This document shows positions 1 through 64,000 of a stretch of 64,000 nt of DNA, one piece after another. This DNA comes from Burkholderiales bacterium. GTDB taxonomy: Bacteria > Patescibacteriota > Minisyncoccia > Phycocordibacterales > UBA9973. The stretch lies in the NCBI GenBank assembly GCA_023701005.1, contig JAMPXW010000002.1, positions 177,167 through 241,166 on the forward strand. Direction: 5' to 3'. Below the pieces are notes generated by a model. It did no database searches and was not told the origin of the DNA. It saw nothing but the letters and a program-made list of their open reading frames with translations. Both the position numbers and the translations under genes were made by a program. Position 1 is the first letter of the stretch; every line of letters begins with the position of its first letter.

Positions 1-1061
1 TTATTTTTTTCTTTCATTTCAGAATTAATAGCCACATATCTAATACCCAAATATGGTCTGACTATTTTACCAGTAGCCTTTACAGATTCTATTGCACTCT
101 TAACACTATTTATAGGTAAAGCAAAACCAATATTCTGAGAACCTTGAGCCACTGCCACATTAACACCGACAACATTCCCAGATAAATCTAACAATGGCCC
201 ACCAGAGTTCCCAGGATTTATTGCTGCATCTGTTTGTATCACATGGTCTAATAATTCTGTTTTACCTGAAGAATCACCAGCCGTAACAGATCTAGCAAGT
301 CCTGAGACAACACCAACAGATACAGTATTTCTAAACTCAGCCAATGCATTGCCTATAGCTATCACACTTTGTCCTACTTGCAATGAGTCAGAGTTACCTA
401 ATGATAAATAAGGAAATCCTGTTCCTTCTACTTTAATTAGAGCAATATCTAAAACAGGATCACGAGCAACAACTTTAGCGATATGTTTTTTACCATTATT
501 AGTAAACACTGTATACTCTACATCTTTTTGATCTACAACATGTTTATTTGTGACAATAAGTCCATCAGCAGATACAAAAAACCCAGAACCACCCCCTATC
601 TCCTTTTTCTCTGTGCCATTCTGACGATATTGTGGAACACTAAAGAAAAACCCTGGGAATAAATCACCAAAAGGATTTTGTTGTTGGTTTGGATCTATAT
701 AAGCCTCATACTTAGGAACATTTTTACTAATCATAATAGACACCACCGCTGGATTTGTCTTTTTTACCGCGTCTATCACGAAACGTTCTTCTGAAAAAAT
801 AGATTGTTTTTCTATTATTTTTTCAGAATTTAAACTTCCATCTTTTGCTAAACTATTATTTGGGTCTTGTATTTCTTGTAAATATTCTTTAGCAAAATAA
901 TCAAAAATATTAGCACGAAAATACCAAATCAGCGCTCCACAAACAATCAAAATAGCAATCAAAGATGCTAAACTTATAAAAAAGATTTTAAGAAAATTTT
1001 TATCTAAAAAGATTTTCTTTTCATCTTTTATTTTATTTACGTCTGTATTTATTTCTTCCAT
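1..1061 (-). CDS. HtrA/DegP-family trypsin-like serine protease (S1C), N-terminal TM anchor; C-terminus runs off window start
   Basis: Reverse-strand translation from ATG at 1061..1059 gives an N-terminal hydrophobic segment then ...IQTDAAINPGNSGGPLLDLSGNVVGVN... (GNSGGPL active-site Ser motif of HtrA family, encoded around 181-240). Not in ORF track because it is truncated by the window edge. Confidence 0.8.
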   Translation of the reverse strand, partial: MEEINTDVNKIKDEKKIFLDKNFLKIFFISLASLIAILIVCGALIWYFRANIFDYFAKEYLQEIQDPNNSLAKDGSLNSEKIIEKQSIFSEERFVIDAVKKTNPAVVSIMISKNVPKYEAYIDPNQQQNPFGDLFPGFFFSVPQYRQNGTEKKEIGGGSGFFVSADGLIVTNKHVVDQKDVEYTVFTNNGKKHIAKVVARDPVLDIALIKVEGTGFPYLSLGNSDSLQVGQSVIAIGNALAEFRNTVSVGVVSGLARSVTAGDSSGKTELLDHVIQTDAAINPGNSGGPLLDLSGNVVGVNVAVAQGSQNIGFALPINSVKSAIESVKATGKIVRPYLGIRYVAINSEMKEKN

Positions 1062-1188
1062 ATTATTTTAAATAAAAATTATTACTAATAATATAAAATT
1101 ATAACGGTCTAATTTAAAAAGTAAAGCTCTATAAAATCCTTTAAAAACCCAACTACCAAGTGAAAAAGAAGTTTATCCACAATTAAAA

Positions 1189-1216
1189 TTGACAGACTCT
1201 AGAGAAAGCATAAAAT
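1189..1216 (+). promoter_or_regulatory. Near-consensus sigma70-type promoter TTGACA-16-TAAAAT, with a DnaA-box-like TTATCCACA (1173..1181) immediately upstream
   Basis: ttgacagactctagagaaagcataaaat read directly; -35 and -10 match consensus with 16-nt spacer; directs + strand transcription into the GC-rich element at 1246..1400. Confidence 0.5.
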
Positions 1217-1245
1217 AAGAGTGTTCATACAAAAAAATAATAAAT

Positions 1246-1400
1246 TTGATTGGGGAAACTGGTGACCTGCCTCGCGTTGACGAGTCAAGGCGGGAATTCC
1301 AGTACAGTGCCGCTACGGTAAGTCCCGACCTAGGTCGAGGAACGAGTCCGATTACCAATCATTTTGTTTTTCCCGAGCAGGAGTTACTCTTCTTTTTGAA
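1246..1400 (+). ncRNA. GC-rich structured RNA (candidate sRNA / riboswitch-like leader; weak resemblance to SRP-RNA domain IV), class unassigned
   Basis: Sharp GC-rich island (ggggaaactggtgacctgcctcgcg...cgacctaggtcgaggaacgagtccgattacc) in AT-rich intergenic DNA. The 5' and 3' segments are largely complementary (GGUGACCUGCCUCG / CGAGUCCGAUUACC) and internal palindromes are present (ggaattcc, cgacctaggtcg). It is preceded by a consensus promoter and followed by a hairpin + U-tract terminator. Overlapping track ORFs 1173..1358(-) and the N-terminal 66 codons of 1246..1914(+) are judged non-coding. Confidence 0.45.
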
Positions 1401-1407
1401 GACTCAA

Positions 1408-1432
1408 GATTCTGCTCAGCAGAATTTTTTTT
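1408..1432 (+). terminator. Intrinsic terminator-like hairpin TTCTGC-tca-GCAGAA followed by T8; upstream GAGCAG (1375..1380) could form an alternative anti-terminator pairing
   Basis: Perfect 6-bp inverted repeat followed by tttttttt read directly; sits between GC-rich RNA and ATG at 1446. Confidence 0.5.
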
Positions 1433-1445
1433 ATGTTCATAACAT

Positions 1446-1914
1446 TATGAAAAAAACAAAAATAATTAAATTTACAATAATCATAGCCTTCTCTACTATA
1501 TTATTTAGTTTACTTTTTTCTGTTCTGTTCTCATCTTTCAAAAACGAAAATAGAATAAAATCTGAAATACAAAACACAAAACCTCAAAGCAAAAATTACA
1601 AGATAGAAAACGATGAATTAAAAAAACTAATAAAGATAACAGTAGAGATTAATGACAAGAAATACGAAAGCACTCTTCCAGAAAATTCAAACATATATGA
1701 ACACATGGAACAATTACAAAAAGAAGGCAAGGTGACATTTAAATATAAAAATTATCCTGGTATGGGTAAATTCATAGAAGAAATAAATAATATAAAAAAT
1801 GGAGAAAAAAGTTGGATATATTATGTAAATAATAAAAAAGCAACAATCGGAATATCAAATTATAAAATAGAAAATGGAGATGTCGTATCCTGGAAATTAG
1901 AATCTAATATTTAA
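1446..1914 (+). CDS. Small membrane-anchored/secreted hypothetical protein (156 aa); true start of track ORF 1246..1914
   Basis: ATG at 1446 begins MKKTKIIKFTIIIAFSTILFSLLFSVLF (signal-anchor); upstream part of the track ORF overlaps GC-rich RNA and terminator. 4 nt upstream of next gene (operon). Confidence 0.6.
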
Positions 1915-1917
1915 TAA

Positions 1918-3735
1918 ATGAAAATAAAAAAAATATATAAAATAATATTAATCATATCAATAATATTTATAAATTCATCAAGCATAGCAAATGCAGCTGA
2001 TATAAATTTAACAATTAGAAGTGGAAATACTATCTTCTTCTCTGGCCCAGTAACACTAAGAGAACCCGGCAATATAGAATTAAATTCTCATCCATTAAAT
2101 TCAAATAGTGTACTTTCCGTAATTAATGATGCCGACATCTCAAGTGAAGATTTCACTATATCAGATATACAATATTATGATTCGTATGGATCATTTTATT
2201 TGAAATGCATGACTAGTTCTGTCGGCAATGATTGTGACAATTGGCAATATACCGTCGATGACATTTATCCTGGGATAGGAATGGACAAAAAAATACTATC
2301 CGGAGGAGAAAATCTATATGTTTATTTTGGTCCCCAAAACAAGATATTACTAAGTTCTAATTCGATAAATACTAACGAAACAGTAACAGTAACAACTAAA
2401 GAATATAACTATCAAGATAATAGCTGGAAAAAAAGAACTGGAATCACTGTCGGATTAACACAAACAAACCCTGATGATCCGTGGTCTCCTTTGGAAATTA
2501 AAACTAGCCCAGTAAATGAAAATGGAGAAATTACTTTTTCTAACATAGAAACTGGCTCTTACAATGTAGGGGTAAAAGAAGATTTTTATTTTCCAACAGA
2601 AATATTAACAGTGACGACTCCACCAAACATAGGAGGTAGCACTGGAGGATCATCTTTTACCACTCCAGAAATAAATAAAAAAGAATTTAACATAGAAAAA
2701 GCTATTGAATTTTTACTTTCTAAACAAAAAGAAGATGGTTCTTTTGGAGAAGATTTATATACAGATTGGGTAGCTATCTCTTTAACACCATTTAAAGATA
2801 AAGAAAATGTATCTAAAACAATAGAAAAATTAAAACTTTATTTTAAAGAAAACAAAAATAATCAAGATCTCTTAACTGACAAAGAGAGAAAATCAATCGC
2901 CTTGTTGTCTTTAGGTTTAGACCCACACAACACAAATAATAAAAATTATATAAAAGAAATATTGGAAACTTTTGATGGTAAACAATTCGGAGAAAATGAC
3001 AAAGATAATGATGATATTTTCGCTTTACTAATATTACAAAAGACAGGATACAACGAGACAGAAGATGTAATAATTAAAACTATCGATTTCATATTATCAA
3101 GACAAAAAGAAAACGGTTCTTGGGATGAGTCTATCGATATGACAAGCGCAGCCATACAATCTTTAAGTAAATTTAATAAAAATGAAATAATAAAAAATTC
3201 TCTTACTAAAGCAAAAGAATATTTAAAAATAAAACAAAAAGAAGATGGGAGTTTTGGAAATGTTTCTTCAACTGCTTGGGCTATGGGAGGCATACTAGCC
3301 TTATCTGAAAAACCTATAGATTGGACTAAAAATAATAATACACCAATAGATTATTTGACTTCTATGCAAGATGAAAATGGAAACATAAAAGACCCGTCTA
3401 GCTTCGATAAGACTGATGAACATTTACAAAATAAAATTTGGCAAACAGCCTACACTCTTTCAGCTTTATCTCAAAAAACATGGCTAGAGACAATGGAAGA
3501 ATTTAAAAAACCAACATCTGATACAACTGAAGAAAATTTACCAACAAATTTAAAATCAAATATTAAAAAAACAGAAAACAAAAAATCATACAGTAAAAAA
3601 AATACTATCAAAAAAGAATTAATAGATATAAATACAAAGAATCAATCACCTTCAACCACTATTTTGCCTGCTTCTACTTCTACCTTGTCTACTTTTCTAA
3701 GATTTTTCAAAACCGTCTTCGATAAAATATTATAA
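1918..3735 (+). CDS. Secreted protein (signal peptide) with C-terminal prenyltransferase/squalene-cyclase-like alpha-alpha toroid repeats
   Basis: N-terminal MKIKKIYKIILIISIIFINSSSIANA signal. Repeated LSKQKEDGSFG / LSRQKENGSW / IKQKEDGSFG / MQDENGN modules resemble the terpenoid cyclase / protein prenyltransferase repeat (QxxxDGSW/F); the domain family is established, the functional role is inference. Confidence 0.6.
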   Translation: MKIKKIYKIILIISIIFINSSSIANAADINLTIRSGNTIFFSGPVTLREPGNIELNSHPLNSNSVLSVINDADISSEDFTISDIQYYDSYGSFYLKCMTSSVGNDCDNWQYTVDDIYPGIGMDKKILSGGENLYVYFGPQNKILLSSNSINTNETVTVTTKEYNYQDNSWKKRTGITVGLTQTNPDDPWSPLEIKTSPVNENGEITFSNIETGSYNVGVKEDFYFPTEILTVTTPPNIGGSTGGSSFTTPEINKKEFNIEKAIEFLLSKQKEDGSFGEDLYTDWVAISLTPFKDKENVSKTIEKLKLYFKENKNNQDLLTDKERKSIALLSLGLDPHNTNNKNYIKEILETFDGKQFGENDKDNDDIFALLILQKTGYNETEDVIIKTIDFILSRQKENGSWDESIDMTSAAIQSLSKFNKNEIIKNSLTKAKEYLKIKQKEDGSFGNVSSTAWAMGGILALSEKPIDWTKNNNTPIDYLTSMQDENGNIKDPSSFDKTDEHLQNKIWQTAYTLSALSQKTWLETMEEFKKPTSDTTEENLPTNLKSNIKKTENKKSYSKKNTIKKELIDINTKNQSPSTTILPASTSTLSTFLRFFKTVFDKIL

Positions 3736-4271
3736 TGTTTTATTTTATCTAATTCATCATCTATCCCCCATAGATCATATTCTGCTACTTCCCAACCTTT
3801 TTCAAAAATATTTAAATTAAGCGGGATAGAATAACTTCTCAAAGTTTTATTTCCATTATCTAAAAAATATTCATGAAAATAAGACATTACTAATTCCCTT
3901 ATATTTTTATATACAGGCTCTCTATATCTTAAAACAGCATGATTCGTCTTAGATAATGCTCCCCACAAACCATCTTTTTTAAAAGGTGTTATCATATGAT
4001 CAAAGTCTCCTTTTGTTGTCTTTAAATGCAAAATAAGGGGTTTGTAACCATGCAAAGAAAGAACATAAGCACCCAATATAGCTCCTTCTATACAATGAGC
4101 ATTCTTTTCTCTCAAAACTCTAATGGGTGACTTTATCACATTTTTCCCATCTTTTTCAAAATTAAATTTTAAACTATTCAAAAAATCTTGCACCTTGGCT
4201 GGTGTATTTAACCTTTTCATTAATGCTATTTCTTTTTGTGTAAAATTTAACATCTGTGGATAACTGGGCAA
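3642..4271 (-). CDS. Hypothetical protein, possible papain-like (transglutaminase/NAT-like) Cys-His enzyme
   Basis: 209-aa ORF; REKNAHCIEGAILGAYVL Cys-containing segment followed by His/Asp-containing segments; weak fold-level guess only. 3' end overlaps convergent gene 1918..3735 by 94 nt. Confidence 0.5.
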   Translation of the reverse strand: MPSYPQMLNFTQKEIALMKRLNTPAKVQDFLNSLKFNFEKDGKNVIKSPIRVLREKNAHCIEGAILGAYVLSLHGYKPLILHLKTTKGDFDHMITPFKKDGLWGALSKTNHAVLRYREPVYKNIRELVMSYFHEYFLDNGNKTLRSYSIPLNLNIFEKGWEVAEYDLWGIDDELDKIKHYNILSKTVLKNLRKVDKVEVEAGKIVVEGD

Positions 4272-4280
4272 GGACCACCC

Positions 4281-4991
4281 TTACCTTTTTAAATATTCTT
4301 TACGGATATGTTCTGGAAATTTCTCTATGGAATAACGAAGCATTGTCCTCGGCATTTTAGAAATATTTTTATCTAAAAATTTACACAATTGTATAGCATC
4401 CCTTTTGCCTGCTTCGCGCAACATCCAGCCACTCGCTTTGTGCATTAAATCATGTTTATGATCTAAAAACATTTTTGCCAATGTCATTGTCCATTTTATA
4501 TTTCCTTTTCTAATAAATGCAAAAGTGGAAACCATCGATATCCGTTGTTCCCATAAATTTTTTGACTTAGCTAATTTTAATAATATTTCTTCTATTCTTT
4601 TCTTTGAAGAAAGATTCAAAAGATAATCGCCCAAAATATGATGAGCAGACAGATCTACCAAATCCCAATTGTTTATATATTTAGTATTTTTTAAATAAAA
4701 ATCTACAATTTCTTTCTTTTCTTTTTCTATCCCCTTTTTGTATTTCTGTACCAAGATGAGTAATGCTATCAAACGGACTTCATGAACTTTATTTTTCAAC
4801 AACAAAGACACTTCTTTTTTTGGTAAATCTTTATACTTTATAGCAATCTTTCTAGACAAAGGTACAGTAAGCCCCCAAAATATATCTCCTTCTCCGTATT
4901 GACCCTTGCCCGTTTTAAAAAACCTAGAAAGTATTTCTGATCTAAATTTATCTCTTTTTGTTTTAATTTCCTTTAAAATAGTTCCATTCAT
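4281..4991 (-). CDS. DNA alkylation repair enzyme (AlkD-like HEAT-repeat DNA glycosylase family)
   Basis: Motifs NNWDLVD and ASGWMLRE...GKRD typical of the DNA alkylation repair protein family (AlkC/AlkD-like); length 236 aa fits. Confidence 0.7.
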   Translation of the reverse strand: MNGTILKEIKTKRDKFRSEILSRFFKTGKGQYGEGDIFWGLTVPLSRKIAIKYKDLPKKEVSLLLKNKVHEVRLIALLILVQKYKKGIEKEKKEIVDFYLKNTKYINNWDLVDLSAHHILGDYLLNLSSKKRIEEILLKLAKSKNLWEQRISMVSTFAFIRKGNIKWTMTLAKMFLDHKHDLMHKASGWMLREAGKRDAIQLCKFLDKNISKMPRTMLRYSIEKFPEHIRKEYLKR

Positions 4992-4996
4992 TTGAC

Positions 4997-6370
4997 TTAT
5001 GATTTACATTTTATACAAGCATTTCTAGCTGGACCTTCGGGAACCATTTGACAATATTGCACACTTGGAACACTTATAAAATTATCACAACTAGGACCAC
5101 TTTCCACAGGAGCTCCAACAGCACCGACACCTTCTGGTAATCTATTTTCTTCTCTGCTTATATCTGGAGTGATACCTTTTGTTTGCTCTTGTATCTGCTC
5201 TCGTATTTTTTCTTTGTATTCATTTGGTATACCTTCTGGTATCATCTTTTGTATATCTTCTCTATTAGGAACTCCATTTTTCATAATTTCGCCATCTCTG
5301 TCTGGTATTTTACCAAAACAAGCTTCTATTTTGGATCCTATTTCTTTTGTTGGTTTAGTTGTTTTATTTAATATATTATTATATTTTTCTTCGCCAATTG
5401 ATGATTTCAAACAACCTTCTACCGTACTACGCATCCCCTCTGGCATCGAGCTAAGGGCCTTCATCATTTCATCTATTCCTGAAGTCATCAACTCTTTGTC
5501 TTTTTCTGAAACTAAACCTTTTTCTATAGCAAAGCTTGAACATAAATCAATATTATCTTCTTTGTTACAAAAATCTTCACATTCTTTTTTTGATTTACAC
5601 CCACCAGGACCAACCCCTCCAGATTTCTTTGCTATTTCAGCATCTTCTTTCGATATAAGTCCAGAAATTTCTGCGAAAGAAACACATTCTGAAAAATTGA
5701 CTTCTTTAGAACAAAAATCTTCACATTCTTTTTTATTCTGACATTTGCCTGGTGTTTTACCTTCTTTCAAAAAAGAAGAAACCTTTTTTGCTTCTTGTAA
5801 ATCTTCTTTTGAAAGAATCTCTGATTTTTCAGCAAAATTTAAACATTCGTCTATATGACTTGTAATAGAACAATAATTTTCACATTCCATTTTTGTCTTA
5901 CAACTACCTGGCATTTCTGCTCCATCTTCTAAAGCCTTCAATATCTTTTTAGCTTCTAAAAGATCTTTTTCTGGTATAATTTTTAATTCATCAGCAAAAA
6001 CTACACATTCTTTTATATTTTCAACTTTAAGAGAACAAAAATTTTTACATTCTTCTTCGCTCTTACAACCGCCAGGAGTCGTTCCTTCAGCTACTCTCTT
6101 TGCTACAGCTTTAGAAACTCTCAAATCTTCTCCTGTAAGGAGTTTTTTTTCTTCTGCATAATTTACACAAGCCACCATATTTACAGTCTTACTACAAAAA
6201 TTTGCACAATCTATTTTGTCTTTACATGAACCAAGTTCCTTTATTGGATAAATGATATTTGTATCACTTACCTTAGGCTTGTACTCTTCTACATTTTGAG
6301 CATTTACAACATTTATAAAAACAAAAGTTAAAACAAAAAATATTCCTAAAAATTTAATAAAATTTTTCAT
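4997..6370 (-). CDS. Secreted cysteine-rich tandem-repeat protein (5 x ~45-aa 4-Cys modules), unknown function
   Basis: Signal peptide MKNFIKFLGIFFVLTFVFINVVNA. Five tandem repeats of pattern G(S/G)CK...EC(E/K)NFCS......EC(V/L)xFAE..xLxxEDL.EAKK. Pro/Gly/Glu-rich C-terminal half ending with another Cys cluster (CDNF...CQMVPEGPARNACIKCKS). Confidence 0.7.
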   Translation of the reverse strand: MKNFIKFLGIFFVLTFVFINVVNAQNVEEYKPKVSDTNIIYPIKELGSCKDKIDCANFCSKTVNMVACVNYAEEKKLLTGEDLRVSKAVAKRVAEGTTPGGCKSEEECKNFCSLKVENIKECVVFADELKIIPEKDLLEAKKILKALEDGAEMPGSCKTKMECENYCSITSHIDECLNFAEKSEILSKEDLQEAKKVSSFLKEGKTPGKCQNKKECEDFCSKEVNFSECVSFAEISGLISKEDAEIAKKSGGVGPGGCKSKKECEDFCNKEDNIDLCSSFAIEKGLVSEKDKELMTSGIDEMMKALSSMPEGMRSTVEGCLKSSIGEEKYNNILNKTTKPTKEIGSKIEACFGKIPDRDGEIMKNGVPNREDIQKMIPEGIPNEYKEKIREQIQEQTKGITPDISREENRLPEGVGAVGAPVESGPSCDNFISVPSVQYCQMVPEGPARNACIKCKS

Positions 6371-6374
6371 AAAA

Positions 6375-6605
6375 TTATTCTACAAAAGGATTCTTATAGC
6401 CATTGTAAGGATTTACATCTGCCTTAAATGGATTAGTTTTTTCGACCTCACTTCCTATATTAAATTTTATATCTTCAATTTTTATATTTTGGTTTTCTTT
6501 TGTCTTACCAAAATCTTTCACAAAATCAAAATTAAAAAATATAATTAATAAAATTATTATTAAAATAATTAATACTATCCAAACAATATTTCTTTTATTA
6601 TTCAT
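6375..6605 (-). CDS. Small membrane protein (76 aa), hypothetical
   Basis: Single hydrophobic helix IVWIVLIILIIILLIIFF; 4 nt after upstream gene stop. Confidence 0.45.
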   Translation of the reverse strand: MNNKRNIVWIVLIILIIILLIIFFNFDFVKDFGKTKENQNIKIEDIKFNIGSEVEKTNPFKADVNPYNGYKNPFVE

Positions 6606-6623
6606 AACAACTATATTATATCA

Positions 6624-6848
6624 CTAGTCTTTATCAACCACTAAAAGCTTGGTCGGGCTTTTGTGTCCATTTATTATACGTATTTTGTTTTTTGGAATAA
6701 CATAGTGAAAAGAAAGCAATTCTACTATTTTATCATTTGCCATGTTTCTCTCGGCTTTTTCTTTAACAGATATCTCAAAATGATCTTCATTCATTTTTTT
6801 GAAGATTTCTTTTTTAGAATTAGGAAAAGCTTTTACTCTTATATACAT
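6624..6848 (-). CDS. DUF167 (YggU-like) family protein
   Basis: 74 aa; pattern AxPNSKKExxxx...ISVKEKAERNMANDKIVELLSFHYVIPKNKIRIINGHKSPTKL matches UPF0235/DUF167 architecture. Confidence 0.55.
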   Translation of the reverse strand: MYIRVKAFPNSKKEIFKKMNEDHFEISVKEKAERNMANDKIVELLSFHYVIPKNKIRIINGHKSPTKLLVVDKD

Positions 6849-7228
6849 AAAAGTATTTTAGGTACAAATATGATAGACCCCACAACAACAGCAATAATAG
6901 CAGACAACAAAACTGCAGCCGCAGCCACATCTTTCGTATCACGAGCAAAAGGATGATATTCTGGAGATGTTAAATCTATATCTATTTCTATCGCTGTATT
7001 GAAAGCTTCTGAAACAATCACAAAACCAATAGAAAAAATTAAAGCAATCCATTCAAAACTAGAAACTTTAAAATAAAAACCTAAAAATAAAACAACAACA
7101 GTTGCTAACAAATGAAAATACAAATTTCTAGTAGTTTTGCCAAAAACATACAAACCTCGAAAAGCATTTAAAAATTTCTCACTCTTTTTAACTTCCCTCC
7201 AAGCTTTTATTTCTTTTTTGGAATCCAT
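6839..7228 (-). CDS. dgkA: Diacylglycerol kinase family protein (DgkA/undecaprenol kinase-like)
   Basis: 129 aa, three TM helices, conserved EAFNTAIE motif of prokaryotic DAGK family. Confidence 0.8.
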   Translation of the reverse strand: MDSKKEIKAWREVKKSEKFLNAFRGLYVFGKTTRNLYFHLLATVVVLFLGFYFKVSSFEWIALIFSIGFVIVSEAFNTAIEIDIDLTSPEYHPFARDTKDVAAAAVLLSAIIAVVVGSIIFVPKILLCI

Positions 7229-7239
7229 ATAAATTACAA

Positions 7240-7869
7240 TTACTTTTTACTTCTAAAGAAGTCTATAAAGAAAAAAGTATGATGTGTGCTTTTTTCTAAT
7301 AGATTGAACAATATAGCTAATGTAAACAAGACTATCGCTGTGTTTGTACTAAAAAAAGAAACTATTATCGCAATCAATGCAGAACCTACGGGGAATAATA
7401 TTCTCATATTCGCATGTTCATTTTCTATCTTAGTGAAAGTTGCATTCTCTATAGTTTTAGAATTTATAGCATATTGACGCATTCTATATAAAGAAAGCCC
7501 AATTAAAATAATATTCAACGCAAAGAATATTATAGCCGTTTGAGAATAACTATATTTACCTAGAAAATGAGAAGAAAATGGAACCAATCCAACAAAAAAG
7601 AAAAATATCGCATTTAAGTTTGAAAACTTTGTATCAATATTTTTTGCTAAAATAGACTCAATAAAATGATGAGATCTCCAATAAGTAAAGAGCAAAGAAA
7701 AACTTAAGAGATAGCTCAAAAATACTGGATATAAATAAAATAATGAATTTAAAAGAGTCCCATCATCTACCACACCCGCATACTCAGGGATACGTATTTC
7801 AAAAACCAATATCGTCATCACTATCGCAAAAATGCTGTCTGCTAATTGATCTAATCTAGCTTGTTTCAT
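7240..7869 (-). CDS. DUF1211/TMEM175-like membrane protein (putative K+ channel family)
   Basis: N-terminal RLDQLADSIFAIVMTILVFEIRIP matches the DUF1211 signature (R.E.FSDGVFAI..TLLVLE); multi-pass membrane. Confidence 0.6.
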   Translation of the reverse strand: MKQARLDQLADSIFAIVMTILVFEIRIPEYAGVVDDGTLLNSLFYLYPVFLSYLLSFSLLFTYWRSHHFIESILAKNIDTKFSNLNAIFFFFVGLVPFSSHFLGKYSYSQTAIIFFALNIILIGLSLYRMRQYAINSKTIENATFTKIENEHANMRILFPVGSALIAIIVSFFSTNTAIVLFTLAILFNLLEKSTHHTFFFIDFFRSKK

Positions 7870-7884
7870 ATATAATATTTTACC

Positions 7885-8256
7885 TTAATTAGTTGGTAAT
7901 ACACAACCACTTATCTCTGATAATTTTTCCAAACCTTGTTCACCTACATATTTTTTACCTTCCCCGTCTATCCACGTAGGATAGCCTTCTATCCCTTTAG
8001 CAATACATAAATCTGGATTCTCAGTGCATTCTACATAAGGAACATATTTAAATGCACCTTCAAATTTGTCTTTCTCTGCTTTACAATGAGAACACCAAAC
8101 AGCACCATACATCGTCATATCTTTACTAGCCAAACATTGTGCAAAAGCATCATATTTTGTAGAGACAGTGCTACTACCTTTGTTCAACAAAATAGTGGCT
8201 ACTGTGCCCAATATCAAAAGACCCATTATTAAAAAGAAAATATTTTTTTGACTCAT
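7885..8256 (-). CDS. Membrane-anchored thioredoxin-like protein (WCSHC active site)
   Basis: N-terminal TM anchor then AVWCSHCKAEK CxxC motif; thioredoxin-fold length. Confidence 0.6.
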   Translation of the reverse strand: MSQKNIFFLIMGLLILGTVATILLNKGSSTVSTKYDAFAQCLASKDMTMYGAVWCSHCKAEKDKFEGAFKYVPYVECTENPDLCIAKGIEGYPTWIDGEGKKYVGEQGLEKLSEISGCVLPTN

Positions 8257-8262
8257 ATTTTT

Positions 8263-8769
8263 TTATTCTTTACAGCAATCTACAAGTTTACCCATGATAT
8301 CATCAAAAGTCATAGGTTTTTCAGCTTCTAGGCTGTTTTTTATATCTGGTATATTAATAATTTTCAATCTAAGTCCAAAGAAAAGATTGTAAACTTTATA
8401 TGCAAAAGTAAACATTTGTTTTGCATCTTCTGTTTTACCATCACCTTGCAACTTAGTTCCGACTTCCATAAGCCTCATCGTTGTTGCCAATAAATGTTTA
8501 GAAATACACCAACTCTCTGCCTCTGTCTTATCTATCATTCGAGCAAGTAAAACTTTTCTCATCTCTCGCACTTCACTCAACATATTATAATATTCGTCTT
8601 TGCCTGTTTTAGCACCAGAAAAAAAGAAGTGCTCTTCTAAGCTAATGAGATTCATGACAGCGATACTCAAATCTTCTTCTGTAGATAAATCTACCCCTCT
8701 ATCTTCTTTTAAGGTTGCTATCTTCTTTTGTAATTCTTCGAAACTTAATAATTTTAAATCTTGTGACAT
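8263..8769 (-). CDS. Hypothetical protein (168 aa) between thioredoxin-like and CcdA genes
   Basis: ORF only; no recognisable motif. Confidence 0.45.
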   Translation of the reverse strand: MSQDLKLLSFEELQKKIATLKEDRGVDLSTEEDLSIAVMNLISLEEHFFFSGAKTGKDEYYNMLSEVREMRKVLLARMIDKTEAESWCISKHLLATTMRLMEVGTKLQGDGKTEDAKQMFTFAYKVYNLFFGLRLKIINIPDIKNSLEAEKPMTFDDIMGKLVDCCKE

Positions 8770-8880
8770 ATATTTAGCTAGAGATTTCTGATAAAGAATT
8801 TTAAGAGTCGTGGGTTCCCTGTCCTTTTGGCTCCGAGGGCGAAGGCTCAGAAATTTTTTATCAGAAATCTTTATTTTTAT

Positions 8881-9576
8881 TTATAATGAAAATATTAAAA
8901 CACCAAAAACAACAAGGATTAATAATAATATTACACGTGCTTTCTTCGTTTCTAATCTGCGCAATCTATCTATCTTTTCTGCCATCACTTTATTTGTCGT
9001 AAGCAACAATATGACAATGAGTGGCAAGACAAAAATAAAATTATAAATGATTAAATACCAAAAACCTTTCCAGAAATTCGCATAATCATGAAGCAAAGAC
9101 AACACAAAAAGATAAGGACCACCAGTACAAGGAAATTCAAACATAGCAACGAGAGCTCCTAACAATAAAAATGCTGGTATAGAACCCTTTGTCATAACTT
9201 TCGCTATAGTTGTGTGAGTACTCTCTGGCATTTTCAATTTGATGGGGAAATTTTCAAAAAATTCATTTATCAAACCGATAATACTGTAAATGAGCAATAT
9301 AGAAGCACCTATCTTCGCCATGATATTTGGTACATTAAAAAATGTTAAAGCTTTCAATGTGCCCAAGCCTATGAGTGTGTAAACTATAGCTATAGCCAAG
9401 ATATATACACCACCAGAAATCAAAACAAATCTTCTATTTTTACCTAAACTAAATAAAAAAGTAATAGTCAAAAATAACACTGAAATAGCACATGGATTGA
9501 TACTGTCAATCAAAGCAGAGAGCATTATTACGGGCAAAAAACCATGTGAACTTGTCGTTAAATATTCTGCAAACAT
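8881..9576 (-). CDS. ccdA: Cytochrome c-type biogenesis / disulfide-reductant transporter CcdA (DsbD beta-domain family)
   Basis: Multi-pass membrane protein with LIDSINPCAISVL motif (conserved Cys in TM1 of CcdA/DsbD family) and second Cys in FEFPCTGGPYL. Confidence 0.75.
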   Translation of the reverse strand: MFAEYLTTSSHGFLPVIMLSALIDSINPCAISVLFLTITFLFSLGKNRRFVLISGGVYILAIAIVYTLIGLGTLKALTFFNVPNIMAKIGASILLIYSIIGLINEFFENFPIKLKMPESTHTTIAKVMTKGSIPAFLLLGALVAMFEFPCTGGPYLFVLSLLHDYANFWKGFWYLIIYNFIFVLPLIVILLLTTNKVMAEKIDRLRRLETKKARVILLLILVVFGVLIFSL

Positions 9577-9624
9577 ATCTAAATAGTATCATGTAAAAAA
9601 CAAATATCCTAGCTTGAAAAACCC

Positions 9625-10836
9625 CTATTGATATTGTATATAACTAGGCTTAGGATTTAACTTTAAAAGCTCCAGAGGAGACAACATAACACTACCCGGA
9701 GTAAATAAATCATTTTTATAAAATAATTTAAAACCAGTAAATTGTATTGGCTCTTTATAGATGAATTGCTTGTATGTGCCTATCTTTTTTGCTTTATCCC
9801 CCCAACCATCCATATGCATTACTATTTGGACATCAGCTGTTGGTTTTATTTCTTTATAATTTGTCACCATGCCTTGTGTGAATCTATGAACAACTAAAAC
9901 TTTTGGTGGTAAATTATTTGCTTTAACTATTTTAGACAAATATTGAACAGCGAAATTCACATCACTAGCATCAAAAGTACCGATGACCTTGCCTGGCTTC
10001 TTGCCTGTCTTCATAGAAAATTCTGGGTCTATACCAAGATGCACATTTGGCATTTTTAAATATTTTTCAAATGCTGGAATCTCCGCTTGTAAATTGCTCA
10101 AGGCGACTTGTATATCTAAAAACACAACTGCGTTCCCGCCTCCCGGACGGGCAGGTATCTTCTCTGCAATTTTCAAAACTTTATCTATTTCGCTAGAAGG
10201 CATACGGGCTCGATACTTTCCATCTTTGCCAGCGCTAGCTTGTGCAACTACAGCAATATAATGAAGAGCTGGGATTACAGGAGTCTTTGGGTCTGCTGCT
10301 TCCCATTTTTTTACTTCTACATCTAATCTTTTTAACATTTCACTTTCATCATATTCACCAAGTACACCCATTTTCCTTGAATACAAATTTCCATAATATG
10401 CGATGATTCTATTCATAGGTAAAAGAGCTCCATTGTTTGGGTATACAGCTTTTACTGGCCAAAGATGAGAGATTATAGGTTGTGGATCTAGAGGTACTTT
10501 TTCAGTCTTAATAATATCTTTTCCATTTTTATCTTTACCTATAACTGTTTTTACTGTTTTGTAAATAATCGGATCTGGAGGATTATTTGCTAATTCTTGC
10601 ATTTTTTTATCGTAAACTTCTTTATCAAAAGGCAAAATCTCTAAAATACTTTCTTTTTTTTCTGTAATATTTTTATCCTCTATCACATTTCCTCCATTCG
10701 AAATTTTACTACTTAAAAATTCTGGAACTAAAAAAAATAAAACTAAAATAATAACCACCAAAAACAAAAAAGGGTAGCAATTTTTGCTATCACATAAAAT
10801 AATATTTTTTATCTTTACCAAAATCTTTTTATTCAT
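9625..10836 (-). CDS. Membrane-anchored exported hypothetical protein (403 aa)
   Basis: N-terminal TM (FLFLVVIILVLFFLV) then large hydrophilic domain; no family recognised by eye. Confidence 0.5.
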   Translation of the reverse strand: MNKKILVKIKNIILCDSKNCYPFLFLVVIILVLFFLVPEFLSSKISNGGNVIEDKNITEKKESILEILPFDKEVYDKKMQELANNPPDPIIYKTVKTVIGKDKNGKDIIKTEKVPLDPQPIISHLWPVKAVYPNNGALLPMNRIIAYYGNLYSRKMGVLGEYDESEMLKRLDVEVKKWEAADPKTPVIPALHYIAVVAQASAGKDGKYRARMPSSEIDKVLKIAEKIPARPGGGNAVVFLDIQVALSNLQAEIPAFEKYLKMPNVHLGIDPEFSMKTGKKPGKVIGTFDASDVNFAVQYLSKIVKANNLPPKVLVVHRFTQGMVTNYKEIKPTADVQIVMHMDGWGDKAKKIGTYKQFIYKEPIQFTGFKLFYKNDLFTPGSVMLSPLELLKLNPKPSYIQYQ

Positions 10837-10844
10837 TCAGAAAT

Positions 10845-11909
10845 TTATATTTTATTTATAACTTCTTCTATAGTACTACCTTTTTCATAAATTATTAAAT
10901 CATTGCCGTTTTCTTTCCAATATTGTTGTAAATTATCTAAAATACGCCATGTCTCAAGAATCTCACCGCTTGAAATAAATAAATCTTGCTTCCCTTCTAT
11001 TGTAGCTTTGATAACCCTTTCATAAGCATCAGCCTCATGCTCAATATTAAAAATCTTTTTATTGCCATCTTTATATTTAATTATTATTTGTGTCTCTTTT
11101 TTAGATAAAGCTTTACCTGTCGTCAAAGTTATAGGCACCCCATGCCAAACTTTATCATTTGAAATCATATTAATAGATACAAATGTCTCCGTCATACTTT
11201 TAGGATTATTTACTTCTTCTTTATATCCTTTGTATTGTCCTCTCTTTACACATTTATGTTCCTTTATATCACAAACTATTTGCAAATTCTTTAGTGCATT
11301 ATAACGATCTTCCATCTTAAAAGATCGAGACAATACTACCGCAGCCATTATAAGAAGATGACTCTGCACAAAATCTTTCAAAGCTCCTGTCTGTTCATAA
11401 AACAAAACTCTACCTTCTATGTCTATCTTTTCACTAGCGATAACTTCTATTTGAGAAACATTCTGTGTATCCCAATTTTCACTTACGATATTTTGCATTG
11501 ATTGCTTTGCTAAATAATGATCGATTCTATATATCTGATCTTCTTTAAAATATTGATCGATGTGCTCTATCAAACTTTGCGCAGATTGTAAATCTCTACC
11601 AAAAGGTTTCTCAAGCATTATCTTTACATCATCTCTACCAAAATTATCATAGATTAATTTAACAACATCAGACACAGCTTCTGGAGGAATAGCCAGATGA
11701 AAAATCTTTCCTGCCTTGCCGGCAGGCAGGCCTTCTTCATTTAGAATAAGATTTTTCAAATTATCATAATCTTTACGAGAAACAGGAATGACACTATTTA
11801 CATAATTTATATTCTGCATATTTGTAAGCGCAGGCAATAAATAACGCTTTGATAAATCGCCTGAAGCACCAAAAATTATGTAATTTGTTTTTTTATTTTT
11901 TGTCTGCAT
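10845..11909 (-). CDS. zwf: Glucose-6-phosphate 1-dehydrogenase, unusually short (354 aa)
   Basis: IIFGASGDLSKRYLLPAL NADP-binding motif; EKPFGRDLQSAQ and RIDHYLAKQ (G6PD signature RIDHYLGKE). Confidence 0.85.
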   Translation of the reverse strand: MQTKNKKTNYIIFGASGDLSKRYLLPALTNMQNINYVNSVIPVSRKDYDNLKNLILNEEGLPAGKAGKIFHLAIPPEAVSDVVKLIYDNFGRDDVKIMLEKPFGRDLQSAQSLIEHIDQYFKEDQIYRIDHYLAKQSMQNIVSENWDTQNVSQIEVIASEKIDIEGRVLFYEQTGALKDFVQSHLLIMAAVVLSRSFKMEDRYNALKNLQIVCDIKEHKCVKRGQYKGYKEEVNNPKSMTETFVSINMISNDKVWHGVPITLTTGKALSKKETQIIIKYKDGNKKIFNIEHEADAYERVIKATIEGKQDLFISSGEILETWRILDNLQQYWKENGNDLIIYEKGSTIEEVINKI

Positions 11910-12813
11910 TTATATTATGTCCTCCAAATTGATTACGCATTAAACACAACAATTTTGTAGCAAAATTCACGTTACCTTTTTGAGAAGCTAATCTTACATC
12001 AAAAGAAGCTTGGATGGAAGGTGTTTCTATATTAAATTCTTTTGCTGTTTCTAAAGCAAAACGTGTCTCTCCTGATTCTACGACTACGCCATCTACCCCT
12101 TCTGCATTTTTATTTTCTTTCAATGCATTTACTGTAAGTTCATTCAACCAAGAAGTGATGACACTTCTCTTTTGCCACACTTCACCTGCTTTTATTAAAT
12201 CAATATTTTTATATGGACCTTCTTTTAAAATTCTATAACCTTCAGCCAAGCTCTCCATCATGCCGTATTCTATGGCATTGTGTGTCATCTTTACATAATG
12301 TCCTGCGCCTGCGTCACCAAAATATTCATAAGCTCCATTTGGCTTTTGTAATATTTCTAAAATTGGTTTTATTATCTCAAAAGTTTTTTCATCTCCACCA
12401 ACCATCATAGAAAAACCATTTTCATAACCCCATACTCCTCCACTAGTGCCTACATCCATTAATACAGAGCCATTTTCTGAGACGAGCAAAGCTCTCTTTT
12501 TGGTAAGACGATAATCAGAATTTCCACCATCAATCAAAATACTATTTTTAGGTATTATTTTAAGCCATTCTTCTATCTCATTATCTACAACGTCATAAGG
12601 AACCATCATCCATATAACGACTTGCTCTTTGTTTTCTAAGTCAAAAGCTTCCACTGCTTCATTTTTTGTGTAGGCTCCTTTCATTCCAAGCTTCACCATC
12701 TCATCCACTTTTTCTTTACTTCTATTGTGAGCGACAACATCAAAACCACCTTCATGAAGTTTCTTTATTATCTGCGCACCCATTTTTCCTAAACCTGATA
12801 TTACTATTTTCAT
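11893..12813 (-). CDS. gnd: 6-phosphogluconate dehydrogenase, short (YqeC-type, 306 aa)
   Basis: MKIVISGLGKMGAQII Rossmann motif; GDAGAGHYVKMTHNAIEYGMM matches 6PGDH signature; 17-nt overlap with zwf start. Confidence 0.85.
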   Translation of the reverse strand: MKIVISGLGKMGAQIIKKLHEGGFDVVAHNRSKEKVDEMVKLGMKGAYTKNEAVEAFDLENKEQVVIWMMVPYDVVDNEIEEWLKIIPKNSILIDGGNSDYRLTKKRALLVSENGSVLMDVGTSGGVWGYENGFSMMVGGDEKTFEIIKPILEILQKPNGAYEYFGDAGAGHYVKMTHNAIEYGMMESLAEGYRILKEGPYKNIDLIKAGEVWQKRSVITSWLNELTVNALKENKNAEGVDGVVVESGETRFALETAKEFNIETPSIQASFDVRLASQKGNVNFATKLLCLMRNQFGGHNINADKK

Positions 12814-13469
12814 ATTAAATTAAATATTGTTAATAATGGAACTTTTTTCAAAATTTGTGCTGGTTCTATAATTTCATCTATATCTTTTTCTTGCAAATCT
12901 TTTATGACTGCATCTTTCTCTATTCCTTGTGTAAATACTATCACTTCATCCAATTTTTTTATAGCTTTGCCAGTCATCGTGATACGCCTAAAAGTCGGAG
13001 TGTCATAATGACAAGCCAATCTTTCTGAGGCCACACCTACACTACCTGGCAAGATACCAGCTGTATGCCCATCTGTACCTATGCCGAACAAACCAATCTT
13101 ATAGTCTGCTAATGCAAATTCTTCTGCTAAATTTTTATCAAATTTTTCTGTTGTATCTTCTATGCTCTCCCCTTTTAAAACAGAAATTATTTTAGCTTCT
13201 TTTAAAACAAAACCTTTTTCTGTAAGTTGCAAATAATTTGAATTAAAATGATCAAGATCTCCGTATCTTTCATCTGTAAGAGTGACGACAAGATTCTTCA
13301 AATCATTATCTTTTAAGATTTCTGAAATTTTTACAGCCACGAGAATAGCCGAACCCCCAGGAACAAAAAACAAAACTCTTTTACCTTCATTTAATTTGCT
13401 CAAAATAGAGCTAGCAATAAAATTTGCAACTTCTTCTATCTTTTCAACTTTTTTAATTTCGAAATTCAT
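12810..13469 (-). CDS. pgl: 6-phosphogluconolactonase (Pgl/NagB family)
   Basis: GIGTDGHTAGILPG hallmark motif of 6-phosphogluconolactonase/glucosamine-6-P isomerase family; 4-nt overlap with gnd start (operon pgl-gnd-zwf). Confidence 0.8.
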   Translation of the reverse strand: MNFEIKKVEKIEEVANFIASSILSKLNEGKRVLFFVPGGSAILVAVKISEILKDNDLKNLVVTLTDERYGDLDHFNSNYLQLTEKGFVLKEAKIISVLKGESIEDTTEKFDKNLAEEFALADYKIGLFGIGTDGHTAGILPGSVGVASERLACHYDTPTFRRITMTGKAIKKLDEVIVFTQGIEKDAVIKDLQEKDIDEIIEPAQILKKVPLLTIFNLI

Positions 13470-13473
13470 ATAA

Positions 13474-14397
13474 TTAATCTTCTATTCTCTTGCCCCATTG
13501 CCATCGAGGCTTTTCACCTTTTTTGTAACAAATATAAATCAAAACAATTACAGACAAAATTATTACAACAAAATTCTTCAACCACTCATGGTCGTTCATC
13601 GTCATCATGGAGAAAGAAAATAATAAAACCCACACAAGTGTCGTGAGCCACCCTTCCCAGGTGACAGGATACCAACCAAAACCATAAAGCTTCCTCTTAA
13701 ACCAAATCTTTTTGATGTCTTTATATAAAAAATTCTTTATTATTTTTAACAACAAAGCTCTCGCATCACCATTTAATTGATGATCTCCATCAATCGCAAT
13801 AACTTTTATGTTTTCATTCAGGTCATCAATACTAGCATTTCTTCCTAATACTTCATCCTGTTTAGCATTTATTATTATTAAATCTGTTTTTAAACTCAAT
13901 TTATTATATAAAGGCTTCGGATATATTTTTTTTCTTTCTACCCAAAACTCTGAAGGAACCATCGTCAAAGTTCCATCTCTCCTAACTAATTTCGATACAC
14001 CATCTAAATTTATTTCTGTGCCCAGACGATCTTTAAACATATTTATCGTATGTTCAATATCATTATCTAAAGATGGTGTTATGAAAATAATTTTGTTAAT
14101 TGATGGCAAAACAGCTAAAGCTACAACCAAACATCCTTGTGAATGAGCGATAATATTTATTACTCCAGATGGATTCTCCAATTTTGCTTTATTCACAACA
14201 TCTGCAAGCATTTTTGCTTGTTCAGATAAAGTGCGAACGGTGAGAATATTTTCTTTTTCATCTACTCCATTATAATCAAAAAGGATAGAATCAGTTTGTT
14301 TTAATTCTTCAGCAATATTGGAAAGAAGGCCTCGATCATCTTTTCGCGTTCCAAATCCATGAGAAAATATTACTATATTTTTATTCTTCTCTTTCAT
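13474..14397 (-). CDS. Alpha/beta-hydrolase fold protein with C-terminal TM segments
   Basis: IVIFSHGFG... and IIAHSQGCLV (GxSxG nucleophile elbow); C-terminal hydrophobic helices. Confidence 0.65.
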   Translation of the reverse strand: MKEKNKNIVIFSHGFGTRKDDRGLLSNIAEELKQTDSILFDYNGVDEKENILTVRTLSEQAKMLADVVNKAKLENPSGVINIIAHSQGCLVVALAVLPSINKIIFITPSLDNDIEHTINMFKDRLGTEINLDGVSKLVRRDGTLTMVPSEFWVERKKIYPKPLYNKLSLKTDLIIINAKQDEVLGRNASIDDLNENIKVIAIDGDHQLNGDARALLLKIIKNFLYKDIKKIWFKRKLYGFGWYPVTWEGWLTTLVWVLLFSFSMMTMNDHEWLKNFVVIILSVIVLIYICYKKGEKPRWQWGKRIED

Positions 14398-14464
14398 CTA
14401 TTCATTATATCAAATAATTAAAATTCTTCTTGCTATCTTAAAATTAATTAGCTACCCTTATAGT

Positions 14465-15100
14465 ATGTACGAAGGCACTATTGGAACGATGATAATTGCA
14501 ATCAGTATTTTGGGATATATCAGCAATTGGATAAATTGGCGTTTTTTGAATTATAAAATAAATTATTTTCTTTTTTATTTCGGGGCATTTATACATGAGA
14601 CTTCACACGCTATATTTTGTATTTTGACAGGAGCAAAAATAAGTGAATATAAGGTTTTTGTTCGCCAGCCACGAGTCGTATATTCAAATCCCAAAATCCC
14701 AATCATCGGCAACCTTCTCATTTCTATCGCGCCGATGTTTGGAGGACTTTTATTTCTCTTTTTAGTAAATAAATATTTTTTAGCAAATCATTTTATAATG
14801 CCAGATTTTACTAACTGGCAATTATTCTTCGAAGATTTTATAAAATTAATAAAACAAATAGATGTCACCAAATGGCAACATCTTATTTTGATATTTTTAT
14901 TTTTAAATATAGGAGCGACGATCGGTTCTTCCCTACAAGATTTAAAAAATGTCTGGGTACTCATTTTAATCCTTTTATTTATCCCCTGGGCACTATTTAC
15001 CCATCTAGGACTTTTGGCCCTAGCTTTAATTTTAGTAAATATAATATTCCAGATTATATTAATAATTATAATCTCTATAGTAAAACTATTTTGGAAGTAA
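14465..15100 (+). CDS. Multi-pass membrane protein with HExxH motif (possible intramembrane metalloprotease)
   Basis: FIHETSHAIFCIL within a TM helix; highly hydrophobic throughout. Confidence 0.4.
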   Translation: MYEGTIGTMIIAISILGYISNWINWRFLNYKINYFLFYFGAFIHETSHAIFCILTGAKISEYKVFVRQPRVVYSNPKIPIIGNLLISIAPMFGGLLFLFLVNKYFLANHFIMPDFTNWQLFFEDFIKLIKQIDVTKWQHLILIFLFLNIGATIGSSLQDLKNVWVLILILLFIPWALFTHLGLLALALILVNIIFQIILIIIISIVKLFWK

Positions 15101-15110
15101 GATAAAAAGT

Positions 15111-15290
15111 TATTTAACCTCTTCTATTTTTGGTTCTTTGCTAAACTTTACTCCCAAGTAATAAGGCCAAATTATTAAGGAAAGAAGACCTTTCCAAAAT
15201 GTTAACTGAAGATATCCAATGGTAAATAACCATCCGATAGCCCAGATAGAGCCCAATATCTCTTGGTTGTTAATAATTACTTTTTCCATA
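15111..15290 (-). CDS. Small membrane protein (59 aa), paralog of 19804..19965; not in ORF track (<60 aa)
   Basis: Translated by hand: MEKVIINNQEILGSIWAIGWLFTIGYLQLTFWKGLLSLIIWPYYLGVKFSKEPKIEEVK; shares WLFTIG(F/Y)LxLTFWKGxL...WPY(F/Y)LGV core with the + strand ORF at 19804. Confidence 0.5.
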
Positions 15291-15304
15291 TATTCATTAT
15301 AACA

Positions 15305-15721
15305 CTAATTTTTACCTTTCAAAATTCTATAAGCTATCATCGGTGAAATGACCAAAGATGCTAAAACAAATATCCAAGTTTCTCCATTCCAAAAATAATA
15401 AGTCTCTAAAATTTCTTTCACGCTTAGATTTTGTAAAAATAAATTCATCCAAGTTTCAAAAATTAAAGTCATACCAAACCAAAGAAAACCAATTTTTTTA
15501 GCATCTTTCTTTGAATATTCTTCTTTGATATTTAGAAAGAAAATATAAATTGCAGAAAAGAAAATGAGTATGCCTGTGATCGAGCTTATCTGATGAGCCC
15601 ATGTTCCTATGTAAGGCATCAAAATAGGTTTATAAATCATTTCCCTGATCCCTGCATTTACTAAAGCCAAAACAAGCAAAGCAAACCAAAACCCAATAGA
15701 TTTCAAGTATAATTTTTTCAT
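15305..15721 (-). CDS. Membrane protein (138 aa), hypothetical
   Basis: Four predicted hydrophobic helices. Confidence 0.5.
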   Translation of the reverse strand: MKKLYLKSIGFWFALLVLALVNAGIREMIYKPILMPYIGTWAHQISSITGILIFFSAIYIFFLNIKEEYSKKDAKKIGFLWFGMTLIFETWMNLFLQNLSVKEILETYYFWNGETWIFVLASLVISPMIAYRILKGKN

Positions 15722-15753
15722 ATATAGATAATATCAAATTCTAAAAATAACAT

Positions 15754-16833
15754 CTAGATTTTGTTTCTGCTTTTCATTTGTTTTTTAGCTGATTTTACAA
15801 ATTTACCAAATTGACGATCTTTTTCTTTTTTTTCTAATTCAGTCATTTCATAAAATTCAGATTCTTTTTTTAAGGAAATATAATTATTATATTTTTCTTC
15901 ATCCAGCTCGCCTTTTTCCAACACAGACAATATTTTACAACCAGGCTCATGTGTATGTGTACAATCAACAAATTTGCATTCTTTAGACAAAATAGACATT
16001 TCATCAAACAAATTTTCTATACCCAAATCTGTATCTGTCATACCCACTTCTCTCATTCCAGGATTATCTATCAAGATACCACCATTTTCCATAAAATACA
16101 TTTCTCTATTTGTGGTTGTATGTTTACCTCTATTAGAACTGAATCCTATATCTTCTGTCTTTATGATATCTTTACCTAGTAATTTATTTATCAATGAAGA
16201 TTTGCCTACACCAGACGAACCAAGAAAACAATAAGTTTTATTCTTTTCTATATATTTTTTAAAGTCATCTAAGCCTTCATCATTTATAGTACTAGTCAAA
16301 ATTATATCGACATCTTTAAACCTATCTTTAATTTCAAGTAATTTTAATTCTAAATCATCTTTGGAAATTAAATCTATTTTATTTATTACGATAGTGGCCT
16401 TAATCCCTCCATCATAAGCTATCGCAATATATCTTTCTAAGCGATTTAAATTGTAATCTCTATCAATTGATTCTACGATAAAAGCTACATCTATATTTGT
16501 AGCAATAATTTGTATGCCATCTTTATTATTATATTTTCTTTTTATTAATGTTTTTCTCGGTAATATTTTATGGATTACTGCTTGTTCCTCATTTAATTCT
16601 GTTATAGCAACCCAATCTCCTACTGCCGGATAATCTTCTCTAGAAGAAGCATCAAACATTTGTTTGCCTGTTATCTTCGCCAGAAATTCACCTTTTTGAT
16701 TTTTTACTTTATAAGCACCTCTATATTCGATAACCACTCGAGCAATTGAAAATTCATCCAAATTTAATTTAGTTCGATTAGATTCAAAAAAACTATCATA
16801 TCCCAAATCTTCTATTTTTATTTCTTTCTGCAT
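15754..16833 (-). CDS. rsgA: Ribosome small-subunit-dependent GTPase A
   Basis: Circularly permuted GTPase motifs (NKIDL ... GSSGVGKSSLINKL) and C-terminal zinc knuckle CKFVDCTHTHEPGCKI typical of RsgA/YjeQ. Confidence 0.85.
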   Translation of the reverse strand: MQKEIKIEDLGYDSFFESNRTKLNLDEFSIARVVIEYRGAYKVKNQKGEFLAKITGKQMFDASSREDYPAVGDWVAITELNEEQAVIHKILPRKTLIKRKYNNKDGIQIIATNIDVAFIVESIDRDYNLNRLERYIAIAYDGGIKATIVINKIDLISKDDLELKLLEIKDRFKDVDIILTSTINDEGLDDFKKYIEKNKTYCFLGSSGVGKSSLINKLLGKDIIKTEDIGFSSNRGKHTTTNREMYFMENGGILIDNPGMREVGMTDTDLGIENLFDEMSILSKECKFVDCTHTHEPGCKILSVLEKGELDEEKYNNYISLKKESEFYEMTELEKKEKDRQFGKFVKSAKKQMKSRNKI

Positions 16834-16871
16834 ACCTATAGTCTAGCAAAATTGTAATTTAAGAGATACTT

Positions 16872-17066
16872 TTATTCCAAAACAAAAACATCTTCTATAT
16901 TTTCTTGTTTTAATGCTTTTGTTATTTTAAAAGCCAAAAGTAAAGATGGATTGTATCTGTTTTGTTCTAAAGAGATTATCGTTTGCCTAGTCACCCCCAC
17001 AGCGTTTGCAAGCTCTTCTTGGGTCATTTCAATTTTATTTCGATAGTAATATATTTTTGTTTCCAT
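16872..17066 (-). CDS. XRE-family helix-turn-helix transcriptional regulator (64 aa)
   Basis: [39 protein letters not shown] = Cro/C1-type HTH. Confidence 0.8.
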
Positions 17067-17068
17067 TT

Positions 17069-17497
17069 TTAATTCTTCTTATCAAGATAAATATTTGAAA
17101 TCATCTTAGTGAGGAGTCCTGCAAATATAGCCACCAAGATCACAGGATCAACTTTTGAGATTCCTTCTACCATCCCCTGTGCAGTCTGATAAGCTATCCC
17201 CATTCCAAGAATTATCACTATCACCCATAATGCATTTCTCTCTGCAATGGCTTCATGCATGCGGTCACGTTCATCTTTTGGTAAATGAATCATTATGTCT
17301 ATAAAATCAATTGCAAATATTATCGCCCAAACAACTAATAAAATAATTTTTGTCTGTGACATATTACCATCACCTGCTGTAAGCAAAGCAATAGGTAAAA
17401 CAAAAACGATTATATATACCCAACCTTGCCAAGTTGCGGGAGAAAAACCCCAACCTGTGTATTTTCTTCTTTTAAACCAATCATATTTTCCAATCAT
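17069..17497 (-). CDS. Membrane protein partnered with XRE regulator (DUF2178-like arrangement)
   Basis: Hydrophobic 142-aa ORF ending 3 nt before the XRE gene start; small HTH + membrane partner is a recurrent pair. Confidence 0.5.
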
Positions 17498-17634
17498 ATA
17501 TTTTTTATATTAATTAAATTTGTAATGTAATATATTTTATACGTAAAAAATAGATTACACAAGCAACCCCTGTGGATAACTAAAAAGCCATTGATAAAAA
17601 GCCATTTTTGTATTATTGTAATAATGGTAACCAT

Positions 17635-17706
17635 TGGGAGATCGTCTAATGGTAGGACACTTCCCTCTGGAGGAAGTTATCTTGGTTCGAGTCCAAGTCT
17701 CCCAGC
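17635..17706 (+). tRNA. tRNA-Gln (anticodon CUG)
   Basis: Hand-folded cloverleaf: acceptor TGGGAGA/TCTCCCA (U1:A72 as typical for bacterial tRNA-Gln); D-arm GTCT-AATGGTA-GGAC; anticodon arm CTTCC-CTCTGGA-GGAAG; T-arm CTTGG-TTCGAGT-CCAAG; discriminator G; CCA not encoded. Confidence 0.85.
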
Positions 17707-17738
17707 TCGTGATTTTAACCTTTATTTTGTATAATTAA

Positions 17739-18461
17739 TTGATGGAATCAAATCCTCTAGAACAACAAAACCGGGAATCCCAAAAAAATTTAGAAGACCT
17801 AAAAAAAGAAATAGGTAAGGTTTTTGATGCTGGCAAGGAAGAAATAAAAATTAGAATAGATAAATTTATAAAAGGAATAGATGCTTATGAAAGAGCAGGA
17901 ATGATGATAAATAAAGAAGAATTTATTAATAATTTACATACAGCAGAAGACATTGAAGATAAGGAACTTTTTATAGAAAAGATGATAGAAGCAACAAAGC
18001 CACTATTGTCATTTAAAATAAATAACCCAAGAGCTTTTGAAGAAGCGCAAAGAAACTTAATTTTAAGTAAAGGAGAAAATATTAAACTAAGTAAATTATT
18101 ATACACAGATATGCGAGGACATGATAATGAAGTGTTTATACATCTGGCAGAAGCCTCAGAGCTAATAAAAAACGAAGGACTCTCAGTATTCAAAAAAGAA
18201 ATAATAGAGGGTTTAGAAGAATTGGCAAAAATAGTAAAAACAAATGAAAACATATTGCGAATAAGCGCAATTTCATGGATAGTAGCAAAAAATCCCATAC
18301 TTCTAGAAAAATTAGGATTTACAATAGATGGCGAAATTTCAAAAGAAGAAAAAGCAATGAACTTCGAAAACGAGGAAAGGCTGGTGGCTAGAGCTCATAT
18401 ATCTAGAGAAGATTTTTTAAAAAGATATAGTTCTCCTGAAACAAATTATCAACAATCGTAA
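17739..18461 (+). CDS. Hypothetical protein (240 aa), acidic/Lys-rich, downstream of tRNA-Gln
   Basis: ORF preceded by extended -10-like TTTTGTATAATTAA at ~17724; no recognisable family. Confidence 0.5.
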   Translation: MMESNPLEQQNRESQKNLEDLKKEIGKVFDAGKEEIKIRIDKFIKGIDAYERAGMMINKEEFINNLHTAEDIEDKELFIEKMIEATKPLLSFKINNPRAFEEAQRNLILSKGENIKLSKLLYTDMRGHDNEVFIHLAEASELIKNEGLSVFKKEIIEGLEELAKIVKTNENILRISAISWIVAKNPILLEKLGFTIDGEISKEEKAMNFENEERLVARAHISREDFLKRYSSPETNYQQS

Positions 18462-18520
18462 GTTTAAAAACACCATTACCCTTACTCGCGATTTTTGGTT
18501 TTATTTTGTATAATTAAAAT

Positions 18521-18868
18521 ATGTTTTCAAAAAAGAATATACAAGAAATACCAATTGAAAAAACTCCACACAATTCTGGTGGTAGAAGAATATTAGCAAA
18601 AAAGGAAGAAATTAATTCTAATTATTTTGAGGCATTCACTTATGGATATTTAGCTCCAAAAGAAAAATACAGTATGCATAAACATGAAAATATTGTTGAA
18701 ATTTGTTTAATAATAAAAGGATCAGGAATCATAAAAAATGTTAAAGGAGAAATGGAAGAATTTAAACCAAATGATAGATTTATTTTTCCATCCAATACAG
18801 AACACGAAATAGAAAATACATCAGAAATTACAGCAGAATTTTATTTCTTTAGAATACAATATAAATAA
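18521..18868 (+). CDS. Cupin-domain protein (115 aa)
   Basis: HKHENIVEICLIIKGSG...EHEIEN pattern (two-His/Glu/His cupin motifs); preceded by TTTTGTATAATTAA. Confidence 0.6.
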   Translation: MFSKKNIQEIPIEKTPHNSGGRRILAKKEEINSNYFEAFTYGYLAPKEKYSMHKHENIVEICLIIKGSGIIKNVKGEMEEFKPNDRFIFPSNTEHEIENTSEITAEFYFFRIQYK

Positions 18869-18927
18869 TAAAACTAACTTTATATCCCCTCCCTCGAGTT
18901 TTTTAACTTTATTTTGTACAAACAAAA

Positions 18928-18958
18928 AACCGCTCAAAATCCGTAGCGGTTTTTTGAA
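18928..18958. terminator. Bidirectional intrinsic terminator hairpin (CCGCT...AGCGG with flanking A- and T-tracts)
   Basis: aaaaaaccgctcaaaatccgtagcggttttttg between convergent genes 18521..18868(+) and 18965..19171(-). Confidence 0.6.
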
Positions 18959-18964
18959 ATAAGA

Positions 18965-19171
18965 TTAGTTTTTTGTAACCTTAGGAGACAATACTGCAAT
19001 ATATACTGCAGAAAGTCCTACTAATGTATATACTACACGAGAAATAACAGACATATCACCGAATATTGTAGATACAAGATCAAAATCCATAATACCTACT
19101 AACCCCCAATTTAAACCTCCAACTATTACCAAAACAAGGGCAACCCAGTCGAGAACATTTAATTTATTCAT
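18965..19171 (-). CDS. DUF378-family small membrane protein
   Basis: 68 aa; DWVALVLVIVGGLNWGLVG...VYTLVGLSAVYIAV matches DUF378 pattern. Confidence 0.65.
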   Translation of the reverse strand: MNKLNVLDWVALVLVIVGGLNWGLVGIMDFDLVSTIFGDMSVISRVVYTLVGLSAVYIAVLSPKVTKN

Positions 19172-19283
19172 TTATTTTAAAATAATTTTTTTAAATTTTT
19201 TATGTGTTTCGACCTTAACACAACTTATACTTAAATAATAACATAAACTGATATTAAAATGTTATAATTATATCCACAAATAT

Positions 19284-19739
19284 ATGATATACATGACATT
19301 AGATTTTTGGGGGCTTTTTATTTTAATCTCTGGTTTCATTATTGGACTCGGAGCAGTGACCGTAATTGATATCCATGGTTTTCTAGGAAGAAAATCATCT
19401 TATTGGACAGAAGCAACCACACGAACGCACAAGGTGACAAAACCAATGATTTGGATAGGTATCACTTTAGCAATTGTTGGTGGTTTTATTTTTTATCATG
19501 ATTCCATATTTATAGGGATACCCATGTTGCATGCTTTCATGGCTCTCGGACTTATATTAAATGGGTATTTTCTTTCTTTTAAAGTCAGCCCCTTCATACT
19601 ACAAAGAGAAAAAGAAAATCGCTCAGGAGAATTGTTGCCTTCCTCGTGGCAAAAGAAAATTACAATAAGTCTCATCATTTCTGATATTTTATGGTGGGGA
19701 GGACTTATTTTGCTAGTCGCTTATATAACACAAAAATAA
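19284..19739 (+). CDS. Membrane protein (151 aa), hypothetical
   Basis: Four hydrophobic helices. Confidence 0.5.
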   Translation: MIYMTLDFWGLFILISGFIIGLGAVTVIDIHGFLGRKSSYWTEATTRTHKVTKPMIWIGITLAIVGGFIFYHDSIFIGIPMLHAFMALGLILNGYFLSFKVSPFILQREKENRSGELLPSSWQKKITISLIISDILWWGGLILLVAYITQK

Positions 19740-19803
19740 AACCATTCGAGTTTTTTAAACTTTTTTTGATATAATTAACCTATTATAAATAATCAACAAA
19801 ATT

Positions 19804-19965
19804 ATGGAAAAAATTAAAATAGAAAATCATACTTTAACTGGTGGAGTTTGGTTTGCAGCCTGGCTCTTTACTATTGGTTTCTTAAATCTAACTTTCTGGA
19901 AAGGTGTCCTCGCTGTCGTAGCTTGGCCGTACTTTTTAGGAGTTCATTTCTCTACATTATTTTAA
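19804..19965 (+). CDS. Small membrane protein (53 aa), paralog of 15111..15290; not in ORF track
   Basis: Hand translation MEKIKIENHTLTGGVWFAAWLFTIGFLNLTFWKGVLAVVAWPYFLGVHFSTLF; conserved core shared with the minus-strand paralog. Confidence 0.5.
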   Translation: MEKIKIENHTLTGGVWFAAWLFTIGFLNLTFWKGVLAVVAWPYFLGVHFSTLF

Positions 19966-19992
19966 TAATTATTAACTAAAATAAAATTAATT

Positions 19993-20388
19993 ATGGAAAC
20001 ATTTTTAACAAACGCAGTGCCAACAAGCAAAGGAAAGATTTTTTTGAATACTGTTTTCTGGGGATTTATTCTTTGGCTTTTTGGTTATATTTTAGGATTT
20101 GTATTCTTTGCTATCGCTCCGAAAGAATTAATCGGATGGTATATCTTACCTTTCGGTGTCGCTTTCACTCTCTTTGTGTTAATCAAAAGAGTGTCAAGAA
20201 GTGAATTTGGATGTTATTTTGGGCTTGGACTCATCTGGACAATAATGGCAATCGTTTTAGATTATTTTTTGCTAATCAAAATGTTGAATGCAACTAATTA
20301 TTACAAAATCGATGTATATATTTACTATATATTAACTTTCATTCTACCACTTCTCGTCGGTTGGTATAAATTTAAAAAAAATAATTAA
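19993..20388 (+). CDS. Membrane protein (131 aa), hypothetical
   Basis: Hydrophobic ORF in a run of co-directional small membrane-protein genes. Confidence 0.5.
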   Translation: METFLTNAVPTSKGKIFLNTVFWGFILWLFGYILGFVFFAIAPKELIGWYILPFGVAFTLFVLIKRVSRSEFGCYFGLGLIWTIMAIVLDYFLLIKMLNATNYYKIDVYIYYILTFILPLLVGWYKFKKNN

Positions 20389-20392
20389 TATT

Positions 20393-20686
20393 ATGAAAAA
20401 ACCATTTTTGTATTCATTAGCAGCAGCTTTATATATCGTGCTTCTGGTATCCGTCATGAGCCTCTCATCTTCAATGATGCCCAAAGAGGATAATATTTTC
20501 ATGCCGATGCTTGCACTGAGTTTGCTCGTACTCTCAGCTCTCGTTATGGCATTCTTATTTTTATCTGAACCTGTAAAACTTTACCTAGAAGACCAAAAGA
20601 AAGAGGCTTTCTCTTTTTTCACTAAGATGATCGCTTGTTTCGCTTGTTTTGTAATCATTTTCCTAATTTTAGTTTTCATCTTTTAA
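20393..20686 (+). CDS. Membrane protein (97 aa), hypothetical
   Basis: Three hydrophobic helices; 4 nt after previous stop. Confidence 0.5.
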   Translation: MKKPFLYSLAAALYIVLLVSVMSLSSSMMPKEDNIFMPMLALSLLVLSALVMAFLFLSEPVKLYLEDQKKEAFSFFTKMIACFACFVIIFLILVFIF

Positions 20687-20701
20687 AACTTACATACAAA
20701 A

Positions 20702-20728
20702 AGCCGGACGCCTGGCGTCCGGCTTTTT
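20702..20728. terminator. Bidirectional intrinsic terminator (perfect GC hairpin GCCGGACGCC/GGCGTCCGGC flanked by A5 and T5)
   Basis: aaaaagccggacgcctggcgtccggctttttg between convergent genes. Confidence 0.75.
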
Positions 20729-20737
20729 GTATTTTAT

Positions 20738-20977
20738 TTATTTACTTAACAATTCATCAAAAGCATCTGGCTGAAAACCTACAATGATATTTCCATCAAT
20801 ATCTATAACTGGCACACCCATTTGCCCACTTTTCTTTACCATTTCCTCTCCTGCAGCTCTATCTAGCCCAACATTTTTATCTTCAAAGGCTACACCTTTT
20901 TCTTTTAAATATTCTTTTGCATAAACACAATACGGACAAGTGGTAGTGGAATAAACTATAACTTTATGATCTTTCAT
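20738..20977 (-). CDS. Glutaredoxin-like protein (NrdH/Grx family, CPYC active site)
   Basis: 79 aa; VIVYSTTTCPYCVYAKEYL...GVPVIDIDG canonical glutaredoxin motifs. Confidence 0.85.
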   Translation of the reverse strand: MKDHKVIVYSTTTCPYCVYAKEYLKEKGVAFEDKNVGLDRAAGEEMVKKSGQMGVPVIDIDGNIIVGFQPDAFDELLSK

Positions 20978-21026
20978 ATATTTTTTTAGTAGAATAAACT
21001 ACTTTAATTAAAATTAATAATAATAT

Positions 21027-21299
21027 TTATTTATATTTACAAATAAACTTTTTCAAATCTTTTACAAAAGGCTTTCCAGGTAATTTATAACAAATTCTTT
21101 TACCTTCTCGTGTCGACAAAACGAGGCCTTCTTTCGACATAGCTTGTAAATGATGAGAAGCCAATGCCACACTCATTTTTAAACTTCCTGCTATATCAGA
21201 TACACAAACCTTTTTATGATTAAAGATAAGACAGAGAATTTTTAATCTATTCTCATCCCCTGCTGTACGCATTAATCTGGCTAATTCATTCAAACGCAT
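21027..21299 (-). CDS. ArsR/SmtB-family metalloregulator
   Basis: 90 aa; NRLKILCLIFNHKKVCVSDIAGSLKMSVALASHHLQAMSKEGLV winged-HTH of ArsR family. Confidence 0.8.
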   Translation of the reverse strand: MRLNELARLMRTAGDENRLKILCLIFNHKKVCVSDIAGSLKMSVALASHHLQAMSKEGLVLSTREGKRICYKLPGKPFVKDLKKFICKYK

Positions 21300-21418
21300 A
21301 TTTGAATGATATACTAAAGAAAAATAATTGTCAACTATTTCAAATGAAAGAAAAATACCCCCTAGGTTGTATTAATAATAGAAGGTCGATTTAACATTAA
21401 AATTAAACAACAAATACA

Positions 21419-21820
21419 ATGAATAATACAAAGAAAATGTTTTTAGGATTAGGAGTTTTGACAGTAATATTAGGCCTCGGAGCATTAGCAAATAGTGCAA
21501 GTGCCTACAAGGGAAATCCTTCCGTGAAAGGTCCAAATTACTCAGCAGAACGCCACACACTTATGGAAAAAGCTTTTGAGACTAATGATTACAATGCTTG
21601 GAAAAGTCTGATGCAAGGTAAAGGTAGAGTGACACAAGTCATTAATAAAGATAACTTTGCAAAATTTGCAGAAGCACATAGATTGGCTGAAAAGGGAGAT
21701 CTAGCCGGAGCCCAAAAAATAAGACAAGAATTGGGTCTAAATAATGGAGCTAATCAAAATCAAAAAGCAAACAATGGTTTTGGAAGAGGAATGAATAGAG
21801 GAAATGGTCTTAATCGTTAA
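21419..21820 (+). CDS. Secreted small protein with Gly/Asn-rich C-terminus, hypothetical
   Basis: Signal peptide MNNTKKMFLGLGVLTVILGLGALANSASA; followed by hairpin terminator CCCCGAAAAATCGGGG at 21839..21860. Confidence 0.5.
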   Translation: MNNTKKMFLGLGVLTVILGLGALANSASAYKGNPSVKGPNYSAERHTLMEKAFETNDYNAWKSLMQGKGRVTQVINKDNFAKFAEAHRLAEKGDLAGAQKIRQELGLNNGANQNQKANNGFGRGMNRGNGLNR

Positions 21821-21838
21821 TTAATAACAAATACATTG

Positions 21839-21860
21839 CCCCGAAAAATCGGGGTTTATG
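21839..21860 (+). terminator. Intrinsic terminator hairpin CCCCGA-aaaa-TCGGGG + T-rich tail
   Basis: ccccgaaaaatcggggtttatgtatttt read directly after 21419..21820. Confidence 0.6.
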
Positions 21861-21893
21861 TATTTTAAATTGAAATACTGTTAATATTAATAT

Positions 21894-22436
21894 ATGAAAG
21901 CAAATGAAGAATTATCAGACGAAGAAATAATAGAAAAAGTCAGAACATCTGATAAAGATCTTTATGCTTTGATAATCAATAGATATCAAAAGAAACTTAT
22001 ACGTTATGCAAATAATCTAATAAAAAATGAGGAAAAAGCGATAGATATAGTGCAGGAATCTTTCATCAAAGCTTTTATTAATTTAAATAGTTTTGATACA
22101 AAGAAAAAATTTTCTAGTTGGATTTATCGCATAGTGCATAATCAAGTTGAAAATATAAGAAAAAAATACAAACAAGAAACTCCTCTATTAGAAGAATGGG
22201 ATTTTGAAAGCAAAGATGATATTGAAAAAGACTTCGAACAAAAAGAGACAATAGAAAAAGTAGAAAAATGTTTAAAAGAAATACCTTTAATATATTCTGA
22301 ACCAATTTCTCTTTATTATATTGATGAAAAATCATATGAAGAAATAAGCGATATTTTAAAAATTCCAATGGGCACCGTCGCAACCCGCATTAATAGAGCA
22401 AAAATAATAATTAAAAAGATATGTCAAAAGAACTAA
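21894..22436 (+). CDS. ECF-subfamily RNA polymerase sigma-70 factor
   Basis: Region 2 (IVQESFIKAFINLNSF...FSSWIYRIVHNQVENIRKK) and region 4 HTH (YEEISDILKIPMGTVATRINRAKIIIKK). Confidence 0.8.
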   Translation: MKANEELSDEEIIEKVRTSDKDLYALIINRYQKKLIRYANNLIKNEEKAIDIVQESFIKAFINLNSFDTKKKFSSWIYRIVHNQVENIRKKYKQETPLLEEWDFESKDDIEKDFEQKETIEKVEKCLKEIPLIYSEPISLYYIDEKSYEEISDILKIPMGTVATRINRAKIIIKKICQKN

Positions 22437-22900
22437 ATATTACAGAAAATGTAATGCAACAAATAAATGAAGGTAAAATAAAAATGAAACCTCGCATATA
22501 TTTCATCGCTGGTTCTATTTTGACTTTCGTTGGATTGGTATTTTCAATTACAACTTCCATTTTTTTAATTAATTTAATAAAATTTTATTTCCGTACTCAT
22601 GGCAAAATGGCAGAATACCGTTTTGAACAAATGTTGGCAAATTTCCCATGGTGGACAGCTCTATTTGCTATCGTCACTCTCCTTTTAGGAATATGGTTAA
22701 TAAAAAAATATGAGTTTTCATATAAGAAAAAACCTTTTTTGATAATCATTGGATTCGTCTTGGCTATAATTTTTGTAGGTATTTTTGTAGATATAGCAGG
22801 TTTTAATGATTCAATAATTCGTAAAAACGGCAAAATGAAAAATATGATGAATGGATATTATCCTAAGGGTTATTTAAATGAAATAAGACCTAATAGATAA
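22421..22900 (+). CDS. Putative anti-sigma factor / membrane protein cotranscribed with ECF sigma
   Basis: 16-nt overlap with sigma gene; three TM helices; position-based inference only. Confidence 0.4.
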   Translation: MSKELNITENVMQQINEGKIKMKPRIYFIAGSILTFVGLVFSITTSIFLINLIKFYFRTHGKMAEYRFEQMLANFPWWTALFAIVTLLLGIWLIKKYEFSYKKKPFLIIIGFVLAIIFVGIFVDIAGFNDSIIRKNGKMKNMMNGYYPKGYLNEIRPNR

Positions 22901-22945
22901 ATCTAATGAAGTAAATAATTAAGAAAAATGCTACAATAGTTTTTA

Positions 22946-23815
22946 ATGAAACGGACAGAAACTGCAGTAAAAACTATATATTTCAGCATCTTTGGAAGCA
23001 TGGCTCTCGCCACTATAAAATGGATAGCTGGAATTTTTGGTAATTCTTATGCACTTATAGCTGATGCCATAGAATCCACGACTGATATATTATCTTCGCT
23101 ACTCGTATTGTTTGGAATTAAATATTCAAGTAAACCAGCAGACAAAGAACATCCATATGGACACGGCAGAGCTGAACCACTCATAACATTCCTAGTGGTC
23201 TGTTTTCTCGTAGCTTCTGCTTCTATTATCATCTATCACAGTATAGAAAATATAAAAACTCCTCATAAACTTCCAGAAACATGGACGCTATTTTTTCTTT
23301 TAGCAATAATAATCTGGAAAGAAGCTTCTTATCGTTTAGTTTTAAAGAAAAGCAAAGAGACAAATAGTTCATCTCTCAAGGCAGACGCTTGGCACCATAG
23401 AAGCGACGCCATCACCTCAGTGGCTGCATTTATTGGTATATCTGTAGCATTGATATTAGGCGAGGGTTATGAATATATGGATGATTATGCAGCTTTATTT
23501 GCAGCAGGATTTATTTTATATAATAGTTATTTAATTTTTAGACCTGCCCTAGGAGAAATAATGGATGAACACTTACATCATGATTTGGAAAATGAAATAA
23601 GAAAAGTCTCATTGGAAGTAGAAGGAATATTGGGTACAGAAAAATGTTTAATTAGAAAAACTGGAATGTATTATCATGTAGATCTACATGCAATAGTAAA
23701 TGCAGAAATAACAGTAAAAGAAGGTCATGATATATCTCATAAACTAAAAAAAACTTTACAAGAAAAGATAGAAGGTATCGGCAATGTACTTATACACATA
23801 GAACCAAAAGAATAA
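22946..23815 (+). CDS. Cation diffusion facilitator (CDF) family metal efflux transporter
   Basis: TM domain with ADAIESTTDILSS and HPYGHGRAEPL, ADAWHHRSDAITS motifs; C-terminal cytoplasmic domain; 289 aa. Confidence 0.85.
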   Translation: MKRTETAVKTIYFSIFGSMALATIKWIAGIFGNSYALIADAIESTTDILSSLLVLFGIKYSSKPADKEHPYGHGRAEPLITFLVVCFLVASASIIIYHSIENIKTPHKLPETWTLFFLLAIIIWKEASYRLVLKKSKETNSSSLKADAWHHRSDAITSVAAFIGISVALILGEGYEYMDDYAALFAAGFILYNSYLIFRPALGEIMDEHLHHDLENEIRKVSLEVEGILGTEKCLIRKTGMYYHVDLHAIVNAEITVKEGHDISHKLKKTLQEKIEGIGNVLIHIEPKE

Positions 23816-23837
23816 ACTGTTATAATGACAATACAAT

Positions 23838-24224
23838 ATGTTTAAATTACCCCAAATCTTAAGATACATAATAGCTGGAAGTACAGCCACCCTCGCCAAC
23901 TTAGAAACTATTTATATATGCGTAAATTATTTCCATTTATGGTATCTCATTTCCGCAGCCATAGCCTTTTGTGTCGGCGTCATCACAAGCTATGTGCTTC
24001 AAAGATTTTTCACTTTCGAAGAAAACCCTAAAACAAATACACAAAAACAATTTTCTCATTTTTTTATTTTTGCTTTAGTCATGCTCGGTTTAAACACATT
24101 GTTGGTGTATGTTTTTGTTGATATAATCAACATCTGGTATCTTTTATCACAGGCATTGGCATCTCTTATCATCGCTTTCTTGAATTATATTTATTTTAGT
24201 AAAGTTATTTTTAATAAATCTTAA
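23838..24224 (+). CDS. GtrA-family membrane protein (polysaccharide/lipid-linked sugar translocation accessory)
   Basis: ILRYIIAGSTATLANLETIYICVNYF...SYVLQRFFTF matches GtrA-like family; 128 aa, 4 TM. Confidence 0.7.
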   Translation: MFKLPQILRYIIAGSTATLANLETIYICVNYFHLWYLISAAIAFCVGVITSYVLQRFFTFEENPKTNTQKQFSHFFIFALVMLGLNTLLVYVFVDIINIWYLLSQALASLIIAFLNYIYFSKVIFNKS

Positions 24225-24227
24225 ATT

Positions 24228-24959
24228 ATGTATAAAGGTAAAAAAGTCATAATAGTATTGCCAGCATTAAATGCAGAATCTACTTTGGAGCAGACAATAA
24301 ATGACGTACCGAAAGATATAGTAGATGAAATCATTTTAGTAGATGATGGTAGTACAGACAACACTGTAAAACTCGCTAGAGAGCTAGGTTTGGAAGTGCA
24401 TGTTCATCACAAAAACATGGGCTATGGGGCAAATCAAAAAACATGCTACAAAATAGCTTTAGAAAAAGGCGCAGACATTATCGTCATGTTACATCCAGAT
24501 TATCAATATGATCCTAAAATCATAAAATATTTAGTAAGCTTCATCGAAGAAAATTATTGTGATGTAATGCTCGGTTCTCGTATTAGATCCAGAAAAGAAG
24601 CATTGGCGGGAGGTATGCCACTTTATAAATATTTCTCAAATCGATTTCTTACTTTCTGTGAAAATGTTTTAAGTGGATACAACCTATCTGAATGGCACAC
24701 CGGAATGAGAGCATACAAGAAAGAAGTCTTAGAAAATATAGATTTTAAGAAAAATTCCAACGATTTCGTTTTCGATTCTCAAGTTTTATTCCAAATAATA
24801 GAAAAAGGTTATCGCATTGGAGATATCCCCGTCCCTGTCAGATATCACAAAGAAGCTTCATCTATAAATTTCAAAAGAAGTTTGAAATACGGTTTACTCA
24901 CTTTGCTCGTTGCTTTTACATTTTTCTTAAAAAATTTATTTAAGAGGGATGAAAAATAA
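24228..24959 (+). CDS. GT2-family glycosyltransferase (polyprenyl-phosphate sugar synthase, DPM1/GtrB-like)
   Basis: [18 protein letters not shown]...[13 protein letters not shown] (GT-A DxD region) with C-terminal TM anchor. Confidence 0.8.
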
Positions 24960-26496
24960 ATTCTTAAAAATTTCTTTAGTAATAATCTTCATATCTTTTT
25001 TTATCCTTTTTAATTGGAATTCTTTTTCTGCGCCTTTTGAAAGAGACGAAGGAGAATATGCATATTCAGCATGGCTTATGAGAACAGACAGAATTCCTTA
25101 TCAAGATTCATTCCTCCAGAAACCACCACTCATCATATACACATACCTCATGGGGCAATACATAAATCCTATATCCGTATGGCCACCTAGATTTTTGGCT
25201 AGCATCTTCACTCTTTTCACCGCATTTTTAATTTATCTAATAGCAAAAAAAGAATGGGGCGTACATGCTGGCATATTTGCTGTATTTTTATTTATATCTC
25301 TTGTGCATTTTCCACCTCTAACACCTTTTGCCGCTAATACAGAAAAATTCATGTTACTACCACTCGTCTCGCTACTCGCTCTCTTTGTCTATTATAAAGA
25401 CAGCAACAAAAATTGGCCCTATGTTTTGGCCGGGATATCTGCCACTTTGGCTATATTTTACAAACCTATATCTCTACCTGTCGTACTCTTTATAATTTTA
25501 TTTTGGCTATTTAAAATTTACCGTTTAGATATTTCTAAAAAAATATCTAACTTACTCAGACCATTCTTTTTAATTCTTTCTTCTTCTATTATCCTCAGTT
25601 TCATTCTCTTAATCCCATTTTTGAAAGTATTGCCAAACTTATTTCAAGAATCAATAATATTTAATCTATCTTATGCTAGTGTATTTGATAATCCTTTTTC
25701 TAATTTATTAAAATATTTAGGAAAATTTTTACATTATTGGTGGATACTATTATTCCTCTTACTTGGTTTTGTCTTTGAAAAACCAAAAAATATCTTTTAT
25801 TATTTTTTATTATTGATAATCTCTATATTAACAATATTCTCGACTCCTATCGGACATTATTATCTGATCATTATGCCATTCCTCGCATTGTGCTGTGCTT
25901 CTTTGTTTGATTCTCTACTTAATTCACTAGCAAAAAATGAAAAACAAAAAACAATTTCAACAATAATATTTTTACCTATTATTTTATTTATTATGATCAT
26001 CCCATTCAAGGAACAATTTTCTTTTAATCCCCAACAACTTTCTATATGGATGTATGGCACCGTAAATCCTTTCAGTGAATCACAAGAAGTCGCCAAACAT
26101 TTGAAAGAAATAACAAAAGATGATGACTTGGTGTTTGTCGCTGGCTCAGAACCTCAGATTTATTATTATGCTCAAAGAAAAAGTATTTCCCGTTTTATAA
26201 TCACCTACCCTTTGAATATGCCCACACCATATAGAGAAGAGTACCAGAAAGAATTGATGTCAGAATTTGAGAAAAATCCACCGAAGGCCATAATCTTGTC
26301 TACAAGAGAGATTAGTAACTTATGGGATGAAAAAAGTCCTAAAATTTTTATAAATTATTTTAATGATTTAATTTCAAAAAATTATAATATAATAGGGGGA
26401 TACGTTTGGGAAACAAATGAGAAAGGACATTGGCAAGAACCGCTAGATCCTAAACTATTACAAAATGCCAGTCTAATATTATTAAGTAAAAAATAG
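24949..26496 (+). CDS. GT-C-family integral membrane glycosyltransferase (ArnT/PMT-like)
   Basis: 515 aa, >10 TM helices; first periplasmic loop [13 protein letters not shown] (DE/DxD motif typical of GT-C/GT39/GT83); overlaps GT2 gene stop by 11 nt. Confidence 0.6.
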
Positions 26497-26498
26497 AT

Positions 26499-28181
26499 AT
26501 GAAAGAGCAAAACGTAGAAGACATATCATTCTTAAAAGATTTAAAGCCATTTTTATGGATAATAATTACTGGTTTTGTCCTTTATTTACAGGCATTTTTC
26601 TTTGATTTTTCTTACTTAGATGACAACAATCTAATTTTGGATAATCAATTCTTCCTAAGTAAGCTTTCTAATATATTTCAATCTTTTTCTATCGATGTAT
26701 TTCATATTTTCAACCACTCCGCTTTTTATTACAGACCAATGCTCACCATATCTTTCATCCTCGACCATCAGCTCGGAGGAATATCCCCTTTCATATATCA
26801 TTTCACAAGTGTACTTTTACATATATTGTCTACTTGTCTGTTGTTTATATTTTTCAAAAAATTAAACTATCGAAAAGACTTATCTTTTCTTTTTTCAATG
26901 TTATTTTTGGTACATCCTGTATTGACGCAAGCCGTCGTTTGGATACCAGGGAGGAATGATTCACTTTTAGCAGTATTTTTACTAACGACTTTCATATTTT
27001 TTATAAAACATCTGAAGGAAGAAAAAGGATACAACTTACTCTGGGCTCTACTATTCTTTGGACTATCACTCTTTACTAAAGAATCTGCAATCTTTGCTTT
27101 TCCTATATTACTTTTCTACTTATTATTCTTTTACAAAAAAGAAAACAAATTACCTTTCAAAAAATTCTATTTCTTTTTCGGATCTATTTTACTTTCTATA
27201 ATTTGGTTTTTATCTAGAAGCTATGTATTGAGAGATTCTACGCCTGCGACTTTACCAAATATGATAAAGTCAGTTTATTTCAACTTCCCTGCTGTCATTC
27301 AATTCTTCGGTAAAATCTTTTTACCATTCAATCTGAGTGTCTTACCGATAATGCAAGATACGACTTTTATATACGGAATAATTTCTATAATACTTTTAGG
27401 GATAATCTTTTTCCTTACAAAAAATAAGCGTTGGAATTTTATTATTTTCGGTTTCACTTGGTTCTTTGCATTTTTATTACCATCTTTTATACGTCCAAAT
27501 CCATTTCTTCCTGCTGATTTTATAGAACATAGACTCTACGTTCCCATCATTGGTATTTTTATAATTCTTTTAGAAACAGATTTTATAAAAAAAATAGATT
27601 TAAAGAAAAAAACTTATCTAATAATATCAGGGTCATTATTACTTTTATTCTGCGTCATAACTCTCGTTCATAGCAGAAATTTTGTAAATAAAATAGCTTT
27701 TTGGGAAAATGCTGCCAAAAATTCACCCAATTATCCTTTGTCTCACAGGAATTTAGGGGCAATGTATTATCTAGATAAAAGAATGGATGAAGCAGAAAAA
27801 GAGTTCAAAAACGCCTTAGAATTAAACCCAACAGAAGAAATGGCACATAACAATTTAGGTCTTGTATACCTTAGCAAGGGTATGTTAAAAGAAGCAGAAG
27901 AAGAATACATTAAAGAATTAGAAGTAAATCCAAATTATGACAATGCATATTTCAATCTTGGATTATTATATTGGCAACAAAAAAAATATAAAGAAGCAGC
28001 AGATAATTGGCAAAAGACTTTAGCAATAAATGAAGGTTATGTAGATGCTTACAATGCTTTGATGATATATAACTACCAAGAAAAGAATTATAAAGAAATG
28101 GAACTTTATGCTTTTGAAGTTTACAAAAGAGGGGGCCAAATACCAGACGAAATTTTGGAAATCCTAAAAAACATAAACTAA
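26499..28181 (+). CDS. Multi-pass membrane protein with C-terminal TPR repeats (TMTC-like putative O-glycosyl/mannosyltransferase)
   Basis: About 10 TM helices then TPR repeats (NLGAMYYLDKRMDEAEKEFKNALELNP / HNNLGLVYLSKGMLKEAEEEY / AYFNLGLLYWQQKKYKEAADNWQKTL). Confidence 0.55.
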   Translation: MKEQNVEDISFLKDLKPFLWIIITGFVLYLQAFFFDFSYLDDNNLILDNQFFLSKLSNIFQSFSIDVFHIFNHSAFYYRPMLTISFILDHQLGGISPFIYHFTSVLLHILSTCLLFIFFKKLNYRKDLSFLFSMLFLVHPVLTQAVVWIPGRNDSLLAVFLLTTFIFFIKHLKEEKGYNLLWALLFFGLSLFTKESAIFAFPILLFYLLFFYKKENKLPFKKFYFFFGSILLSIIWFLSRSYVLRDSTPATLPNMIKSVYFNFPAVIQFFGKIFLPFNLSVLPIMQDTTFIYGIISIILLGIIFFLTKNKRWNFIIFGFTWFFAFLLPSFIRPNPFLPADFIEHRLYVPIIGIFIILLETDFIKKIDLKKKTYLIISGSLLLLFCVITLVHSRNFVNKIAFWENAAKNSPNYPLSHRNLGAMYYLDKRMDEAEKEFKNALELNPTEEMAHNNLGLVYLSKGMLKEAEEEYIKELEVNPNYDNAYFNLGLLYWQQKKYKEAADNWQKTLAINEGYVDAYNALMIYNYQEKNYKEMELYAFEVYKRGGQIPDEILEILKNIN

Positions 28182-28272
28182 AACTTTTTTCGGCATACGC
28201 AATATTATTTTCGTTAACCACATTCAAGTTCGAGTGCGAGCCGTGAAAAAGTATTATTTTATGTTTTTTATT

Positions 28273-29967
28273 TTATTTCTTTTTATTAATACAAGCTTTG
28301 ATGAAGCTCGTAAATAAAGGATGAGGAGAAAGTGGACGAGCTAAAAATTCTGGATGAAATTGAGTACCCAAGAAGAATGGATGTTTAGATTTTGGAAGCT
28401 CTGCTATCTCCATCAAATGTCCGTCTGGAGAACGTCCTGAGAAAACTAAACCTTTGGCTTCCAAATCACCTATAAAAGAAGGATTCACTTCATAACGATG
28501 TCTGTGACGCTCAGTCACAAAGGCCGGTCCTTTTTTAAAATCTTTTAAGGACCGGCCTTGAAGGGAGGAGGCGTAAGATTCCTTTGCTATCGTGCCTTCG
28601 CGAAGGAGTGCTTTGTATTCACCTAAACGCATAGAACCTCCGTAAGAATTTCTCTTCAAAATCTCTTTTTGAGATTCCATCACATCAATAACGAGATTTT
28701 TAGAATTAGGATTAACTTCTTTTGTATTTGCATCTTTCAAACCCAAAATATTTCTAGCATATTCGATGACTATCATTTGCATTCCATAACAAAGACCAAA
28801 ATAAGGAATCTTATTTTCGCGAGCAAATTTGATAACACTTAGATTGCCCTCTACTCCGCGAGAGCCGAAACCACCTGGAATTATTATCCCATCATATTTT
28901 TTAAGATCTTTTAATTTAGCTGGATTCTTTTCAAAATCAGTAGAATTGAGCCAAGTCATCACTGGCTTTCTATTTTGTAGATAACTAGAATATTTCAAAG
29001 CTTCAATAACAGAAAGATAGGAATCTGATAATATAAAATCTCCTGTCTCAAAATATTTTCCTATCATCGCTATCTTCACGACTTCTTTTCCATTGTGTGC
29101 ATGTTTGGCAAAATCTTTCCATTTCTTCCATGCTTTATCATCAGCTTTTTTTGTTTTAATATTTAAAATCTCACAAAGCTTCTCTGAAAGTTTTTCTTTT
29201 TCAAAATTTATAGGAATATCATAAATACTATCTACATCTGGAGCAGAGATGACATTACTTGGATGCACATTACAGAAAAGAGAAATCTTTTCTTTCCTTT
29301 TGTCATCTAAGCTCGAAGATGCTCTGGCTATCAGTATATCTGGCTGGATACCTGAAGCATTCAATGTCCTCACTGCATTTTGGGTTGGTTTCGTTTTCAT
29401 TTCACCTATCTTTTGAGGTGTAGGCAAAAATGAAACCATCACAAAAGCTGTATTCTTTGGATTTTCTAATTTCAACATTCTGGCTGCTTCCAAGAAAAGC
29501 ATATTTTGATATTCACCAACAGTTCCACCGACTTCAATGACGACGACATCTGCAGAAGCATTTTTCCCTGCTTCTTTAATTCTTCCTATTACTTCAAGAG
29601 GAATATGAGGAACAACTTCTACACATTTACCTTTATATTCAAGATTTCTTTCTTTTTCTATAACTGATTTATAGACACGCCCCGTCGTCATATAATTCAA
29701 ACGAGTCAAATTGATATCAAGGAATCTTTCATAGTTGCCCATGTCTTGGTCTGTCTCATCTCCATCTTTCAAAACAAAAACCTCACCGTGTTCTGTGGGG
29801 TTCATAGTACCTGCATCTACATTTATGTATGGATCTATCTTTATTGATGTCACATTCAATCCACGATTCTTTAATATGAGGCCAAGAGAAGAAGAAGTAA
29901 TACCCTTTCCGACTCCAGAAATAACTCCCCCTACTACAAATATGTATTTTGTTTCTTTTTTTGTCAT
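28273..29967 (-). CDS. pyrG: CTP synthase
   Basis: MTKKETKYIFVVGGVISGVGKGITSSSLGLIL...GHYERFL-like, full-length 564 aa with C-terminal glutamine amidotransferase (GFGSRG, HPEF). Confidence 0.95.
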   Translation of the reverse strand: MTKKETKYIFVVGGVISGVGKGITSSSLGLILKNRGLNVTSIKIDPYINVDAGTMNPTEHGEVFVLKDGDETDQDMGNYERFLDINLTRLNYMTTGRVYKSVIEKERNLEYKGKCVEVVPHIPLEVIGRIKEAGKNASADVVVIEVGGTVGEYQNMLFLEAARMLKLENPKNTAFVMVSFLPTPQKIGEMKTKPTQNAVRTLNASGIQPDILIARASSSLDDKRKEKISLFCNVHPSNVISAPDVDSIYDIPINFEKEKLSEKLCEILNIKTKKADDKAWKKWKDFAKHAHNGKEVVKIAMIGKYFETGDFILSDSYLSVIEALKYSSYLQNRKPVMTWLNSTDFEKNPAKLKDLKKYDGIIIPGGFGSRGVEGNLSVIKFARENKIPYFGLCYGMQMIVIEYARNILGLKDANTKEVNPNSKNLVIDVMESQKEILKRNSYGGSMRLGEYKALLREGTIAKESYASSLQGRSLKDFKKGPAFVTERHRHRYEVNPSFIGDLEAKGLVFSGRSPDGHLMEIAELPKSKHPFFLGTQFHPEFLARPLSPHPLFTSFIKACINKKK

Positions 29968-29993
29968 TATTTATTTTTTAAATTAAAATAAAA

Positions 29994-30917
29994 TTATTTA
30001 TTTAAATATTTTCTAATCGCTATTAAACTTGAAATAATACCCAATGAAACTCCTGACAATAAAATAATCACAGTAATTTGAAATAAATTTGAAACATAAT
30101 AACTAAAAATATTCATACCCAGAAAGTTCGTCATGGTGCGTCCGAGATAAATAGTCGTTGGAATAAACAAAAGGATAGTTATGATTGTAGCAATGGCCCC
30201 ATATATAGCACCCTCTACCATAAATGGACCTCTCACTCTCATTTTACTAGCTCCGACTAAACGCATCACACTTATTTCTTCTTTAGATATAAATATAGCT
30301 AATCTTATGGTGTTGAAAGTGACAATTATAGAAATGACGATGAGAATTAGAGTGACTAAAAATCCTAATTTTTGTGCTCCTGAAATAATATTATTTAATC
30401 TATCTATTACAATTTTATTTTGATGGTAATTTATTTTATCTACAATAGAAGCAGAACCTAAAACTAAAGCATTATCACCTTTCAAGAAGTTAGCGATACT
30501 TTCATATTGAGAAACTTCTTTGGCTTTCACATTTAAATACGCACCGAGTGGATTATCTTTTATCTCATCTAAGGCTTGAATAGTAGGATAATCACTCTCA
30601 TGACGTTCACGGAAGAGACGCAATGCTTCTTCTGCACTAACATAAGAAACTTCCTTTACTTCTGGGAGATTTTCTAATGATCCTTTTAGTGACAATATCT
30701 TATCCTCCGGAGCTTTAACATTAAAATAAATAGTTACATCTACTTTGTCTTTTATTTCATTAAGAGAAAAATTAAGTACTGCTTGCAAAAGTATAATACC
30801 AGTAATGACAGACAGAGTGATGGTGACGACGAGCACTGCTGCAAAAGAAACTAAACCACTTCTGGTAAAATTAAGAAATCCAGCCTTTATAACTCTTTTT
30901 AAATCAATCATCATCAT
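29994..30917 (-). CDS. ftsX: Cell-division ABC transporter permease FtsX-like
   Basis: 4-TM topology with large extracytoplasmic loop after TM1, FtsX-family C-terminal TM bundle; immediately downstream of ftsE. Confidence 0.75.
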   Translation of the reverse strand: MMMIDLKRVIKAGFLNFTRSGLVSFAAVLVVTITLSVITGIILLQAVLNFSLNEIKDKVDVTIYFNVKAPEDKILSLKGSLENLPEVKEVSYVSAEEALRLFRERHESDYPTIQALDEIKDNPLGAYLNVKAKEVSQYESIANFLKGDNALVLGSASIVDKINYHQNKIVIDRLNNIISGAQKLGFLVTLILIVISIIVTFNTIRLAIFISKEEISVMRLVGASKMRVRGPFMVEGAIYGAIATIITILLFIPTTIYLGRTMTNFLGMNIFSYYVSNLFQITVIILLSGVSLGIISSLIAIRKYLNK

Positions 30918-30926
30918 ATGTTTGGA

Positions 30927-31607
30927 TTATATAATATACTTACCACTCTTGTCATCTCTAATAACTTTACCCTTTTCCATTGTGATTACTCTCTTCTTTA
31001 TGGAATCGATAACTCCTCTGTTGTGCGTAGTCAGTATAACGGTCGTACCCAGATCATTAATCTTTTTCAAAATCTGAATTATTTCATAAGTATTAATTGC
31101 ATCTAGATTACCAGTAGGCTCGTCTGCGATAATGAGCTCCGGTTGATTGATGATGGCACGGGCTATAGCAAGACGTTGTTGTTCTCCACCAGACATCTGA
31201 TGAGGGAAATGATGCATTTTGTCCTTCAAATCTACAAGTTCTAATACATGGGGGACATCGCTCTCTATTTCTTCATTTGTTTTACCTACTGCTTCCATAG
31301 CAAAAGCTATGTTTTCGTAAGCTGTCTTATTTGAAAGCAACTTAAAATCTTGAAAAACCACCCCTATCCTTCTTCTTAAGTTAGTTAGATCTTTATTTTT
31401 AAGCTTAAATACATTTATAGACTCAAAAAACACCGTTCCTTCATTTGGAACATCGTCTGCTAAAATCATTTTGATAAGAGTCGTCTTTCCTGCGCCAGAA
31501 TGTCCTACTATGGATACAAATTCCCCTGCAGTGATGGTGAGAGTGACATCATCCAATGCCAAAGAATCTTTATTGTAAACTTTTGAAACATTATTAAAAT
31601 AAATCAC
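30927..31607 (-). CDS. ftsE: Cell-division ABC transporter ATP-binding protein FtsE
   Basis: Walker A GHSGAGKTT, ABC signature SGGEQQRLAIARAI, Walker B IIADEPTGNLD; 226 aa. Confidence 0.9.
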   Translation of the reverse strand: MIYFNNVSKVYNKDSLALDDVTLTITAGEFVSIVGHSGAGKTTLIKMILADDVPNEGTVFFESINVFKLKNKDLTNLRRRIGVVFQDFKLLSNKTAYENIAFAMEAVGKTNEEIESDVPHVLELVDLKDKMHHFPHQMSGGEQQRLAIARAIINQPELIIADEPTGNLDAINTYEIIQILKKINDLGTTVILTTHNRGVIDSIKKRVITMEKGKVIRDDKSGKYII

Positions 31608-31616
31608 CTCCCTATT

Positions 31617-32498
31617 TTAACATAGATCCTTTTCTGCTTCAATAAATAAATCTAAATCACCATCGAGTACTTCATCTACATTTGAAGTTTCAGCATTTGT
31701 ACGATGATCTTTGACCATTTTATATGGATGTAATACATAAGAACGTATCTGACTCCCCCATTCTATGTCTGTGCCATAATTTTTATTATATATTTCTTCT
31801 ATACTTTTTTGTTCTTCTTCTGCTTTTTTAAATATTTTAGCTAAAAGTATCGCCATCGCCCTTTCTCTGTTTTGTTCTTGAGATCTTTCTTCTGAAGAAT
31901 GTGCAGAAATATTTGTAGGAATATGTACCAACCTCACTGCCGTCTCTCTCTTGTTCACATTCTGACCACCAGGGCCACCTGAACGACTATATTCTATTTT
32001 TATATCTGCTGGTGGAATATTAAAATCTTTTTCTTCTAATTTTGAAAATTTTGGCAATACTTCCACAAGAGAAAAAGAGGTGTGCCTCAACTTTTTCGCA
32101 TTAAAAGGAGAAATCCGCACCAATCGATGCACTCCTCCTTCGTTCTTTAACATTCCATAAACATTTTTACCTTTTATTTCAAAAGAAACATTTCTGTAAC
32201 CACCATGATCATTCTTATGTTCATGAATAAAAAATATTTCCCAAGCATTCTTGCTAGCATATTTCATGTACATATTTAAAAGCATAGAAGAAAAATCTTC
32301 TGCATCATCTCCTCCAGCACCAGATACTATCGTAACAATTGCATTGCCTTTATCATATTTTTTTGCACCAACAATCTTGTCTTTTAATTCTGCAATTCTT
32401 TTTAAAGTTGCTTGAGCTTTATTCTTGTCATTCCAAAAATCAACTTCCTGCATCTGCTTCTCTAAATTTTTTATTTCATTTTCTAAATCATTGTTCAT
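31617..32498 (-). CDS. prfB: Peptide chain release factor 2 (compact, 293 aa, no programmed frameshift)
   Basis: GGQ motif (SGGPGGQNVNKRETAVRLVHIPT) and SPF tripeptide (RISPFNAKK), diagnostic of RF2 rather than RF1; single uninterrupted ORF. Confidence 0.85.
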   Translation of the reverse strand: MNNDLENEIKNLEKQMQEVDFWNDKNKAQATLKRIAELKDKIVGAKKYDKGNAIVTIVSGAGGDDAEDFSSMLLNMYMKYASKNAWEIFFIHEHKNDHGGYRNVSFEIKGKNVYGMLKNEGGVHRLVRISPFNAKKLRHTSFSLVEVLPKFSKLEEKDFNIPPADIKIEYSRSGGPGGQNVNKRETAVRLVHIPTNISAHSSEERSQEQNRERAMAILLAKIFKKAEEEQKSIEEIYNKNYGTDIEWGSQIRSYVLHPYKMVKDHRTNAETSNVDEVLDGDLDLFIEAEKDLC

Positions 32499-32500
32499 AA

Positions 32501-33538
32501 TTATATATTTTTTATTTTTGGGAAAAATTTTGCTGGAAGATGTTCAAAATAATCATCGACATAAGGAGCCATCGAATCACAGGCCAAAAAACAACAAACT
32601 ATTTCTCCATTTTTATTTTTTAAATCTTTTAATTTATTTTTCTTTTTGTATTCTTTCAACTTTTGCAATATCGCTGCCAATTGCATGCCGGTCGAAGGGC
32701 CGACAAAAAGACCCAACCTTATGAGCTCCAGACTTTTCTCGAAAGCAGGCTGTGATGACATAGGCACTACTTCATCTACTACCTTTTTCCAATCAATACC
32801 TAATTTATGAATCATCACTTCATTTCTAGGGCCAGGGATAGAATGACCTTTTTTGATAGCCGTGCCTACTACTTTTATATTAGGATTCTTTTCTTTTAAA
32901 AAACCCCCAGCACCCACAATAGTGCCAGCAGTACCTATAGTAGAGACAAAAATAGAAAGCTTTTCCCCAAATTGATGCCACAATTCTTTACCTATATATT
33001 CTCTAGAAGATTCTACATTCCCAGGATTAATATATTGATGTAGATTATGCCAACCCTTTTTACTACCCAATTTTTTAGCATCACAAATACCACCATCACC
33101 ACCAAATACCTCTGGGCAAGGGTCACCATGAGATATCAAAAGATTTGTACCAACAAGCTGCAACATTCTCTTTTTGTGTTCTGGCACATCAGAAGTGATG
33201 ATCGCGTGCATTTTAGGTATACCAAAATATTGAGACAATATTGTGAGAGATAGGGCGGTGTTGCCAGAAGAATACTCTACTAAATTTTTTATTTTTGAAA
33301 GTTTATTTTTTTCTATATTAGAAAGCATCATGTATGATGGCAAAGATTTTATATTTCCTAGAGGAGCAGAGTGGACGAGCTTCACAAAAATTCTAACTTT
33401 ATCTTTTTTAAAAGGATTTAGAGAAGATGGTAATTCTACTATTGAAGTCATTCCAAAATTTTTCGGCAAAAGAAAAGATCTTATCGCATCTTCTCCTTCG
33501 TAAACTTTTTTATTATTTTTTATTTCATTTTTTTTCAT
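32501..33538 (-). CDS. PLP-dependent fold-type II enzyme (cysteine synthase/CBS-like family)
   Basis: SSGNTALSLT (PLP-Lys region analog) and Gly-rich loop GTAGTIVGAG typical of the tryptophan-synthase-beta/cysteine-synthase superfamily. Confidence 0.65.
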   Translation of the reverse strand: MKKNEIKNNKKVYEGEDAIRSFLLPKNFGMTSIVELPSSLNPFKKDKVRIFVKLVHSAPLGNIKSLPSYMMLSNIEKNKLSKIKNLVEYSSGNTALSLTILSQYFGIPKMHAIITSDVPEHKKRMLQLVGTNLLISHGDPCPEVFGGDGGICDAKKLGSKKGWHNLHQYINPGNVESSREYIGKELWHQFGEKLSIFVSTIGTAGTIVGAGGFLKEKNPNIKVVGTAIKKGHSIPGPRNEVMIHKLGIDWKKVVDEVVPMSSQPAFEKSLELIRLGLFVGPSTGMQLAAILQKLKEYKKKNKLKDLKNKNGEIVCCFLACDSMAPYVDDYFEHLPAKFFPKIKNI

Positions 33539-33539
33539 G

Positions 33540-33612
33540 AGCCACCCCCGAGGATCGAACTCGGGACCCCGTCTTTACGAAAGACGTGCTCTACCAACTG
33601 AGCTAGGGTGGC
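33540..33612 (-). tRNA. tRNA-Thr (anticodon CGU)
   Basis: Reverse-complement folds as GCCACCC-TA-GCTC-AGTTGGTA-GAGC-A-CGTCT-TTCGTAA-AGACG-GGGTC-CCGAG-TTCGATC-CTCGG-GGGTGGC-T. Confidence 0.85.
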
Positions 33613-33623
33613 ACCCTTTCTAG

Positions 33624-33696
33624 AGCCGTTGCGCGGGATTGAACCGCGGACCTCGATATTACCAATATCGTGCTCTACCAACTGAGCTACAACGGC
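33624..33696 (-). tRNA. tRNA-Thr (anticodon GGU)
   Basis: Reverse-complement folds as GCCGTTG-TA-GCTC-AGTTGGTA-GAGC-A-CGATA-TTGGTAA-TATCG-AGGTC-CGCGG-TTCAATC-CCGCG-CAACGGC-T. Confidence 0.85.
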
Positions 33697-33740
33697 TTAA
33701 CATTTTTAAAAAACAATTCCCTATTTATATTAGTTTATCC

Positions 33741-33772
33741 CCACACCTTTTACAAGTGAAAGGTGTGGGGAT
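33741..33772. other. Stable hairpin CCCCACACCTT-ttacaagtga-AAGGTGTGGGG upstream of tRNA pair; function unknown (terminator/processing signal)
   Basis: 11-bp perfect inverted repeat read directly; followed by DnaA-box-like TGTGGATAA-GGTGGATAA at 33839..33856. Confidence 0.4.
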
Positions 33773-33931
33773 TTATTTTAAATAATTTTGCAAAAAAAAT
33801 CTTTGCAAATAAATACCAAAAATAAAAACAGTGGAAAGTGTGGATAAGGTGGATAAATGAGCTTTATTAAAAAAATAAAAAAATATATAATCTATTTAAC
33901 AAATTAATATTTAAAAAAATTAAATAAAAAA

Positions 33932-34582
33932 ATGGAAACAAAAATAAAAATTAATAAGAAAGTTGTAGTCGGAATATTTGTACTAGCATTCTTTCTTGTC
34001 GTCCAGTTTTATTCTCTCATCGAAACAGCCATCGCAGCTTCTGCTACAGACAATGTCATCGTCACTCTTGATGTCACTTCTGGTATCACTATCTCTGACG
34101 GAGCAGCTGTCACCATGGCACCAAATCTAGGTATCGCCGCAGACCAATCTATCGGCACCTCATCTTGGCTCGTCAAAACAAACGCTGTCAATGGATACAC
34201 TCTCGCTGTCAAAGCTTCTGCTTCTCCTGCTCTCGTAAGTGGAGCAAACAGCTTTGCTGATTACACTGAAGGTACTCCTGGAACTCCAGATGTATGGAAC
34301 GTACCATCCGGCAGTAAAGAATTTGGATATTCTGCATATGGAACAGACACTCCCACAGCTACTTGGGGTACAGGAGCTTCTTGTGGAGCTGCTGGAGTAC
34401 CTACAGCAACTTTAAAATATGATGGATTCACTACTTCTGATAACACAATAGCTACTAGAGCTACTGTCACTCCTACTACAGGAATAACAACGACAATTTG
34501 TTTTGCTGCTGAACAAGATACAGTGTATGCCCCTTCTGGAACCTACACAGCTACCATCACAGCTACTGCAACAACATTGTAA
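33932..34582 (+). CDS. Secreted Thr/Ala/Gly-rich surface protein, WxL-domain-like
   Basis: Signal-anchor then TSSWLVKTNAVNGYTL (WxL-like motif); composition and size (216 aa) resemble Firmicutes WxL cell-surface proteins; locally elevated GC. Confidence 0.5.
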   Translation: METKIKINKKVVVGIFVLAFFLVVQFYSLIETAIAASATDNVIVTLDVTSGITISDGAAVTMAPNLGIAADQSIGTSSWLVKTNAVNGYTLAVKASASPALVSGANSFADYTEGTPGTPDVWNVPSGSKEFGYSAYGTDTPTATWGTGASCGAAGVPTATLKYDGFTTSDNTIATRATVTPTTGITTTICFAAEQDTVYAPSGTYTATITATATTL

Positions 34583-34612
34583 TTTTCAGTTACCCACATA
34601 TTAAATATCAAA

Positions 34613-35575
34613 ATGAAAAAACTTTTTTATATAATCGCCATATCAATGATCTTTGGTACTGTCATAGCGCCAAAGTTTTCTTTGGCGTTTCAGAAGAGCA
34701 AAATGGAGATGGTTCCTCAAAATGATTTCGTCGTAGAGCCAGGTAAAACCGAAGTTTTCTTAAACCCTGGAGACAATATGGTGAAAAATATTACCATTAC
34801 TAATCGTATAAACAAAACAGTTAGATTCAAATTGACCACCGAAGACTTCGTCGGGACAAATGATCCCAAACAACCTGTCCTTCTTTTAGGAGATGATCAC
34901 AGTCCATATTCTTTAAAAGATTTTATCGTTCCTGAAATACAAGAATTTTCTCTAGAACTTGGAGAAAAGATAACTATTCCTATCACCATATCCGTACCTA
35001 CAAATGCAGAACCAAGAGGATATTATGGGGCTTTGATTGTTTCTAATGACCCAGATAAACTCGAAGGTGAAAACTCTCAAGAAATAGAAGGTAAAACGAG
35101 AATCATTTCTAGAATAGGTTCTTTATTTTTACTCAAAATAAATGGTGAAGGAAAAGAAGAAGGAAATATTGAAGAATTTAAATTGATAGGCCCAGAACAA
35201 ACTTTCTACAGTGAAAGACCAGAAGGTTTTGAAATCGCATACAAAAATACAGGTAATGTGCACCTTGTCCCCTATGGAACGATCGCTATCAAAAATATTT
35301 TTGGGAAAATAGTAAAGACATTACCAGTAGATGCTTATTTTGTTCTTCCAGATTCTATAAGATATAGAGAAATAAAATGGGAGGATGGTTTTAGCTTAGG
35401 AAGATATACTGCGAATATACATCTAAACAAAGGCTACAATAATGAATATCAAGATATGAAACTAGCATTTTGGGTAATACCTTGGAAGATACTGATAATC
35501 GCCTTCATAGCTCTGGCTCTCATAATAGGCGCTCTATATTATCTCTTGACGCGGTTTGAATTAAGAAAAAAGTAA
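34613..35575 (+). CDS. Membrane-anchored surface protein, DUF916 + DUF3324-like architecture (WxL-locus partner)
   Basis: Signal peptide, beta-rich ectodomain, C-terminal TM helix + basic tail (ILIIAFIALALIIGALYYLLTRFELRKK), as in DUF916/DUF3324 proteins encoded beside WxL proteins. Confidence 0.5.
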   Translation: MKKLFYIIAISMIFGTVIAPKFSLAFQKSKMEMVPQNDFVVEPGKTEVFLNPGDNMVKNITITNRINKTVRFKLTTEDFVGTNDPKQPVLLLGDDHSPYSLKDFIVPEIQEFSLELGEKITIPITISVPTNAEPRGYYGALIVSNDPDKLEGENSQEIEGKTRIISRIGSLFLLKINGEGKEEGNIEEFKLIGPEQTFYSERPEGFEIAYKNTGNVHLVPYGTIAIKNIFGKIVKTLPVDAYFVLPDSIRYREIKWEDGFSLGRYTANIHLNKGYNNEYQDMKLAFWVIPWKILIIAFIALALIIGALYYLLTRFELRKK

Positions 35576-35578
35576 AAA

Positions 35579-36355
35579 ATGAAAAATATAATTCCATCTT
35601 TTCAAAAGAAAAGAAGTATTATGACATTCCTCTTTTTGCTCTTACTCATAATACCTCTATATAAAATATTTGCTGAAACAATGCAAAGCAACACATATCG
35701 TATCATGTCTGATACTGTAAATGTCGGCGGTACTGATGTGTCGGGTTCTACAAATTATAATCTAGGAGACACATTAGGAGAGATAGGTACGGGAGATTCA
35801 AATAGTGCAAATTATTTTTTACGTGCTGGTTTTTGGCAAATGCAAGAAAGCTATATCGCTCTATCTAGCCCTTCTGATTTGGCCCTCACCCCGATAGGTG
35901 GGATAAATGGTGAAGGAAGTGAAGGCACGATGTCTTGGACAGTCACCACAGATAATTTTGCAGGATATAGCATGAGTATAAATGTGACGAGTGTCCCCGC
36001 TTTGAGATCAGTCACTGATTCTTTTGATGATTATACACCCGCTTCTTCAGATCCTGATTATAATTTTTCAATAGCTTCAACGACTTCGGAATTCGGATTT
36101 TCTCCTGAAGGAGTAGACACTTCTGCCAGATTTAAAGATAATGGAGCATCTTGTAATGTAGGAACAAACGAAACACAAGCAAAATGTTGGGATGGTCTTT
36201 CTGTCTCTCCTAAAACAATATTTCAAAGGACTACGAGTAATCAGACAAGCGGGAGCACAGCCACTGTACGATTCAGAGCAGAATCTGGCGCAAATCATAT
36301 ACAGACATCAGGTAGCTATTCTGCCCCAATTATCGTAACAGCTGTCACACTATAA
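35579..36355 (+). CDS. Second secreted WxL-like Ser/Thr-rich surface protein (258 aa)
   Basis: Signal peptide; EGTMSWTVTTDNFAGYSM (WxL-like motif); 4 nt after previous stop, 1 nt before next start (operon). Confidence 0.5.
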   Translation: MKNIIPSFQKKRSIMTFLFLLLLIIPLYKIFAETMQSNTYRIMSDTVNVGGTDVSGSTNYNLGDTLGEIGTGDSNSANYFLRAGFWQMQESYIALSSPSDLALTPIGGINGEGSEGTMSWTVTTDNFAGYSMSINVTSVPALRSVTDSFDDYTPASSDPDYNFSIASTTSEFGFSPEGVDTSARFKDNGASCNVGTNETQAKCWDGLSVSPKTIFQRTTSNQTSGSTATVRFRAESGANHIQTSGSYSAPIIVTAVTL

Positions 36356-36356
36356 A

Positions 36357-37796
36357 ATGAAAAATATAAAGAGAACAACTTTATCTTTTATTGCAATAAT
36401 TCTATTTAATATTAATATCTCCTCTGTTTTAGCTCAAAATAACTCAATACAGGTAGAATTAGGTGTAATCGGCTGTAATAACAATGGGATATGTGAAGTC
36501 GGAGAATCTATAGCTTCTTGTCCAGTCGACTGTGCTGTCGTCATACCTCCACAACCCCCTGAAGCTCCTGGAAGTGTCGCTTTTCCTCAAGACATAGTCA
36601 TTCTCAATTTGGCTATACAACCAAATTTTACGAATGCTTTTATAACCTGGAACAGTTCTGAAAGTGCAATAAGCACTATAAGATGGGGTGAAACTACAGA
36701 AGTGAGAGAAGGAACGTTAAAAAGTATTGTTTATGCTTTAAATCACAAAGTAGAGTTGATAAACCTTAAGCCAGGAACAATGTATTACTTCACGATCGAG
36801 AGTACTGGAGTAAATGGCAAAAACAGTACTCACCCACCTACTTATTTCTTTACTAAATTTCCAAAAGACACTACCCTCCCTTCAAACCCTCGTAATGTAA
36901 AAACATTTGCTGATATAAATGGAATAACTTTGACCTGGGAAAATCCTAATGAGGAAAATTTTTCATATGTGCGTATTATGCGACACGAAGACAGATTTAG
37001 AGGAAATCCATATTTAGGTAAATTAATTTATGAAGGAGATGAAGAAAGATTTTTAGATAAAAATGTCATACCGGGCAAAAAATATTTTTATACTTTATTT
37101 TCTAGGGATATAAATAAAAACTTTTCTTCTGGAGTTGCTGTTTCTGAAACAGCTTATTTAAAAAATAAATTACCTCCTGTAAAAGAAGAACCTACCGAAA
37201 AACCAATTGAGACAAAAAAGGAAGAAGACATCGTCACTCCATCAAAAGAAAAAGAAACAAAAAAAAACACCACCCCACTCCAACCAAACATTGGAGTACC
37301 CCTCCTTGATAAAGGAGGGGTAAAAAAGAGTGATATCGCTTTTTTTGTACATCAATACAATCAAGTTGTCGAAGAACTTTTGCCTAATAAAAAAATAATT
37401 ATAGATGGAAACAAAAGTACTATCGTAGATACTGATTCAAAAACTTTAGCTGATGACTTTTTAAATGTGTTTGACGAAAACAAAAAATTAATTGCTCAAT
37501 ATTTATTCTCTTTCAATAAAGATAGTATGCGCTATCAAAGTGTGATCTCTCCCCTAGAAAAACCGGGAACATATTTCATAGAAATTTTTAGATATAGAGA
37601 AAATATTTTAACAAAAATAGCTGAGGGAACTCTTTTTGTGGAAGGAAATTTCATCGCAAAAAATGAAAAATCTGTAAACAATTTTCAATATATTTATGAA
37701 AATTACTTTTTATATATATTAATTCTACTTCTAACACTATTTTTAATAATTGTCTATCTCCTCTTGAGACGAAAAAAGCAAGAAAAACAAGGCTAA
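36357..37796 (+). CDS. Surface protein with fibronectin type-III-like domains, Lys/Glu/Pro-rich linker and C-terminal TM anchor
   Basis: Signal peptide; FTNAFITWNSSESAISTIRWGETTE...YYFTIEST and NPRNVKTFADINGITLTWENP...YVRIMRHE (two FN3/PAP-N-like beta-sandwich signatures); C-terminal YILILLLTLFLIIVYLLLRRKKQEKQG. Confidence 0.6.
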   Translation: MKNIKRTTLSFIAIILFNINISSVLAQNNSIQVELGVIGCNNNGICEVGESIASCPVDCAVVIPPQPPEAPGSVAFPQDIVILNLAIQPNFTNAFITWNSSESAISTIRWGETTEVREGTLKSIVYALNHKVELINLKPGTMYYFTIESTGVNGKNSTHPPTYFFTKFPKDTTLPSNPRNVKTFADINGITLTWENPNEENFSYVRIMRHEDRFRGNPYLGKLIYEGDEERFLDKNVIPGKKYFYTLFSRDINKNFSSGVAVSETAYLKNKLPPVKEEPTEKPIETKKEEDIVTPSKEKETKKNTTPLQPNIGVPLLDKGGVKKSDIAFFVHQYNQVVEELLPNKKIIIDGNKSTIVDTDSKTLADDFLNVFDENKKLIAQYLFSFNKDSMRYQSVISPLEKPGTYFIEIFRYRENILTKIAEGTLFVEGNFIAKNEKSVNNFQYIYENYFLYILILLLTLFLIIVYLLLRRKKQEKQG

Positions 37797-37818
37797 AAAA
37801 CCACCAATTTTGTAAAAA

Positions 37819-37836
37819 TGTAAGGGCCGTCCTTAC
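37819..37836 (+). terminator. Hairpin GTAAGG-gccgt-CCTTAC after the surface-protein operon (weak T-tract)
   Basis: Read directly 23 nt after the stop of 36357..37796. Confidence 0.35.
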
Positions 37837-37976
37837 CCCTCTAAAAATGTGGATAACTAGTGGATATGCTGTTCATTATCTACTATAATATAAGGGTATA
37901 AAAAAATATCGGATACCCGAGATACAGATTTTTTACACCTCGGACATCCGAGAAAGTATTATATATCTTTACAAAA

Positions 37977-38336
37977 ATGGGAAATCTTAAAAAAGCACTA
38001 TCTTTAAATCAAGCTTCAAAAATTTCTGGCTATCATCCAGATTATTTGAGTGCTTTAATACGTAAAGGAGAGATAAAAGGAGAGAAAATCAGTGGAAGTT
38101 GGTTTACGACAGAAGAAGAAATAAAAGACTACATTTTCAAACAAAAAATTAGACACAAAAGATTAGATATCGGAGGCTTCCTATCCCCTAAAAGAACGGG
38201 TAAGGTTTTTGTCCTTACTAGTGTTTTATTCTTAGCTACCATTTTAGCAGTAATTTATATTTACGGAAAAACAGCGCAAGTGCATTTAGAAGAAGGAAGG
38301 AAAACTCTTTCCACTGATGTTGAAGTAGTTGAGTAG
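37977..38336 (+). CDS. Small membrane-anchored helix-turn-helix protein (excisionase/MerR-like HTH + single TM), candidate regulator immediately upstream of giant gene
   Basis: LSLNQASKISGYHPDYLSALIRKGEIKGEKISGSWFTTEEEI resembles HTH_17/excisionase-type DNA-binding domain; followed by TM helix VFVLTSVLFLATILAVIYIY. Confidence 0.55.
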   Translation: MGNLKKALSLNQASKISGYHPDYLSALIRKGEIKGEKISGSWFTTEEEIKDYIFKQKIRHKRLDIGGFLSPKRTGKVFVLTSVLFLATILAVIYIYGKTAQVHLEEGRKTLSTDVEVVE

Positions 38337-38374
38337 TAGAAAGTTTGTAAAGTCATAAAGTTATAAAGTAAAAA

Positions 38375-41300
38375 ATGTTAAAAACAAAATTACAAATAAA
38401 TAAAATAAATACAACAAAGATTATCTTTGCAATATTTATTTTAATTTTTGTATTCTCCCCTTTTGCAAAAGGAGAAGCTGCAATAAATAAACAAATCAAT
38501 TATCAAGGTAAACTCACTGGAAGTAGTGGAGTCGCTGTATCAAACGGAACATATAACATGGAATTCAAACTGTACACTGTAAGTTCTGGTGGCACAGCTA
38601 TCTGGACAGAGACAAGAACAGATGCAAACAAAGTCCAAGTGACGAGCGGACTCTTTAGTGTGCTATTAGGAGAGGTTTCTACTTTGGACAATGTTGATTT
38701 CAATCAGACACTTTATTTAGGAGTAAACATCGGAGGTACAGCTGTCTCTCCTGCTTGGGATGGTGAAATGACCCCACGTAAAAAACTCGGAACAGTGCCT
38801 AGTGCTGTTGTCGCAGAGAAAGCTATAAACATACTTGGTGGTTCTGCAGGATATGTTCCCTTCCAAACAGCTGCAAACACAACTTCATTTTCATCCAATT
38901 TCTTTTGGGATAATTCTACAGCAAAATTAGGTATCGGGACAACGGCACCAGTACAAAAATTAACTATATCGGGTGGCAATATAAAACTTGATGATAGCTA
39001 TTATCTTGATTGGTCAAATGGAAGTGAAAGAATTACAGGTACAGGTTTAAGTGGAAACTATTCATTAAAATTTGAAACCTACAATGGCAGTGCATTGACA
39101 GAAAAAATGAGAATCCTAGGAAACGGTAATATAGGTATCGGGACGACAGCGCCTAATGCACTTTTGCATCTTTCTGGATCTGCAGGATCAAATGGACCAA
39201 ATTCAGGTTTAATATTAAATGCATCTTATGGTTTGGGTACTTCAGTAAACAACATTGATTTTAGAATTAATGGAAATGCAATCAGAGCTGCATCTCTTGG
39301 TGCTGCAGCTAATGTTGGAGGAGCTGATTTAACATTTTACACTTCATCAAACTTTGCGACAACAGATGCCACAGAAAAAATGAGAATCGACAAAAACGGC
39401 AACGTAGGTATCGGGACAACGGCACCAGGATTTAAATTAGATGTTAACGGAATATCTGCGGCAAATCAGTTTTATTCAGGAGGAGTTAATATAACTAGTA
39501 GCGGTATCTGGGGTGTAGGTAGTAGTGCTGAAGCTTTAATTGGTTTTGGAAGTGCTCAAGCAGGAGGAGCAAGACCCTGGAATTTTTCTTCTGGCGGAAC
39601 TGGTAAAACAGGTGGTTATTTTACCTGGAATATAGATACAGTAGAAAAAATGCGTCTTGATAATTCCGGCAACGTCGGCATCGGGACGACAGCGCCGGGG
39701 GCAAAGCTGCATGTTGAAGGAACTAATGAAATTTTATCTTTAACAGGAACAACTCCTTATCTTCGTTTCTTTGCAAATCCATCACAAAGTTATATTGGTT
39801 CTGGTTCTGGCTTGGTTTCTGGTATGGCAGTTACAGATTTAGCAATACGCTCTGCATCAAATATTGGTTTTTCAATTGGGACAAGTGAAAAGGTTAGGAT
39901 AGATAGTAGCGGTAACGTCGGCATCGGGACGACGGCACCAGTAGAAAAATTAAATGTAAATGGAAACATCAATATTACTGGCGGAGAATTAAGAATGTTT
40001 AACAATTCTACAGTTTTAGCTGCAACTTCATCTAACTTATTATCAATCAACAACGGTGGATTTAGTAATGTAGCTATAACAAACGGTAATATCGGCATAG
40101 GAACAACGACACCAGCTTACAAATTACACGTAAATGGCGTCGCTTATTCTTCTTCTTATTTCTATGCTCCTGAAGGTATATTTACATCAGTACAAGCAAA
40201 TAAAGTATTTCCAACTTCTTCTGTAGATTTACGATTACAAACTAGAGATAACACAGATAATATTTTATTTGAAATAGATACAAATGCTCCTTCAGAAAAA
40301 ATGAGAATCACCTCAGCAGGCAACGTCGGTATCGGGACGACGGCACCAACATACAAATTACAAGTTGCGACAGCAGTAAATTCTGCTGGAATTGTACATT
40401 CAAATTCATCCAATGGAACTAGAGTCTATACATTTATTGATTCTTCTGATAACGGATTATTACTTCTAAAAAATAGTAGCAATATCGATAATATAAATTT
40501 GAATACTGGTGGTAATAGTTATTTAAACGGTGGCAACGTCGGTATTGGGACAACAGCTCCAGGACAAAAGCTTGATGTAGTAGGAGGAAGTATAAGAACA
40601 GATAATCAATTAATTTCTACAATAGCAACAGGTACTTCCCCATTATCCATCTTATCTACAACAAAAGTCACAAACTTAAATGCCGACATATTAGATGGAT
40701 ATCATTATAATTCATTTATTCCAGTAAGTGGTTATCACTTTACAAACGGATATTTGATAGCGACAGACATCTCTGCAGCAAGCAACACAATGTTTAGTGT
40801 AGAAATAACCGGAAATAGCTATGGGGATGGAAAACCGATTCATATAACACTTCAAGGATACAACTATACTGCAGGAGACGCTATCATAAATTATTCTGGA
40901 GTCGCAGAAGATTGGACCAGAACCGTAAAAGCATTCAACTATAATGGATACTTATATTTCTGGCTCGATCAAAGTTCTTCATTCCAATCCATCACTGCTT
41001 ATGTAAAAAATACAATGGAAACAAATAATGTAAATCATGTCACAGCTATCACCAACGAAGTAGAGCCAACAACAGGCACAACCAGAAAAGTTTCTATAGT
41101 TCCAAAACAAATTTGGAATTCTGGAAATGATGGAGTTGCTTCTACATTGGATGCTGATTTGTTAGATGGACAACATGGTTCATATTATCAAACTGCTTTG
41201 ACTAATCCTGTCACTGGCACAGGTACAACAAATTATCTTTCTAAATTTACTGGTACTTCTACTTTAGGAAATTCTTTAATTTTTGATAATGGAACTAATG

Positions 41301-44300
41301 TGGGTATTGGGACGACGGCACCAACTCAAAAACTTTCTATAAATGGTTCAGTAAACATGATTTCTAACGGTGCAATAACTTTTGAAAATACTAATAATAA
41401 TGGAAATTGGTATATAAGAAATTCTGGTACAAATTTAGCATCATTAGATTTTGGAATTGGAGCTGTTGGTGCGAGTGACAAAATAAGATTTGATAGTAAC
41501 GGCAACGTCGGTATCGGGACGACAGCGCCAGGAGCAACCTTGGATGTTGCTGGAACAATTAGAACAACTTCAACAATCACAACTGGTTCATATTTTTATA
41601 ATAATTCAGCTTCTGATGCTAATAAATATCTTACAAACACGCCAGGGCCAAGCTATATGGGTTTTAGAGGACATGGAATAAACAATAATACAAATTCAGT
41701 ATTATCAATTGGTTATACAACTTTACCATCTACTCTAATTTCTCCTGTCTTGTCGGTAGTTGATAATGGTAACGTCGGTATCGGGACGACGGCACCAACT
41801 CAAATGTTACAAATTGGAGGAAACACTACATCTTCCATAGGAATGAGGATAGCTCCTGCTGGCGCAAATTGGGACATAGTCACTGATGGCAGTCAGGGCT
41901 TAAACATTAAAAATGGAAATGGGAATTATTTAACTTTCATTAATTCATCACAAATATCTTCTTTTACAGGAAACGTCGGTATCGGGACAACAGCGCCAAC
42001 CGCAAAATTAGATATAAATAATGGGGTAAATCGTACAAACAATCCAACTAGTTTAATAGTTGCTGGCACTGGAGTACTTGGAACAACAGCTGGTAGTTAC
42101 CTATATCCGTCAGAAACAATATCAAATGCCGGAAATACTTTAAGGCTACAAACAACAGCGTACCGTAGAGATGCTGGAAGTACATGGTTCGGGGCTGGTT
42201 TCAGAATACAATATGCTGTAGACAATAGTTTTACAGATGGAACTGGTTCTTTCTTAGAAATGGGTGGACGAACTGACACAACTCCTTATATATCATTAGG
42301 TACTTCTGGAGCTGATAGAATTTATATTAATTCTTCTGGCAACGTCGGTATTGGGACAACAAGTCCAAGTGGAAAATTGGAAATAAATGGTGGAGCTTAT
42401 GATTCTTCACTTGTTATTACAACAAATGTTTCTAGTGGTGCTGATATTAAATTAAATCAAACAGGAACAAATGGAAGGGAGTGGCATATAACTTCAACTG
42501 GAAGCTCAAATGCAATGAGTGCTGGAGGTTTACAATTTTATGATGACACTGCTGGTGCTTTTAGAATGGGTATTCAAGGATCTACTGGTAATGTCGGGAT
42601 AAATACGGGGAATCCACAAGCAAAATTACATATTTATAATGCTACAGCTGGTGGATTAAATGAAACCATCCGTTCTCAGGGATATTGGTCTGCTCCAGGT
42701 TCTGGTTCTTTAATCAGATTCACTAATTATCATGCTTCCGGAACCACCCCAAACACAGGCGAATACAACTTAGCTGGAATAGGAGGGTTAGATGATAATG
42801 GAGGTTGGGGTGGTTCTTTATACTTCCAAACAGCACCGACAGGTACAGCAGGTGGAGCAGCGTTACAAACCAGAATGACAATCAACCCTGCCGGTAACGT
42901 CGGTATCGGGACGACGAGTCCAGGAACTAAATTAAACGTAATTGGTAATATAGCATCTGAAAAATCAGCAGGTGGATATGTATCCTCTTTATTTTGGCAG
43001 GGCAATGATCCAGCAATCGGTTATTATTCGGAAAATGGTTTGCTTTTTGGTACTGAAACTACAATGGTAGGTGGGGCTTTTAGTGAAAAGATGAGGATAA
43101 CAAACGCAGGCAACGTCGGCATCGGGACGACGGCACCTGCTCAAGCATTAGATGTGGCTGGTGTCATCAATGCTTCAACAGGATTTAGAATAGGAAATGC
43201 TGCTACTTCTGGTAATTATCTCCGAGGAAATGGAACAAATTTTGTTTCAAGTGCCATTCAAGCTGGAGACGTCCCTACCCTAAACCAAAATACCGCTGGT
43301 TATGCTGCACTCTTGGTGAGTGAAGACAATAGAACAATTTCTCCAAGCGAGCTAGCTATCAACCGATTAAAATTTGGTTTTACTAGTTGGGCAAACAACG
43401 ACAGCTCTCCTTATGCAGATTTCTTGCATTTGAGAAGTTACGCTGATTCCTCAGGAGGAGCTGACAACTTAATAATGTTCAACAAGAGTGTAATAGCAAT
43501 GAGAATCTATCAGCAAACATTCGGTTCTGCTACTGCATATTCTTCTTATAGAGATGTCATAACAACAAACACAAGCGCAAGTGGTACTGCAAATTATTTA
43601 CCTAAATTTTCTAGCGGAACAACAATTGCAAATTCATTAATTTTTGATAACGGAACTAACGTGGGTATCGGACTCACTAATCCTGAAGGTAAAATGCATA
43701 TTATTGGCATGAATAGTGCCTTCCCTGCTACTACGGGAACCGTTCAAACTGGATTAGAGGCTCGATTTCAACCTTATGACTCTAACGGAGTATTAGACAT
43801 AGGTGTTAACTCTGGAAGTGGAGCTTGGTTGCAATCAACTAATCGAACTAGTTTAAGTAGCAATTACCCATTGTTATTAAATCCAAATGGAGGCAACGTC
43901 GGTATCGGGACGACAGCGCCAGCCACAAATCTTGATGTAGTCGGAGATATAAGAGCAAGTGATACTTCAGGAAATTATATTTATCTTGACACGACAGGTG
44001 CAAATCCAGGCATCGTTTCAAATTCTAGCAGGTCAATCAATATACAACCTGGGTCAGGCCTAACCACTTTTTATACCTCAGGTACTGCCGGTACTCTTCA
44101 AATATATGATGGTAGTTCTTCATATCCGATTATATTGAGAGCAGGCGGTAATAGTATATTCAATGGTGGTAGCGTCGGTATCGGAACTGCAAGCCCTGCT
44201 TCAAAATTACATGTCTACGACAACAACGCAACCACAGATCACACTATCGGACTTACGATAGAACAAGCAGGTACAGGTGATGCAAAATTACAATGGCTCA

Positions 44301-47300
44301 CGACAGGCGTGACACGTTTTGGAATGGGTATAGACAATAGTGATGGAGATAAATTAAAAATATCTGCAGCCACAGACTTAAGTACAAACAATGTTTTGAC
44401 AATCGATTCTTCTTCTAATGTCGGTATCGGAACTGCAAGCCCTGGAGTACTTTTGCATTTATCAAAAAATGGAACAGCAAGCACACAAACAGTAATGGCT
44501 GTTTTAGAATCTGTCACCTCTCAAAGGCCAGTATTACAATTTAGTGAAGGTGGCTATGGTTTGACTAGTGGGATGAGCATTGAATACGATGGCAGGAGTG
44601 GAGGAAGAGCAAATCTATTAAATATAAATGATATTAATGGTGTAGCAATCGGAACATTCATGAGTGGCGGGAATTTTGGAATTCAAACTACATCCCCTAC
44701 TGCAAATTTGACAGTCGCTCAAAGCACAGCAGGAGTCGGAACAGTTTCAAATACAGCAGGAGGAACGACAGTCACAGGTAATGGCACAGAATTTACAAAC
44801 ACATTTAAAGTCGGAGATACCATAACAGTCGGAGGACAAACTGTCGCTATTTCAGCTATCGCGAGTGACACTAGTATGACAACTGCAGCCATAACAAATG
44901 CAAACACAAACGCTGCATACACATTAGTAGGTGGAACAAGAATGGTTGTAAAAGGTAATGGAAATGTTGGCATTGGTTTAACGAATCCTTCTGCAAGACT
45001 TCATATTTCTGAAGCAGGACCAGCATATGATTGGGACTCGTTGAGAGTAGATTTTCAAGCAAATGGAAATTTGAATAGTTTAAATTCTTCAGCTGGTAGA
45101 TTCATAAATACTCTCGCACCAAGCTCTCAATCTTATGCTATCGGTTCATTAGGAGAAGCAATAAAAACAGGGCACTATGGCTACACGGCCACAGGAGCAG
45201 AAGGTCGTGGAATATATAGAAGTAATTCTTTAGGAACAAGCTTAGCTTCATTAGATTTGTACGGTGTTAGTGGTAAAGTGTCTGTCGAAGGCACAGGAGC
45301 AAACACAATCAATTCAGGAAAATCTTTGTATGCTTATGCCAACGTAGACGCTGGAAATATTTTAAGTACTTACTGGGGAGTTTATGTAAAATCTCCATCA
45401 GGAACAGGAACGATAACAAACAAATACGCATTAGTCACAGAAGCAGGTGCGGGAAACGTGGGAATTGGTTTGACTAACCCAGGCTTCCCTCTCGCAGTGC
45501 AAGGAACAATACAAGGAAGAGGCATAGCTTATTTCACTCAAGCTTCACCAACAAATTCTCTAGCGATAGATGCAACTTCAACAACTTTACACAAAATTTA
45601 TACAAACAATGCTGGTATTGATTTATCTTTGGGAACAAATAGTTCAACTTCACAATTATATTTACAATCTGCAGGCAACGTCGGTATCGGGACAACGAGT
45701 CCAGGAGCAAAATTAGATATCCTCGGATCAAATAGTGCAATGGCCTTAAATCTCAGAAGTTCTAGTGGCCAAATTCAATTTTTCCCATACAGTGATAATA
45801 AAAATTACATAGAAAGCGTAGACGGTACTGGTACAGCTTCACAACTTCTCTACTTCACTGGATACAGTGGAACAGCAGGAACATTTTCTTTTAATGGCAA
45901 CGTCGGTATCGGGATGACTTCACCAACTTACAAATTAGATTTGCAAGGATCAGCTTGGAACAATATTGCACGTATATATTCTACAGGTAGCTCTAGTGGC
46001 TTAGACTTTTATGATTCTGGAGTAAGACGTGGTGTTGTTTATAGTGATTCTAGTGGTTTTGGATTATTAAATAGTGCTACTAGTTGGGCTATTAAAATAC
46101 CTTACGGTACAGGTAATGTTGTCGTAGAAAATGGAAATATGGGTGTCGGAACATCAAGCCCAAGTGCAAAATTAGATGTCGTTGGAAATATAGAATTAGG
46201 AGCAGCTGTCGGCACCACTAGATATATCTTAACAGACGAAACAAACACCGGTACTGGAAAAGTCGCAATACAAGCAGGAGCTGGTTCAGCAGCCTTTGGT
46301 GGTGCTATAAATCTTTATGCTCAAGCACATGCTACAAATCCTGGATGGGTACAAATTGGTATTGGTTCTGGGGCTGGAAGTGGAGGGACAGAAGGAAGAT
46401 TTACTGTAAACAATCAAGGACTAGGTGGAGGAACTGATGTCTTCACAGTATTAAGAACAGGTAACGTCGGCATCGGGACGACGGGGCCGAGTCAGAAATT
46501 GGAAGTTAATGGTAATGCATTAGTAACAAAACTTGGAATCGGTCAACTTGATGCCGCGAATTATGTGTTGGATGTAGGTGGTGCGGCGAGAATCTCTTCA
46601 AGCGGAAATGTGAATTTTAATCAGGCAAGTGGCGCTGCGACTTTTCATGGACAAGTAAATTTCCCTGGGTCAGGGGTTTGGCAAACAAGCGGCAACGTCG
46701 GCATCGGGACGACGAGCCCAAATCAAAGATTAGAAATTGGTAGTTCCGGAAATTACCAAATGCGCATAGGTAATGGTTCTACCGCTGCTTATTCATATGA
46801 TTTTGGAAGAAATACAACAGATGGTTTATTTTATTTATACGGAAATCAAACTGGAGCAAACGGATATGTTTTTAGTGGAATAAATGGTGAAAGAATGAGA
46901 ATAAATGAAAGTGGTAACGTCGGCATCGGGACGACAGCACCTGGAACTAAATTAGATATTGCTGGAACCATGCACACAACAGGCCTATATACTGCGAGCG
47001 CGGGTATCCAACTTGAAGGTCAAAATTTAGGCTGGGATCAAAGTGGAGTTAGATCTTGGACAATGGGAACAGCTGCTTCTAGTGGCAATATGACATTAAA
47101 ATCTGGAGATGAAGCTGGAATTTTTCGTGTTTTAACAACAACAACTTCATTAAGTGGTAATTTAATTGTTTCTGGTACTACAAATAGTTCTATCGCTGGA
47201 AATCTAGGTATTGGAACGATAAATCCTGGAGCTGATTTAGTTATAGAAAACAGTGGTACAAACAATACCCAACTATGGTTACAAAATACTGGTACAGGTA

Positions 47301-50300
47301 TTACAGAAATCGGTTTTGATTCGGCAAATGGAGATTTCGCTGGTAGCGATTACATGTCTTTGGGGCAAAATGATTCATTGGATGGATATATTAAAATGTT
47401 TGCTAACGCTGGAAGATTTCATATAGATACAGGAGGAGTTGAAAGATTTACTATCTTACAAAATGGAAATCTAGGTATCGGAACAACAGCACCAGGGTCA
47501 AGATTGGTAGTTAGTTCAGCTGGGATTGTTGCAGGGACACCTGAATTTGTTGTCGGTGATTATGGAACAATAAAATTAAAAACATACCAGACTGGAAGTA
47601 CTTATGCAGCGATGTATACAGGCAACAATGAAGACTTAAGAATCACTGCTGGAACAGATAATAGTCAATTAGTACTAAAAGCAAATAATGGAAACATTGG
47701 AATTGGTACTGCCTCCCCTACCGCCTTCAAGCTCCAAGTCGCAGGAAGTGTCGGACCAAATGTAGACAATTCTTATGACTTAGGTTCTTCTGGAGCAAGA
47801 TGGAGAAACTTATACATCTCTGGGACGATAGCTCAAGGAGGATATTTAGATAATAGTTTAGACAATTTAGTTTACAACGGAGATTTTGAAACAAATTCTA
47901 CAAATGGTTGGACGGGGGGAGGCACAGCAATAGTCACAGGAGGACATTCTGGAAATTATGCAATGCAAGTGACAGGCAACCAACAAATAGAAAGTGTTGA
48001 CTACATCCCCGTCAATCCTGTAAGAGATATTTTACAATTAGAAATCTACGCGAAAAAGTCTGTAGCTGGAACTACACCAGGAATACTCTATTTAGGATAT
48101 ATTGCATATGATGCAAACAAAGCAGCCATTTACACAGCTCCTTGTGGATCATATTGTTATTTTGCTGCTTCTGCTTATACATTACCAGCAGATGGAAATT
48201 GGCATAAATTCAATGCAACGACAAACGGTGAAGGTACGGTTTATCCCAACTTCCCTGTCGGGACGAAATTCGTTCGTGTATTAGGATTAATAAACTACAG
48301 TGGATCTGCAGATGCAGTGACTTTAATAGACCATATCACATTAAAGAGATTAAATTATGGACCTACATACATAGGAAACAACTTCGGAACGACAAACCAA
48401 GCAGACCAAACTCAATTGAGTAAACTCTACACAACTTCTGTAAATAATTTAATAATAGATACTCCTGCTAGTAACGGAAATATAGGATTCGGAATAACAA
48501 ATCCAAATCCTTTTGCTTGGTCATCCAAAGCATTCACTCTTCAATCTACTGGTACAAATACTTATTCATCTCTTGAAGCTTTTGGAACAGGTACAGGGTC
48601 TGGAGCATTATTGTTAGGTAACAGCACCATTCACAGAGCAACTATATCTACAGCTGACGGTTCTCACCTCACATTCTCAACAAACAATAACAACGCCGCT
48701 TCATACATGACAGAAAAAATGAGAATCACTGCAACGGGCAACGTCGGAATCGGAACGACTTCTCCAGATCAATTATTGCAAGTAAATGGCGCCAGCGGCA
48801 CAGCGATAAGTATCAAAACTCCTTGGGCTGCGAGTGCTTATGGTCAATTGAGATTTGATACAGGAACAGGTAGCTCTTCTATCCGTTCTTCTGTGCCTGG
48901 TGATTCTACAAATGGTTTACAATTCTTTACTTACTCTGGTGGAGAGACTGTAAAAATGTCTATCACTGGTGCAGGCAATGTTGGTATCGGACTCACAAAT
49001 CCAGCATACAAATTAGATGTTGTCGGAGGAATTCATTGGAATCCTGGAGTGACAGGTTCTCCTGAAGGCTTTATGTCTGGATCAAGCGCTGAACAATCTA
49101 TTCAACTAGGATCATTAACAAATAGTCCCCTTTCCCTAACAACAAATGCCCTAACGAGATTATTCATTGATGGAAATGGAAATGTCGGTATCGGGACGAC
49201 AGTACCAACTTACAAAGTAGACATAGCTTCCACAGGTAATGCCTTAAAGATAGGTCAATCAGGAACAGCTACAAACACCATCTATCAAACATTCACAAAC
49301 GGTGGAGGAAGTGTTTATCTTGGAATAGATAATTCTGGAGGTAATGGATTATTCACAGGAGGCGCAGGCTATGCTGCAGCTTTCGGACATGGAGGAAATT
49401 ATCCAATAGAATTCGCGACAAATAGTACTGTCAGAATGCTCATCGACGGTTCCGGAAATGTGGGAGTAGGTACAGCGACACCACAATATGGAAAATTAGA
49501 AATAGCAACCACTGCATCTAATGTTGGAGGTTTAACCTTGTATCGTGGAACAGGAACGACGGCTAGACACTGGATCAATTCATCTGATGTTTACTTAATT
49601 CAAAGAGCTATTACTGACACTTATGGCATTGCAATAGACAACGTTGGAAATGTCGGCATCGGAACGACAAGTCCAGTCAGTATCTTAAACATTAATGCAA
49701 CTTCTCCAGTACTTACTCTTACGGGTTCTACAAGTGGACAAGAAACTATTGCTTCACAAATTCACTTTGCCGTCGGTAATTATTCTGGAGCAAGAATCAA
49801 AGCGATCCAAACGGGAGCAAGCTATGGTTATCAAGTTGGGTTAGGATTTTTTACACAAGACGCTCCATACGATGCTAACTCTTTTGAAAGAATGAGAATA
49901 TCAAGCACCGGAAACGTCGGCATCGGGACGACGGCGCCAGGTAAAACTCTTGATATAGCAGTTTCTCCCAATGCTAGTAATGGTATTTTGGTAAGAGATA
50001 ATAATGATGCAACAAAATCTATATTAATTACGAGTTCACAAGGATCCACTGCCTTCCCGTACATTGGTACAAATGGTAATAGGCGTCTTGATTTTGGTAC
50101 AAATACTGCACGACAAATGACAATAGATACAACCGGCAACGTCGGTATCGGGACAACGGCACCGAACGCGCCTTTGTCATTTGGAACAGTTACAGGGGAT
50201 AAGATTTATCTCTATGATGGAAGTGGCAATTATGGATTTGGTGTGGACTCGGGAGGGGCTTCCCAACTAAACATCTTCACAGGAAATTCTGCGGATATGT

Positions 50301-53300
50301 GGTTTAGAAGCGGTGGTGGGGATGGGACCGTCAGGATGGCAATTGTAGGAACAACTGGGAATGTCGGTATCGGGACGACGGCGCCAGGAAATCTATTAAA
50401 CATATATAGAAATTCTTCTTCTACACTACCTATAACACGAATAGAAGATGCTGGAACAGGAGATGCATCAATGGCGTTTGCCCTCACAGGAGTAGCTGGG
50501 TTTTCTATCGGTATAGACAATAGCGACGATAATAAGTTTAAAATTTCAGGAAGTGGAACAGATGTGGGGAGTAATCCGTATTTAACTATTTTAGGGACAG
50601 GACCAACAGTAGGTAACGTCGGCATCGGGACGACGAGTCCGGGAACTAAATTACAGATTGTGGATAGTGATGGCTCAAATGGAACGATTGGAGTTGGAAT
50701 AAATTCAAGGGGGACATTTGGGTGGAATAATGCTGGTCAAGGTACTCTAGAGATAAAAAATAATCTTACAAGTGGAAGTCCTAACGCTATTACTTTTTGG
50801 GCTGCTCCAACCAGTGGAACTGTTGCTGAGATGATGCGTATTCAAGGAAATGGCAACGTCGGTATCGGAACGACAGCACCGGGGGCAAAATTAGAAGTTG
50901 TAGGAAATACATACATATCTGGAATAAGTTCAGGAACTGGAAATAGGCTTTCTTTTGATACTACGGGAGGGGCGGCTTCTAACTGGATCGGCACAACGAA
51001 TGATTATTGGACATCAATAGTCAATGGAAGAGGTTCAGGATCAAGAATAGATTTAGCTACTAATGATATAAGGTTTACCTTTGGTTCAGATGTGGGAAAT
51101 ATGCTTTTAAAAGCAAATGGGAATCTCGGAATTCAGACAGTTTCTCCTGTTGCAAATTTCCAAGTATCACAAAGCAGCACAGGCGTAGGCACAGTCACCA
51201 CAAATGGAACAACAACATTAACAGGTTCAGGAACACAATTTACAAATACATTTAAAGTTGGAGACACTATCACAGTATCTGGAGAAACAGTGAGAACTAT
51301 TGCCACCATTGTGAGTGATACTAGTTTGACTACGACTGTCGCCTTCTCTACTACTGCTTCTTCCCTTTCATACACCCTCACTGGTGGAGACAGGTTTGTT
51401 GTTAAGGGTAATGGAAATGTTGGGATTGGAACGACGGCACCAAATAAAACATTACACGTAATAGGTGATGTTCGTGGTGGAGCTTATTATAATAATAATT
51501 CTGGAGATGGTTGGTTAATTAATCAAGATTCAGGAACAAATAGAGGATTGTATTATTACAACACAACAGGTACGTGGGATTTGTTTGACGGAGGAACTTC
51601 AAAAATTAGTATGGGTATTAACGGAAATATTCAAATGGACGGAATACTCACAGTAAGCGGTACAGGGAATACCACAATCGCCGGCAACGTCGGTATTGGG
51701 ACGACGGCGCCAGTCACTCGTCTAGATGTAAGAGCTTTAAATGCCCTAGATGGAATTACTTTATCAGCTAATTCTGGAGGTTCTTCTGTTTTTAGAATGG
51801 TAAATCCGACTGTATCTAATAATTTACAAATTGGTACTTTGTCTAGTAATGACGTAGACATCATAGCTAATGGTAGTTCCAAGATTACTATTCTAAACGC
51901 AAACGGCAACGTCGGGATAGGAACCACATCCCCTGCACAAAAATTAACTATCAGTGGTGGAAATATCGGAATACTTGGACAACAAGATTTAATGCTTTAC
52001 GATTCTGATAGTTCACATTATAGTGGATTCCAAGCACATGCGACAACTACAAGTAATTCAATTTACACAATGCCAGCAGCCTTCCCTGGCTCTACTTCCT
52101 TCATGAAAACAGATTCAGCTGGAAATCTTTCTTGGGATACAAGCACTTATATAACAGGCAACCAATCTATCTCATTATCTGGTGATGCTTCAGGTTCAGG
52201 AACGACAGCAATAACAGTGACAAATAATTTATTAACCAAAGAAGACAATAGAACAATCTCTCCAAGCGAACTCACAACAGGGAAAATGCGTTTCGGATTT
52301 ACAAGTTGGGCAAACAATGACAGCTCCCCTTATGCAGATTTCTTGCATTTGAGAAGTTATACTGATGCATCAGGAGGAACAGATAATTTAGTAATGTTCA
52401 ACAAGAGTGTAATAGCAATGAGAATTTATCAACAGACTTACGGCTCCGCTACAGCATATTCTTCTTACAGAGATGTATTAACGACAGACACAGGTACAGG
52501 AGGCACAGCAAATTATATTCCTAAATTTACTGGTGGAACAACATTGGCAAATTCTTTAATGTTTGATAATGGAACAAATGTCGGTGTTGGGACAACAGCA
52601 CCTTCATATAAATTAGATGTCAGTGGACAAATTAGAGCAAATGCTGGTGCTGGTGTAGCAGGAATATTTACAAGTACAGCCGATTATCAATTAGCTTTAT
52701 CAAGTTCTGACAGTTGGACCGGAATTGGCTTCGATGATTCTGGAGCAATAAATGATTCTATTTGGTATCAAGGTACTACTGGAACATTCGCAATCGGTGG
52801 AGGTGGAAGTAGCGGAGTCACTAGTAAGAAATTACACATAGATGGTGCAACGACAATCGGTGCAAACTATGATGCCACAGCAATACCAACCAACGGATTA
52901 AGAGTCGAAGGTCAAACTTGGCTAGATAGTAACGTCGGTATCGGGACGACAAATCCTTTTCAAAAATTTGAAATAGATTTAGACCCTACAAATACAACTC
53001 AACCTACTGGAATTAACGGAACTGGAACAGATCCTCACACAGGAATGTTTATTCTAGGTACCGGAAATGCAAACAATGAAAAACTCGGCCTACAAATCGG
53101 TTTGTGGAGTAACGGTACAAACAAATATAGTATTGGAGGATTGTTTGGGGTAATGACTTCTGCTTCTGGAAACACCATCGGTGATTTAACTTTTGATCTA
53201 AGATCAAATGTAAATGACTCTTACCTAACAGAAAGAATGAGAATAACAAATGCCGGTAATTTAGGAATTCAAACTGCCTCTCCTGTCGCAAATTTCCAAG

Positions 53301-56300
53301 TCTCTCAAAGCACTACCGGGGTAGGAACTGTCGCAACGAATGGAACGACGACATTAACGGGGACAGGAACACAATTTACAAATACTTTTAAAGTTGGAGA
53401 CACTATCACAGTATCTGGAGAAACAGTCAGAACTATCGCTACTATCGTAAGTGATACAAGTTTGGCTACGACTGTTGCCTTCACTACTACTGCTTCCTCT
53501 CTTTCATACACTCTTACTGGTGGAGATAGATTTGTTGTTAAGGGTAATGGAAATGTGGGCATAGGGACGACAGCGCCAAATAAAACATTACACGTAATAG
53601 GTGATGTTCGTGGTGGAGCTTATTATAATAATAATTCTGGGGATGGTTGGTTAATTAATCAAGATTCAGGAACAAATAGAGGATTATATTATTACAATAC
53701 AGCAGGTACGTGGGACTTATTTGACGGAGGAACTTCAAAAATTAGTATGGGTATTAATGGAAATATTCAAATGGACGGAATACTCACAGTAAGCGGTACA
53801 GGAAATACCACAATCGCCGGCAACGTCGGTATCGGGACGACGGCACCAGGAGCAAAACTTCAAGTTCAGGGTGCAATAAAAATACAAAATATAGTACCTT
53901 CATCTCCAGATCAAAACTTTAGAAGAATGATAAATGTCGCTTCATATCAAGGCGGAGGAACAATACGAACTGGAATCCTTACTGTAAAATTACCTACTCC
54001 CCTTGTTCATTCAATGGGAAAAATAAAAATAAGTGGTTGGAGTTATGGGCAATCTTGGGAAATTGATGTATCGGGATATATGCACCCTGGCACTGGTAGC
54101 GGATGGACACAAGTCGGTGGAACCGTTGTTTCAGGAAATCCACCATTCTCCCCGCATCAAGTAAAACTCGTCGCAGAAACGACAACTACAGATACTTTCT
54201 ATGTTTTGCTTGGTAATGCATCAACAAATTGGGGATATTATGCTAGCGTCGGTGTCGATGTTGATAGCTATTATTCAGACGGTCTTGGGTCAACTGGATG
54301 GGATATTAGTATCGCTGCCGCAGAACCAGCTTATGACACCTCGATCGTTCCAACAGTTTCTTCATATGGAAGTAGCAATGCTTTAATTTCTGGCAACGTG
54401 GGTATCGGGACGACAGCACCAATAAGAACTTTAGAAGTAAATGGCGGGATACAAGCATCCTCTGCTGGTTTTTATTTAGGTACTAATAGTGCTTTAGCTC
54501 AAAGTTCTTCAACTATAAAATTAGGTTGGGTTGATAGAGGAGAATTAGCAAATACTTTTATAACTCAAATCTTTTCAGGAGGAACAGGAACGACAACAAC
54601 TCCAACGATGACATTAAACGGAAATGTCGGTGTTGGTATAACAAATCCTATATACAAACTTGATGTATCACAAACAACTGTAAACAATGGTTCAGGGGTA
54701 AATGTCGTAGTTGGTAATTTTAATTCTACTGTCACAGCAGGCTCAGGAGCAGCAAATGCTGGAAGTGCAATATTAAGAGTTTCCGTAGCAGGAGGCCCTC
54801 ATGCTACGGACATAGAACAAAATGATGGAGGTTCTGCTCCATTCAGATACGGAACATACATGGATACAAACATCGTAAATAAAGATGTAAGTTCTGGTGC
54901 TTATGGAAATATAAATTTCGTAACTGGAAGTAGTACCAGTACTTCTAGTGTGGTGATGACGATAGGTGGAGGAACACAAAAAGGATTTGTAGGAATAGGT
55001 GCCACACCTACTTCTAAATTAAGTATCCAAAATAATGGTGCTTCCGACAACATTCTAAGCAATTATGCTATTACAAACGGAAATAATGCCGCAACTTTCA
55101 GAACGAGTGACACTGGTCCAATATTCGGAATTCATGCACAAAACAATGGTGCTATCTATATAAAAGATACAAGCGATAACGTACTATTCTATGGTAGTAA
55201 CGGTGGCAACGTCGGTATAGGGACAACGGCACCAGGAGTGACTCTAGATGCCTATGGAAGAATTCGAGCAGGGACAAGCTATAGAACAACAATATTTGGA
55301 GACGGAACAGGCTCAAAAATAATGCTCGGCTCAGAGTCCGACGAGGATTCCTTGGCGGTAATTGGATCATTTGGTACATCTTTACAATTAGATAGTTACA
55401 ACGGTCCAATCGTATTTAAATATTCAAGTGCTGAAAAAATGCGAATAGGAACCGATGGCAACGTCGGTATTGGGACAACAGCACCTGCTTCTCGTTTGCA
55501 TGTATCTACGTTGAGTTCTAATGATGGAGCTTTAGGACAACGTTGGTCTTATAATGGAGGAGATAGTTCCTATTATTTAGATCTAAAACAGACGGTCACC
55601 GCTGGCATAGTACGATGGAATTTCTCACAACTTAATAATGGGACAGCATACAATAATGTATTGGTTCTAGATAGAGGCAACGTCGGCATCGGGACGACGG
55701 CGCCAGGAACAAAAGTAGACGTAATCGGTGGCGACTTGCAAGCAAGCGGATTCGGACATTTTAAAGGTTGGAATACTGCAGGAGCTACTGGCTTAGGATT
55801 AGATGTTGGTATAAGTTCAAATCAAGGTTATATTATGGCATATGATAGGACTGCCTCAACTTATTATCCACTTAGAATCGTAGCTTCTAACAACACAGGA
55901 TCTGATGGATTAACATTAGCAACAAATGGCAACGTCGGTATCGGGACAACGGCACCAAGTAGAAAATTAGATGTCGCTGGATCAATAGTTGTCTCTGCTA
56001 ATGAAGTATGGTTTGCAGATAATACCGTAGCTCGTTTTGGCAAACAGGCTGACCATGGAACAATAATAAAAGCAGCAACAGGTACAACAAACGATTTTGC
56101 ATTGGCCGCACCTACAGGTTCTATATTAATGCAAAACCCAACAGCAACAGCAAACCTAGCATTTATGGCTGGTAATCTTGGTATCAATACAACAAATCCA
56201 AAAAATAAGTTAGATATTTATTTCAGTTCAGGAAATTATAGTGCTACAGCTTACAACGCTTCCCCTCTTGTATTGAGCACTCCTGATTATGCAACAGATT

Positions 56301-59300
56301 CAAAATTCTCAGGAATAAGATTTACAAATGTTAGTGGCAATAGAGAATCAATGTTTGGCACAGTGCAAACATCCCAAAACCAAGCTGATTTTGTTTTCCA
56401 AGGTTACAATGCAACAGCAGTTGCCTATCAAGAATATTTGAGAATAAAAAATGACGGAAAAGTCGGTATCGGGACGACGGCACCATCAAGCAATCTAACG
56501 ATGGTTGGTGCTAATGGAGGAATGACTGAATTCAGTATTTTTGATTACGCAGGAACAGTCGCAGGTTTCCAAATCAGATATGATGACAGCACTGGTGCAA
56601 CTTATTTAGATAATAGATACGATAATGCAAGTGGAGATATATTTATAAGGACAAAAACTTATGGGACAGCCGTAAATGCACTTACAATAGAAAGTGCTGG
56701 AAACATCGGTATCGGGACGACAGCACCTGGAAGTATCTTGCATTTGAATGTAGCTTCAGGAGTCCCTTATCAAACATTTTCTGTCGCCAATACACCGTTT
56801 GGATATGTTGGGGCAGCGGGTGCATTTTTCTCTGGACAAGGAACTAATTTCGGATTATATGGTGGTGGTAGTAGTAATATTATGATTGGAGCTCGCAATA
56901 GTGCTGATCTTACAATAGCAACTTCTGGTAACGTCGGTATCGGGACGACGAGCCCAGGACAAAAATTAAGTGTTGTTGGAAATATTGACCTCAGCGGTTC
57001 TATCGGCGGAACTGGTATGTTGTATATAGGAAAATCTGGAACAAAAACTGGCTTAGCTTATGATTCTTCAAATCAAAATTACGGTATCTTTTATACAGAA
57101 GGAGCTACCGATGCTGTTTCTATAGCTCCTAACGGTGGAGGAGACACGACTCCTGTCGCATACTTTAGTGGTAATGGCAACGTCGGCATCGGGACGACAG
57201 CACCAGCATCAGCTCTGTCTCTCGTTGGAGATATCGCCCTAACCTCTGGCGGTTATATATATGGAGACAACACAGATCCACATATTAAATTACATGCTGC
57301 ATTTGGTGCTATTATTGGATATTCAACAAATGAACTTTATATAGGTAGCGATTACAGCTTTTTGACTAATGGAACAACAAAAATGAAATTAAAAAATAAT
57401 GGCAATCTTGGTATTGGAACTGCTTCTCCTACTGCGAACTTGCAAGTCGCACAGATTTCTTCTGGGGTTGGAACTGTTTCAAACACCGCAGGTGGAACAA
57501 CAGTCACTGGAGTCGGCACACAATTCTTAAATACTTTCAAGGTTGGAGACACTGTGACGATCGGAGGGCAAACAGTCGCTATTTCTGCGATAGCGAGTGA
57601 CACTAGTATGACAACTGCAGCCATAACAAATGCAAACACAAATGTTGCATACACATTGACAGGAGCTGTAAGATTTTCAGTTTTAGGAAATGGCAATGTG
57701 GGAATAAGTACTACAGCACCTGGAGAATTATTATCTCTCGGTACAGCAGGCACCACAAAAGGTGTGCTTTCATTAGCAGGAAATACTTCTGGAAAAATAA
57801 TTATCCAACCAGCAGCCGCTGCAGGAACATACACACTCACCCTCCCTACTACCGATGGAGATGCCAGCCAAGTGTTGACGACTGATGGATCTGGAGTTTT
57901 GTCTTGGGCTTCAGCAGGAGGATCTTCTCAATGGACGACGACTGGTTCAAATATTTATTACAATACTGGTAATGTCGGCATCGGGACGACAGCACCAACT
58001 GCCAGACTTCATATAAAAGAAGCAATTTCTACCACAGTTGAAGGCTTAAGAATAGAAGATTCAACTGCGACGGGTGGATATTTAAAACTTTCAGATGCCT
58101 CTAGTGTAAGTGGACATTTCATTCCTTCTTTCTGGTCAAAAGGAATAGGTACAGGAGCAGCAGACAGAAATGGTTTTATGATAGTGGCTGAACCAGGGGA
58201 AGATGGAGCAGATGATGCAGGCATAGTATTGAATGCTCGTCTGAATGGTGCTGCTTTAACAAATGCTTCGGTATTAAAAATACAAAATTATGCTACTGAA
58301 CTAATGAGAATTGGTGCTAGTGGAAATGTCGGAATTGGAAACACAAATCCAGGATACAAATTAGATATTGCCGGAAATATAAATCTCCAAGCATCAGGGT
58401 ATCTAAGAACAGGTTCAGGTGACACAGAAATAGGTGCCTCAAGTACAGATTGGTATGTAAAAACATATGGTGGAGGAGCATTAACAGAAAGAATAAGAGT
58501 AACGAGTACAGGAAATGTAGGAATAGGAACCAACAGTCCACTAGAAAAATTAACTGTCCAAAACGGTAGCATCCTTGCTTCTAATGGAACAATATATGCA
58601 CAACCACAATCATTAACAATTTTTTCCAACTCAGCATCTACTTCAAACTCTCCAACTGGATATGTTTACCAATCATTCACGCCAACAACTGATATGCTAG
58701 CCACCGCATTAAGTGTAAATTTGTATAAACCTGGAGGTATTAGTACAATTTATTATATCTATACAGCAAACGGTGATGCTCCAGACCAATCATTGGGATT
58801 TGCTATGTCAGGGACAACAGAAGTTATGGGGTGGACTAGATTAAATCTTGATACCCCAATAGCTCTTAAAGGTGGAACAAAATACGTTTTATATGTAATG
58901 CAATCTTCAGGATATATAAAATACTCAAATACAGATGTATATTCTGGTGGTGTTTCAAGCGTGGGAGCAAGTAATGATATGCTATTTCGAATAGAGGGTT
59001 CTGTATCTAATGTAATCTCTGCTTTTTCAACGTCTACAACAAATGGATCAGCTAACTCTTACCAATCATTCACAACAACAACCGATATGCTCGTTACTGC
59101 AATCAGTGCAAATATTTACAAACCTGGTGGAAATTATGCATATTATTACATCTATACAGCAAACGGTGATACCCAAGACCAAGCATTGGGCTATGCGATA
59201 TCAGGGACAGCAGAGGCTGGAGGGTGGACTAGACTAGAATTGCCTAGCCCCATAGCCTTAAAAGCAAATACAAAATATGTCTTATATTTCACTATTACTG

Positions 59301-60736
59301 GGGGGTATACTAAATATTCAAATACTGATGTATATTCTGGTGGTGTTTCAAGCGTGGGAGCAAGTAATGATATATTATTTATGATAGAAGATTCAAGTGT
59401 CACGGCTAATCAACATTTTCCAAGCGTGGCATCATCTAGTGGTACAAATTTAGTCGTAGGTCCTAATGGTAAAGTTTATAAATACTCTTCTTCTGCTAAA
59501 TACAAAGAGAATATAACACCCTTAAAACAAGATTTTTCTAAAATCTTAGAAATACAACCAGTATCATATGACTATATCGCAACAAAGACTCATGATATTG
59601 GATATACGGCTGAAAGTTTAGACTTATTAGGTCTAAAAGATTTGGTAATATATGATTCTGAAGGGACACCAGATGCTATAAAATATGACAGAATATCTCT
59701 ATATAACTTAGAAGTAACGAAACAACAACAAAATATATTAAACATATTAAATCCTTCTATATCTAAAGAAATAAAACAAGATATCCTAGAATATACAGAT
59801 TACAGTAATGCACTTTCTATGATAACAAAAACCCCACTTTACTCTTTCAAATACAAAGATGAAGTAAAGGAAAATGAAGAAGATCCTTCTTTAGTAAAAA
59901 CTCGTATTGGATATATGTCTGAAGAAGTAGATCCGACTTTCCTTCTGGGAGACAAAATAGATCAAGTATCTGTAAATGGATTATTGATAGCTTCCATAAA
60001 AGAATTAAATCTAAAAATAGAAGAATTGGGTGGAGGACAAATAAATACAGAAGGTGCTACTGTCACCTTCGGGGAATACGCAAGTATGTTCTTTAATGAC
60101 GTGTTAACAAAAGTAGAAAACGGAGTAGCTTATATGAAAAATCTAGCTGTAGAAACTCTCAAGATAGGTAGCCCTGAAAAGCCAAGTGGTATCACAATGT
60201 ATGACGAAGTGACTGGTGACCCATATTGTTTCTCAATATCAAATGGCTCAACAAAAACATTGCTCGGAGAATGTCCTTCTATTACTCTTCCTTCAAAAGT
60301 AGCGACAAACATAGAAGGCACATTAGAAGGTGGAACAGTGTCTTCTGGAGATGTAGACAAACCAACGATCACTCTAGAAGGACAACAAATAGTGATGCTA
60401 GATGTCGGAGCTTCATATAGTGAGGCTGGTGCTCTAGCTAAAGACAATGTAGATGGAGATGTGGCTGTCGTCATTAGTGGATCTGTAGATACTTCAACTG
60501 CTGGAATATATACCATCACATACACAGCGACAGACTCAAATGGCAACACAACAACAATGACAAGAACAATACAAGTCGGAGAAGTTTCTATGATAACTCC
60601 TTCAGACATTCCAGTAACGACAGAAACGCCGACAGAAGAAACTACACAGACAGAAACTCCAACAGAAAACACAAATACCGAGCCTGCTCCATCATCAACC
60701 GAATCCACAACAGCACCAACAGAACCTACTGCCTAA
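38375..60736 (+). CDS. Giant secreted repeat protein (7453 aa) with about 70 GNVGIGTTAP-type repeats, internal segmental duplications, and a C-terminal intramolecular-chaperone autoproteolysis (Peptidase S74-like) domain followed by coiled coil, DUF5011-like Ig domain and TPE-rich tail; probable trimeric surface fibre/adhesin
   Basis: Single uninterrupted ORF (22,362 nt). N-terminal signal/TM (IIFAIFILIFVFSPFAKGEA). Conserved N-terminal module INYQGKLTGSSG...IWTE...LGVNIGG...TPRKKLGTVPSA. Recurring ...EKMRI(T/D)xxGNVGIGTT(A/S)PxxKLxV... units. C-terminal SSSAKYKENITPLKQDFSKILEIQPVSYDY...IGYTAESLD...KYDRISLYNLEVTKQQQ (S74 chaperone domain, Ser/Lys dyad conserved), then ...PTITLEGQQIVMLDVGASYSEAGALAKDNVDGDVAVVISGSVDTSTAGIYTITYTATDSNGNTTTMTRTIQVG (DUF5011-like). 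Confidence 0.85.
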   Translation: MLKTKLQINKINTTKIIFAIFILIFVFSPFAKGEAAINKQINYQGKLTGSSGVAVSNGTYNMEFKLYTVSSGGTAIWTETRTDANKVQVTSGLFSVLLGEVSTLDNVDFNQTLYLGVNIGGTAVSPAWDGEMTPRKKLGTVPSAVVAEKAINILGGSAGYVPFQTAANTTSFSSNFFWDNSTAKLGIGTTAPVQKLTISGGNIKLDDSYYLDWSNGSERITGTGLSGNYSLKFETYNGSALTEKMRILGNGNIGIGTTAPNALLHLSGSAGSNGPNSGLILNASYGLGTSVNNIDFRINGNAIRAASLGAAANVGGADLTFYTSSNFATTDATEKMRIDKNGNVGIGTTAPGFKLDVNGISAANQFYSGGVNITSSGIWGVGSSAEALIGFGSAQAGGARPWNFSSGGTGKTGGYFTWNIDTVEKMRLDNSGNVGIGTTAPGAKLHVEGTNEILSLTGTTPYLRFFANPSQSYIGSGSGLVSGMAVTDLAIRSASNIGFSIGTSEKVRIDSSGNVGIGTTAPVEKLNVNGNINITGGELRMFNNSTVLAATSSNLLSINNGGFSNVAITNGNIGIGTTTPAYKLHVNGVAYSSSYFYAPEGIFTSVQANKVFPTSSVDLRLQTRDNTDNILFEIDTNAPSEKMRITSAGNVGIGTTAPTYKLQVATAVNSAGIVHSNSSNGTRVYTFIDSSDNGLLLLKNSSNIDNINLNTGGNSYLNGGNVGIGTTAPGQKLDVVGGSIRTDNQLISTIATGTSPLSILSTTKVTNLNADILDGYHYNSFIPVSGYHFTNGYLIATDISAASNTMFSVEITGNSYGDGKPIHITLQGYNYTAGDAIINYSGVAEDWTRTVKAFNYNGYLYFWLDQSSSFQSITAYVKNTMETNNVNHVTAITNEVEPTTGTTRKVSIVPKQIWNSGNDGVASTLDADLLDGQHGSYYQTALTNPVTGTGTTNYLSKFTGTSTLGNSLIFDNGTNVGIGTTAPTQKLSINGSVNMISNGAITFENTNNNGNWYIRNSGTNLASLDFGIGAVGASDKIRFDSNGNVGIGTTAPGATLDVAGTIRTTSTITTGSYFYNNSASDANKYLTNTPGPSYMGFRGHGINNNTNSVLSIGYTTLPSTLISPVLSVVDNGNVGIGTTAPTQMLQIGGNTTSSIGMRIAPAGANWDIVTDGSQGLNIKNGNGNYLTFINSSQISSFTGNVGIGTTAPTAKLDINNGVNRTNNPTSLIVAGTGVLGTTAGSYLYPSETISNAGNTLRLQTTAYRRDAGSTWFGAGFRIQYAVDNSFTDGTGSFLEMGGRTDTTPYISLGTSGADRIYINSSGNVGIGTTSPSGKLEINGGAYDSSLVITTNVSSGADIKLNQTGTNGREWHITSTGSSNAMSAGGLQFYDDTAGAFRMGIQGSTGNVGINTGNPQAKLHIYNATAGGLNETIRSQGYWSAPGSGSLIRFTNYHASGTTPNTGEYNLAGIGGLDDNGGWGGSLYFQTAPTGTAGGAALQTRMTINPAGNVGIGTTSPGTKLNVIGNIASEKSAGGYVSSLFWQGNDPAIGYYSENGLLFGTETTMVGGAFSEKMRITNAGNVGIGTTAPAQALDVAGVINASTGFRIGNAATSGNYLRGNGTNFVSSAIQAGDVPTLNQNTAGYAALLVSEDNRTISPSELAINRLKFGFTSWANNDSSPYADFLHLRSYADSSGGADNLIMFNKSVIAMRIYQQTFGSATAYSSYRDVITTNTSASGTANYLPKFSSGTTIANSLIFDNGTNVGIGLTNPEGKMHIIGMNSAFPATTGTVQTGLEARFQPYDSNGVLDIGVNSGSGAWLQSTNRTSLSSNYPLLLNPNGGNVGIGTTAPATNLDVVGDIRASDTSGNYIYLDTTGANPGIVSNSSRSINIQPGSGLTTFYTSGTAGTLQIYDGSSSYPIILRAGGNSIFNGGSVGIGTASPASKLHVYDNNATTDHTIGLTIEQAGTGDAKLQWLTTGVTRFGMGIDNSDGDKLKISAATDLSTNNVLTIDSSSNVGIGTASPGVLLHLSKNGTASTQTVMAVLESVTSQRPVLQFSEGGYGLTSGMSIEYDGRSGGRANLLNINDINGVAIGTFMSGGNFGIQTTSPTANLTVAQSTAGVGTVSNTAGGTTVTGNGTEFTNTFKVGDTITVGGQTVAISAIASDTSMTTAAITNANTNAAYTLVGGTRMVVKGNGNVGIGLTNPSARLHISEAGPAYDWDSLRVDFQANGNLNSLNSSAGRFINTLAPSSQSYAIGSLGEAIKTGHYGYTATGAEGRGIYRSNSLGTSLASLDLYGVSGKVSVEGTGANTINSGKSLYAYANVDAGNILSTYWGVYVKSPSGTGTITNKYALVTEAGAGNVGIGLTNPGFPLAVQGTIQGRGIAYFTQASPTNSLAIDATSTTLHKIYTNNAGIDLSLGTNSSTSQLYLQSAGNVGIGTTSPGAKLDILGSNSAMALNLRSSSGQIQFFPYSDNKNYIESVDGTGTASQLLYFTGYSGTAGTFSFNGNVGIGMTSPTYKLDLQGSAWNNIARIYSTGSSSGLDFYDSGVRRGVVYSDSSGFGLLNSATSWAIKIPYGTGNVVVENGNMGVGTSSPSAKLDVVGNIELGAAVGTTRYILTDETNTGTGKVAIQAGAGSAAFGGAINLYAQAHATNPGWVQIGIGSGAGSGGTEGRFTVNNQGLGGGTDVFTVLRTGNVGIGTTGPSQKLEVNGNALVTKLGIGQLDAANYVLDVGGAARISSSGNVNFNQASGAATFHGQVNFPGSGVWQTSGNVGIGTTSPNQRLEIGSSGNYQMRIGNGSTAAYSYDFGRNTTDGLFYLYGNQTGANGYVFSGINGERMRINESGNVGIGTTAPGTKLDIAGTMHTTGLYTASAGIQLEGQNLGWDQSGVRSWTMGTAASSGNMTLKSGDEAGIFRVLTTTTSLSGNLIVSGTTNSSIAGNLGIGTINPGADLVIENSGTNNTQLWLQNTGTGITEIGFDSANGDFAGSDYMSLGQNDSLDGYIKMFANAGRFHIDTGGVERFTILQNGNLGIGTTAPGSRLVVSSAGIVAGTPEFVVGDYGTIKLKTYQTGSTYAAMYTGNNEDLRITAGTDNSQLVLKANNGNIGIGTASPTAFKLQVAGSVGPNVDNSYDLGSSGARWRNLYISGTIAQGGYLDNSLDNLVYNGDFETNSTNGWTGGGTAIVTGGHSGNYAMQVTGNQQIESVDYIPVNPVRDILQLEIYAKKSVAGTTPGILYLGYIAYDANKAAIYTAPCGSYCYFAASAYTLPADGNWHKFNATTNGEGTVYPNFPVGTKFVRVLGLINYSGSADAVTLIDHITLKRLNYGPTYIGNNFGTTNQADQTQLSKLYTTSVNNLIIDTPASNGNIGFGITNPNPFAWSSKAFTLQSTGTNTYSSLEAFGTGTGSGALLLGNSTIHRATISTADGSHLTFSTNNNNAASYMTEKMRITATGNVGIGTTSPDQLLQVNGASGTAISIKTPWAASAYGQLRFDTGTGSSSIRSSVPGDSTNGLQFFTYSGGETVKMSITGAGNVGIGLTNPAYKLDVVGGIHWNPGVTGSPEGFMSGSSAEQSIQLGSLTNSPLSLTTNALTRLFIDGNGNVGIGTTVPTYKVDIASTGNALKIGQSGTATNTIYQTFTNGGGSVYLGIDNSGGNGLFTGGAGYAAAFGHGGNYPIEFATNSTVRMLIDGSGNVGVGTATPQYGKLEIATTASNVGGLTLYRGTGTTARHWINSSDVYLIQRAITDTYGIAIDNVGNVGIGTTSPVSILNINATSPVLTLTGSTSGQETIASQIHFAVGNYSGARIKAIQTGASYGYQVGLGFFTQDAPYDANSFERMRISSTGNVGIGTTAPGKTLDIAVSPNASNGILVRDNNDATKSILITSSQGSTAFPYIGTNGNRRLDFGTNTARQMTIDTTGNVGIGTTAPNAPLSFGTVTGDKIYLYDGSGNYGFGVDSGGASQLNIFTGNSADMWFRSGGGDGTVRMAIVGTTGNVGIGTTAPGNLLNIYRNSSSTLPITRIEDAGTGDASMAFALTGVAGFSIGIDNSDDNKFKISGSGTDVGSNPYLTILGTGPTVGNVGIGTTSPGTKLQIVDSDGSNGTIGVGINSRGTFGWNNAGQGTLEIKNNLTSGSPNAITFWAAPTSGTVAEMMRIQGNGNVGIGTTAPGAKLEVVGNTYISGISSGTGNRLSFDTTGGAASNWIGTTNDYWTSIVNGRGSGSRIDLATNDIRFTFGSDVGNMLLKANGNLGIQTVSPVANFQVSQSSTGVGTVTTNGTTTLTGSGTQFTNTFKVGDTITVSGETVRTIATIVSDTSLTTTVAFSTTASSLSYTLTGGDRFVVKGNGNVGIGTTAPNKTLHVIGDVRGGAYYNNNSGDGWLINQDSGTNRGLYYYNTTGTWDLFDGGTSKISMGINGNIQMDGILTVSGTGNTTIAGNVGIGTTAPVTRLDVRALNALDGITLSANSGGSSVFRMVNPTVSNNLQIGTLSSNDVDIIANGSSKITILNANGNVGIGTTSPAQKLTISGGNIGILGQQDLMLYDSDSSHYSGFQAHATTTSNSIYTMPAAFPGSTSFMKTDSAGNLSWDTSTYITGNQSISLSGDASGSGTTAITVTNNLLTKEDNRTISPSELTTGKMRFGFTSWANNDSSPYADFLHLRSYTDASGGTDNLVMFNKSVIAMRIYQQTYGSATAYSSYRDVLTTDTGTGGTANYIPKFTGGTTLANSLMFDNGTNVGVGTTAPSYKLDVSGQIRANAGAGVAGIFTSTADYQLALSSSDSWTGIGFDDSGAINDSIWYQGTTGTFAIGGGGSSGVTSKKLHIDGATTIGANYDATAIPTNGLRVEGQTWLDSNVGIGTTNPFQKFEIDLDPTNTTQPTGINGTGTDPHTGMFILGTGNANNEKLGLQIGLWSNGTNKYSIGGLFGVMTSASGNTIGDLTFDLRSNVNDSYLTERMRITNAGNLGIQTASPVANFQVSQSTTGVGTVATNGTTTLTGTGTQFTNTFKVGDTITVSGETVRTIATIVSDTSLATTVAFTTTASSLSYTLTGGDRFVVKGNGNVGIGTTAPNKTLHVIGDVRGGAYYNNNSGDGWLINQDSGTNRGLYYYNTAGTWDLFDGGTSKISMGINGNIQMDGILTVSGTGNTTIAGNVGIGTTAPGAKLQVQGAIKIQNIVPSSPDQNFRRMINVASYQGGGTIRTGILTVKLPTPLVHSMGKIKISGWSYGQSWEIDVSGYMHPGTGSGWTQVGGTVVSGNPPFSPHQVKLVAETTTTDTFYVLLGNASTNWGYYASVGVDVDSYYSDGLGSTGWDISIAAAEPAYDTSIVPTVSSYGSSNALISGNVGIGTTAPIRTLEVNGGIQASSAGFYLGTNSALAQSSSTIKLGWVDRGELANTFITQIFSGGTGTTTTPTMTLNGNVGVGITNPIYKLDVSQTTVNNGSGVNVVVGNFNSTVTAGSGAANAGSAILRVSVAGGPHATDIEQNDGGSAPFRYGTYMDTNIVNKDVSSGAYGNINFVTGSSTSTSSVVMTIGGGTQKGFVGIGATPTSKLSIQNNGASDNILSNYAITNGNNAATFRTSDTGPIFGIHAQNNGAIYIKDTSDNVLFYGSNGGNVGIGTTAPGVTLDAYGRIRAGTSYRTTIFGDGTGSKIMLGSESDEDSLAVIGSFGTSLQLDSYNGPIVFKYSSAEKMRIGTDGNVGIGTTAPASRLHVSTLSSNDGALGQRWSYNGGDSSYYLDLKQTVTAGIVRWNFSQLNNGTAYNNVLVLDRGNVGIGTTAPGTKVDVIGGDLQASGFGHFKGWNTAGATGLGLDVGISSNQGYIMAYDRTASTYYPLRIVASNNTGSDGLTLATNGNVGIGTTAPSRKLDVAGSIVVSANEVWFADNTVARFGKQADHGTIIKAATGTTNDFALAAPTGSILMQNPTATANLAFMAGNLGINTTNPKNKLDIYFSSGNYSATAYNASPLVLSTPDYATDSKFSGIRFTNVSGNRESMFGTVQTSQNQADFVFQGYNATAVAYQEYLRIKNDGKVGIGTTAPSSNLTMVGANGGMTEFSIFDYAGTVAGFQIRYDDSTGATYLDNRYDNASGDIFIRTKTYGTAVNALTIESAGNIGIGTTAPGSILHLNVASGVPYQTFSVANTPFGYVGAAGAFFSGQGTNFGLYGGGSSNIMIGARNSADLTIATSGNVGIGTTSPGQKLSVVGNIDLSGSIGGTGMLYIGKSGTKTGLAYDSSNQNYGIFYTEGATDAVSIAPNGGGDTTPVAYFSGNGNVGIGTTAPASALSLVGDIALTSGGYIYGDNTDPHIKLHAAFGAIIGYSTNELYIGSDYSFLTNGTTKMKLKNNGNLGIGTASPTANLQVAQISSGVGTVSNTAGGTTVTGVGTQFLNTFKVGDTVTIGGQTVAISAIASDTSMTTAAITNANTNVAYTLTGAVRFSVLGNGNVGISTTAPGELLSLGTAGTTKGVLSLAGNTSGKIIIQPAAAAGTYTLTLPTTDGDASQVLTTDGSGVLSWASAGGSSQWTTTGSNIYYNTGNVGIGTTAPTARLHIKEAISTTVEGLRIEDSTATGGYLKLSDASSVSGHFIPSFWSKGIGTGAADRNGFMIVAEPGEDGADDAGIVLNARLNGAALTNASVLKIQNYATELMRIGASGNVGIGNTNPGYKLDIAGNINLQASGYLRTGSGDTEIGASSTDWYVKTYGGGALTERIRVTSTGNVGIGTNSPLEKLTVQNGSILASNGTIYAQPQSLTIFSNSASTSNSPTGYVYQSFTPTTDMLATALSVNLYKPGGISTIYYIYTANGDAPDQSLGFAMSGTTEVMGWTRLNLDTPIALKGGTKYVLYVMQSSGYIKYSNTDVYSGGVSSVGASNDMLFRIEGSVSNVISAFSTSTTNGSANSYQSFTTTTDMLVTAISANIYKPGGNYAYYYIYTANGDTQDQALGYAISGTAEAGGWTRLELPSPIALKANTKYVLYFTITGGYTKYSNTDVYSGGVSSVGASNDILFMIEDSSVTANQHFPSVASSSGTNLVVGPNGKVYKYSSSAKYKENITPLKQDFSKILEIQPVSYDYIATKTHDIGYTAESLDLLGLKDLVIYDSEGTPDAIKYDRISLYNLEVTKQQQNILNILNPSISKEIKQDILEYTDYSNALSMITKTPLYSFKYKDEVKENEEDPSLVKTRIGYMSEEVDPTFLLGDKIDQVSVNGLLIASIKELNLKIEELGGGQINTEGATVTFGEYASMFFNDVLTKVENGVAYMKNLAVETLKIGSPEKPSGITMYDEVTGDPYCFSISNGSTKTLLGECPSITLPSKVATNIEGTLEGGTVSSGDVDKPTITLEGQQIVMLDVGASYSEAGALAKDNVDGDVAVVISGSVDTSTAGIYTITYTATDSNGNTTTMTRTIQVGEVSMITPSDIPVTTETPTEETTQTETPTENTNTEPAPSSTESTTAPTEPTA

Positions 60737-60741
60737 CCCAA

Positions 60742-60769
60742 TTTCCCGGACACCAGGTGTCCGGGAAAT
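60742..60769. repeat. REP-like 27-nt palindrome copy 1 (also plausible bidirectional terminator between giant gene and RAYT gene)
   Basis: tttcccggacaccaggtgtccgggaaa, 13-1-13 perfect arms; 6 nt after giant-gene stop. Confidence 0.8.
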
Positions 60770-60777
60770 CTCGTGTG

Positions 60778-61506
60778 TTATAATATTATTTCTAAATCCA
60801 ACCAAGAAAAAATATCTTTCTTAAAATCACCAATATTCAAAAAATATTCAGGAAAACTTTTTAAATCTAAAATTTTATTTTCAGATCTTCTGTTGCCAGA
60901 ATTATCATAATAACTACTCCATCTGTAATGATCTAAATATTCCAAATTATTTTCACTATTGATACCCTCATTCTCTCTCCAACTTGAATCAATAAGCTTG
61001 AGAGGATTAAGATGAATATAAGAAAAAACATACTTAGCCTGAACGTCATTCTCAACATGAACTGCTTTAAATGGACCCTCATACAAACTTCCAGTCCTTT
61101 TATGCCTAATATTAAAATATTTAGAATAACTCATACAAAGTTTGTGCATAAATAAAGTAATATTCTTATTAAAATCCTCTATTTCTTCCCGGACACCAGG
61201 TGTCCGGGAATTTTTAGAATCAGAAAAATCCTCACGTGGAGTTAAATAAATATGAAAATGATTTGGCATTAAAACCCAGGCACCGATAGATACGAGTGTT
61301 TCTCCCCTATCAAAATCTAAAGCATTAATTTTTTTATCAACAATGTCATCACGAAAACAAATATTCTTTTTTGAATTAGAAAGATATAATAATTTTACAA
61401 AACGTTCTCTATCTCTATCATCAATAAAGATATTTTGCTTACTGTTACCTCTATTATAAACATGAAAATATTCTCCAAAAACAAGAGCCTCTTTTCTATG
61501 TGTCAT
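60778..61506 (-). CDS. REP-associated tyrosine transposase (RAYT; IS200-like Y1 HuH transposase)
   Basis: EYFHVYNRGNSKQNIF; HuH motif in WVLMPNHFHIYL; catalytic-Tyr region KYVFSYIHLNPLK; C-terminal YRWSSY. Matches the RAYT family signature order (Y-x-Y-NRG...MPNHxHLL...YIxxNP...WSS). Confidence 0.8.
   Translation of the reverse strand: MTHRKEALVFGEYFHVYNRGNSKQNIFIDDRDRERFVKLLYLSNSKKNICFRDDIVDKKINALDFDRGETLVSIGAWVLMPNHFHIYLTPREDFSDSKNSRTPGVREEIEDFNKNITLFMHKLCMSYSKYFNIRHKRTGSLYEGPFKAVHVENDVQAKYVFSYIHLNPLKLIDSSWRENEGINSENNLEYLDHYRWSSYYDNSGNRRSENKILDLKSFPEYFLNIGDFKKDIFSWLDLEIIL
61186..61210. repeat. REP-like palindrome copy 2, located in-frame inside the RAYT coding sequence (encodes ..SRTPGVRE..)
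   Basis: ttcccggacaccaggtgtccgggaa read directly within 60778..61506. Confidence 0.8.
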
Positions 61507-61557
61507 TAGTTAACTATAGCACTTTAGAAAAATAAACCCTCATTACAACACACCTCT

Positions 61558-61584
61558 TTCCCCGGACACCAGGTGTCCGGGAAG
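61558..61584. repeat. REP-like palindrome copy 3, 52 nt upstream of RAYT start
   Basis: tttccccggacaccaggtgtccgggaag (one extra C in left arm). Confidence 0.75.
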
Positions 61585-61638
61585 TAAGCAAGAAATAAGG
61601 TAATATCCAAGAAATTAAAAAAGTGGTAAAATATAAAT

Positions 61639-62694
61639 ATGAGGAAAAATGACTTTAAAAAAATACTCCTACTAGTTATCATCTTCTTCGTTTTCGATGC
61701 AAATCTCGGCATGGCTGAAGGCCTGGTAGATTATTCTGCAGAAAATAAAGTGAAAGTCTGTAGAGATGTCACTTGTACAAATCCACCACCAGAAATAATT
61801 TATTTTGAAAATGGAGGAGATTCCCCTCTTATAGTAAATGTGGAAAAAGGTTTGAGTGGAAAAGCTTGGGGTGGAGAACTCGGCTGGGTAACTTTCAATC
61901 CACCATACGGGGGAGTGTTTTTTGCTGATATCAATACTGGTTTGTTAAAAGGCACAGCTTGGAGCGAAACTTCTGGTGCTATCAACTTTTCTGTGACAGG
62001 ACAAAAGGTGACGATAGATCCAAAAACTGGCGAATGGAATGGCTATGCTTTCGCTTCTGGCCCATACGGAGGATGGATAAAATTTGATTGCAAAGAAGAT
62101 TCTTGCCTAAAAACAACTCCTTATTTAGAAACAAAAAAAGAAAACAAATTAGAAAAAAAGAATACAGATGTCGCTGAAGAAAAGATAGAACCCATAAAGA
62201 CAAAAATTAAAAAAGAAAAAATTAATTTAAATATAATACCTTTCAAAGATAGCTTCATAAACCTTTTTGAAGGAACAAAGATAGCTATAAACATTTCAAC
62301 AAATTTATTTTATAAATCTTTCATTAATCTTTTTGATGGTACAAAATTAGCTATAAATACATCAAAAGATTTATTTTGTAATTCTTTCGGAAATTTATTT
62401 GAAGGAACTAAAATATATATAAATATTACTTATAGTCTAATGACAAATGCATTTTCCAATTTAAATAATTTGATAGTACGAGAAATGAACAAAATAAATG
62501 GAAGCACATTCATAACTTCCTATAATAATACAATCACTTTCTCTCAAAAAATGACTAGAACAAAAAACATTGCAATAGAAAATTTTACAAACATAATCGG
62601 AGGCTTAAATACTGATTCTTATAATCAATTTTACTCGTACTTAAAAAACTCTAGATCTCTCCTTTTATCTAAAGTGGAAGGATTGTTTAATTAA
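61639..62694 (+). CDS. Secreted hypothetical protein with three 22-aa tandem repeats (SFINLFEGTKIAINISTNLFYK-like)
   Basis: Signal peptide MRKNDFKKILLLVIIFFVFDANLGMA; repeats SFINLFEGTKIAINISTNLFYK / SFINLFDGTKLAINTSKDLFCN / SFGNLFEGTKIYINITYSLMTN. Confidence 0.55.
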   Translation: MRKNDFKKILLLVIIFFVFDANLGMAEGLVDYSAENKVKVCRDVTCTNPPPEIIYFENGGDSPLIVNVEKGLSGKAWGGELGWVTFNPPYGGVFFADINTGLLKGTAWSETSGAINFSVTGQKVTIDPKTGEWNGYAFASGPYGGWIKFDCKEDSCLKTTPYLETKKENKLEKKNTDVAEEKIEPIKTKIKKEKINLNIIPFKDSFINLFEGTKIAINISTNLFYKSFINLFDGTKLAINTSKDLFCNSFGNLFEGTKIYINITYSLMTNAFSNLNNLIVREMNKINGSTFITSYNNTITFSQKMTRTKNIAIENFTNIIGGLNTDSYNQFYSYLKNSRSLLLSKVEGLFN

Positions 62695-64000
62695 AAATCT
62701 TATCCCAAAAAACAATAAAACTAAATACACCAAAAAATAGAAAAACAATTCCTATAATTATTTTTCTCAATAGATTAGGATGAAAAACCTTTGGTAAGCT
62801 TTTATAATTAAGCCAAGAAACTAAACCTATGTGTACAAACATAGCAAAAGCATTTATTATGGCGCCAAGTATAATCAAAGATTTGGGTTCATATATATTA
62901 AAAAGAAATAATATTATTCCAAAAATAATTTGAGCCCAAACAAAAGTATAATAAAGAAAAGAAAGATTTATCTTTATTTTATCTTGCCCATGCAATTTTT
63001 TAATAGCCAAATTCTCTGCCATTATACGAGAAGTCGAATCCATAACTCCTAATTGCGTTTGAAACAACATAATAGACACTATAACCAGAAACACCGTCCC
63101 CATGGTTGGAAATAACATCCTCCCAACAAAAATGCCTTCGTTTATAACAAAATTTATTCCTTCTGTATTATTTTCTAAACCATATGTCGTAATGTAAGAC
63201 AGAATCATCAAAAATATCATAGAAACAATCCCTAAAAACCAAAAAACGAAACCATGCTCAATACTTATCAATTTCCACCATTTCTTGAAACGACTTATGT
63301 CTTCATTCGTCATCGTACAATCTGTGCCTGCCAAAGATATTTCTTCTTTTCCCTTCATGGCAAATAAACTAGAAATCTTTTGAGAATACATACCCATACC
63401 ATAACCCTTTTCTTTAATATAAATAGACTGAGTCAAATTTAAATTTCCCCCAGCTCCAGAATAAGCAAAAGCTGCCAAAAAAGTTGCCAACCCTATCCCC
63501 TCTGGCAAAAATAAAAATCCATCACCTTTTCCTACAAATCCATAAAACAAAGCCGACCAGTCAGTTTTCGTAGCGAGGAATACAACTAATAAAAATAAAA
63601 AAGGTATACCAAATAAAATAATGATCTTAGTTAAATTTTCCATCATTTTATAAACCGTTTTACCTATACTTAAAATCAAACCTATCAATAATAAAAAAAT
63701 AATAGCAATCCATTTAAAATTTTGTATGCCTAAAATACTTCCCATCACTTGTGCAGAAGCAGCGATAATGCCAGGCAAACCAAAACCTAAAAAAGTAGAG
63801 GCAATAAACCAATAAACAGCAGGTTTAAATAATTTATGGATACCAACAAAGACACTCTCCCCTTTAACTAAAGCATATCTCTCAATCTCCATATTTATAA
63901 AATATTGAAATGTTATACCCAAAACAGCACCCCAAACTATGCCTAGGCCATAATTTGCTGTGAGATAAGGCCATAATATAACCTCACCTGAACCCAAACC
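62687..64000 (-). CDS. Multi-pass membrane transporter, Nramp/APC-superfamily-like; N-terminus probably beyond window end
   Basis: About 11 hydrophobic helices; N-terminal region GEVILWPYLTANYGLGIVWGAVLGITFQYFINMEIERYAL loosely resembles Nramp TM1-TM2 region; reaches window edge. Confidence 0.45.
   Translation of the reverse strand, partial: GLGSGEVILWPYLTANYGLGIVWGAVLGITFQYFINMEIERYALVKGESVFVGIHKLFKPAVYWFIASTFLGFGLPGIIAASAQVMGSILGIQNFKWIAIIFLLLIGLILSIGKTVYKMMENLTKIIILFGIPFLFLLVVFLATKTDWSALFYGFVGKGDGFLFLPEGIGLATFLAAFAYSGAGGNLNLTQSIYIKEKGYGMGMYSQKISSLFAMKGKEEISLAGTDCTMTNEDISRFKKWWKLISIEHGFVFWFLGIVSMIFLMILSYITTYGLENNTEGINFVINEGIFVGRMLFPTMGTVFLVIVSIMLFQTQLGVMDSTSRIMAENLAIKKLHGQDKIKINLSFLYYTFVWAQIIFGIILFLFNIYEPKSLIILGAIINAFAMFVHIGLVSWLNYKSLPKVFHPNLLRKIIIGIVFLFFGVFSFIVFWDKIFN

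Follow-up and report, generated by a model that had tools for sequence, protein, structure and literature searches.

A putative terminating cobalamin riboswitch in the leader of a DUF4430 and alpha/alpha-toroid gene pair

A small transcription unit between genes

The stretch of DNA analysed here (64,000 nucleotides, hereafter the window) carries at 1189-1432 what looks like a complete small transcription unit in front of two genes for secreted proteins. Is its product a small stable RNA, or does it control the genes that follow? The original prediction, made from the letters of the sequence, offered both readings, the second as a riboswitch or attenuator. All the features that it listed can be found, at the positions given for them or close by. 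The GC-rich island is evident, with a GC content of 0.60 in 1251-1350 as against 0.13-0.28 upstream and 0.21-0.32 downstream. The ends of the island are complementary as had been proposed: 1247-1253 pairs with 1355-1361 over 7 bp, followed by two U-U mismatches and one A-U pair. This pairing is the P1/P3 helix described below, which is supported by covariation. The coordinates of all features are collected in Table 1.

Table 1. Features of the leader and of the two genes downstream (window coordinates).
Feature	Position	Strand	Evidence or remark
TTATCCACA box	1173..1181	+	7 nt 5' of the -35 hexamer; conserved promoter-upstream element
Sigma-70-type promoter	TTGACA 1189-1194, 16 nt, TAAAAT 1211-1216	+	11/12 consensus; fixed aptamer distance in relatives
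P1/P3 helix, 5' strand	1244..1253, pairs with 1355-1364	+	Compensatory in 8/10 pairs in A3 and 9/10 in A4; window aligns to R1
J3/4 GGAA	1254..1257	+	Invariant in A3; aligned to RF00174 consensus GGGAA
P4 enclosing L4	1258..1303 (1258-1262 with 1299-1303)	+	100% paired; 3/5 pairs compensatory
Inserted L4 hairpin 'P4b', 29 nt, lineage-specific	1266..1294	+	Base stem CCUGCC(U) with (A)GGCGGG; an insertion in Infernal
P5 and L5	1306..1314 (A1306-U1314, G1307-C1313); L5 UGCCG 1308-1312	+	
P6	1316..1350; base CGG/CCG, 1316-1318 with 1348-1350	+	Internal loop UAA / GAGU
P6b short hairpin	1322-1343	+	4/4 modelled pairs compensatory
B12-box region	1345..1364	+	AGUCCG, J6/3 AUUA, P3/P1 3' strand CCAAUCAUUU; aligns to Rfam consensus AGCCAGGAGACC
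Invariant motif UCCCGAGCAGGA	1371..1382	+	Present in every locus with the platform recovered
Proposed P13	U1371-A1382, C1372-G1381, C1373-G1380; L13 CGAGCA 1374-1379	+	
Antiterminator, 8 bp	1375-1382 (GAGCAGGA) with 1410-1417 (UUCUGCUC)	+	
Spacer hairpin UCUUC-UUUUU-GAAGA, in antiterminator loop	1388..1402	+	Platform MFE
Intrinsic terminator	1409..1432; stem 1409-1415/1419-1425, U8 1425-1432	+	Loop UCA
Regulated gene 1, 155 aa, N-terminal hydrophobic anchor/signal and DUF4430	1447..1914	+	Pfam PF14478, E 5e-12, above cutoff
Regulated gene 2, 605 aa, secreted/anchored, N-terminal beta-sandwich domains and alpha/alpha toroid	1918..3735	+	

Family identity of the leader RNA

The leader belongs to the cobalamin riboswitch family. 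The Rfam model RF00174 matches the window over its full length (model positions 1-189) at 28.7 bits, with an E-value of 1.1e-5 for the 351 bases searched. The gathering score of RF00174 is 31.5 bits and the window falls below it, so that the element is uncalled by the Rfam rule alone. A scan of the whole window at gathering thresholds returned three tRNAs only. RF00174 is nevertheless the only meaningful Rfam match, the remaining matches (E up to 10) being opposite-strand noise. An orthologous element in a Saccharibacteria MAG (L001) passes the gathering score at 37.8 bits, and a cobalamin-clan match above the gathering score (RF00174, RF01482 or RF01689) was found in 28 of the 40 related loci scanned, in each case upstream of the operon and on the gene strand. 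A near-identical relative without the hairpin that is inserted in L4 of the window copy (L035) reaches 42.1 bits, and carriers of an L4 insert (L013 and L029-L031) are likewise below the Rfam threshold. The 29-nt L4 hairpin is the clearest difference between the window and its higher-scoring relatives, and is the probable reason why standard annotation misses the element.

A clade covariance model (R1) was built from a MAFFT alignment of 26 relatives, with the window excluded. Searched against the 64 kb, it gave a single match at 1240-1382 (100.5 bits, E about 2e-25). The same model matches 68/81 related loci, mostly from Patescibacteria, with the same pair of DUF4430 and alpha/alpha-toroid genes downstream. 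From the start of the element to the toroid-gene match the distance is usually about 480-1000 bases and reaches about 1,400; in nine of the 13 loci that the model missed, at most 571 bases were available before that match. The conserved cores of the family, GGGAA/GGUG, GCC-C-AC-G and the B12 box AGYCMG, are present in the window: GGGGAAACUGGUGA, GCCGCUACGGUAA and AGUCCG are aligned to the consensus with posterior probabilities near 1 and are invariant in the relatives. A literature search for cobalamin riboswitches in Patescibacteria/CPR found nothing relevant.

The first of the two original readings was a small stable RNA (SRP-like, 6S-like or of another sRNA type) that has a promoter and a terminator to itself and does not regulate in cis. 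Termination would indeed yield a free transcript of about 210 nt, and a loose resemblance to domain IV of SRP RNA had been pointed out. That resemblance was not borne out: no SRP match appears in 1150-1500 even at E-values up to 10, and neither this region nor the whole window at gathering thresholds has a match to any 6S or sRNA family. The cobalamin model, by contrast, is matched over its full length, the element lies in 68 loci always directly 5' of the same operon and on the gene strand, and its terminator is arranged so as to compete with an antiterminator that is conserved. We consider a free-standing RNA highly improbable. Of the two readings it is the riboswitch/attenuator that holds, as a cobalamin riboswitch with a terminator/antiterminator platform.

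Translation of 1246-1445 had also been named as an observation that would count against a structured RNA. The frame is open here and continues in frame with the ATG at 1447, and the gene caller applied to the public Logan assembly reports a 222-aa product. On this basis 1246-1446 could extend the DUF4430 protein at its N-terminus (ORF from TTG 1246 to 1914, 222 aa). The same frame, however, meets a stop within the riboswitch or the platform in 51/52 unique relatives, which argues that the region is not coding. Substitutions among relatives track base-pair covariation and not codon structure, and an intrinsic terminator would sit within the supposed coding region. In an AT-rich genome a GC-rich stretch has few of the AT-rich stop codons, and an open frame is unsurprising. 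There is thus very little chance that this stretch is translated, and we return to the cobalamin riboswitch.

Structure of the aptamer

The aptamer (about 1244-1364) is a four-way junction of P3-P6. In the 26-relative MAFFT alignment (A3), from which the window was excluded, this structure is 93.1% paired and 16/24 pairs show compensatory changes. None of 500 shuffles attained these values, and slid controls were 21-50% paired. Among 58 distinct sequences (A4) the structure is 96.2% paired, with compensatory changes at 18/24 pairs. P1/P3 is one continuous covarying 10-bp stack, interrupted by neither a P2 arm nor a J1/3 bulge. Its only irregularities in the window are the two U-U mismatches, and the clade consensus has no unpaired nucleotides between P1 and P3. 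J3/4, together with the preceding G, makes up the 'GGGAA' core of cobalamin riboswitches. The A-U pair of P5 is replaced by U-A in 8/58 sequences, and both L5 in the relatives and AGUCCG in A3 are invariant. Beyond its base and internal loop P6 has a 22-nt hairpin only, with no P7-P11 extension; the 55-nt extension in the Rfam consensus is reduced to 8 nt.

The single-sequence minimum free energy fold contains P1/P3, P4, the insert and P6b as in the junction model. In place of P5/P6a it forms a UGCCG/CGGUA hairpin, which was set aside for the covariation-supported junction. In the Rfam alignment the AU-rich leader is given a P2 hairpin and another P1; these were dropped because the continuous P1/P3 helix covaries. 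A pairing between the 5' GUUC leader and the spacer hairpin, seen by eye, fits the window and one relative (L010), fails in two others (L004 and L020), and was not retained.

The inserted hairpin P4b splits L4 into UGA (1263-1265) and AAUU (1295-1298); the L4 region as a whole folds at -12.3 kcal/mol in RNAfold. In 21 unique relatives L4 has its canonical 7 nt. Inserts of 10-36 nt occur at the same L4 position in 8 other unique relatives and in L059. The UGA/AAUU internal loop has no tandem G-A pairs, and a k-turn was rejected for that reason. L4 is normally folded as a T-loop docked to L6 (PMC7367189), and interruption by a hairpin could impair folding or ligand binding.

Riboswitch class and closest known systems

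The architecture is like that of Cbl-II riboswitches, 'IIb-like': the P2 arm is missing, P1-P3 is paired and P6 is short. Cbl-I riboswitches have a P2 arm of the loop-stem-loop type, and their P6 has a large extension, P7-P11 (PMC7367189); this class is ruled out by the continuous covarying 10-bp P1/P3 and by a P6 that bears a 22-nt hairpin only. In Cbl-IIa riboswitches the J1/3 segment joining P1 to P3 is bulged and touches the ligand site (PMC7367189); this class is ruled out by the fully paired clade consensus at this position. In Cbl-IIb riboswitches J1/3 is short, either mismatched or paired, and P6 bears a short hairpin (PMC7367189); the window element shows both. The relatives L009, L011, L020 and L039 pass the threshold of RF01689 ('AdoCbl-II', Cbl-IIb), whereas the best clan match of the window itself is RF00174, and an L4 insertion lies outside the class description. 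Selectivity for AdoCbl has been reported for Cbl-IIb.

To RF00174 (clan CL00101) the likeness extends to the GGGAA..GGUG..CC core of P3, J3/4 and P4, the GCCGCnACGGUAA core of P5 and P6, the AGUCCG of the B12-box, the P3-P6 junction and a B12-related operon. The window departs from it in the 29-nt L4 hairpin, the missing P2 arm and the 8 nt that stand for the 55-nt P6 extension, and its L5 is UGCCG where the family consensus is UCCCG (PMC10327014). The env8HyCbl riboswitch (Cbl-IIa, PDB 4FRN) similarly has no P2 arm and no large P6 extension, and its kissing loop includes a bulge in L13 (PMC10327014). It differs in the bulged J1/3 of its class (PMC7367189), where P1-P3 of the window is paired, and in regulating translation, where the window element has an intrinsic terminator. 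The yvrC riboswitch of Bacillus subtilis (RF01482) shares the short P6 hairpin, and the relatives L008 and L010 score above the RF01482 threshold, but yvrC has a loop-stem-loop P2 arm (PMC7367189) and none is supported here. One may ask whether these elements form a Patescibacteria-specific Cbl-II sub-lineage, in which a P4 extension hairpin turns the L4 T-loop into an internal loop and an invariant UGCCG/CGAGCA replaces the UCCCG/GGG kissing loop. We regard this as a tentative and rather unlikely proposal.

Promoter and expression platform

The predicted promoter with its 16-nt spacer was confirmed as the best site in 1000-2000, matching 11 of 12 consensus positions. Promoters of the form TTGACA-16-TAnAnT, likewise at 11/12, occur in 31/60 unique related loci. 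The gap between the end of the -10 hexamer and the start of the aptamer model is usually 22-24 nt in related loci. Transcription would begin at about 1222-1224, at a conserved GUUC. A T[AT]TCCACA box was found at the position equivalent to that of the TTATCCACA box in 29 unique related riboswitch promoters, and the window holds five exact copies of TTATCCACA against 0.71 expected, all five of them intergenic. The box is identical to the DnaA-box consensus. It could serve these organisms as a general promoter element or as a DnaA-type transcriptional input.

Downstream of the aptamer, the hairpin and U8 tract proposed as a terminator were recovered by a terminator scan (1406-1428 plus T tail) as the sole site in 1000-2000, where 0.4 would be expected. 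Nearly all relatives have a terminator followed by a U-run 3' of UCCCGAGCAGGA. The original prediction also had GAGCAG pair with the left arm of the terminator, and comparison with relatives bears this out. The antiterminator duplex has an energy of -12.6 kcal/mol, as against -4.9 for shuffled arms, and UCCCGAGCAGGA is complementary to the 5' arm of the terminator in 37/40 related loci. These 40 are the loci handled by the automatic terminator finder, which failed on 12 others with terminators visible by eye. Complementarity is kept across two unrelated terminator sequences, AUUCUGC..GCAGAAU and ACUCCUCGG..GGAGU. The antiterminator and terminator pairings are mutually exclusive. At the position of the spacer hairpin, relatives have a hairpin of variable sequence and length.

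L13 is the best partner of L5 within 1362-1446. UGCCG of L5 and CG(A)GCA of L13 can form five pairs around a bulged A at a weak -3.9 kcal/mol; all five are invariant and hence without covariation. P13 has only 3 bp, which are invariant among relatives and so likewise do not covary. In the metE corrinoid riboswitch of Priestia megaterium, experiments have shown that a kissing loop leads to P13 and to the terminator, and that in the unbound state the 3' side of P13 pairs with the 5' arm of the terminator (PMC10327014). A kissing loop between L5 and L13 that stabilises P13, with termination in the bound state (PMC10327014), is the likeness proposed for the window. It differs from metE in its 3-bp P13, in an L13 shared with the antiterminator, and in a bulged A where metE has five contiguous pairs.

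Following this model, the element would be an OFF switch at the level of transcription termination, B12 binding leading to termination. With a corrinoid bound, L5 (1308-1312) would kiss L13 (1374-1379) and stabilise the 3-bp P13. GAGCAGGA would then be sequestered, the terminator (1409-1425 with U8) would form, and transcription would stop at about 1432. In the absence of ligand, GAGCAGGA would pair with the 5' arm of the terminator (1410-1417) and polymerase would go on to transcribe the genes for the DUF4430 and toroid proteins. What we infer in this scheme is the binding of ligand, the kissing loop, the direction of regulation, which corrinoid is preferred and that the proteins bind B12.

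A cobalamin riboswitch could also act otherwise: mainly on translation initiation, as an ON switch, or, in the copy with the L4 insert, as a non-responsive, constitutive leader. The start codon lies 14 nt past the U-tract with no visible Shine-Dalgarno sequence, and in many relatives an ATG directly follows the U-run, so that the terminator hairpin could mask initiation too. An activating corrinoid riboswitch is known (PMC10327014), and L4 is interrupted in the window copy. On the other side stand the conserved strong hairpin and its U7-U8 tract. P13/L13 overlaps the antiterminator strand and not the terminator; P. megaterium metE, which represses, is laid out in this way, whereas the activating cobT is not (PMC10327014). 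L4 insertions are seen in at least 10 unique relatives, which represent two types of P4 sequence and keep the rest of the aptamer core intact; this argues that the insertion is tolerated. We judge these other modes of action improbable. Very probably, the two genes form an operon whose promoter and 5' leader occupy 1189-1432, the leader being a cobalamin riboswitch that acts as a terminating OFF switch.

The genes downstream

The start of gene 1 at 1447 is backed by the N-termini of homologues, which are M-(K/S/N)-K-rich and continue into a hydrophobic segment. DUF4430 has been described as the C-terminal domain of transcobalamin proteins (PMC4350170). A search for literature on its function found nothing relevant. 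The gene 2 product matches the Pfam family SQHop_cyclase_C (1e-10) and, below the cutoff, Cobalamin_bind (5e-5); some homologues of this toroid protein are fused to DUF4430. Its AlphaFold model has a mean pLDDT of 80.5. The top Foldseek matches of the model are generic alpha/alpha-toroid and MG-domain proteins, and complement TED domains and terpene cyclases stand above rat transcobalamin (rank 48). With toroid matches this generic, it is by inference that gene 2 is assigned a B12-binding role, and its product may bind corrinoids. Searches of PDB sequences with the two proteins were uninformative. Among those other window ORFs of at least 150 aa that were scanned, neither a B12-dependent enzyme nor a dedicated B12 transporter came up. 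The association of the riboswitch with B12 genes is by homology, through DUF4430 and the weak Cobalamin_bind matches. The two genes probably encode proteins that capture corrinoids at the cell surface.

Implications

In class and mechanism the RNA holds nothing unexpected and is an ordinary cobalamin riboswitch. For annotation, it is a riboswitch that falls below the Rfam threshold in this copy and that a gene caller has absorbed into a 222-aa ORF. Through it, a gene pair that is widespread in Patescibacteria and carries the annotations 'terpene cyclase/prenyltransferase' and DUF4430 becomes linked to vitamin B12. The combination suggests that these reduced bacteria may sense corrinoids and display proteins that capture them. 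If the insert alters the docking of L4 with L6, corrinoid selectivity or folding kinetics could change, and the DUF4430 and toroid proteins would together make up a split, transcobalamin-like system for B12 capture at the surface. Such a system would give ultra-small, host-dependent bacteria a module for sensing and scavenging B12.

Identity of the leader element

The element upstream of the DUF4430 and toroid genes had been described from sequence as a promoter-driven, GC-rich RNA with its own terminator, either a small stable RNA or a riboswitch/attenuator of the downstream secreted-protein genes; a weak SRP-RNA resemblance was also noted. The sequence bears out the described layout. The promoter (TTGACA-16-TAAAAT, 1189-1216) has 11/12 matches and no better promoter-like site lies within 1000-2000. 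The terminator (1406-1428, then a T-run to 1432) is the sole terminator-like site in the same interval. GC content reaches 0.60 in 1251-1350 and is 0.13-0.32 in the flanks. The leader folds better than shuffled sequences (z = -2.6), and its minimum free energy structure includes both the end-to-end helix and the antiterminator (GAGCAGGA/UUCUGCUC). A conserved GUUC, found ~7 nt past the -10 hexamer in the window (1223-1243 region) and in relatives, is probably the 5′ end of the transcript. An AU-rich stretch separates it from P1, and a search for pairing partners in the window and relatives gave none that was consistent.

At Rfam gathering thresholds three tRNAs are the sole matches in the whole window. 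At the E-value threshold, RF00174 (cobalamin riboswitch) is the sole meaningful match in 1150-1500 (1221-1377, +, model positions 1-189, E 1.1e-5), with 28.7 bits vs. a gathering score of 31.5. The alignment departs from the model by a 29-nt insertion within loop L4 and by a consensus 55-nt P6 extension cut to 8 nt. Among small-RNA models, SRP and 6S included, none matched 1150-1500 at this threshold, and the stable-RNA/SRP reading was dropped. The riboswitch reading is upheld by the RF00174 match over the full model, a clade covariance model and a conserved switching motif. From its sequence, the element is predicted to be a Patescibacteria cobalamin riboswitch of Cbl-II type, its P4 extended by a hairpin.

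Features of the riboswitch region and copies of the TTATCCACA box
Feature	Position	Strand	Remarks
TTATCCACA 9-mer	1173-1181	+	perfect; ends 7 nt before the -35 hexamer of the riboswitch promoter
TTATCCACA, other copies	4255-4263, 17571-17579, 33839-33847, 37848-37856	-	exact
P1/P3	1244-1253 with 1355-1364	+	one unbroken helix; without P2 arm or bulged J1/3
L4 insertion	1266-1294	+	L4 = UGA-[29-nt hairpin]-AAUU
P6 hairpin	1322-1343	+	short; nothing else on P6
DUF4430 gene	1447-1914	+	155 aa; N-terminal hydrophobic segment; DUF4430 E 5e-12
Toroid gene	1918-3735	+	605 aa; SQHop_cyclase_C 1e-10

Conservation among relatives

The toroid protein family is common across Patescibacteria (Nomurabacteria, Paceibacterota, Minisyncoccia, Saccharibacteria). 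The related loci, one from a genome (L001) and 80 from metagenomes (L002-L081), were chosen on protein similarity alone; the RNA thus played no part in their selection. The orthologous leader of L001 exceeds the RF00174 threshold (37.8 bits). Above-threshold matches to the cobalamin clan (RF00174, RF01482 or RF01689) were found in 28 of the 40 loci scanned with Rfam, all upstream of the operon on the gene strand. In a MAFFT alignment of 26 relatives that left out the window, with helices P1/P3, P4, P5, P6a and P6b written by hand, 93.1% of cells are paired and 16/24 pairs have compensatory changes. None of 500 shuffles matched these values, and partner-slid controls were 21-50% paired. A covariance model from this alignment has its sole match in the 64 kb at 1240-1382 (100.5 bits, E ~2e-25). 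The clade model matches once apiece in 68/81 loci; in the set of 58 distinct matches, 96.2% of cells are paired, with 18/24 pairs compensatory. Given the clade-model match and the covariation in relatives, the window's element belongs to a well-supported cobalamin-riboswitch clade. Nine of the 13 misses have at most 571 bases ahead of the toroid-gene match, whereas the element usually starts ~480-1000 bases (up to ~1,400) ahead. L063, L064, L066 and L080 have no clade-model match, although each has 1.9 kb or more of sequence upstream; thus, this riboswitch does not precede every toroid-family gene.

By a rival reading, the region 1246-1446 would encode an N-terminal extension of the DUF4430 protein. 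An ORF from TTG 1246 crosses the riboswitch in frame into the DUF4430 gene, and a public assembly calls its 222-aa product (1246-1914, +; L082:829-1497), taking in riboswitch and terminator. However, the same frame has a stop within the riboswitch or platform in 51/52 unique relatives, contrary to translation of the element with the downstream ORF, which the original prediction had named as refuting it. Every homologue also has a lysine-rich N-terminus and hydrophobic segment equivalent to those from ATG 1447, the conserved start. The 222-aa extension is a gene-calling artefact. A 5-codon mini-ORF (ATG TTC ATA ACA TTA TGA; 1433-1450, +) lies immediately 3′ of the terminator U-tract, its stop overlapping the true start codon (ATGA). 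In L005 and L014, two related loci, the protein truly starts at the equivalent ATG-TTC (MFKKEK...); in the window the start of the gene thus seems to have moved by 14 nt.

Aptamer architecture

Cbl-I and Cbl-IIa were ruled out by architecture, using the classification summarised in PMC7367189. The architecture fits the Cbl-IIb description given there. The best Rfam model differs among relatives (RF00174, RF01689 ('AdoCbl-II') or RF01482), consistent with an intermediate position of the element.

Loop L4 is 7 nt in most relatives, of the form U-N-N-R-A-W-U. Hairpins of 10-36 nt occupy the insertion point in eight other unique relatives, and L059, with a different P4 sequence type, has one there too. 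With the insert, L4 becomes an internal loop; solved structures show L4 as a T-loop that docks with L6 (PMC7367189). Of the visible reasons for the window's sub-threshold Rfam score, the insert is the clearest. The nearly identical aptamer of L035, without insert, scores 42.1 bits in Rfam. Loci L013 and L029-L031, with inserts, fall below the Rfam threshold, yet score ~103 bits by the clade model.

Expression platform and proposed switching

The motif UCCCGAGCAGGA (window 1371-1382) is invariant in every relative whose platform was recovered, and is followed by a variable-sequence hairpin and, beyond this, a terminator ending in a U-run. The motif is complementary to the terminator 5′ arm at -7 kcal/mol or lower in 37 of the 40 loci whose terminator was located by script (window, -12.6). 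Two unrelated terminator sequences occur among relatives, each pairing with a different part of UCCCGAGCAGGA. It thus seems that terminators have evolved to fit the motif, and this singles the motif out as the switching element. Alternatively, UCCCGAGCAGGA can fold into a 3-bp P13 stem (UCC/GGA) whose loop, L13 (CGAGCA), is the best platform partner of L5 (UGCCG), with five pairs around a bulged A. The family consensus for L5 is UCCCG (PMC10327014), and the C-to-G change sits opposite a C in L13. P13 and the L5-L13 pairs are invariant within the clade, so covariation is uninformative for them.

This layout corresponds to that of the experimentally dissected, repressing metE corrinoid riboswitch of P. 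megaterium, in which ligand-dependent L5-L13 kissing stabilises P13 and the terminator forms, and in which, with no ligand, the P13 3′ side pairs with the terminator 5′ arm (PMC10327014). By this analogy, we infer an OFF switch. Bound corrinoid would cause termination at ~1432, and without it polymerase would read on into the DUF4430 and toroid genes. The window's start codon is 14 nt past the U-tract (directly 3′ of the U-run in many relatives) and no Shine-Dalgarno is visible before it in the window, so an added effect on translation is possible.

The 9-mer TTATCCACA, identical to the DnaA-box consensus, has five exact copies in the window vs. 0.71 expected (0/100 shuffles reach five), all intergenic. 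In 29 unique related riboswitch loci T[AT]TCCACA stands at the same place upstream of the promoter, and it also occurs at other promoter-like sites within the loci. Such boxes may serve these Patescibacteria as a general promoter element or as a binding site for a transcription factor. A cluster of three TTATCCACA-like boxes lies at 33735-33856 (TTATCCCCA on +; TTATCCACA and TTATCCACC in tandem on -), between a divergent tRNA pair (33540-33696, -) and a gene from 33932 (+), adjoined by the inverted repeat CCCCACACCTTT..AAAGGTGTGGGG.

Downstream genes and neighborhood

Transcobalamin proteins have a C-terminal domain of the DUF4430 type (PMC4350170). The 605-aa protein matches two alpha/alpha-toroid families, SQHop_cyclase_C (1e-10) and the eukaryotic Cobalamin_bind (5e-5, below that family's cutoff). 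In its AlphaFold model (mean pLDDT 80.5), beta-sandwich domains at the N-terminus are joined to a toroid; the leading Foldseek matches are complement TED/MG proteins and terpene cyclases, with rat transcobalamin at rank 48. The modeled fold is compatible with a corrinoid binder, short of proof. The two domains are fused in some homologues (e.g., P0003 and P0004, by precomputed Pfam domains), which supports their joint working. In some relatives a single 660-820-aa ORF follows the riboswitch (L077:3001-, L078:2692-).

A trypsin-like HtrA protease is encoded upstream on the opposite strand. Downstream, two genes past the operon and likewise on the opposite strand, is a 457-aa secreted protein (4997-6370, -) with repeated cysteine-rich modules (C..C..C motifs) and a weak defensin-like Pfam match. 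One giant ORF (38375-60736, +; 7,453 aa) has no Pfam match in its first 2,000 residues and Bact_surface_Ig-like, Peptidase_S74 (endosialidase chaperone) and DUF4082 in its last 2,000. No B12-dependent enzyme turned up in the scanned subset of the window's remaining ORFs (150 aa or longer). NCBI labels a protein identical to the toroid protein (P0001) 'MAG: Burkholderiales bacterium'. Every close relative with a taxon name indicates Patescibacteria, as do L001 (Saccharibacteria) and the gene content of the window; thus, the MAG is probably mis-binned or mislabelled.

We found no earlier description of this CPR element in the literature. Its worth lies mostly in annotation and in the link it draws between vitamin B12 and a gene pair common in CPR bacteria.

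Follow-up and report, generated by a model that had tools for sequence, protein, structure and literature searches.

A secreted four-cysteine helical repeat protein and its strictly paired small membrane protein in Parcubacteria-type bacteria

Secreted proteins composed of tandem alpha-helical units stapled by cysteines are represented by the Hcp proteins of Helicobacter, in which Sel1-like units of approximately 36 aa, each comprising two helices and one disulfide, form an elongated solenoid. Three-helix modules of ca. 50-58 aa are found in protein A domains, GA modules and FIVAR domains, which are arranged head-to-tail on extracellular proteins as stalk or binding array. In the defensin fold, a helix is packed on a beta-sheet and a CxxxC motif is paired with CxC. 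Short helices held together by disulfides, with CxxxC located on one helix, also occur in Euplotes pheromones (PF06360), alpha-hairpinins and CHCH twin-CX9C proteins. Docking of short peptides onto helical domains is exemplified by the recognition of NPF by EH domains and of the C-terminal EEVD peptide by TPR domains. Among the uncultured bacteria, those of Parcubacteria type (Paceibacteria) rank as some of the most abundant. They are thought to be attached to other cells, and their surface biology consists almost wholly of "hypothetical proteins".

The protein described here is one member of a large, uncharacterised family that occurs in ultra-small bacteria of Parcubacteria type. Its gene is located at 4997..6370 on the minus strand of the window (the whole 64,000-nucleotide stretch of DNA that was analysed) and is listed by NCBI as hypothetical protein NDI62_02460; all features of the protein given below lie on the same strand. 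As proposed in the first-pass annotation, the open reading frame (457 aa, 26 cysteines) holds five tandem four-cysteine modules after a signal peptide, and the example string quoted there is found at aa 155-196. The Sec signal peptide MKNFIKFLGIFFVLTFVFINVVNA, followed by QN, was recognized by eye on the sequence and covers aa 1-24 (6299..6370), with K2 and K6 in the n-region, a hydrophobic core and a VNA/Q cleavage-type site. In the family alignment, A24 is at least 90% conserved, and aa 1-31 have a pLDDT below 50 in the AF2 model.

Based on sequence, alignment and model, the five modules, starting at C49, C102, C157, C210 and C258, can be delimited as follows. Module 1 (aa 43-95, 6086..6244) reads C49-x5-C55-x3-C59-x8-C68 with helices at 52-59, 62-74 and 80-95, while module 2 (aa 96-150, 5921..6085) has the arrangement C102-x5-C108-x3-C112-x9-C122. 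Module 3 (aa 151-203, 5762..5920; C157-x5-C163-x3-C167-x8-C176) is the best conserved of the five and carries the motif SHIDECLxFAE. Module 4 (aa 204-251, 5618..5761) contains C210-x5-C216-x3-C220-x8-C229, and in module 5 (aa 252-308, 5447..5617; C258-x5-C264-x3-C268-x8-C277) the third helix is extended. Hence, the spacing initially given as C-x6-C-x3-C-x(8-9)-C has to be corrected to C-x5-C-x3-C-x8-C, with x9 in module 2 only, and the period is 48-55 aa rather than ~45 aa. The Pro/Gly/Glu-rich segment and the terminal cysteine cluster reported earlier are both present, but the former does not directly follow module 5, as a structured helical unit intervenes. This "type 2" repeat (aa 309-356, 5303..5446; alignment and model) comprises two helices (311-325 and 342-353, pLDDT above 90) and the cysteines C320 and C351, which are separated by 30 residues and invariant in the family alignment. 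It is followed by a low-complexity linker rich in Pro, Gly, Glu and Ile (aa ~357-425, 5096..5302), whose length varies in the family, which aligns poorly and which has a pLDDT below 50 at aa 360-366 and 401-424. The C-terminal end is formed by a four-cysteine mini-domain (aa 426-457, 5000..5095; C428-x11-C440-x11-C452-x2-C455), modelled with a pLDDT of ~94 and conserved in the closest subfamily.

The four-cysteine module is a genuine, strongly conserved, extracytoplasmic unit. When the mature protein was shuffled 20,000 times with its composition preserved, the module pattern never appeared more than once, compared to five observed copies, which excludes a chance origin of the five-module pattern. 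The five modules are only 31-50% identical to one another and are therefore old and diverged; recent tandem duplication or an assembly artefact was rejected, as no tandem repeat of module length exists at DNA level in the gene. Among 120 homologues, 669 of 674 modules display a (5,3,8) or (5,3,9) spacing, and all four cysteines together with their spacing are kept in 1104 of the 1136 modules of relatives matched by the module profile. Moreover, every module of the window protein resembles the modules at its own position in 77 homologues more than those at other positions (identity 0.49-0.60 vs 0.26-0.48). Neighbouring modules are connected by a conserved G-x-T-P-G-x-C linker, and a conserved residue, alternating between His and Asn, stands four residues ahead of the fourth cysteine (C4).

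The AF2 model of the full-length protein (pLDDT 83.9, pTM 0.61; above 90 over aa 40-350) consists of helices only, and module 3 modelled alone likewise gave three helices (pLDDT 88.7). In these models, C2 and C3 are placed at positions i and i+4 of helix 1 and C4 on helix 2, while C1 is found in the preceding loop. The Cys-knot-like fold suggested originally does not fit, since the models are all-alpha, with three helices per module and no strands. In line with the first-pass annotation, which did not recognise a named domain in the repeat, neither a match to a well-known domain nor poor cysteine spacing was found: the unit of ~50 aa with three helices and four invariant cysteines is a previously undescribed module. 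In particular, neither the protein nor its modules gave a Sel1 or TPR Pfam match, and no profile or structural match of the module to Sel1-like/TPR units or to protein A, GA and FIVAR domains was obtained. With Hcp the protein shares a secreted, cysteine-stapled helical array, but the module differs from Sel1-like units in its three helices, four cysteines and length of ~50 aa. Three helices, a similar module size and head-to-tail repetition on an extracellular protein are common to this array and to protein A, GA and FIVAR modules. Euplotes pheromones, alpha-hairpinins and CHCH proteins are single-domain eukaryotic proteins with other cysteine numbers and spacings; faint, non-significant matches to PF06360 were obtained for 6 of the 86 modules compared, with a best E of 0.028. 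A PDB sequence search with the module profile returned no match. In the corresponding whole-protein search, the only match was a marginal one, between aa 286-355 and helices at the N-terminus of Fe/Mn superoxide dismutase (E 0.009). It was put down to chance, since metal ligands play no part in it and no match appeared with the module profile.

Many homologues carry a precomputed label for the plant defensin-like family PF25052 (AtDEF-like), and the window protein as a whole also exceeds its gathering cut-off (29.8 vs 25 bits; 27.9 bits without the signal peptide). Taken literally, this would make the protein a defensin-like polyprotein, i.e. the precursor of five cysteine-stabilised alpha-beta antimicrobial peptides, in line with its secretion, with a faint Toxin_2 match (E 0.095) and with the resemblance of the C-x5-C-x3-C-x8/9-C spacing to the first four cysteines of defensins and scorpion toxins. 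The whole-protein score, however, merely adds up five partial matches, which cover profile positions 41-73 of 79: the best single module reaches 17.3 bits (E 0.006), 14 of 86 diverse modules match without significance (best E 0.013), and among the 54 long members of the family no match has an E of 0.001 or better. In addition, the fold prediction already contradicts this interpretation, as the all-alpha modules contain no beta strand. The repeat protein also lacks the CxC partner motif and thus does not have the features of the cysteine-stabilised alpha-beta fold. Unlike defensins, it contains four cysteines per unit in a tandem array of ~50-aa units within a 457-aa bacterial protein, and its position-specific modules are joined by the G-x-T-P-G-x-C linker instead of processing sites. 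A defensin polyprotein is hence highly improbable, and the misleading automatic label can be removed.

For the cysteine chemistry, we propose that the four cysteines of each module would form two disulfides. Evidence for cysteines acting as pairs comes from the type-2 units, which hold exactly two of them, from 23 half-modules consisting of C1-x5-C2 only, and from an even cysteine count in 162 of 193 family proteins. As the two-cysteine units (type-2 and C-x5-C half-modules) recur in the same proteins as the full modules, disulfide pairs fit better than metal sites. A four-cysteine metal site nevertheless deserves consideration. In this case, each module would bind one metal ion or Fe-S centre through its four invariant cysteines. 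The protein could then store or buffer metal outside the cytoplasm or act there as a redox protein, with neighbours such as the CcdA and thioredoxin-like proteins, encoded within 3 kb in the window genome, keeping it reduced. No full module was found that has lost exactly two cysteines, i.e. one pair. The placement of C2 and C3 on one helix and C4 on the next is, in the models, compatible with Cys4 geometry, and judged from secondary structure alone C1 to C4 could equally converge on one ion. The conserved His/Asn before C4 may be added as a further potential ligand, but His alternates with Asn, a poor ligand for soft metals. Among metal-binding family profiles only Fer4_4 was matched, faintly by modules 4 and 5 (E 0.05-0.27) and far under the cut-off of 24 bits; no other such family matched the repeat protein. 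Furthermore, disulfide-dependent Kazal domains are fused to some members, the thioredoxin-like protein resembles oxidative VKOR/PDI-type domains, and the redox neighbourhood is restricted to 2 of 86 loci, all of which makes metal binding rather unlikely. Within the disulfide reading, the cysteines may be connected as C1-C2/C3-C4 or as C1-C3/C2-C4; the pattern of cysteine losses favours neither.

The redox genes themselves are present as first described: a membrane-anchored thioredoxin-like protein at 7885..8256 (PF00085, 27.8 bits) and a CcdA/DsbD_TM protein at 8881..9576 (28 bits, cut-off 27.1). The former matches the thioredoxin domain of Synechococcus VKOR (3kp8/3kp9, E 3e-16) as well as PDI domains, and was counted as oxidative folding capacity in the window; for CPR bacteria, an enrichment of MdbA-like oxidoreductases beside VKOR has been reported (10.1101/335083). 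A glutaredoxin-like ORF with a CPYC motif was confirmed at 20738..20977; as it carries no signal peptide, its product is read as cytoplasmic, and a redox link through it is not supported. The adjacent thiol-disulfide oxidoreductase cluster could conceivably have the repeat protein as its dedicated substrate or as one of its components, the whole forming one functional locus, given that the genes from 3642 to 14397 are all on the same strand and closely spaced and that their order is retained in the nearest relative (L006). Yet this relative and the window are the only 2 of 86 loci with thioredoxin-like and CcdA genes near the family gene; in the other 84, no homologue of either was found within ~6 kb, and the neighbourhoods are unrelated except for one small partner gene. 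A functional link of the repeat protein to this cluster, as implied initially, is thus not supported and appears very unlikely.

This small partner gene (6375..6605, minus strand), which was missed in the first-pass annotation, lies immediately upstream of the repeat gene and encodes a 76-aa single-pass membrane protein. Its hydrophobic N-terminus serves as the anchor and is joined through a variable linker to the C-terminal tail EKTNPFKADVNPYNGYKNPFVE, in which three NP[F/Y] motifs occur; no Pfam family is matched. Homologues of ~70-130 aa carry tails with 2-5 NP[F/Y/L] motifs that end in ...YKNPF, and 591 partner-type proteins were found by profile search. In every one of the 86 loci, a partner gene directly precedes the repeat gene in the same orientation, and the reverse check returned a multi-module four-cysteine gene directly downstream of a small-protein homologue in four of four cases. 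The partner is the sole conserved neighbour, with every other gene cluster occurring in at most 12 of 83 loci; two recurrent opposite-strand "clusters" proved to be shadow ORFs inside the repeat gene. In the window, 4 nt separate the partner stop codon from the ATG with which the repeat gene starts. The partner gene is closely preceded by a sigma-70-like promoter match (TTGATA-16-TATAGT, 6610..6637, minus strand) that agrees at 10 of 12 positions; such sites are as numerous in the region as expected from shuffles, and the match is therefore a weak lead rather than a finding. No natural fusion of partner and repeat protein was detected among 267 proteins, and long N-termini in the family, considered as Rosetta-stone fusions, turned out to be an unrelated extra domain.

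Taking gene pairing and predicted fold together, we favour, with a probability of roughly 0.45, a disulfide-stapled extracellular helical stalk that is held at the membrane by the NPF tail of its partner. The repeat protein is an all-helical, Sec-secreted protein whose core is the array of ~50-aa three-helix modules, and two disulfides per module would staple each small bundle, resulting in a stiff stalk or scaffold. The stalk would be followed by the two-cysteine helical unit and, past the flexible linker of low complexity, by a C-terminal end that varies between lineages. The repeat protein acts jointly with the small protein encoded by the upstream gene, to which its own gene is translationally coupled. 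This partner is a tiny type-II membrane protein whose extracellular tail may dock with its 2-5 NP[F/Y/L] motifs onto the helical modules and thereby tether the otherwise released repeat protein to the cell membrane. Together, both proteins would form an envelope or surface structure of two subunits that Parcubacteria-type (Paceibacteria) bacteria have in common. The docking step would be analogous to EH-NPF and TPR-EEVD recognition, in that a helical module array adjoins a partner with repeated NPF-type motifs at its extreme C-terminus, although the modules are homologous to neither EH nor TPR domains.

Strict gene pairing, however, only says that both proteins act together. The NPF-tail protein could also be a dedicated helper in secretion or folding, act as a regulator, or constitute the ligand or cargo itself, and the repeat protein a released adhesin or binder of host-cell surfaces, for which variable lectin-like or Kazal C-termini and extra N-terminal domains would be typical. 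Additionally, members with their own C-terminal amphipathic helix retain the partner gene, so that anchoring may not be the only or true role of the partner. On the other hand, the position-specific conservation of the core across the whole class would rather be expected with a conserved internal partner than with host ligands, which evolve fast, and motifs placed at the very end of the tail of a membrane-anchored protein have the geometry expected of a docking peptide. A functional pair without tethering is considered rather improbable. Compared to the tethered stalk, the more far-reaching idea of a two-subunit Paceibacteria surface apparatus, in which the NPF peptide docks multivalently into a new class of disulfide-stapled modules to give a stiff stalk with variable heads, is speculative and on balance unlikely. 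If true, it would represent a bacterial counterpart of eukaryotic NPF-motif recognition, with the heads (Cys knot, lectin-like, Kazal) serving envelope organisation or episymbiont-host attachment.

The module profile matches 1,872 clusters at 50% identity among 1.84 billion proteins; the named matches come from Parcubacteria-type genomes, none with an assigned function, and the more than 244 close homologues of the repeat protein bear no functional name either. No description of the family was found by full-text literature search; the sole pertinent text reports, in general terms, Parcubacteria-enriched hypothetical extracytoplasmic families and MdbA/VKOR in CPR (10.1101/335083). Relatives display a mosaic architecture: the C-x29-31-C type-2 unit is present up to five times, some members have an extra N-terminal domain, and the C-terminal mini-domain is replaced in others by a C-x5-C half-module, which recurs at the C-terminus of many members, by an amphipathic helix, or by Laminin_G_3 or Kazal domains. 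A point against disulfides is that many hosts of this family inhabit anoxic water, in which thiols outside the cytoplasm can remain reduced. What is newly defined here is a four-cysteine three-helix extracellular domain, a second, two-cysteine repeat and a strictly conserved two-gene cassette, which occurs in at least 348 species-level genomes (~1,900 sequence clusters), offers a testable handle on the Paceibacteria envelope and may serve as a lineage marker for Paceibacteria genomes. The number of modules shows a weak correlation with that of NP motifs (Spearman 0.36-0.44, without correction for phylogeny), which may be purely phylogenetic. In one locus (L060), partner and repeat gene are duplicated in tandem as a unit.

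The open reading frame on the minus strand (4997..6370) is genuine; its 457-aa product starts with a signal peptide that, read from the sequence, is typical of the Sec type (MKNFIKFLGIFFVLTFVFINVVNA|QN), and continues with five modules that begin at C49, C102, C157, C210 and C258. The secreted five-module, four-cysteine protein proposed in the first-pass annotation was thereby confirmed, while two of its details had to be corrected: the first cysteine spacing had been miscounted by one as x6, the actual pattern being C-x5-C-x3-C-x8-C (x9 in module 2), and the unit, given there as about 45 aa, has a period of 48-55 aa. The 26 cysteines of the protein comprise 20 modular ones together with C320, C351, C428, C440, C452 and C455. 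When the mature protein was shuffled 20,000 times with its composition preserved, no shuffle showed the pattern more than once, as opposed to five times in the protein itself, so that chance is excluded. The five modules share 31-50% identity and the gene contains no tandem repeat of module length at the DNA level; hence, the repeat is old and diverged, which rules out an amplification or artefact. An antisense frame of 190 aa (5169..5741, plus strand) lying within the gene was considered as a gene of its own and dismissed as a shadow ORF, since its counterparts recur in homologous loci only through conservation of the sense gene.

According to an AlphaFold2 model based on a 65-sequence alignment (mean pLDDT 83.9, above 90 for aa 40-350, pTM 0.61), the protein consists of helices only. 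Each module is predicted to comprise a short helix 1 carrying C2 and C3, a helix 2 carrying C4 and a long helix 3, with C1 sitting in a conserved G-x-T-P-G-x-C linker directly ahead of helix 1, and module 3 modelled alone on 86 diverse modules gave the same three helices (pLDDT 88.7). With modules that are purely helical in the models, the earlier idea of a Cys-knot-like repeat fails. Module 5 is followed in the model by a two-helix unit, in which C320 and C351 are invariant and which represents a second repeat type (C-x29-31-C) found up to five times in relatives, then by a Pro/Gly/Glu-rich linker of low model confidence (about aa 357-425) and by a small, confidently predicted four-cysteine domain at the C-terminal end. 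Secretion, an all-helical repeat fold and invariant cysteines thus characterise the gene product.

Among named families, Pfam PF25052 ("AtDEF-like, defensin-like") scores the whole protein at 29.8 bits (cut-off 25) and would make it a defensin polyprotein. Without the signal peptide, however, the score of 27.9 bits adds up five partial matches, which fall on positions 41-73 of the 79-position profile, and by itself no module scores above 17.3 bits; matches in 14 of 86 diverse modules (best E 0.013) are not significant, and PF25052 matches none among 54 longer family members. Moreover, the alpha-beta fold and the CxC motif, both defining for defensins, are missing from sequence and models. Membership was therefore rejected, the match being explained by the shared four-cysteine spacing, and a defensin polyprotein is practically out of the question. 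A faint likeness to Euplotes pheromones in six of the 86 diverse modules (best E 0.028) is likewise not significant. As no single module gave a significant match to a Pfam family, the earlier impression that the repeat is not a named domain holds; the module is a new domain family, new to domain libraries and the PDB, and full-text literature searches turned up no description of it. In kind, the protein is akin to extracellular proteins built of small helical units, such as the Helicobacter Hcp proteins with their disulfide-bridged Sel1-like repeats or Gram-positive surface proteins with tandem three-helix bundles. Extracellular helical repeat proteins stapled by cysteines are known as a principle, and no new mechanism is demonstrated here.

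The identical protein in NCBI is a hypothetical protein from a "Burkholderiales bacterium", and a protein search returned more than 244 relatives, all without functional name, whose named sources are metagenome genomes of the Parcubacteria/Paceibacterota type. Given a G+C content of 29-33% over most of the window and a Candidatus Nomurabacteria MAG (locus L006) as nearest syntenic relative, the organism label is probably wrong and a binning error, with G+C, gene content and nearest relatives being those of the Parcubacteria group. Among 120 homologues, proteins carry 4-10 modules, of which 669 of 674 show spacing (5,3,8) or (5,3,9), so that the poor spacing conservation considered earlier as a possible refutation was not encountered; across 193 family proteins scanned with a module profile, all four cysteines were kept in 1104 of 1136 module matches. 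Scanning one genome per species located relatives in 348 genomes, the best 80 of which belong to Nomura-, Wolfe-, Lloyd-, Lipton-, Jorgensen-, Harrison-, Sung-, Kaiser-, Yanofsky-, Azam-, Niyogibacteria and similar lineages besides some automatically labelled bins. A single-module profile retrieved 1,872 proteins at E <=0.001 (1,043 at <=1e-30) from 1.84 billion cluster representatives, the richest of them having 13 modules. Comparison with 77 five-module homologues revealed identities of 0.49-0.60 between same-position modules versus 0.26-0.48 off the diagonal; hence, the five-module array was in place before this subfamily radiated, and constraint acts separately on every position; module 3 (…SHIDECLxFAE…) is the most conserved. 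The C-terminal element, in turn, differs by lineage: the four-cysteine mini-domain is found in the window protein and its closest relatives, while others end in a lone C-x5-C half-module (…PPCSSPEECxxMFG…) or in a Pro-rich stretch followed by a short amphipathic helix. Some longer members carry Laminin_G_3 lectin-like or Kazal inhibitor domains, and some have an extra domain of about 110 aa between signal peptide and first module. Conserved arrays with variable ends of this kind are characteristic of extracellular proteins that serve as stalk or scaffold.

Of greater interest is a two-gene cassette that none of the loci inspected in Parcubacteria-type genomes lacks; it offers straightforward and inexpensive experimental access to the surface biology of this major uncultured lineage. 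A 76-aa frame (6375..6605, minus strand) ends 4 nt ahead of the ATG of the repeat gene, and a small homologous gene lies directly upstream on the same strand in 86 of 86 loci; besides the repeat gene, nothing else in the neighbourhood is conserved, the next commonest gene occurring in 12 of 83 loci. These partner proteins have a hydrophobic anchor of about 18-20 residues at the N-terminus, followed by a linker that varies and by a C-terminal tail in which 2-5 NP[F/Y/L/M] motifs occur; the tail almost always ends in (Y/K)xNPF plus 0-4 residues and should face outward. A profile of 25 partners matched 591 small proteins of 70-140 aa, each annotated as hypothetical; for four of these, picked regardless of context and one of them stemming from a Daviesbacteria-labelled bin, a protein with 6-8 four-cysteine modules was found 5-63 nt downstream in every case. 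In a Niyogibacteria MAG, the unit even occurs twice in tandem (locus L060, 3698..8382, plus strand), as a small NPF protein with a 409-aa module protein followed by a small NPF protein with a 945-aa module protein. The two proteins are obligatorily co-encoded and, judging from the 4-nt gap, probably co-translated; a natural fusion of both was not found. Module and NP-motif numbers correlate weakly (Spearman 0.36-0.44, p <0.001), which is given little weight because the loci are not phylogenetically independent.

Taken together, we propose, with a probability of roughly 0.45, that the module cysteines form disulfides, that the NPF tail docks onto the helical modules and keeps the repeat protein at the membrane, and that the array acts as a stiff stalk displaying the variable end. 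Disulfides are suggested by the location of the protein, the even, small cysteine numbers in all other cysteine-bearing elements of these proteins (two each in type-2 units of the C320...C351 kind and in half-modules), the fusion to disulfide-dependent Kazal domains and an oxidative-type thioredoxin-like protein in the genome. Two points speak against disulfides: the geometry deduced from secondary structure would also fit a Cys4 metal site, and many of these bacteria are anaerobes. Metal binding by the modules, one of the two main rival readings, appears unlikely. The case for docking of the tail is that the two genes are paired without exception, that they have been duplicated together and that the motifs sit at the very C-terminus; the other main rival, a functional pairing of a different kind with the partner as, for instance, helper, regulator or ligand, is rather improbable. 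For the stiff stalk, the whole-chain pTM and the mosaic architecture can be put forward.

A tie of the repeat protein to the neighbouring redox genes, as suggested by the first-pass annotation, is highly improbable and essentially excluded. The identities of these neighbours stood (thioredoxin-like, 27.8 bits; DsbD_TM/CcdA, 28 bits), but both occur next to a family gene only in the window and L006, neither is present in four loci inspected gene by gene, and neighbour clustering of 83 non-redundant loci gave no conserved redox gene. Hence, the functional link at the locus level is unsupported. The membrane-anchored thioredoxin-like protein (7885..8256, minus strand; WCSHC) is closest to the thioredoxin-like domain of Synechococcus VKOR (3kp8/3kp9, E 3e-16) and also resembles PDI a-domains, which points to an oxidative-folding type. 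Its gene lies two genes from CcdA (8881..9576), which belongs to reducing pathways. The genome appears to be equipped for oxidising secreted cysteines, and an enrichment of MdbA-like oxidoreductases adjoining VKOR is reported for CPR bacteria in general (10.1101/335083). The glutaredoxin-like frame at 20738..20977 (79 aa, CPYC), listed earlier along with the two redox genes, has no signal peptide and appears cytoplasmic; it adjoins a 90-aa frame resembling an ArsR-type regulator by eye, and the pair (20738..21299, minus strand) appears cytoplasmic and unrelated to the repeat protein.

Elsewhere in the window, a 605-aa secreted protein (1918..3735, plus strand), conserved in part in L006, has a prenyltransferase/squalene-cyclase-like alpha-alpha toroid domain (SQHop_cyclase_C 1e-10, TED_complement 1.4e-07). 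Two conserved hypothetical proteins (3642..4271 and 8263..8769, minus strand) match no significant Pfam family; the 168-aa member of this pair shares 90% identity with its counterpart in L006, more than any other gene compared between both loci. Three tRNA genes (Gln-CTG, Thr-CGT, Thr-GGT) are located at 17635..17706 (plus strand) and 33539..33696 (minus strand), with no other Rfam family above threshold in the window. Finally, one giant frame of 7,453 aa (38375..60736, plus strand), in a region of about 0.40 G+C inside a window of about 0.30, probably encodes a giant surface fibre protein; its only Pfam matches, to DUF4082, to a Peptidase_S74 intramolecular-chaperone domain and to a bacterial surface Ig-like domain, lie close to the C-terminus.

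What the first reader, a model, noticed from the sequence alone, without database searches (positions are those of the whole stretch)
37840..38336. Membrane-tethered HTH protein with upstream inverted repeat and DnaA-box-like pair directly preceding the giant gene
A 119-aa ORF combines an excisionase/MerR-like HTH (LSLNQASKISGYHPDYLSALIRKGEIKGEKISGSWFTTEEEI) with one TM helix. Small DNA-binding proteins of this kind are rarely membrane-anchored.

Its upstream region carries:
- TGTGGATAA plus AGTGGATAT (37848-37867);
- a TATAAT box (37884-37889);
- an imperfect inverted repeat CGGATACCCGAG ... CTCGGACATCCG (37910-37950), positioned like an operator.

The gene ends 38 nt before the giant gene start. 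It is a candidate dedicated regulator, or a membrane-associated partner, of giant-gene expression.
Basis: partly seen in the sequence, partly recalled or inferred. Interest (0 to 1): 0.5.

Follow-up and report, generated by a model that had tools for sequence, protein, structure and literature searches.

The report
Membrane-anchored HTH partner of giant fibre
The small gene is real: it encodes a membrane-anchored DNA-binding-type protein that ultra-small (CPR) bacteria place in front of, or fuse to, their giant surface-fibre genes, and it sits behind a highly conserved promoter and operator-like region, so it probably controls or anchors the fibre these cells are presumed to use for attachment.

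Summary
ORF 37977-38336 encodes a 119-aa bitopic protein: a cytoplasmic MerR/excisionase-type winged HTH, one TM helix and a roughly 21-aa outside tail.

It is conserved in Patescibacteria (CPR). It is the free-standing form of an N-terminal "wHTH(x1-3)-TM" head found in about 4,650 protein clusters. Many of these are large surface proteins, up to 4,310 aa.

In orthologous loci the same head is fused in-frame to the same fibre N-domain that starts the window's 7,453-aa gene. That ties the two genes together functionally.

The upstream DNA is under selection: 71.5% pairwise identity against 51% at third codon positions. The conserved elements are:
- an invariant perfect DnaA box;
- a second "box" that behaves as the -35 hexamer;
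- an invariant TATAATATA;
- two copies of a palindrome-like site (core TCGGATATCCGA) at about +13 and +44.

It is not a supported RNA hairpin, because no covariation was found.

Within CPR loci the palindrome is about 186-fold enriched in the leaders of HTH-head genes.

Best reading: a membrane-tethered autoregulator and partner of the giant-fibre operon, with DnaA input. DNA binding is inferred, not shown. I found no description of this module in the searched literature.

The parts
37848..37856 (-). Perfect DnaA-box consensus (TTATCCACA on the minus strand; reads TGTGGATAA on plus), about -49..-41 from the inferred TSS
   Evidence: 5 perfect boxes in the window against 0.71 expected. Invariant in 17 orthologous loci. 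Present within 300 nt upstream of HTH-head genes in 34 of 50 CPR loci, about 50-fold enriched. DnaA binding is inferred.
37859..37867 (+). Second box-like element AGTGGATAT. It contains the -35-like hexamer TGGATA (37861-37866).
   Evidence: 17-nt spacer to TATAAT, 10 of 12 matches; variable in orthologues (GTTGATAT, TTAGATAT, ATAGATTT), so it is constrained as a -35 rather than as a DnaA box.
37884..37892 (+). -10 element TATAAT, in the extended invariant block TATAATATA
   Evidence: invariant in 17 loci. The TSS is inferred near 37896; it has not been mapped.
37906..37923 (.). Operator-like palindrome copy 1 (ATATCGGATACCCGAGAT; core TCGGATACCCGA at 37909-37920), about +13..+24
   Evidence: The core family consensus is TCGGATATCCGA. 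The first copy starts a median of 19 nt after TATAAT in 33 loci.
37937..37954 (.). Operator-like palindrome copy 2 (core TCGGACATCCGA at 37940-37951), about +44..+55
   Evidence: It is absent in single-copy orthologues L013, L023 and L025.
37977..38336 (+). 119-aa HTH-TM gene. The cytoplasmic wHTH is residues ~7-53 (37995-38135). A basic juxtamembrane helix follows. The TM helix is residues 74-98 (38196-38270). The outside tail is residues 99-119 (38271-38333).
38375..60736 (+). Giant fibre gene, 7453 aa. It has a signal peptide, a conserved N-terminal beta-rich domain (weakly MAT_N-like) and a long Gly/Thr/Ser/Asn-rich body. A Peptidase_S74 chaperone domain and an Ig-like domain lie near the C-terminus. 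It is probably co-transcribed with the HTH-TM gene.
   Evidence: No terminator-like site in the 38-nt gap. The N-domain is conserved downstream of, or fused to, the HTH head in 29 loci.
33932..37796 (+). Context: four secreted proteins of 216, 320, 258 and 479 aa. The 320-aa and 479-aa proteins have C-terminal TM helices. The cluster resembles the CPR Pam pilus operon.
   Evidence: preprint 10.64898/2026.03.03.709456. Syntenic with the HTH head and fibre in 19 loci, including distant ones.

Best explanation
Shown:
- The ORF is a conserved gene for a bitopic membrane protein.
- Residues ~7-53 form a MerR/excisionase-type winged helix-turn-helix.
- A stretch rich in Lys/Arg precedes a single TM helix (residues 74-98), so the HTH faces the cytoplasm.
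- About 21 residues lie outside the membrane.
- It is the stand-alone version of a CPR-wide N-terminal head, wHTH x1-3 followed by a TM helix. Elsewhere this head is fused to large or giant extracellular proteins, including orthologues of this window's fibre at the same locus position.
- Here it lies 38 nt upstream of the 22-kb fibre gene and has its own strongly conserved promoter.

Inferred:
- The two genes form one operon.
- The wHTH binds, as a membrane-held dimer, the two palindrome-like sites (core TCGGATATCCGA) in the initially transcribed leader at about +13 and +44. It thereby feeds back on transcription of its own operon, most simply as a repressor or roadblock that limits synthesis of a very costly secreted fibre.
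- The invariant DnaA box just upstream of the -35 adds a DnaA (replication/cell-cycle) input.
- The short outside tail and the TM helix may also hold the fibre's N-terminal base domain at the membrane, doing non-covalently what the fused forms do covalently.
For: Fold and topology:
- Pfam HTH_17 match in 18 of 22 homologues.
- Confident AF2 model and Foldseek hits to DNA-binding wHTH proteins.
- One TM helix.

Family architecture:
- 4,651 clusters at E<=1e-3.
- In the best 150, the HTH starts within 30 residues of the N-terminus in 144.
- 90 have two tandem copies.
- 120 have one TM helix a median of 24.5 aa after the last HTH.
- 18 are at least 1000 aa long.

Link to the fibre:
- A large ORF follows in 23 of 25 close loci, mostly at -4..+12 nt.
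- L039, L034 and L028 carry HTH-TM and the fibre N-domain in one frame. L039 lies downstream of the same four-gene cluster.
- L172 is a 3,340-aa "tail fiber domain" protein with the same head and the same leader.

Cis elements:
- The upstream DNA is 71.5% identical, against 51% at third codon positions.
- Palindrome hits with at most 1 mismatch: 20 in the 2.1% of bases lying within 260 nt upstream of HTH domains, against 5 elsewhere. This is about 186-fold enrichment, and 4 of those 5 also lie upstream of HTH genes.
- The palindrome's distance to the -10 is tighter (IQR 19-21 nt) than its distance to the ATG (1-158 nt).
- It is also present before distant and fused members in Saccharibacteria, Magasanikbacteria and others.
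- The recognition-helix signature GYHxDYLS is invariant, matching an invariant site.
- No other HTH-head copy and no small soluble MerR gene were found in the window.

No covariation supports an RNA structure, and there is no Rfam hit.
Against: - No binding or expression data exist. The HTH-to-palindrome link is guilt by association.
- The window protein scores below Pfam's HTH_17 threshold, and the Foldseek E-values are weak.
- The perfect 18-mer palindrome is not specific globally. Only 5 of 120 metagenome hits precede an HTH-head gene, and about 60 belong to one soil lineage upstream of an unrelated SHOCT membrane protein.
- Some fused giants (L173, L174) lack a recognisable palindrome and have a small soluble MerR-type gene nearby that could be the real regulator there.
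- The palindrome half-site TATCCGA resembles a relaxed DnaA box, so DnaA alone could occupy the leader.
- A membrane-fixed repressor must reach its operator. This is plausible in cells about 0.2-0.3 um across but is untested.
Confidence: 0.5

Rival explanations
1. Anchor or assembly partner only. The wHTH is a protein-interaction domain, as in RodZ-MreB or the MerR-like CbpM-CbpA pair. It docks the fibre base, via the TM helix and tail, to a cytoplasmic structure or to the secretion machinery. The conserved box and palindromes are bound by other factors, such as DnaA or an unlinked regulator.
For: - The fused forms show that the head's constant job is to sit at the membrane end of big surface proteins.
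- The Bdellovibrio MAT fibre N-domain is thought to bind an unknown surface element (PMC10769870).
- CbpM appears among the fold hits.
- The palindrome half-site resembles a relaxed DnaA box.
- A small soluble MerR gene lies next to L173 and L174.
Against: - The sequence pattern is a typical HTH_17 DNA-binding pattern, and most fold neighbours are DNA binders.
- The palindrome follows the HTH-head genes across phyla in both split and fused forms.
- In the split form the fibre has its own signal peptide and is not covalently held.
- The outside tail is only about 21 aa long and is conserved only in the closest subgroup.
Confidence: 0.25
2. Gene-to-membrane tether. The wHTH binds its own leader DNA not to regulate initiation but to hold the 22-kb gene at the membrane. 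This would be RacA-like DNA anchoring that helps coupled transcription, translation and secretion of a 7,453-aa protein.
For: - RacA, a MerR-like wHTH that anchors DNA to the cell pole, is a top fold hit.
- The sites lie inside the transcribed leader of very long secreted-protein genes.
Against: - There is no precedent for a gene-specific tether.
- Binding at +13..+55 would obstruct RNA polymerase, so it is hard to separate from repression.
- Many family members are short proteins (67 of 150 are under 200 aa), although many of these are contig fragments.
Confidence: 0.1
3. The conserved leader acts as RNA: a 5' stabilising hairpin, or a translational operator, for a very long mRNA. On this reading the HTH protein is unrelated to it.
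For: - The sites are transcribed.
- Perfect palindromes in distant lineages could form 7-bp hairpins.
- In Saccharibacteria the site abuts the ATG.
Against: - RNAalifold finds no consensus structure.
- The long hairpin is 67.6% paired against 68.8% in shuffles.
- The local hairpins are 66.8% paired against 67.2% in shuffles.
- Variable positions break pairs, and the left half-site is degenerate in most orthologues.
- Single-copy loci exist.
- There is no Rfam match.
- Spacing is fixed to the -10 element, not to the ATG.
Confidence: 0.08
4. Leftover mobile-element excisionase, or a chance ORF in the 3' region of the upstream operon.
For: - Weak PHROG excisionase hit, E 3.6e-4.
- A REP-type tyrosine-transposase-like ORF lies after the giant gene.
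Against: - No integrase gene was identified among the called genes next to the HTH gene in the window or in L001.
- Chromosomal synteny is fixed across many species.
- 84 or more homologue clusters with invariant residues and a conserved TM helix.
- The gene has its own conserved promoter.
Confidence: 0.02

Closest known systems
ToxR / CadC / TcpP-type membrane-tethered one-component regulators
   Same: Same topology: an N-terminal cytoplasmic DNA-binding domain, a single TM helix and an extracytoplasmic part. The logic proposed here is also the same: the protein regulates transcription while fixed in the membrane.
   Different: - Those proteins use an OmpR-type winged helix. Here the domain is MerR/excisionase (HTH_17) type, often in 2-3 tandem copies.
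- Here the outside part is either about 21 aa or a giant fibre of up to thousands of residues.
- The candidate operator lies in the transcribed leader of the protein's own gene.
TraN of Enterococcus plasmid pIP501, and small HTH_17/MerR-like DNA binders (Xis, RdfS, BldC)
   Same: These are the best structural matches. TraN carries two excisionase-like wHTH units in one chain, as do the 2-copy family members. From my own knowledge, not checked here: TraN represses its type IV secretion operon, and Xis and BldC bind repeated sites.
   Different: - All of them are soluble, with no TM helix.
- There is no detectable sequence relationship; the PDB profile search found nothing.
- No integrase or conjugation context is present here.
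RacA (Bacillus subtilis chromosome anchor)
   Same: It has a MerR-like wHTH fold. The idea of a DNA-binding domain held at the envelope is shared.
   Different: From my own knowledge, not checked here: RacA is tethered indirectly through DivIVA, binds many sites near oriC and acts in sporulation. Here the tether is a direct TM helix, and the sites are specific to the gene's own leader.
RodZ
   Same: Both are bitopic proteins with a cytoplasmic HTH, one TM helix and an outside domain. RodZ shows that a membrane-tethered HTH can bind protein instead of DNA (from my own knowledge, not checked here).
   Different: The RodZ HTH is described as Xre-type (my own knowledge). The fold hits found here are MerR/Xis-type. 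No link to mreB or cell-shape genes was seen or tested.
Bdellovibrio MAT chimeric fibres / phage tail-fibre-like adhesins (for the partner gene)
   Same: Same layout: a signal peptide, a conserved N-terminal beta-rich base domain, a long fibre and an S74 intramolecular chaperone (PMC10769870).
   Different: - The match to Bdello_MAT_N is far below the cut-off (23 bits against 60).
- The protein is 7,453 aa long.
- It comes from a CPR host.
- It is preceded by, or fused to, the wHTH-TM head, which MAT proteins are not reported to have.
N-terminal motifs of very large surface proteins (ESPR, YSIRK, KxYKxGKxW signal-peptide extensions)
   Same: Each is a conserved N-terminal element placed before the hydrophobic segment of giant surface proteins (from my own knowledge, not checked here).
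   Different: Those are short motifs that act in cis on export. Here the element is a folded wHTH domain of about 50 aa. In this window it is a separate polypeptide, and the fibre keeps an ordinary signal peptide.

Membership tests
Pfam HTH_17 (PF12728) / excisionase-type MerR-like winged HTH | Sequence match at or above the curated gathering score | tested here: not met
   The window protein scores 22.7 bits against a cut-off of 27, E 1.2e-4. However, 18 of 22 homologues match at E<=0.01, best 2.7e-6, and several carry precomputed PF12728 hits.
Pfam HTH_17 (PF12728) / excisionase-type MerR-like winged HTH | Fold: strand, helix-turn-helix, beta-hairpin wing, helix | tested here: met
   The AF2 model gives E7-9, H10-17, H21-30, E35-38/E41-45 and H46-, with pLDDT 87-90 over residues 11-50. 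Foldseek matches TraN, RacA, BldC, Xis, RdfS, SoxR and CarH at rmsd 1.5-2.6 A with probability ~0.96-1.0.
Pfam HTH_17 (PF12728) / excisionase-type MerR-like winged HTH | Sequence-specific DNA binding | not testable with these tools
   The only evidence is indirect: the palindrome is co-conserved with HTH-head genes.
Recombination directionality factor (excisionase, Xis) | Linked integrase/recombinase and a mobile-element context | tested here: not met
   No integrase was identified among the neighbouring genes that were scanned or had Pfam calls. The chromosomal synteny ftsE, prfB, cysK-like, 4-gene cluster, HTH, fibre is conserved.
Canonical MerR-family transcription activators | C-terminal effector-binding domain after a dimerisation helix; operator placed between -35 and -10 with a 19-20 bp spacer | tested here: not met
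   After the wHTH come a basic helix and a TM helix, with no effector domain. The spacer is 17 nt, and the palindromes lie downstream of the -10.
ToxR-like membrane-tethered regulators | Cytoplasmic N-terminal DNA-binding domain, single TM helix, outside segment | tested here: met
   There is one TM helix, at residues 74-98. By my count from the sequence, the N-side flank (residues 54-76) has 9 Lys/Arg and the C-side flank (residues 99-119) has 3 Lys/Arg and 6 Asp/Glu.
ToxR-like membrane-tethered regulators | OmpR/PhoB-type winged-helix DNA-binding domain | tested here: not met
   Pfam and the fold hits are MerR/Xis-type. No OmpR-type hit appears among the listed fold matches.
DnaA box | 9-mer matching TTATCCACA | tested here: met
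   37848-37856 is a perfect match. It is invariant in orthologues. It is about 50-fold enriched upstream of HTH-head genes. The second element, 37859-37867, matches only 7 of 9 positions and varies in orthologues.
DnaA box | Bound by DnaA | not testable with these tools
   No binding data are available. It is not an oriC: there is a single conserved box at a promoter, found in many different genomic contexts.
Structured RNA leader (hairpin / riboregulator) | Base pairs maintained through compensatory change | tested here: not met
   pairing is no better than in shuffles, and there is no covariation. There is no Rfam family above its gathering score.
CPR Pam pilus operon (context genes 33932-37796) | Match to the Pam family models; secreted Ig-like pilins plus chaperones with a C-terminal TM helix | tested here: inconclusive
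   Only the 258-aa protein hits PamT, at 46 bits against a cut-off of 240. All four proteins have signal peptides, and two have C-terminal TM helices as described for PamC, PamD and PamR (preprint). No structures were predicted.

The most novel reading that the evidence does not exclude
The wHTH-TM head makes giant CPR surface fibres, or their split partners, into one-component contact sensors. The state of the extracellular fibre (assembled, loaded or bound to a host cell) would be relayed through the single TM helix, or by regulated proteolytic release of the head. The relay would reach a cytoplasmic DNA-binding domain that acts on a shared palindrome in the leaders of all such genes. This would give ultra-small episymbionts a direct route from surface to genome that controls their attachment apparatus, gated by DnaA. 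A related variant: the nascent N-terminal HTH binds its own gene in cis while the 22-kb gene is still being transcribed, enforcing one round of synthesis at a time.
Probability: 0.15. Interest if true: 0.85.

Novelty: new variant of a known kind. Interest (0 to 1): 0.65.

Why it matters
CPR/Patescibacteria are a large and mostly uncultured part of bacterial diversity. They live attached to other microbes, have few recognisable regulators, and encode puzzling giant surface proteins.

This analysis identifies a CPR-wide module, apparently undescribed, at the head of such proteins: a MerR/Xis-type HTH plus a TM helix. It is paired with a conserved promoter, DnaA box and palindrome.

That gives a concrete, testable handle on how attachment fibres are controlled and held at the membrane. 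It also offers:
- an annotation rule for thousands of "hypothetical" proteins;
- a candidate regulon motif;
- a natural split/fused pair for experiments in tractable Saccharibacteria.

Tried and rejected
1. RNA hairpin between the two arms, and local hairpins in each copy. Rejected as unsupported: RNAalifold found nothing, and pair counts equalled the shuffles.
2. Known RNA family. There was no Rfam hit above noise.
3. Reverse test, from motif to gene, in metagenomes with the perfect 18-mer. It was not specific globally: only 5 of 120 hits precede HTH-head genes. Most hits come from one ~52% GC soil lineage upstream of a SHOCT-type membrane protein, or from GATATC-like simple repeats. The specificity claim is therefore restricted to CPR loci.
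4. oriC. Rejected. There is a single conserved box at a promoter in many genome contexts. The GC-skew minimum near 36-38 kb coincides with gene-strand switches and the start of the giant gene, so it is not diagnostic.
5. Excisionase or prophage origin. Rejected on context.
6. A second HTH-head copy, or a small soluble MerR regulator, in the window. None was found.
7. A solved relative by sequence. None was found.
8. Literature. There was no paper on this module.
9. One hit, L051, is an AraC-type protein sharing only the GYHPDYLSALF motif. I treated it as a false relative.
10. The split form as an assembly artefact. Rejected. There are double stop codons, a frame change, a separate signal peptide, and the same layout in more than 20 independent MAGs.
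Full report
**1. What is in the sequence**

The window has about 30% G+C, rising to about 40% inside one 22-kb ORF.

It ends with two TAG codons. It lies 38 nt before, and in a different frame from, ORF 38375..60736 (7,453 aa).

The upstream motifs are at the stated positions:
- TGTGGATAA at 37848-37856. This is the perfect DnaA-box 9-mer on the minus strand.
- AGTGGATAT at 37859-37867.
- TATAAT at 37884-37889, with TGGATA 17 nt upstream, scoring 10 of 12.
- The arms CGGATACCCGAG (37910-37921) and CTCGGACATCCG (37939-37950).

Within the window alone, promoter-like hits are not above shuffles (3 found against 4.4 expected). The evidence that these elements are real comes from comparison with other genomes.

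**2. The protein**

- Pfam gives HTH_17 at E 1.2e-4, 22.7 bits, below the gathering score of 27.
- NCBIfam gives nothing.
- PHROGs gives a weak excisionase hit.
- 84 homologue clusters were found, and 232 with a profile. All that carry a source name are Nomurabacteria, Paceibacterota or other Patescibacteria, apart from a few apparently mis-binned MAGs.
- The alignment shows an invariant signature, L10 A13 G18 Y19 H20 D22 Y23 L24 S25 L27 R29 K30 G35 W42.
- 18 of 22 members hit HTH_17.
- The AF2 model has mean pLDDT 76, and 87-90 over residues 11-50. It gives a strand, a helix-turn-helix, a beta-hairpin wing and a long helix, followed by a long helix (71-111) that contains the membrane segment.
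- Foldseek against the PDB returns MerR/excisionase-type wHTH DNA binders: TraN, RacA, BldC, Pukovnik Xis, RdfS, SoxR and CarH. The rmsd is 1.5-2.6 A over 45-58 columns. E-values are weak (0.02-0.3) because the domain is small.
- No PDB relative is detectable by sequence.
- A hydropathy scan gives one TM segment, residues 74-98.
- By my count from the sequence, the flank before the TM helix (residues 54-76) has 9 Lys/Arg. The tail after it has 3 Lys/Arg and 6 acidic residues, so the HTH is cytoplasmic by the positive-inside rule.

**3. Link to the giant gene**

A scan of GTDB species genomes gave 49 loci.

In 23 of 25 close relatives, the 116-136-aa HTH-TM gene is followed on the same strand by a large ORF. 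The gap is mostly -4..+12 nt. These ORFs are 965 to 3,120 aa when complete, and are otherwise cut by the contig end. Contigs very often end inside this ORF.

In more distant lineages the same HTH domain is the N-terminus of a single long ORF, more than 900 to more than 3,388 aa.

L039 is decisive. Its single ORF reads: HTH, linker, TM, then "QTNYQGKLTGTTGIAVSNNTYNIRFKLY...". This is 57% identical to the N-domain that follows the signal peptide of the window's giant protein. It is in-frame and lies downstream of the same four-gene cluster. L034 and L028 are fused in-frame in the same way.

A full-library profile search found 4,651 clusters (50% identity) at E<=1e-3 and 826 at E<=1e-10. Among the best 150:
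- the domain starts within 30 residues of the N-terminus in 144;
- 90 have two tandem copies, 56 have one and 4 have three;
- 120 have a single TM helix a median of 24.5 aa after the last copy;
- 18 are at least 1,000 aa long, with a maximum of 4,310.

One fused member is named "tail fiber domain-containing protein" by NCBI.

The 119-aa protein is therefore the split form of a widespread head module of CPR surface proteins.

**4. The partner and the neighbourhood**

The giant protein has:
- a signal peptide and no other TM helix;
- a weak Bdello_MAT_N match at its N-terminus;
- a Gly/Thr/Ser/Asn-rich body;
- a Peptidase_S74 intramolecular-chaperone domain and an Ig-like domain near the C-terminus.

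This is a trimeric tail-fibre-like adhesin layout. For Bdellovibrio MAT fibres, the conserved N-domain is proposed to bind an unidentified cell-surface element (PMC10769870).

Upstream, 33932-37796 encodes four secreted proteins. Two have C-terminal TM helices. One is weakly PamT-like and one contains fn3. This resembles the recently described CPR Pam pilus operon, whose neighbourhood also contains a tail-fibre-like protein (preprint 10.64898/2026.03.03.709456).

This four-gene cluster travels with the HTH head and the fibre in 19 loci, including distant ones.

**5. The upstream DNA**

An alignment of 17 orthologous upstream regions shows these invariant or conserved blocks:
- TGTGGATAAC.T
- TATAATATA
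- ATATCG..T...CGAG
- a T-run
- CC.A.A
- a conserved TTATATATCTTTATA just before the ATG

Pairwise identity from box 1 to the ATG is 71.5%. In the best-conserved part of the CDS, identity is 51% at third codon positions and 80% at first and second positions. This indicates clear purifying selection on non-coding DNA.

Box 2 is variable (GTTGATAT, TTAGATAT, ATAGATTT). It sits exactly 17 nt before the -10, so I read it as the -35 hexamer rather than as a second DnaA box.

Box 1 is a perfect DnaA consensus:
- Perfect boxes number 5 in the window against 0.71 expected. Four lie between ORFs and one (4255) lies at the extreme 5' end of an ORF.
- Across 50 CPR loci, 35 perfect boxes lie within 300 nt upstream of HTH domains (34 loci) and 27 lie elsewhere in about 675 kb. 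Composition alone predicts about 8 in total.
- The orientation flips between lineages. That fits a factor-binding site rather than a promoter hexamer.

**6. The inverted repeat**

The two arms are two copies of one palindrome-like element with the family consensus TCGGATATCCGA. In this clade the right half, TATCCGA(G/T)A, is the better conserved.
- L013, L023 and L025 keep only one copy.
- RNAalifold predicts no consensus structure.
- The 12-bp inter-arm helix is 67.6% paired against 68.8% in shuffles.
- The local hairpins are 66.8% paired against 67.2% in shuffles.
- There is no Rfam hit.

The same element precedes distant and fused family members in Saccharibacteria, Magasanikbacteria, Doudnabacteria and others. 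In some it abuts the ATG.

In 692 kb of CPR loci, hits with at most 1 mismatch number 20 in the 2.1% of bases lying within 260 nt upstream of HTH domains, against 5 elsewhere. Four of those five are also upstream of HTH genes. This is about 186-fold enrichment.

The first copy starts a median of 19 nt (IQR 19-21) after TATAAT. The distance from the last copy to the ATG ranges from 1 to 158 nt. The element therefore keeps register with the promoter, at about +13 from an inferred TSS, which is a classic operator position.

In the window the motif occurs only at these two sites, apart from one 1-mismatch hit inside the giant gene.

**7. A caveat I looked for**

I started from the motif and scanned metagenomes for the perfect 18-mer ATATCGGATATCCGATAT. 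The scan returned more than 120 hits, but only 5 are followed by an HTH-head gene. In those five the start codon lies 7-28 nt after the palindrome.

About 60 hits come from one ~52% GC soil lineage upstream of a SHOCT-type membrane protein. Others are simple GATATC-like repeats.

The palindrome is therefore not unique to this system across all life. The association holds within CPR loci.

Two giant fused genes (L173, L174) lack a clear palindrome and have a 70-aa soluble MerR-type gene nearby. No such gene and no second HTH-head copy exist in the window.

**8. Mechanism**

Shown:
- a conserved membrane-anchored wHTH protein;
- its evolutionary interchange with an N-terminal head fused to the same fibre;
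- its own conserved promoter, with a DnaA box and leader palindromes that track the family.

Inferred, at about 0.5 confidence:
- The wHTH binds the palindromes and autoregulates the HTH-fibre operon from the membrane. It would act as a membrane-held dimer here, or as tandem copies in one chain elsewhere. The invariant recognition helix matches the invariant site.
- DnaA supplies a second input.
- The TM helix and tail may also retain the fibre base.

Rivals:
- an anchor-only role with a protein-binding HTH (0.25);
- a gene-to-membrane tether (0.1);
- an RNA-level role of the leader (0.08);
- an excisionase remnant or chance ORF (0.02).

The split architecture argues against the head being merely a signal-peptide extension, because the fibre here has an ordinary signal peptide.

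**9. Novelty**

Four literature searches found nothing on this module. Public sources name the proteins "hypothetical" or "helix-turn-helix domain-containing".

Membrane-tethered regulators are known, with ToxR and CadC as examples. What is new here is a MerR/Xis-type head on giant fibres together with a family-specific leader palindrome and a DnaA box. I therefore rate it a new variant of a known kind, with interest 0.65.

Noticed in passing
window 33932-37796: Four co-oriented secreted proteins of 216, 320, 258 and 479 aa. The 320-aa and 479-aa proteins have C-terminal TM helices. The 258-aa protein weakly matches NCBIfam CPR_pilus_PamT, and the 479-aa protein has fn3. This looks like a Pam-like (chaperone/donor-strand) pilus cluster in Paceibacteria. 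It is syntenic with the HTH head and the fibre in 19 loci.
   Followed up: partly
window 1173-1181, 4255-4263, 17571-17579, 33839-33856: Perfect DnaA-box 9-mers lie at other intergenic or 5'-end positions, often in the extended form cTGTGGATAACT. One is a tandem pair upstream of the Pam-like cluster. The window has 5 perfect boxes against 0.71 expected. DnaA, or another box-binding factor, may be a general promoter-proximal regulator in this genome.
   Followed up: partly
window 38375-60736 (giant ORF residues ~7039-7401): The Peptidase_S74 intramolecular-chaperone domain is not terminal. About 370 more residues follow it, including a Bact_surface_Ig-like domain and a Thr/Glu/Pro-rich tail. 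From my own knowledge, that is unusual for S74 fibres, which are normally cleaved at this domain.
   Followed up: no
window 60778-61506 (-); L172 20278-20952: A REP-associated tyrosine-transposase-like (Y1_Tnp) ORF lies directly downstream of the giant gene. A Y1_Tnp ORF is also found about 4 kb downstream of the fused 3,340-aa homologue in L172.
   Followed up: no
window 37820-37836 and 38200-38218: Two hairpins share the same arms, GTAAGG/CCTTAC. One lies after the upstream operon. The other lies inside the HTH-TM coding region and is followed by a T-rich stretch, so it was flagged as terminator-like. It could be an attenuator ahead of the giant gene.
   Followed up: no
L110 2718-2735 and about 60 similar metagenome loci (L053-L171): The perfect 18-mer palindrome ATATCGGATATCCGATAT, plus a second half-palindrome, sits upstream of a small SHOCT-type membrane protein (MSEHEWNRP...). 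This occurs in an abundant ~52% GC soil lineage and is an unrelated use of the same operator-like sequence.
   Followed up: partly
L173 5254-5466 (-); L174 4530-4745 (-): A 70-71-aa soluble MerR/HTH_17 protein is encoded on the opposite strand, roughly 0.5-1.3 kb upstream of two giant genes (4,310 and 3,936 aa) that carry 3 and 2 tandem HTH heads. It could be a separate regulator in those lineages.
   Followed up: partly
L035, L036, L044, L046, L048 (about 1.3 kb upstream of the fused gene): Saccharibacteria loci carry a second HTH-head paralogue of roughly 290 aa (stop-to-stop segment length) just upstream of the large fused gene. This suggests small families of such genes per genome that share one operator.
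   Followed up: no
window 31617-32498 (-): The prfB (RF2) ORF matches the family profile only from position 111 onward. This would be consistent with the usual programmed +1 frameshift splitting the gene, but I did not examine it.
   Followed up: no
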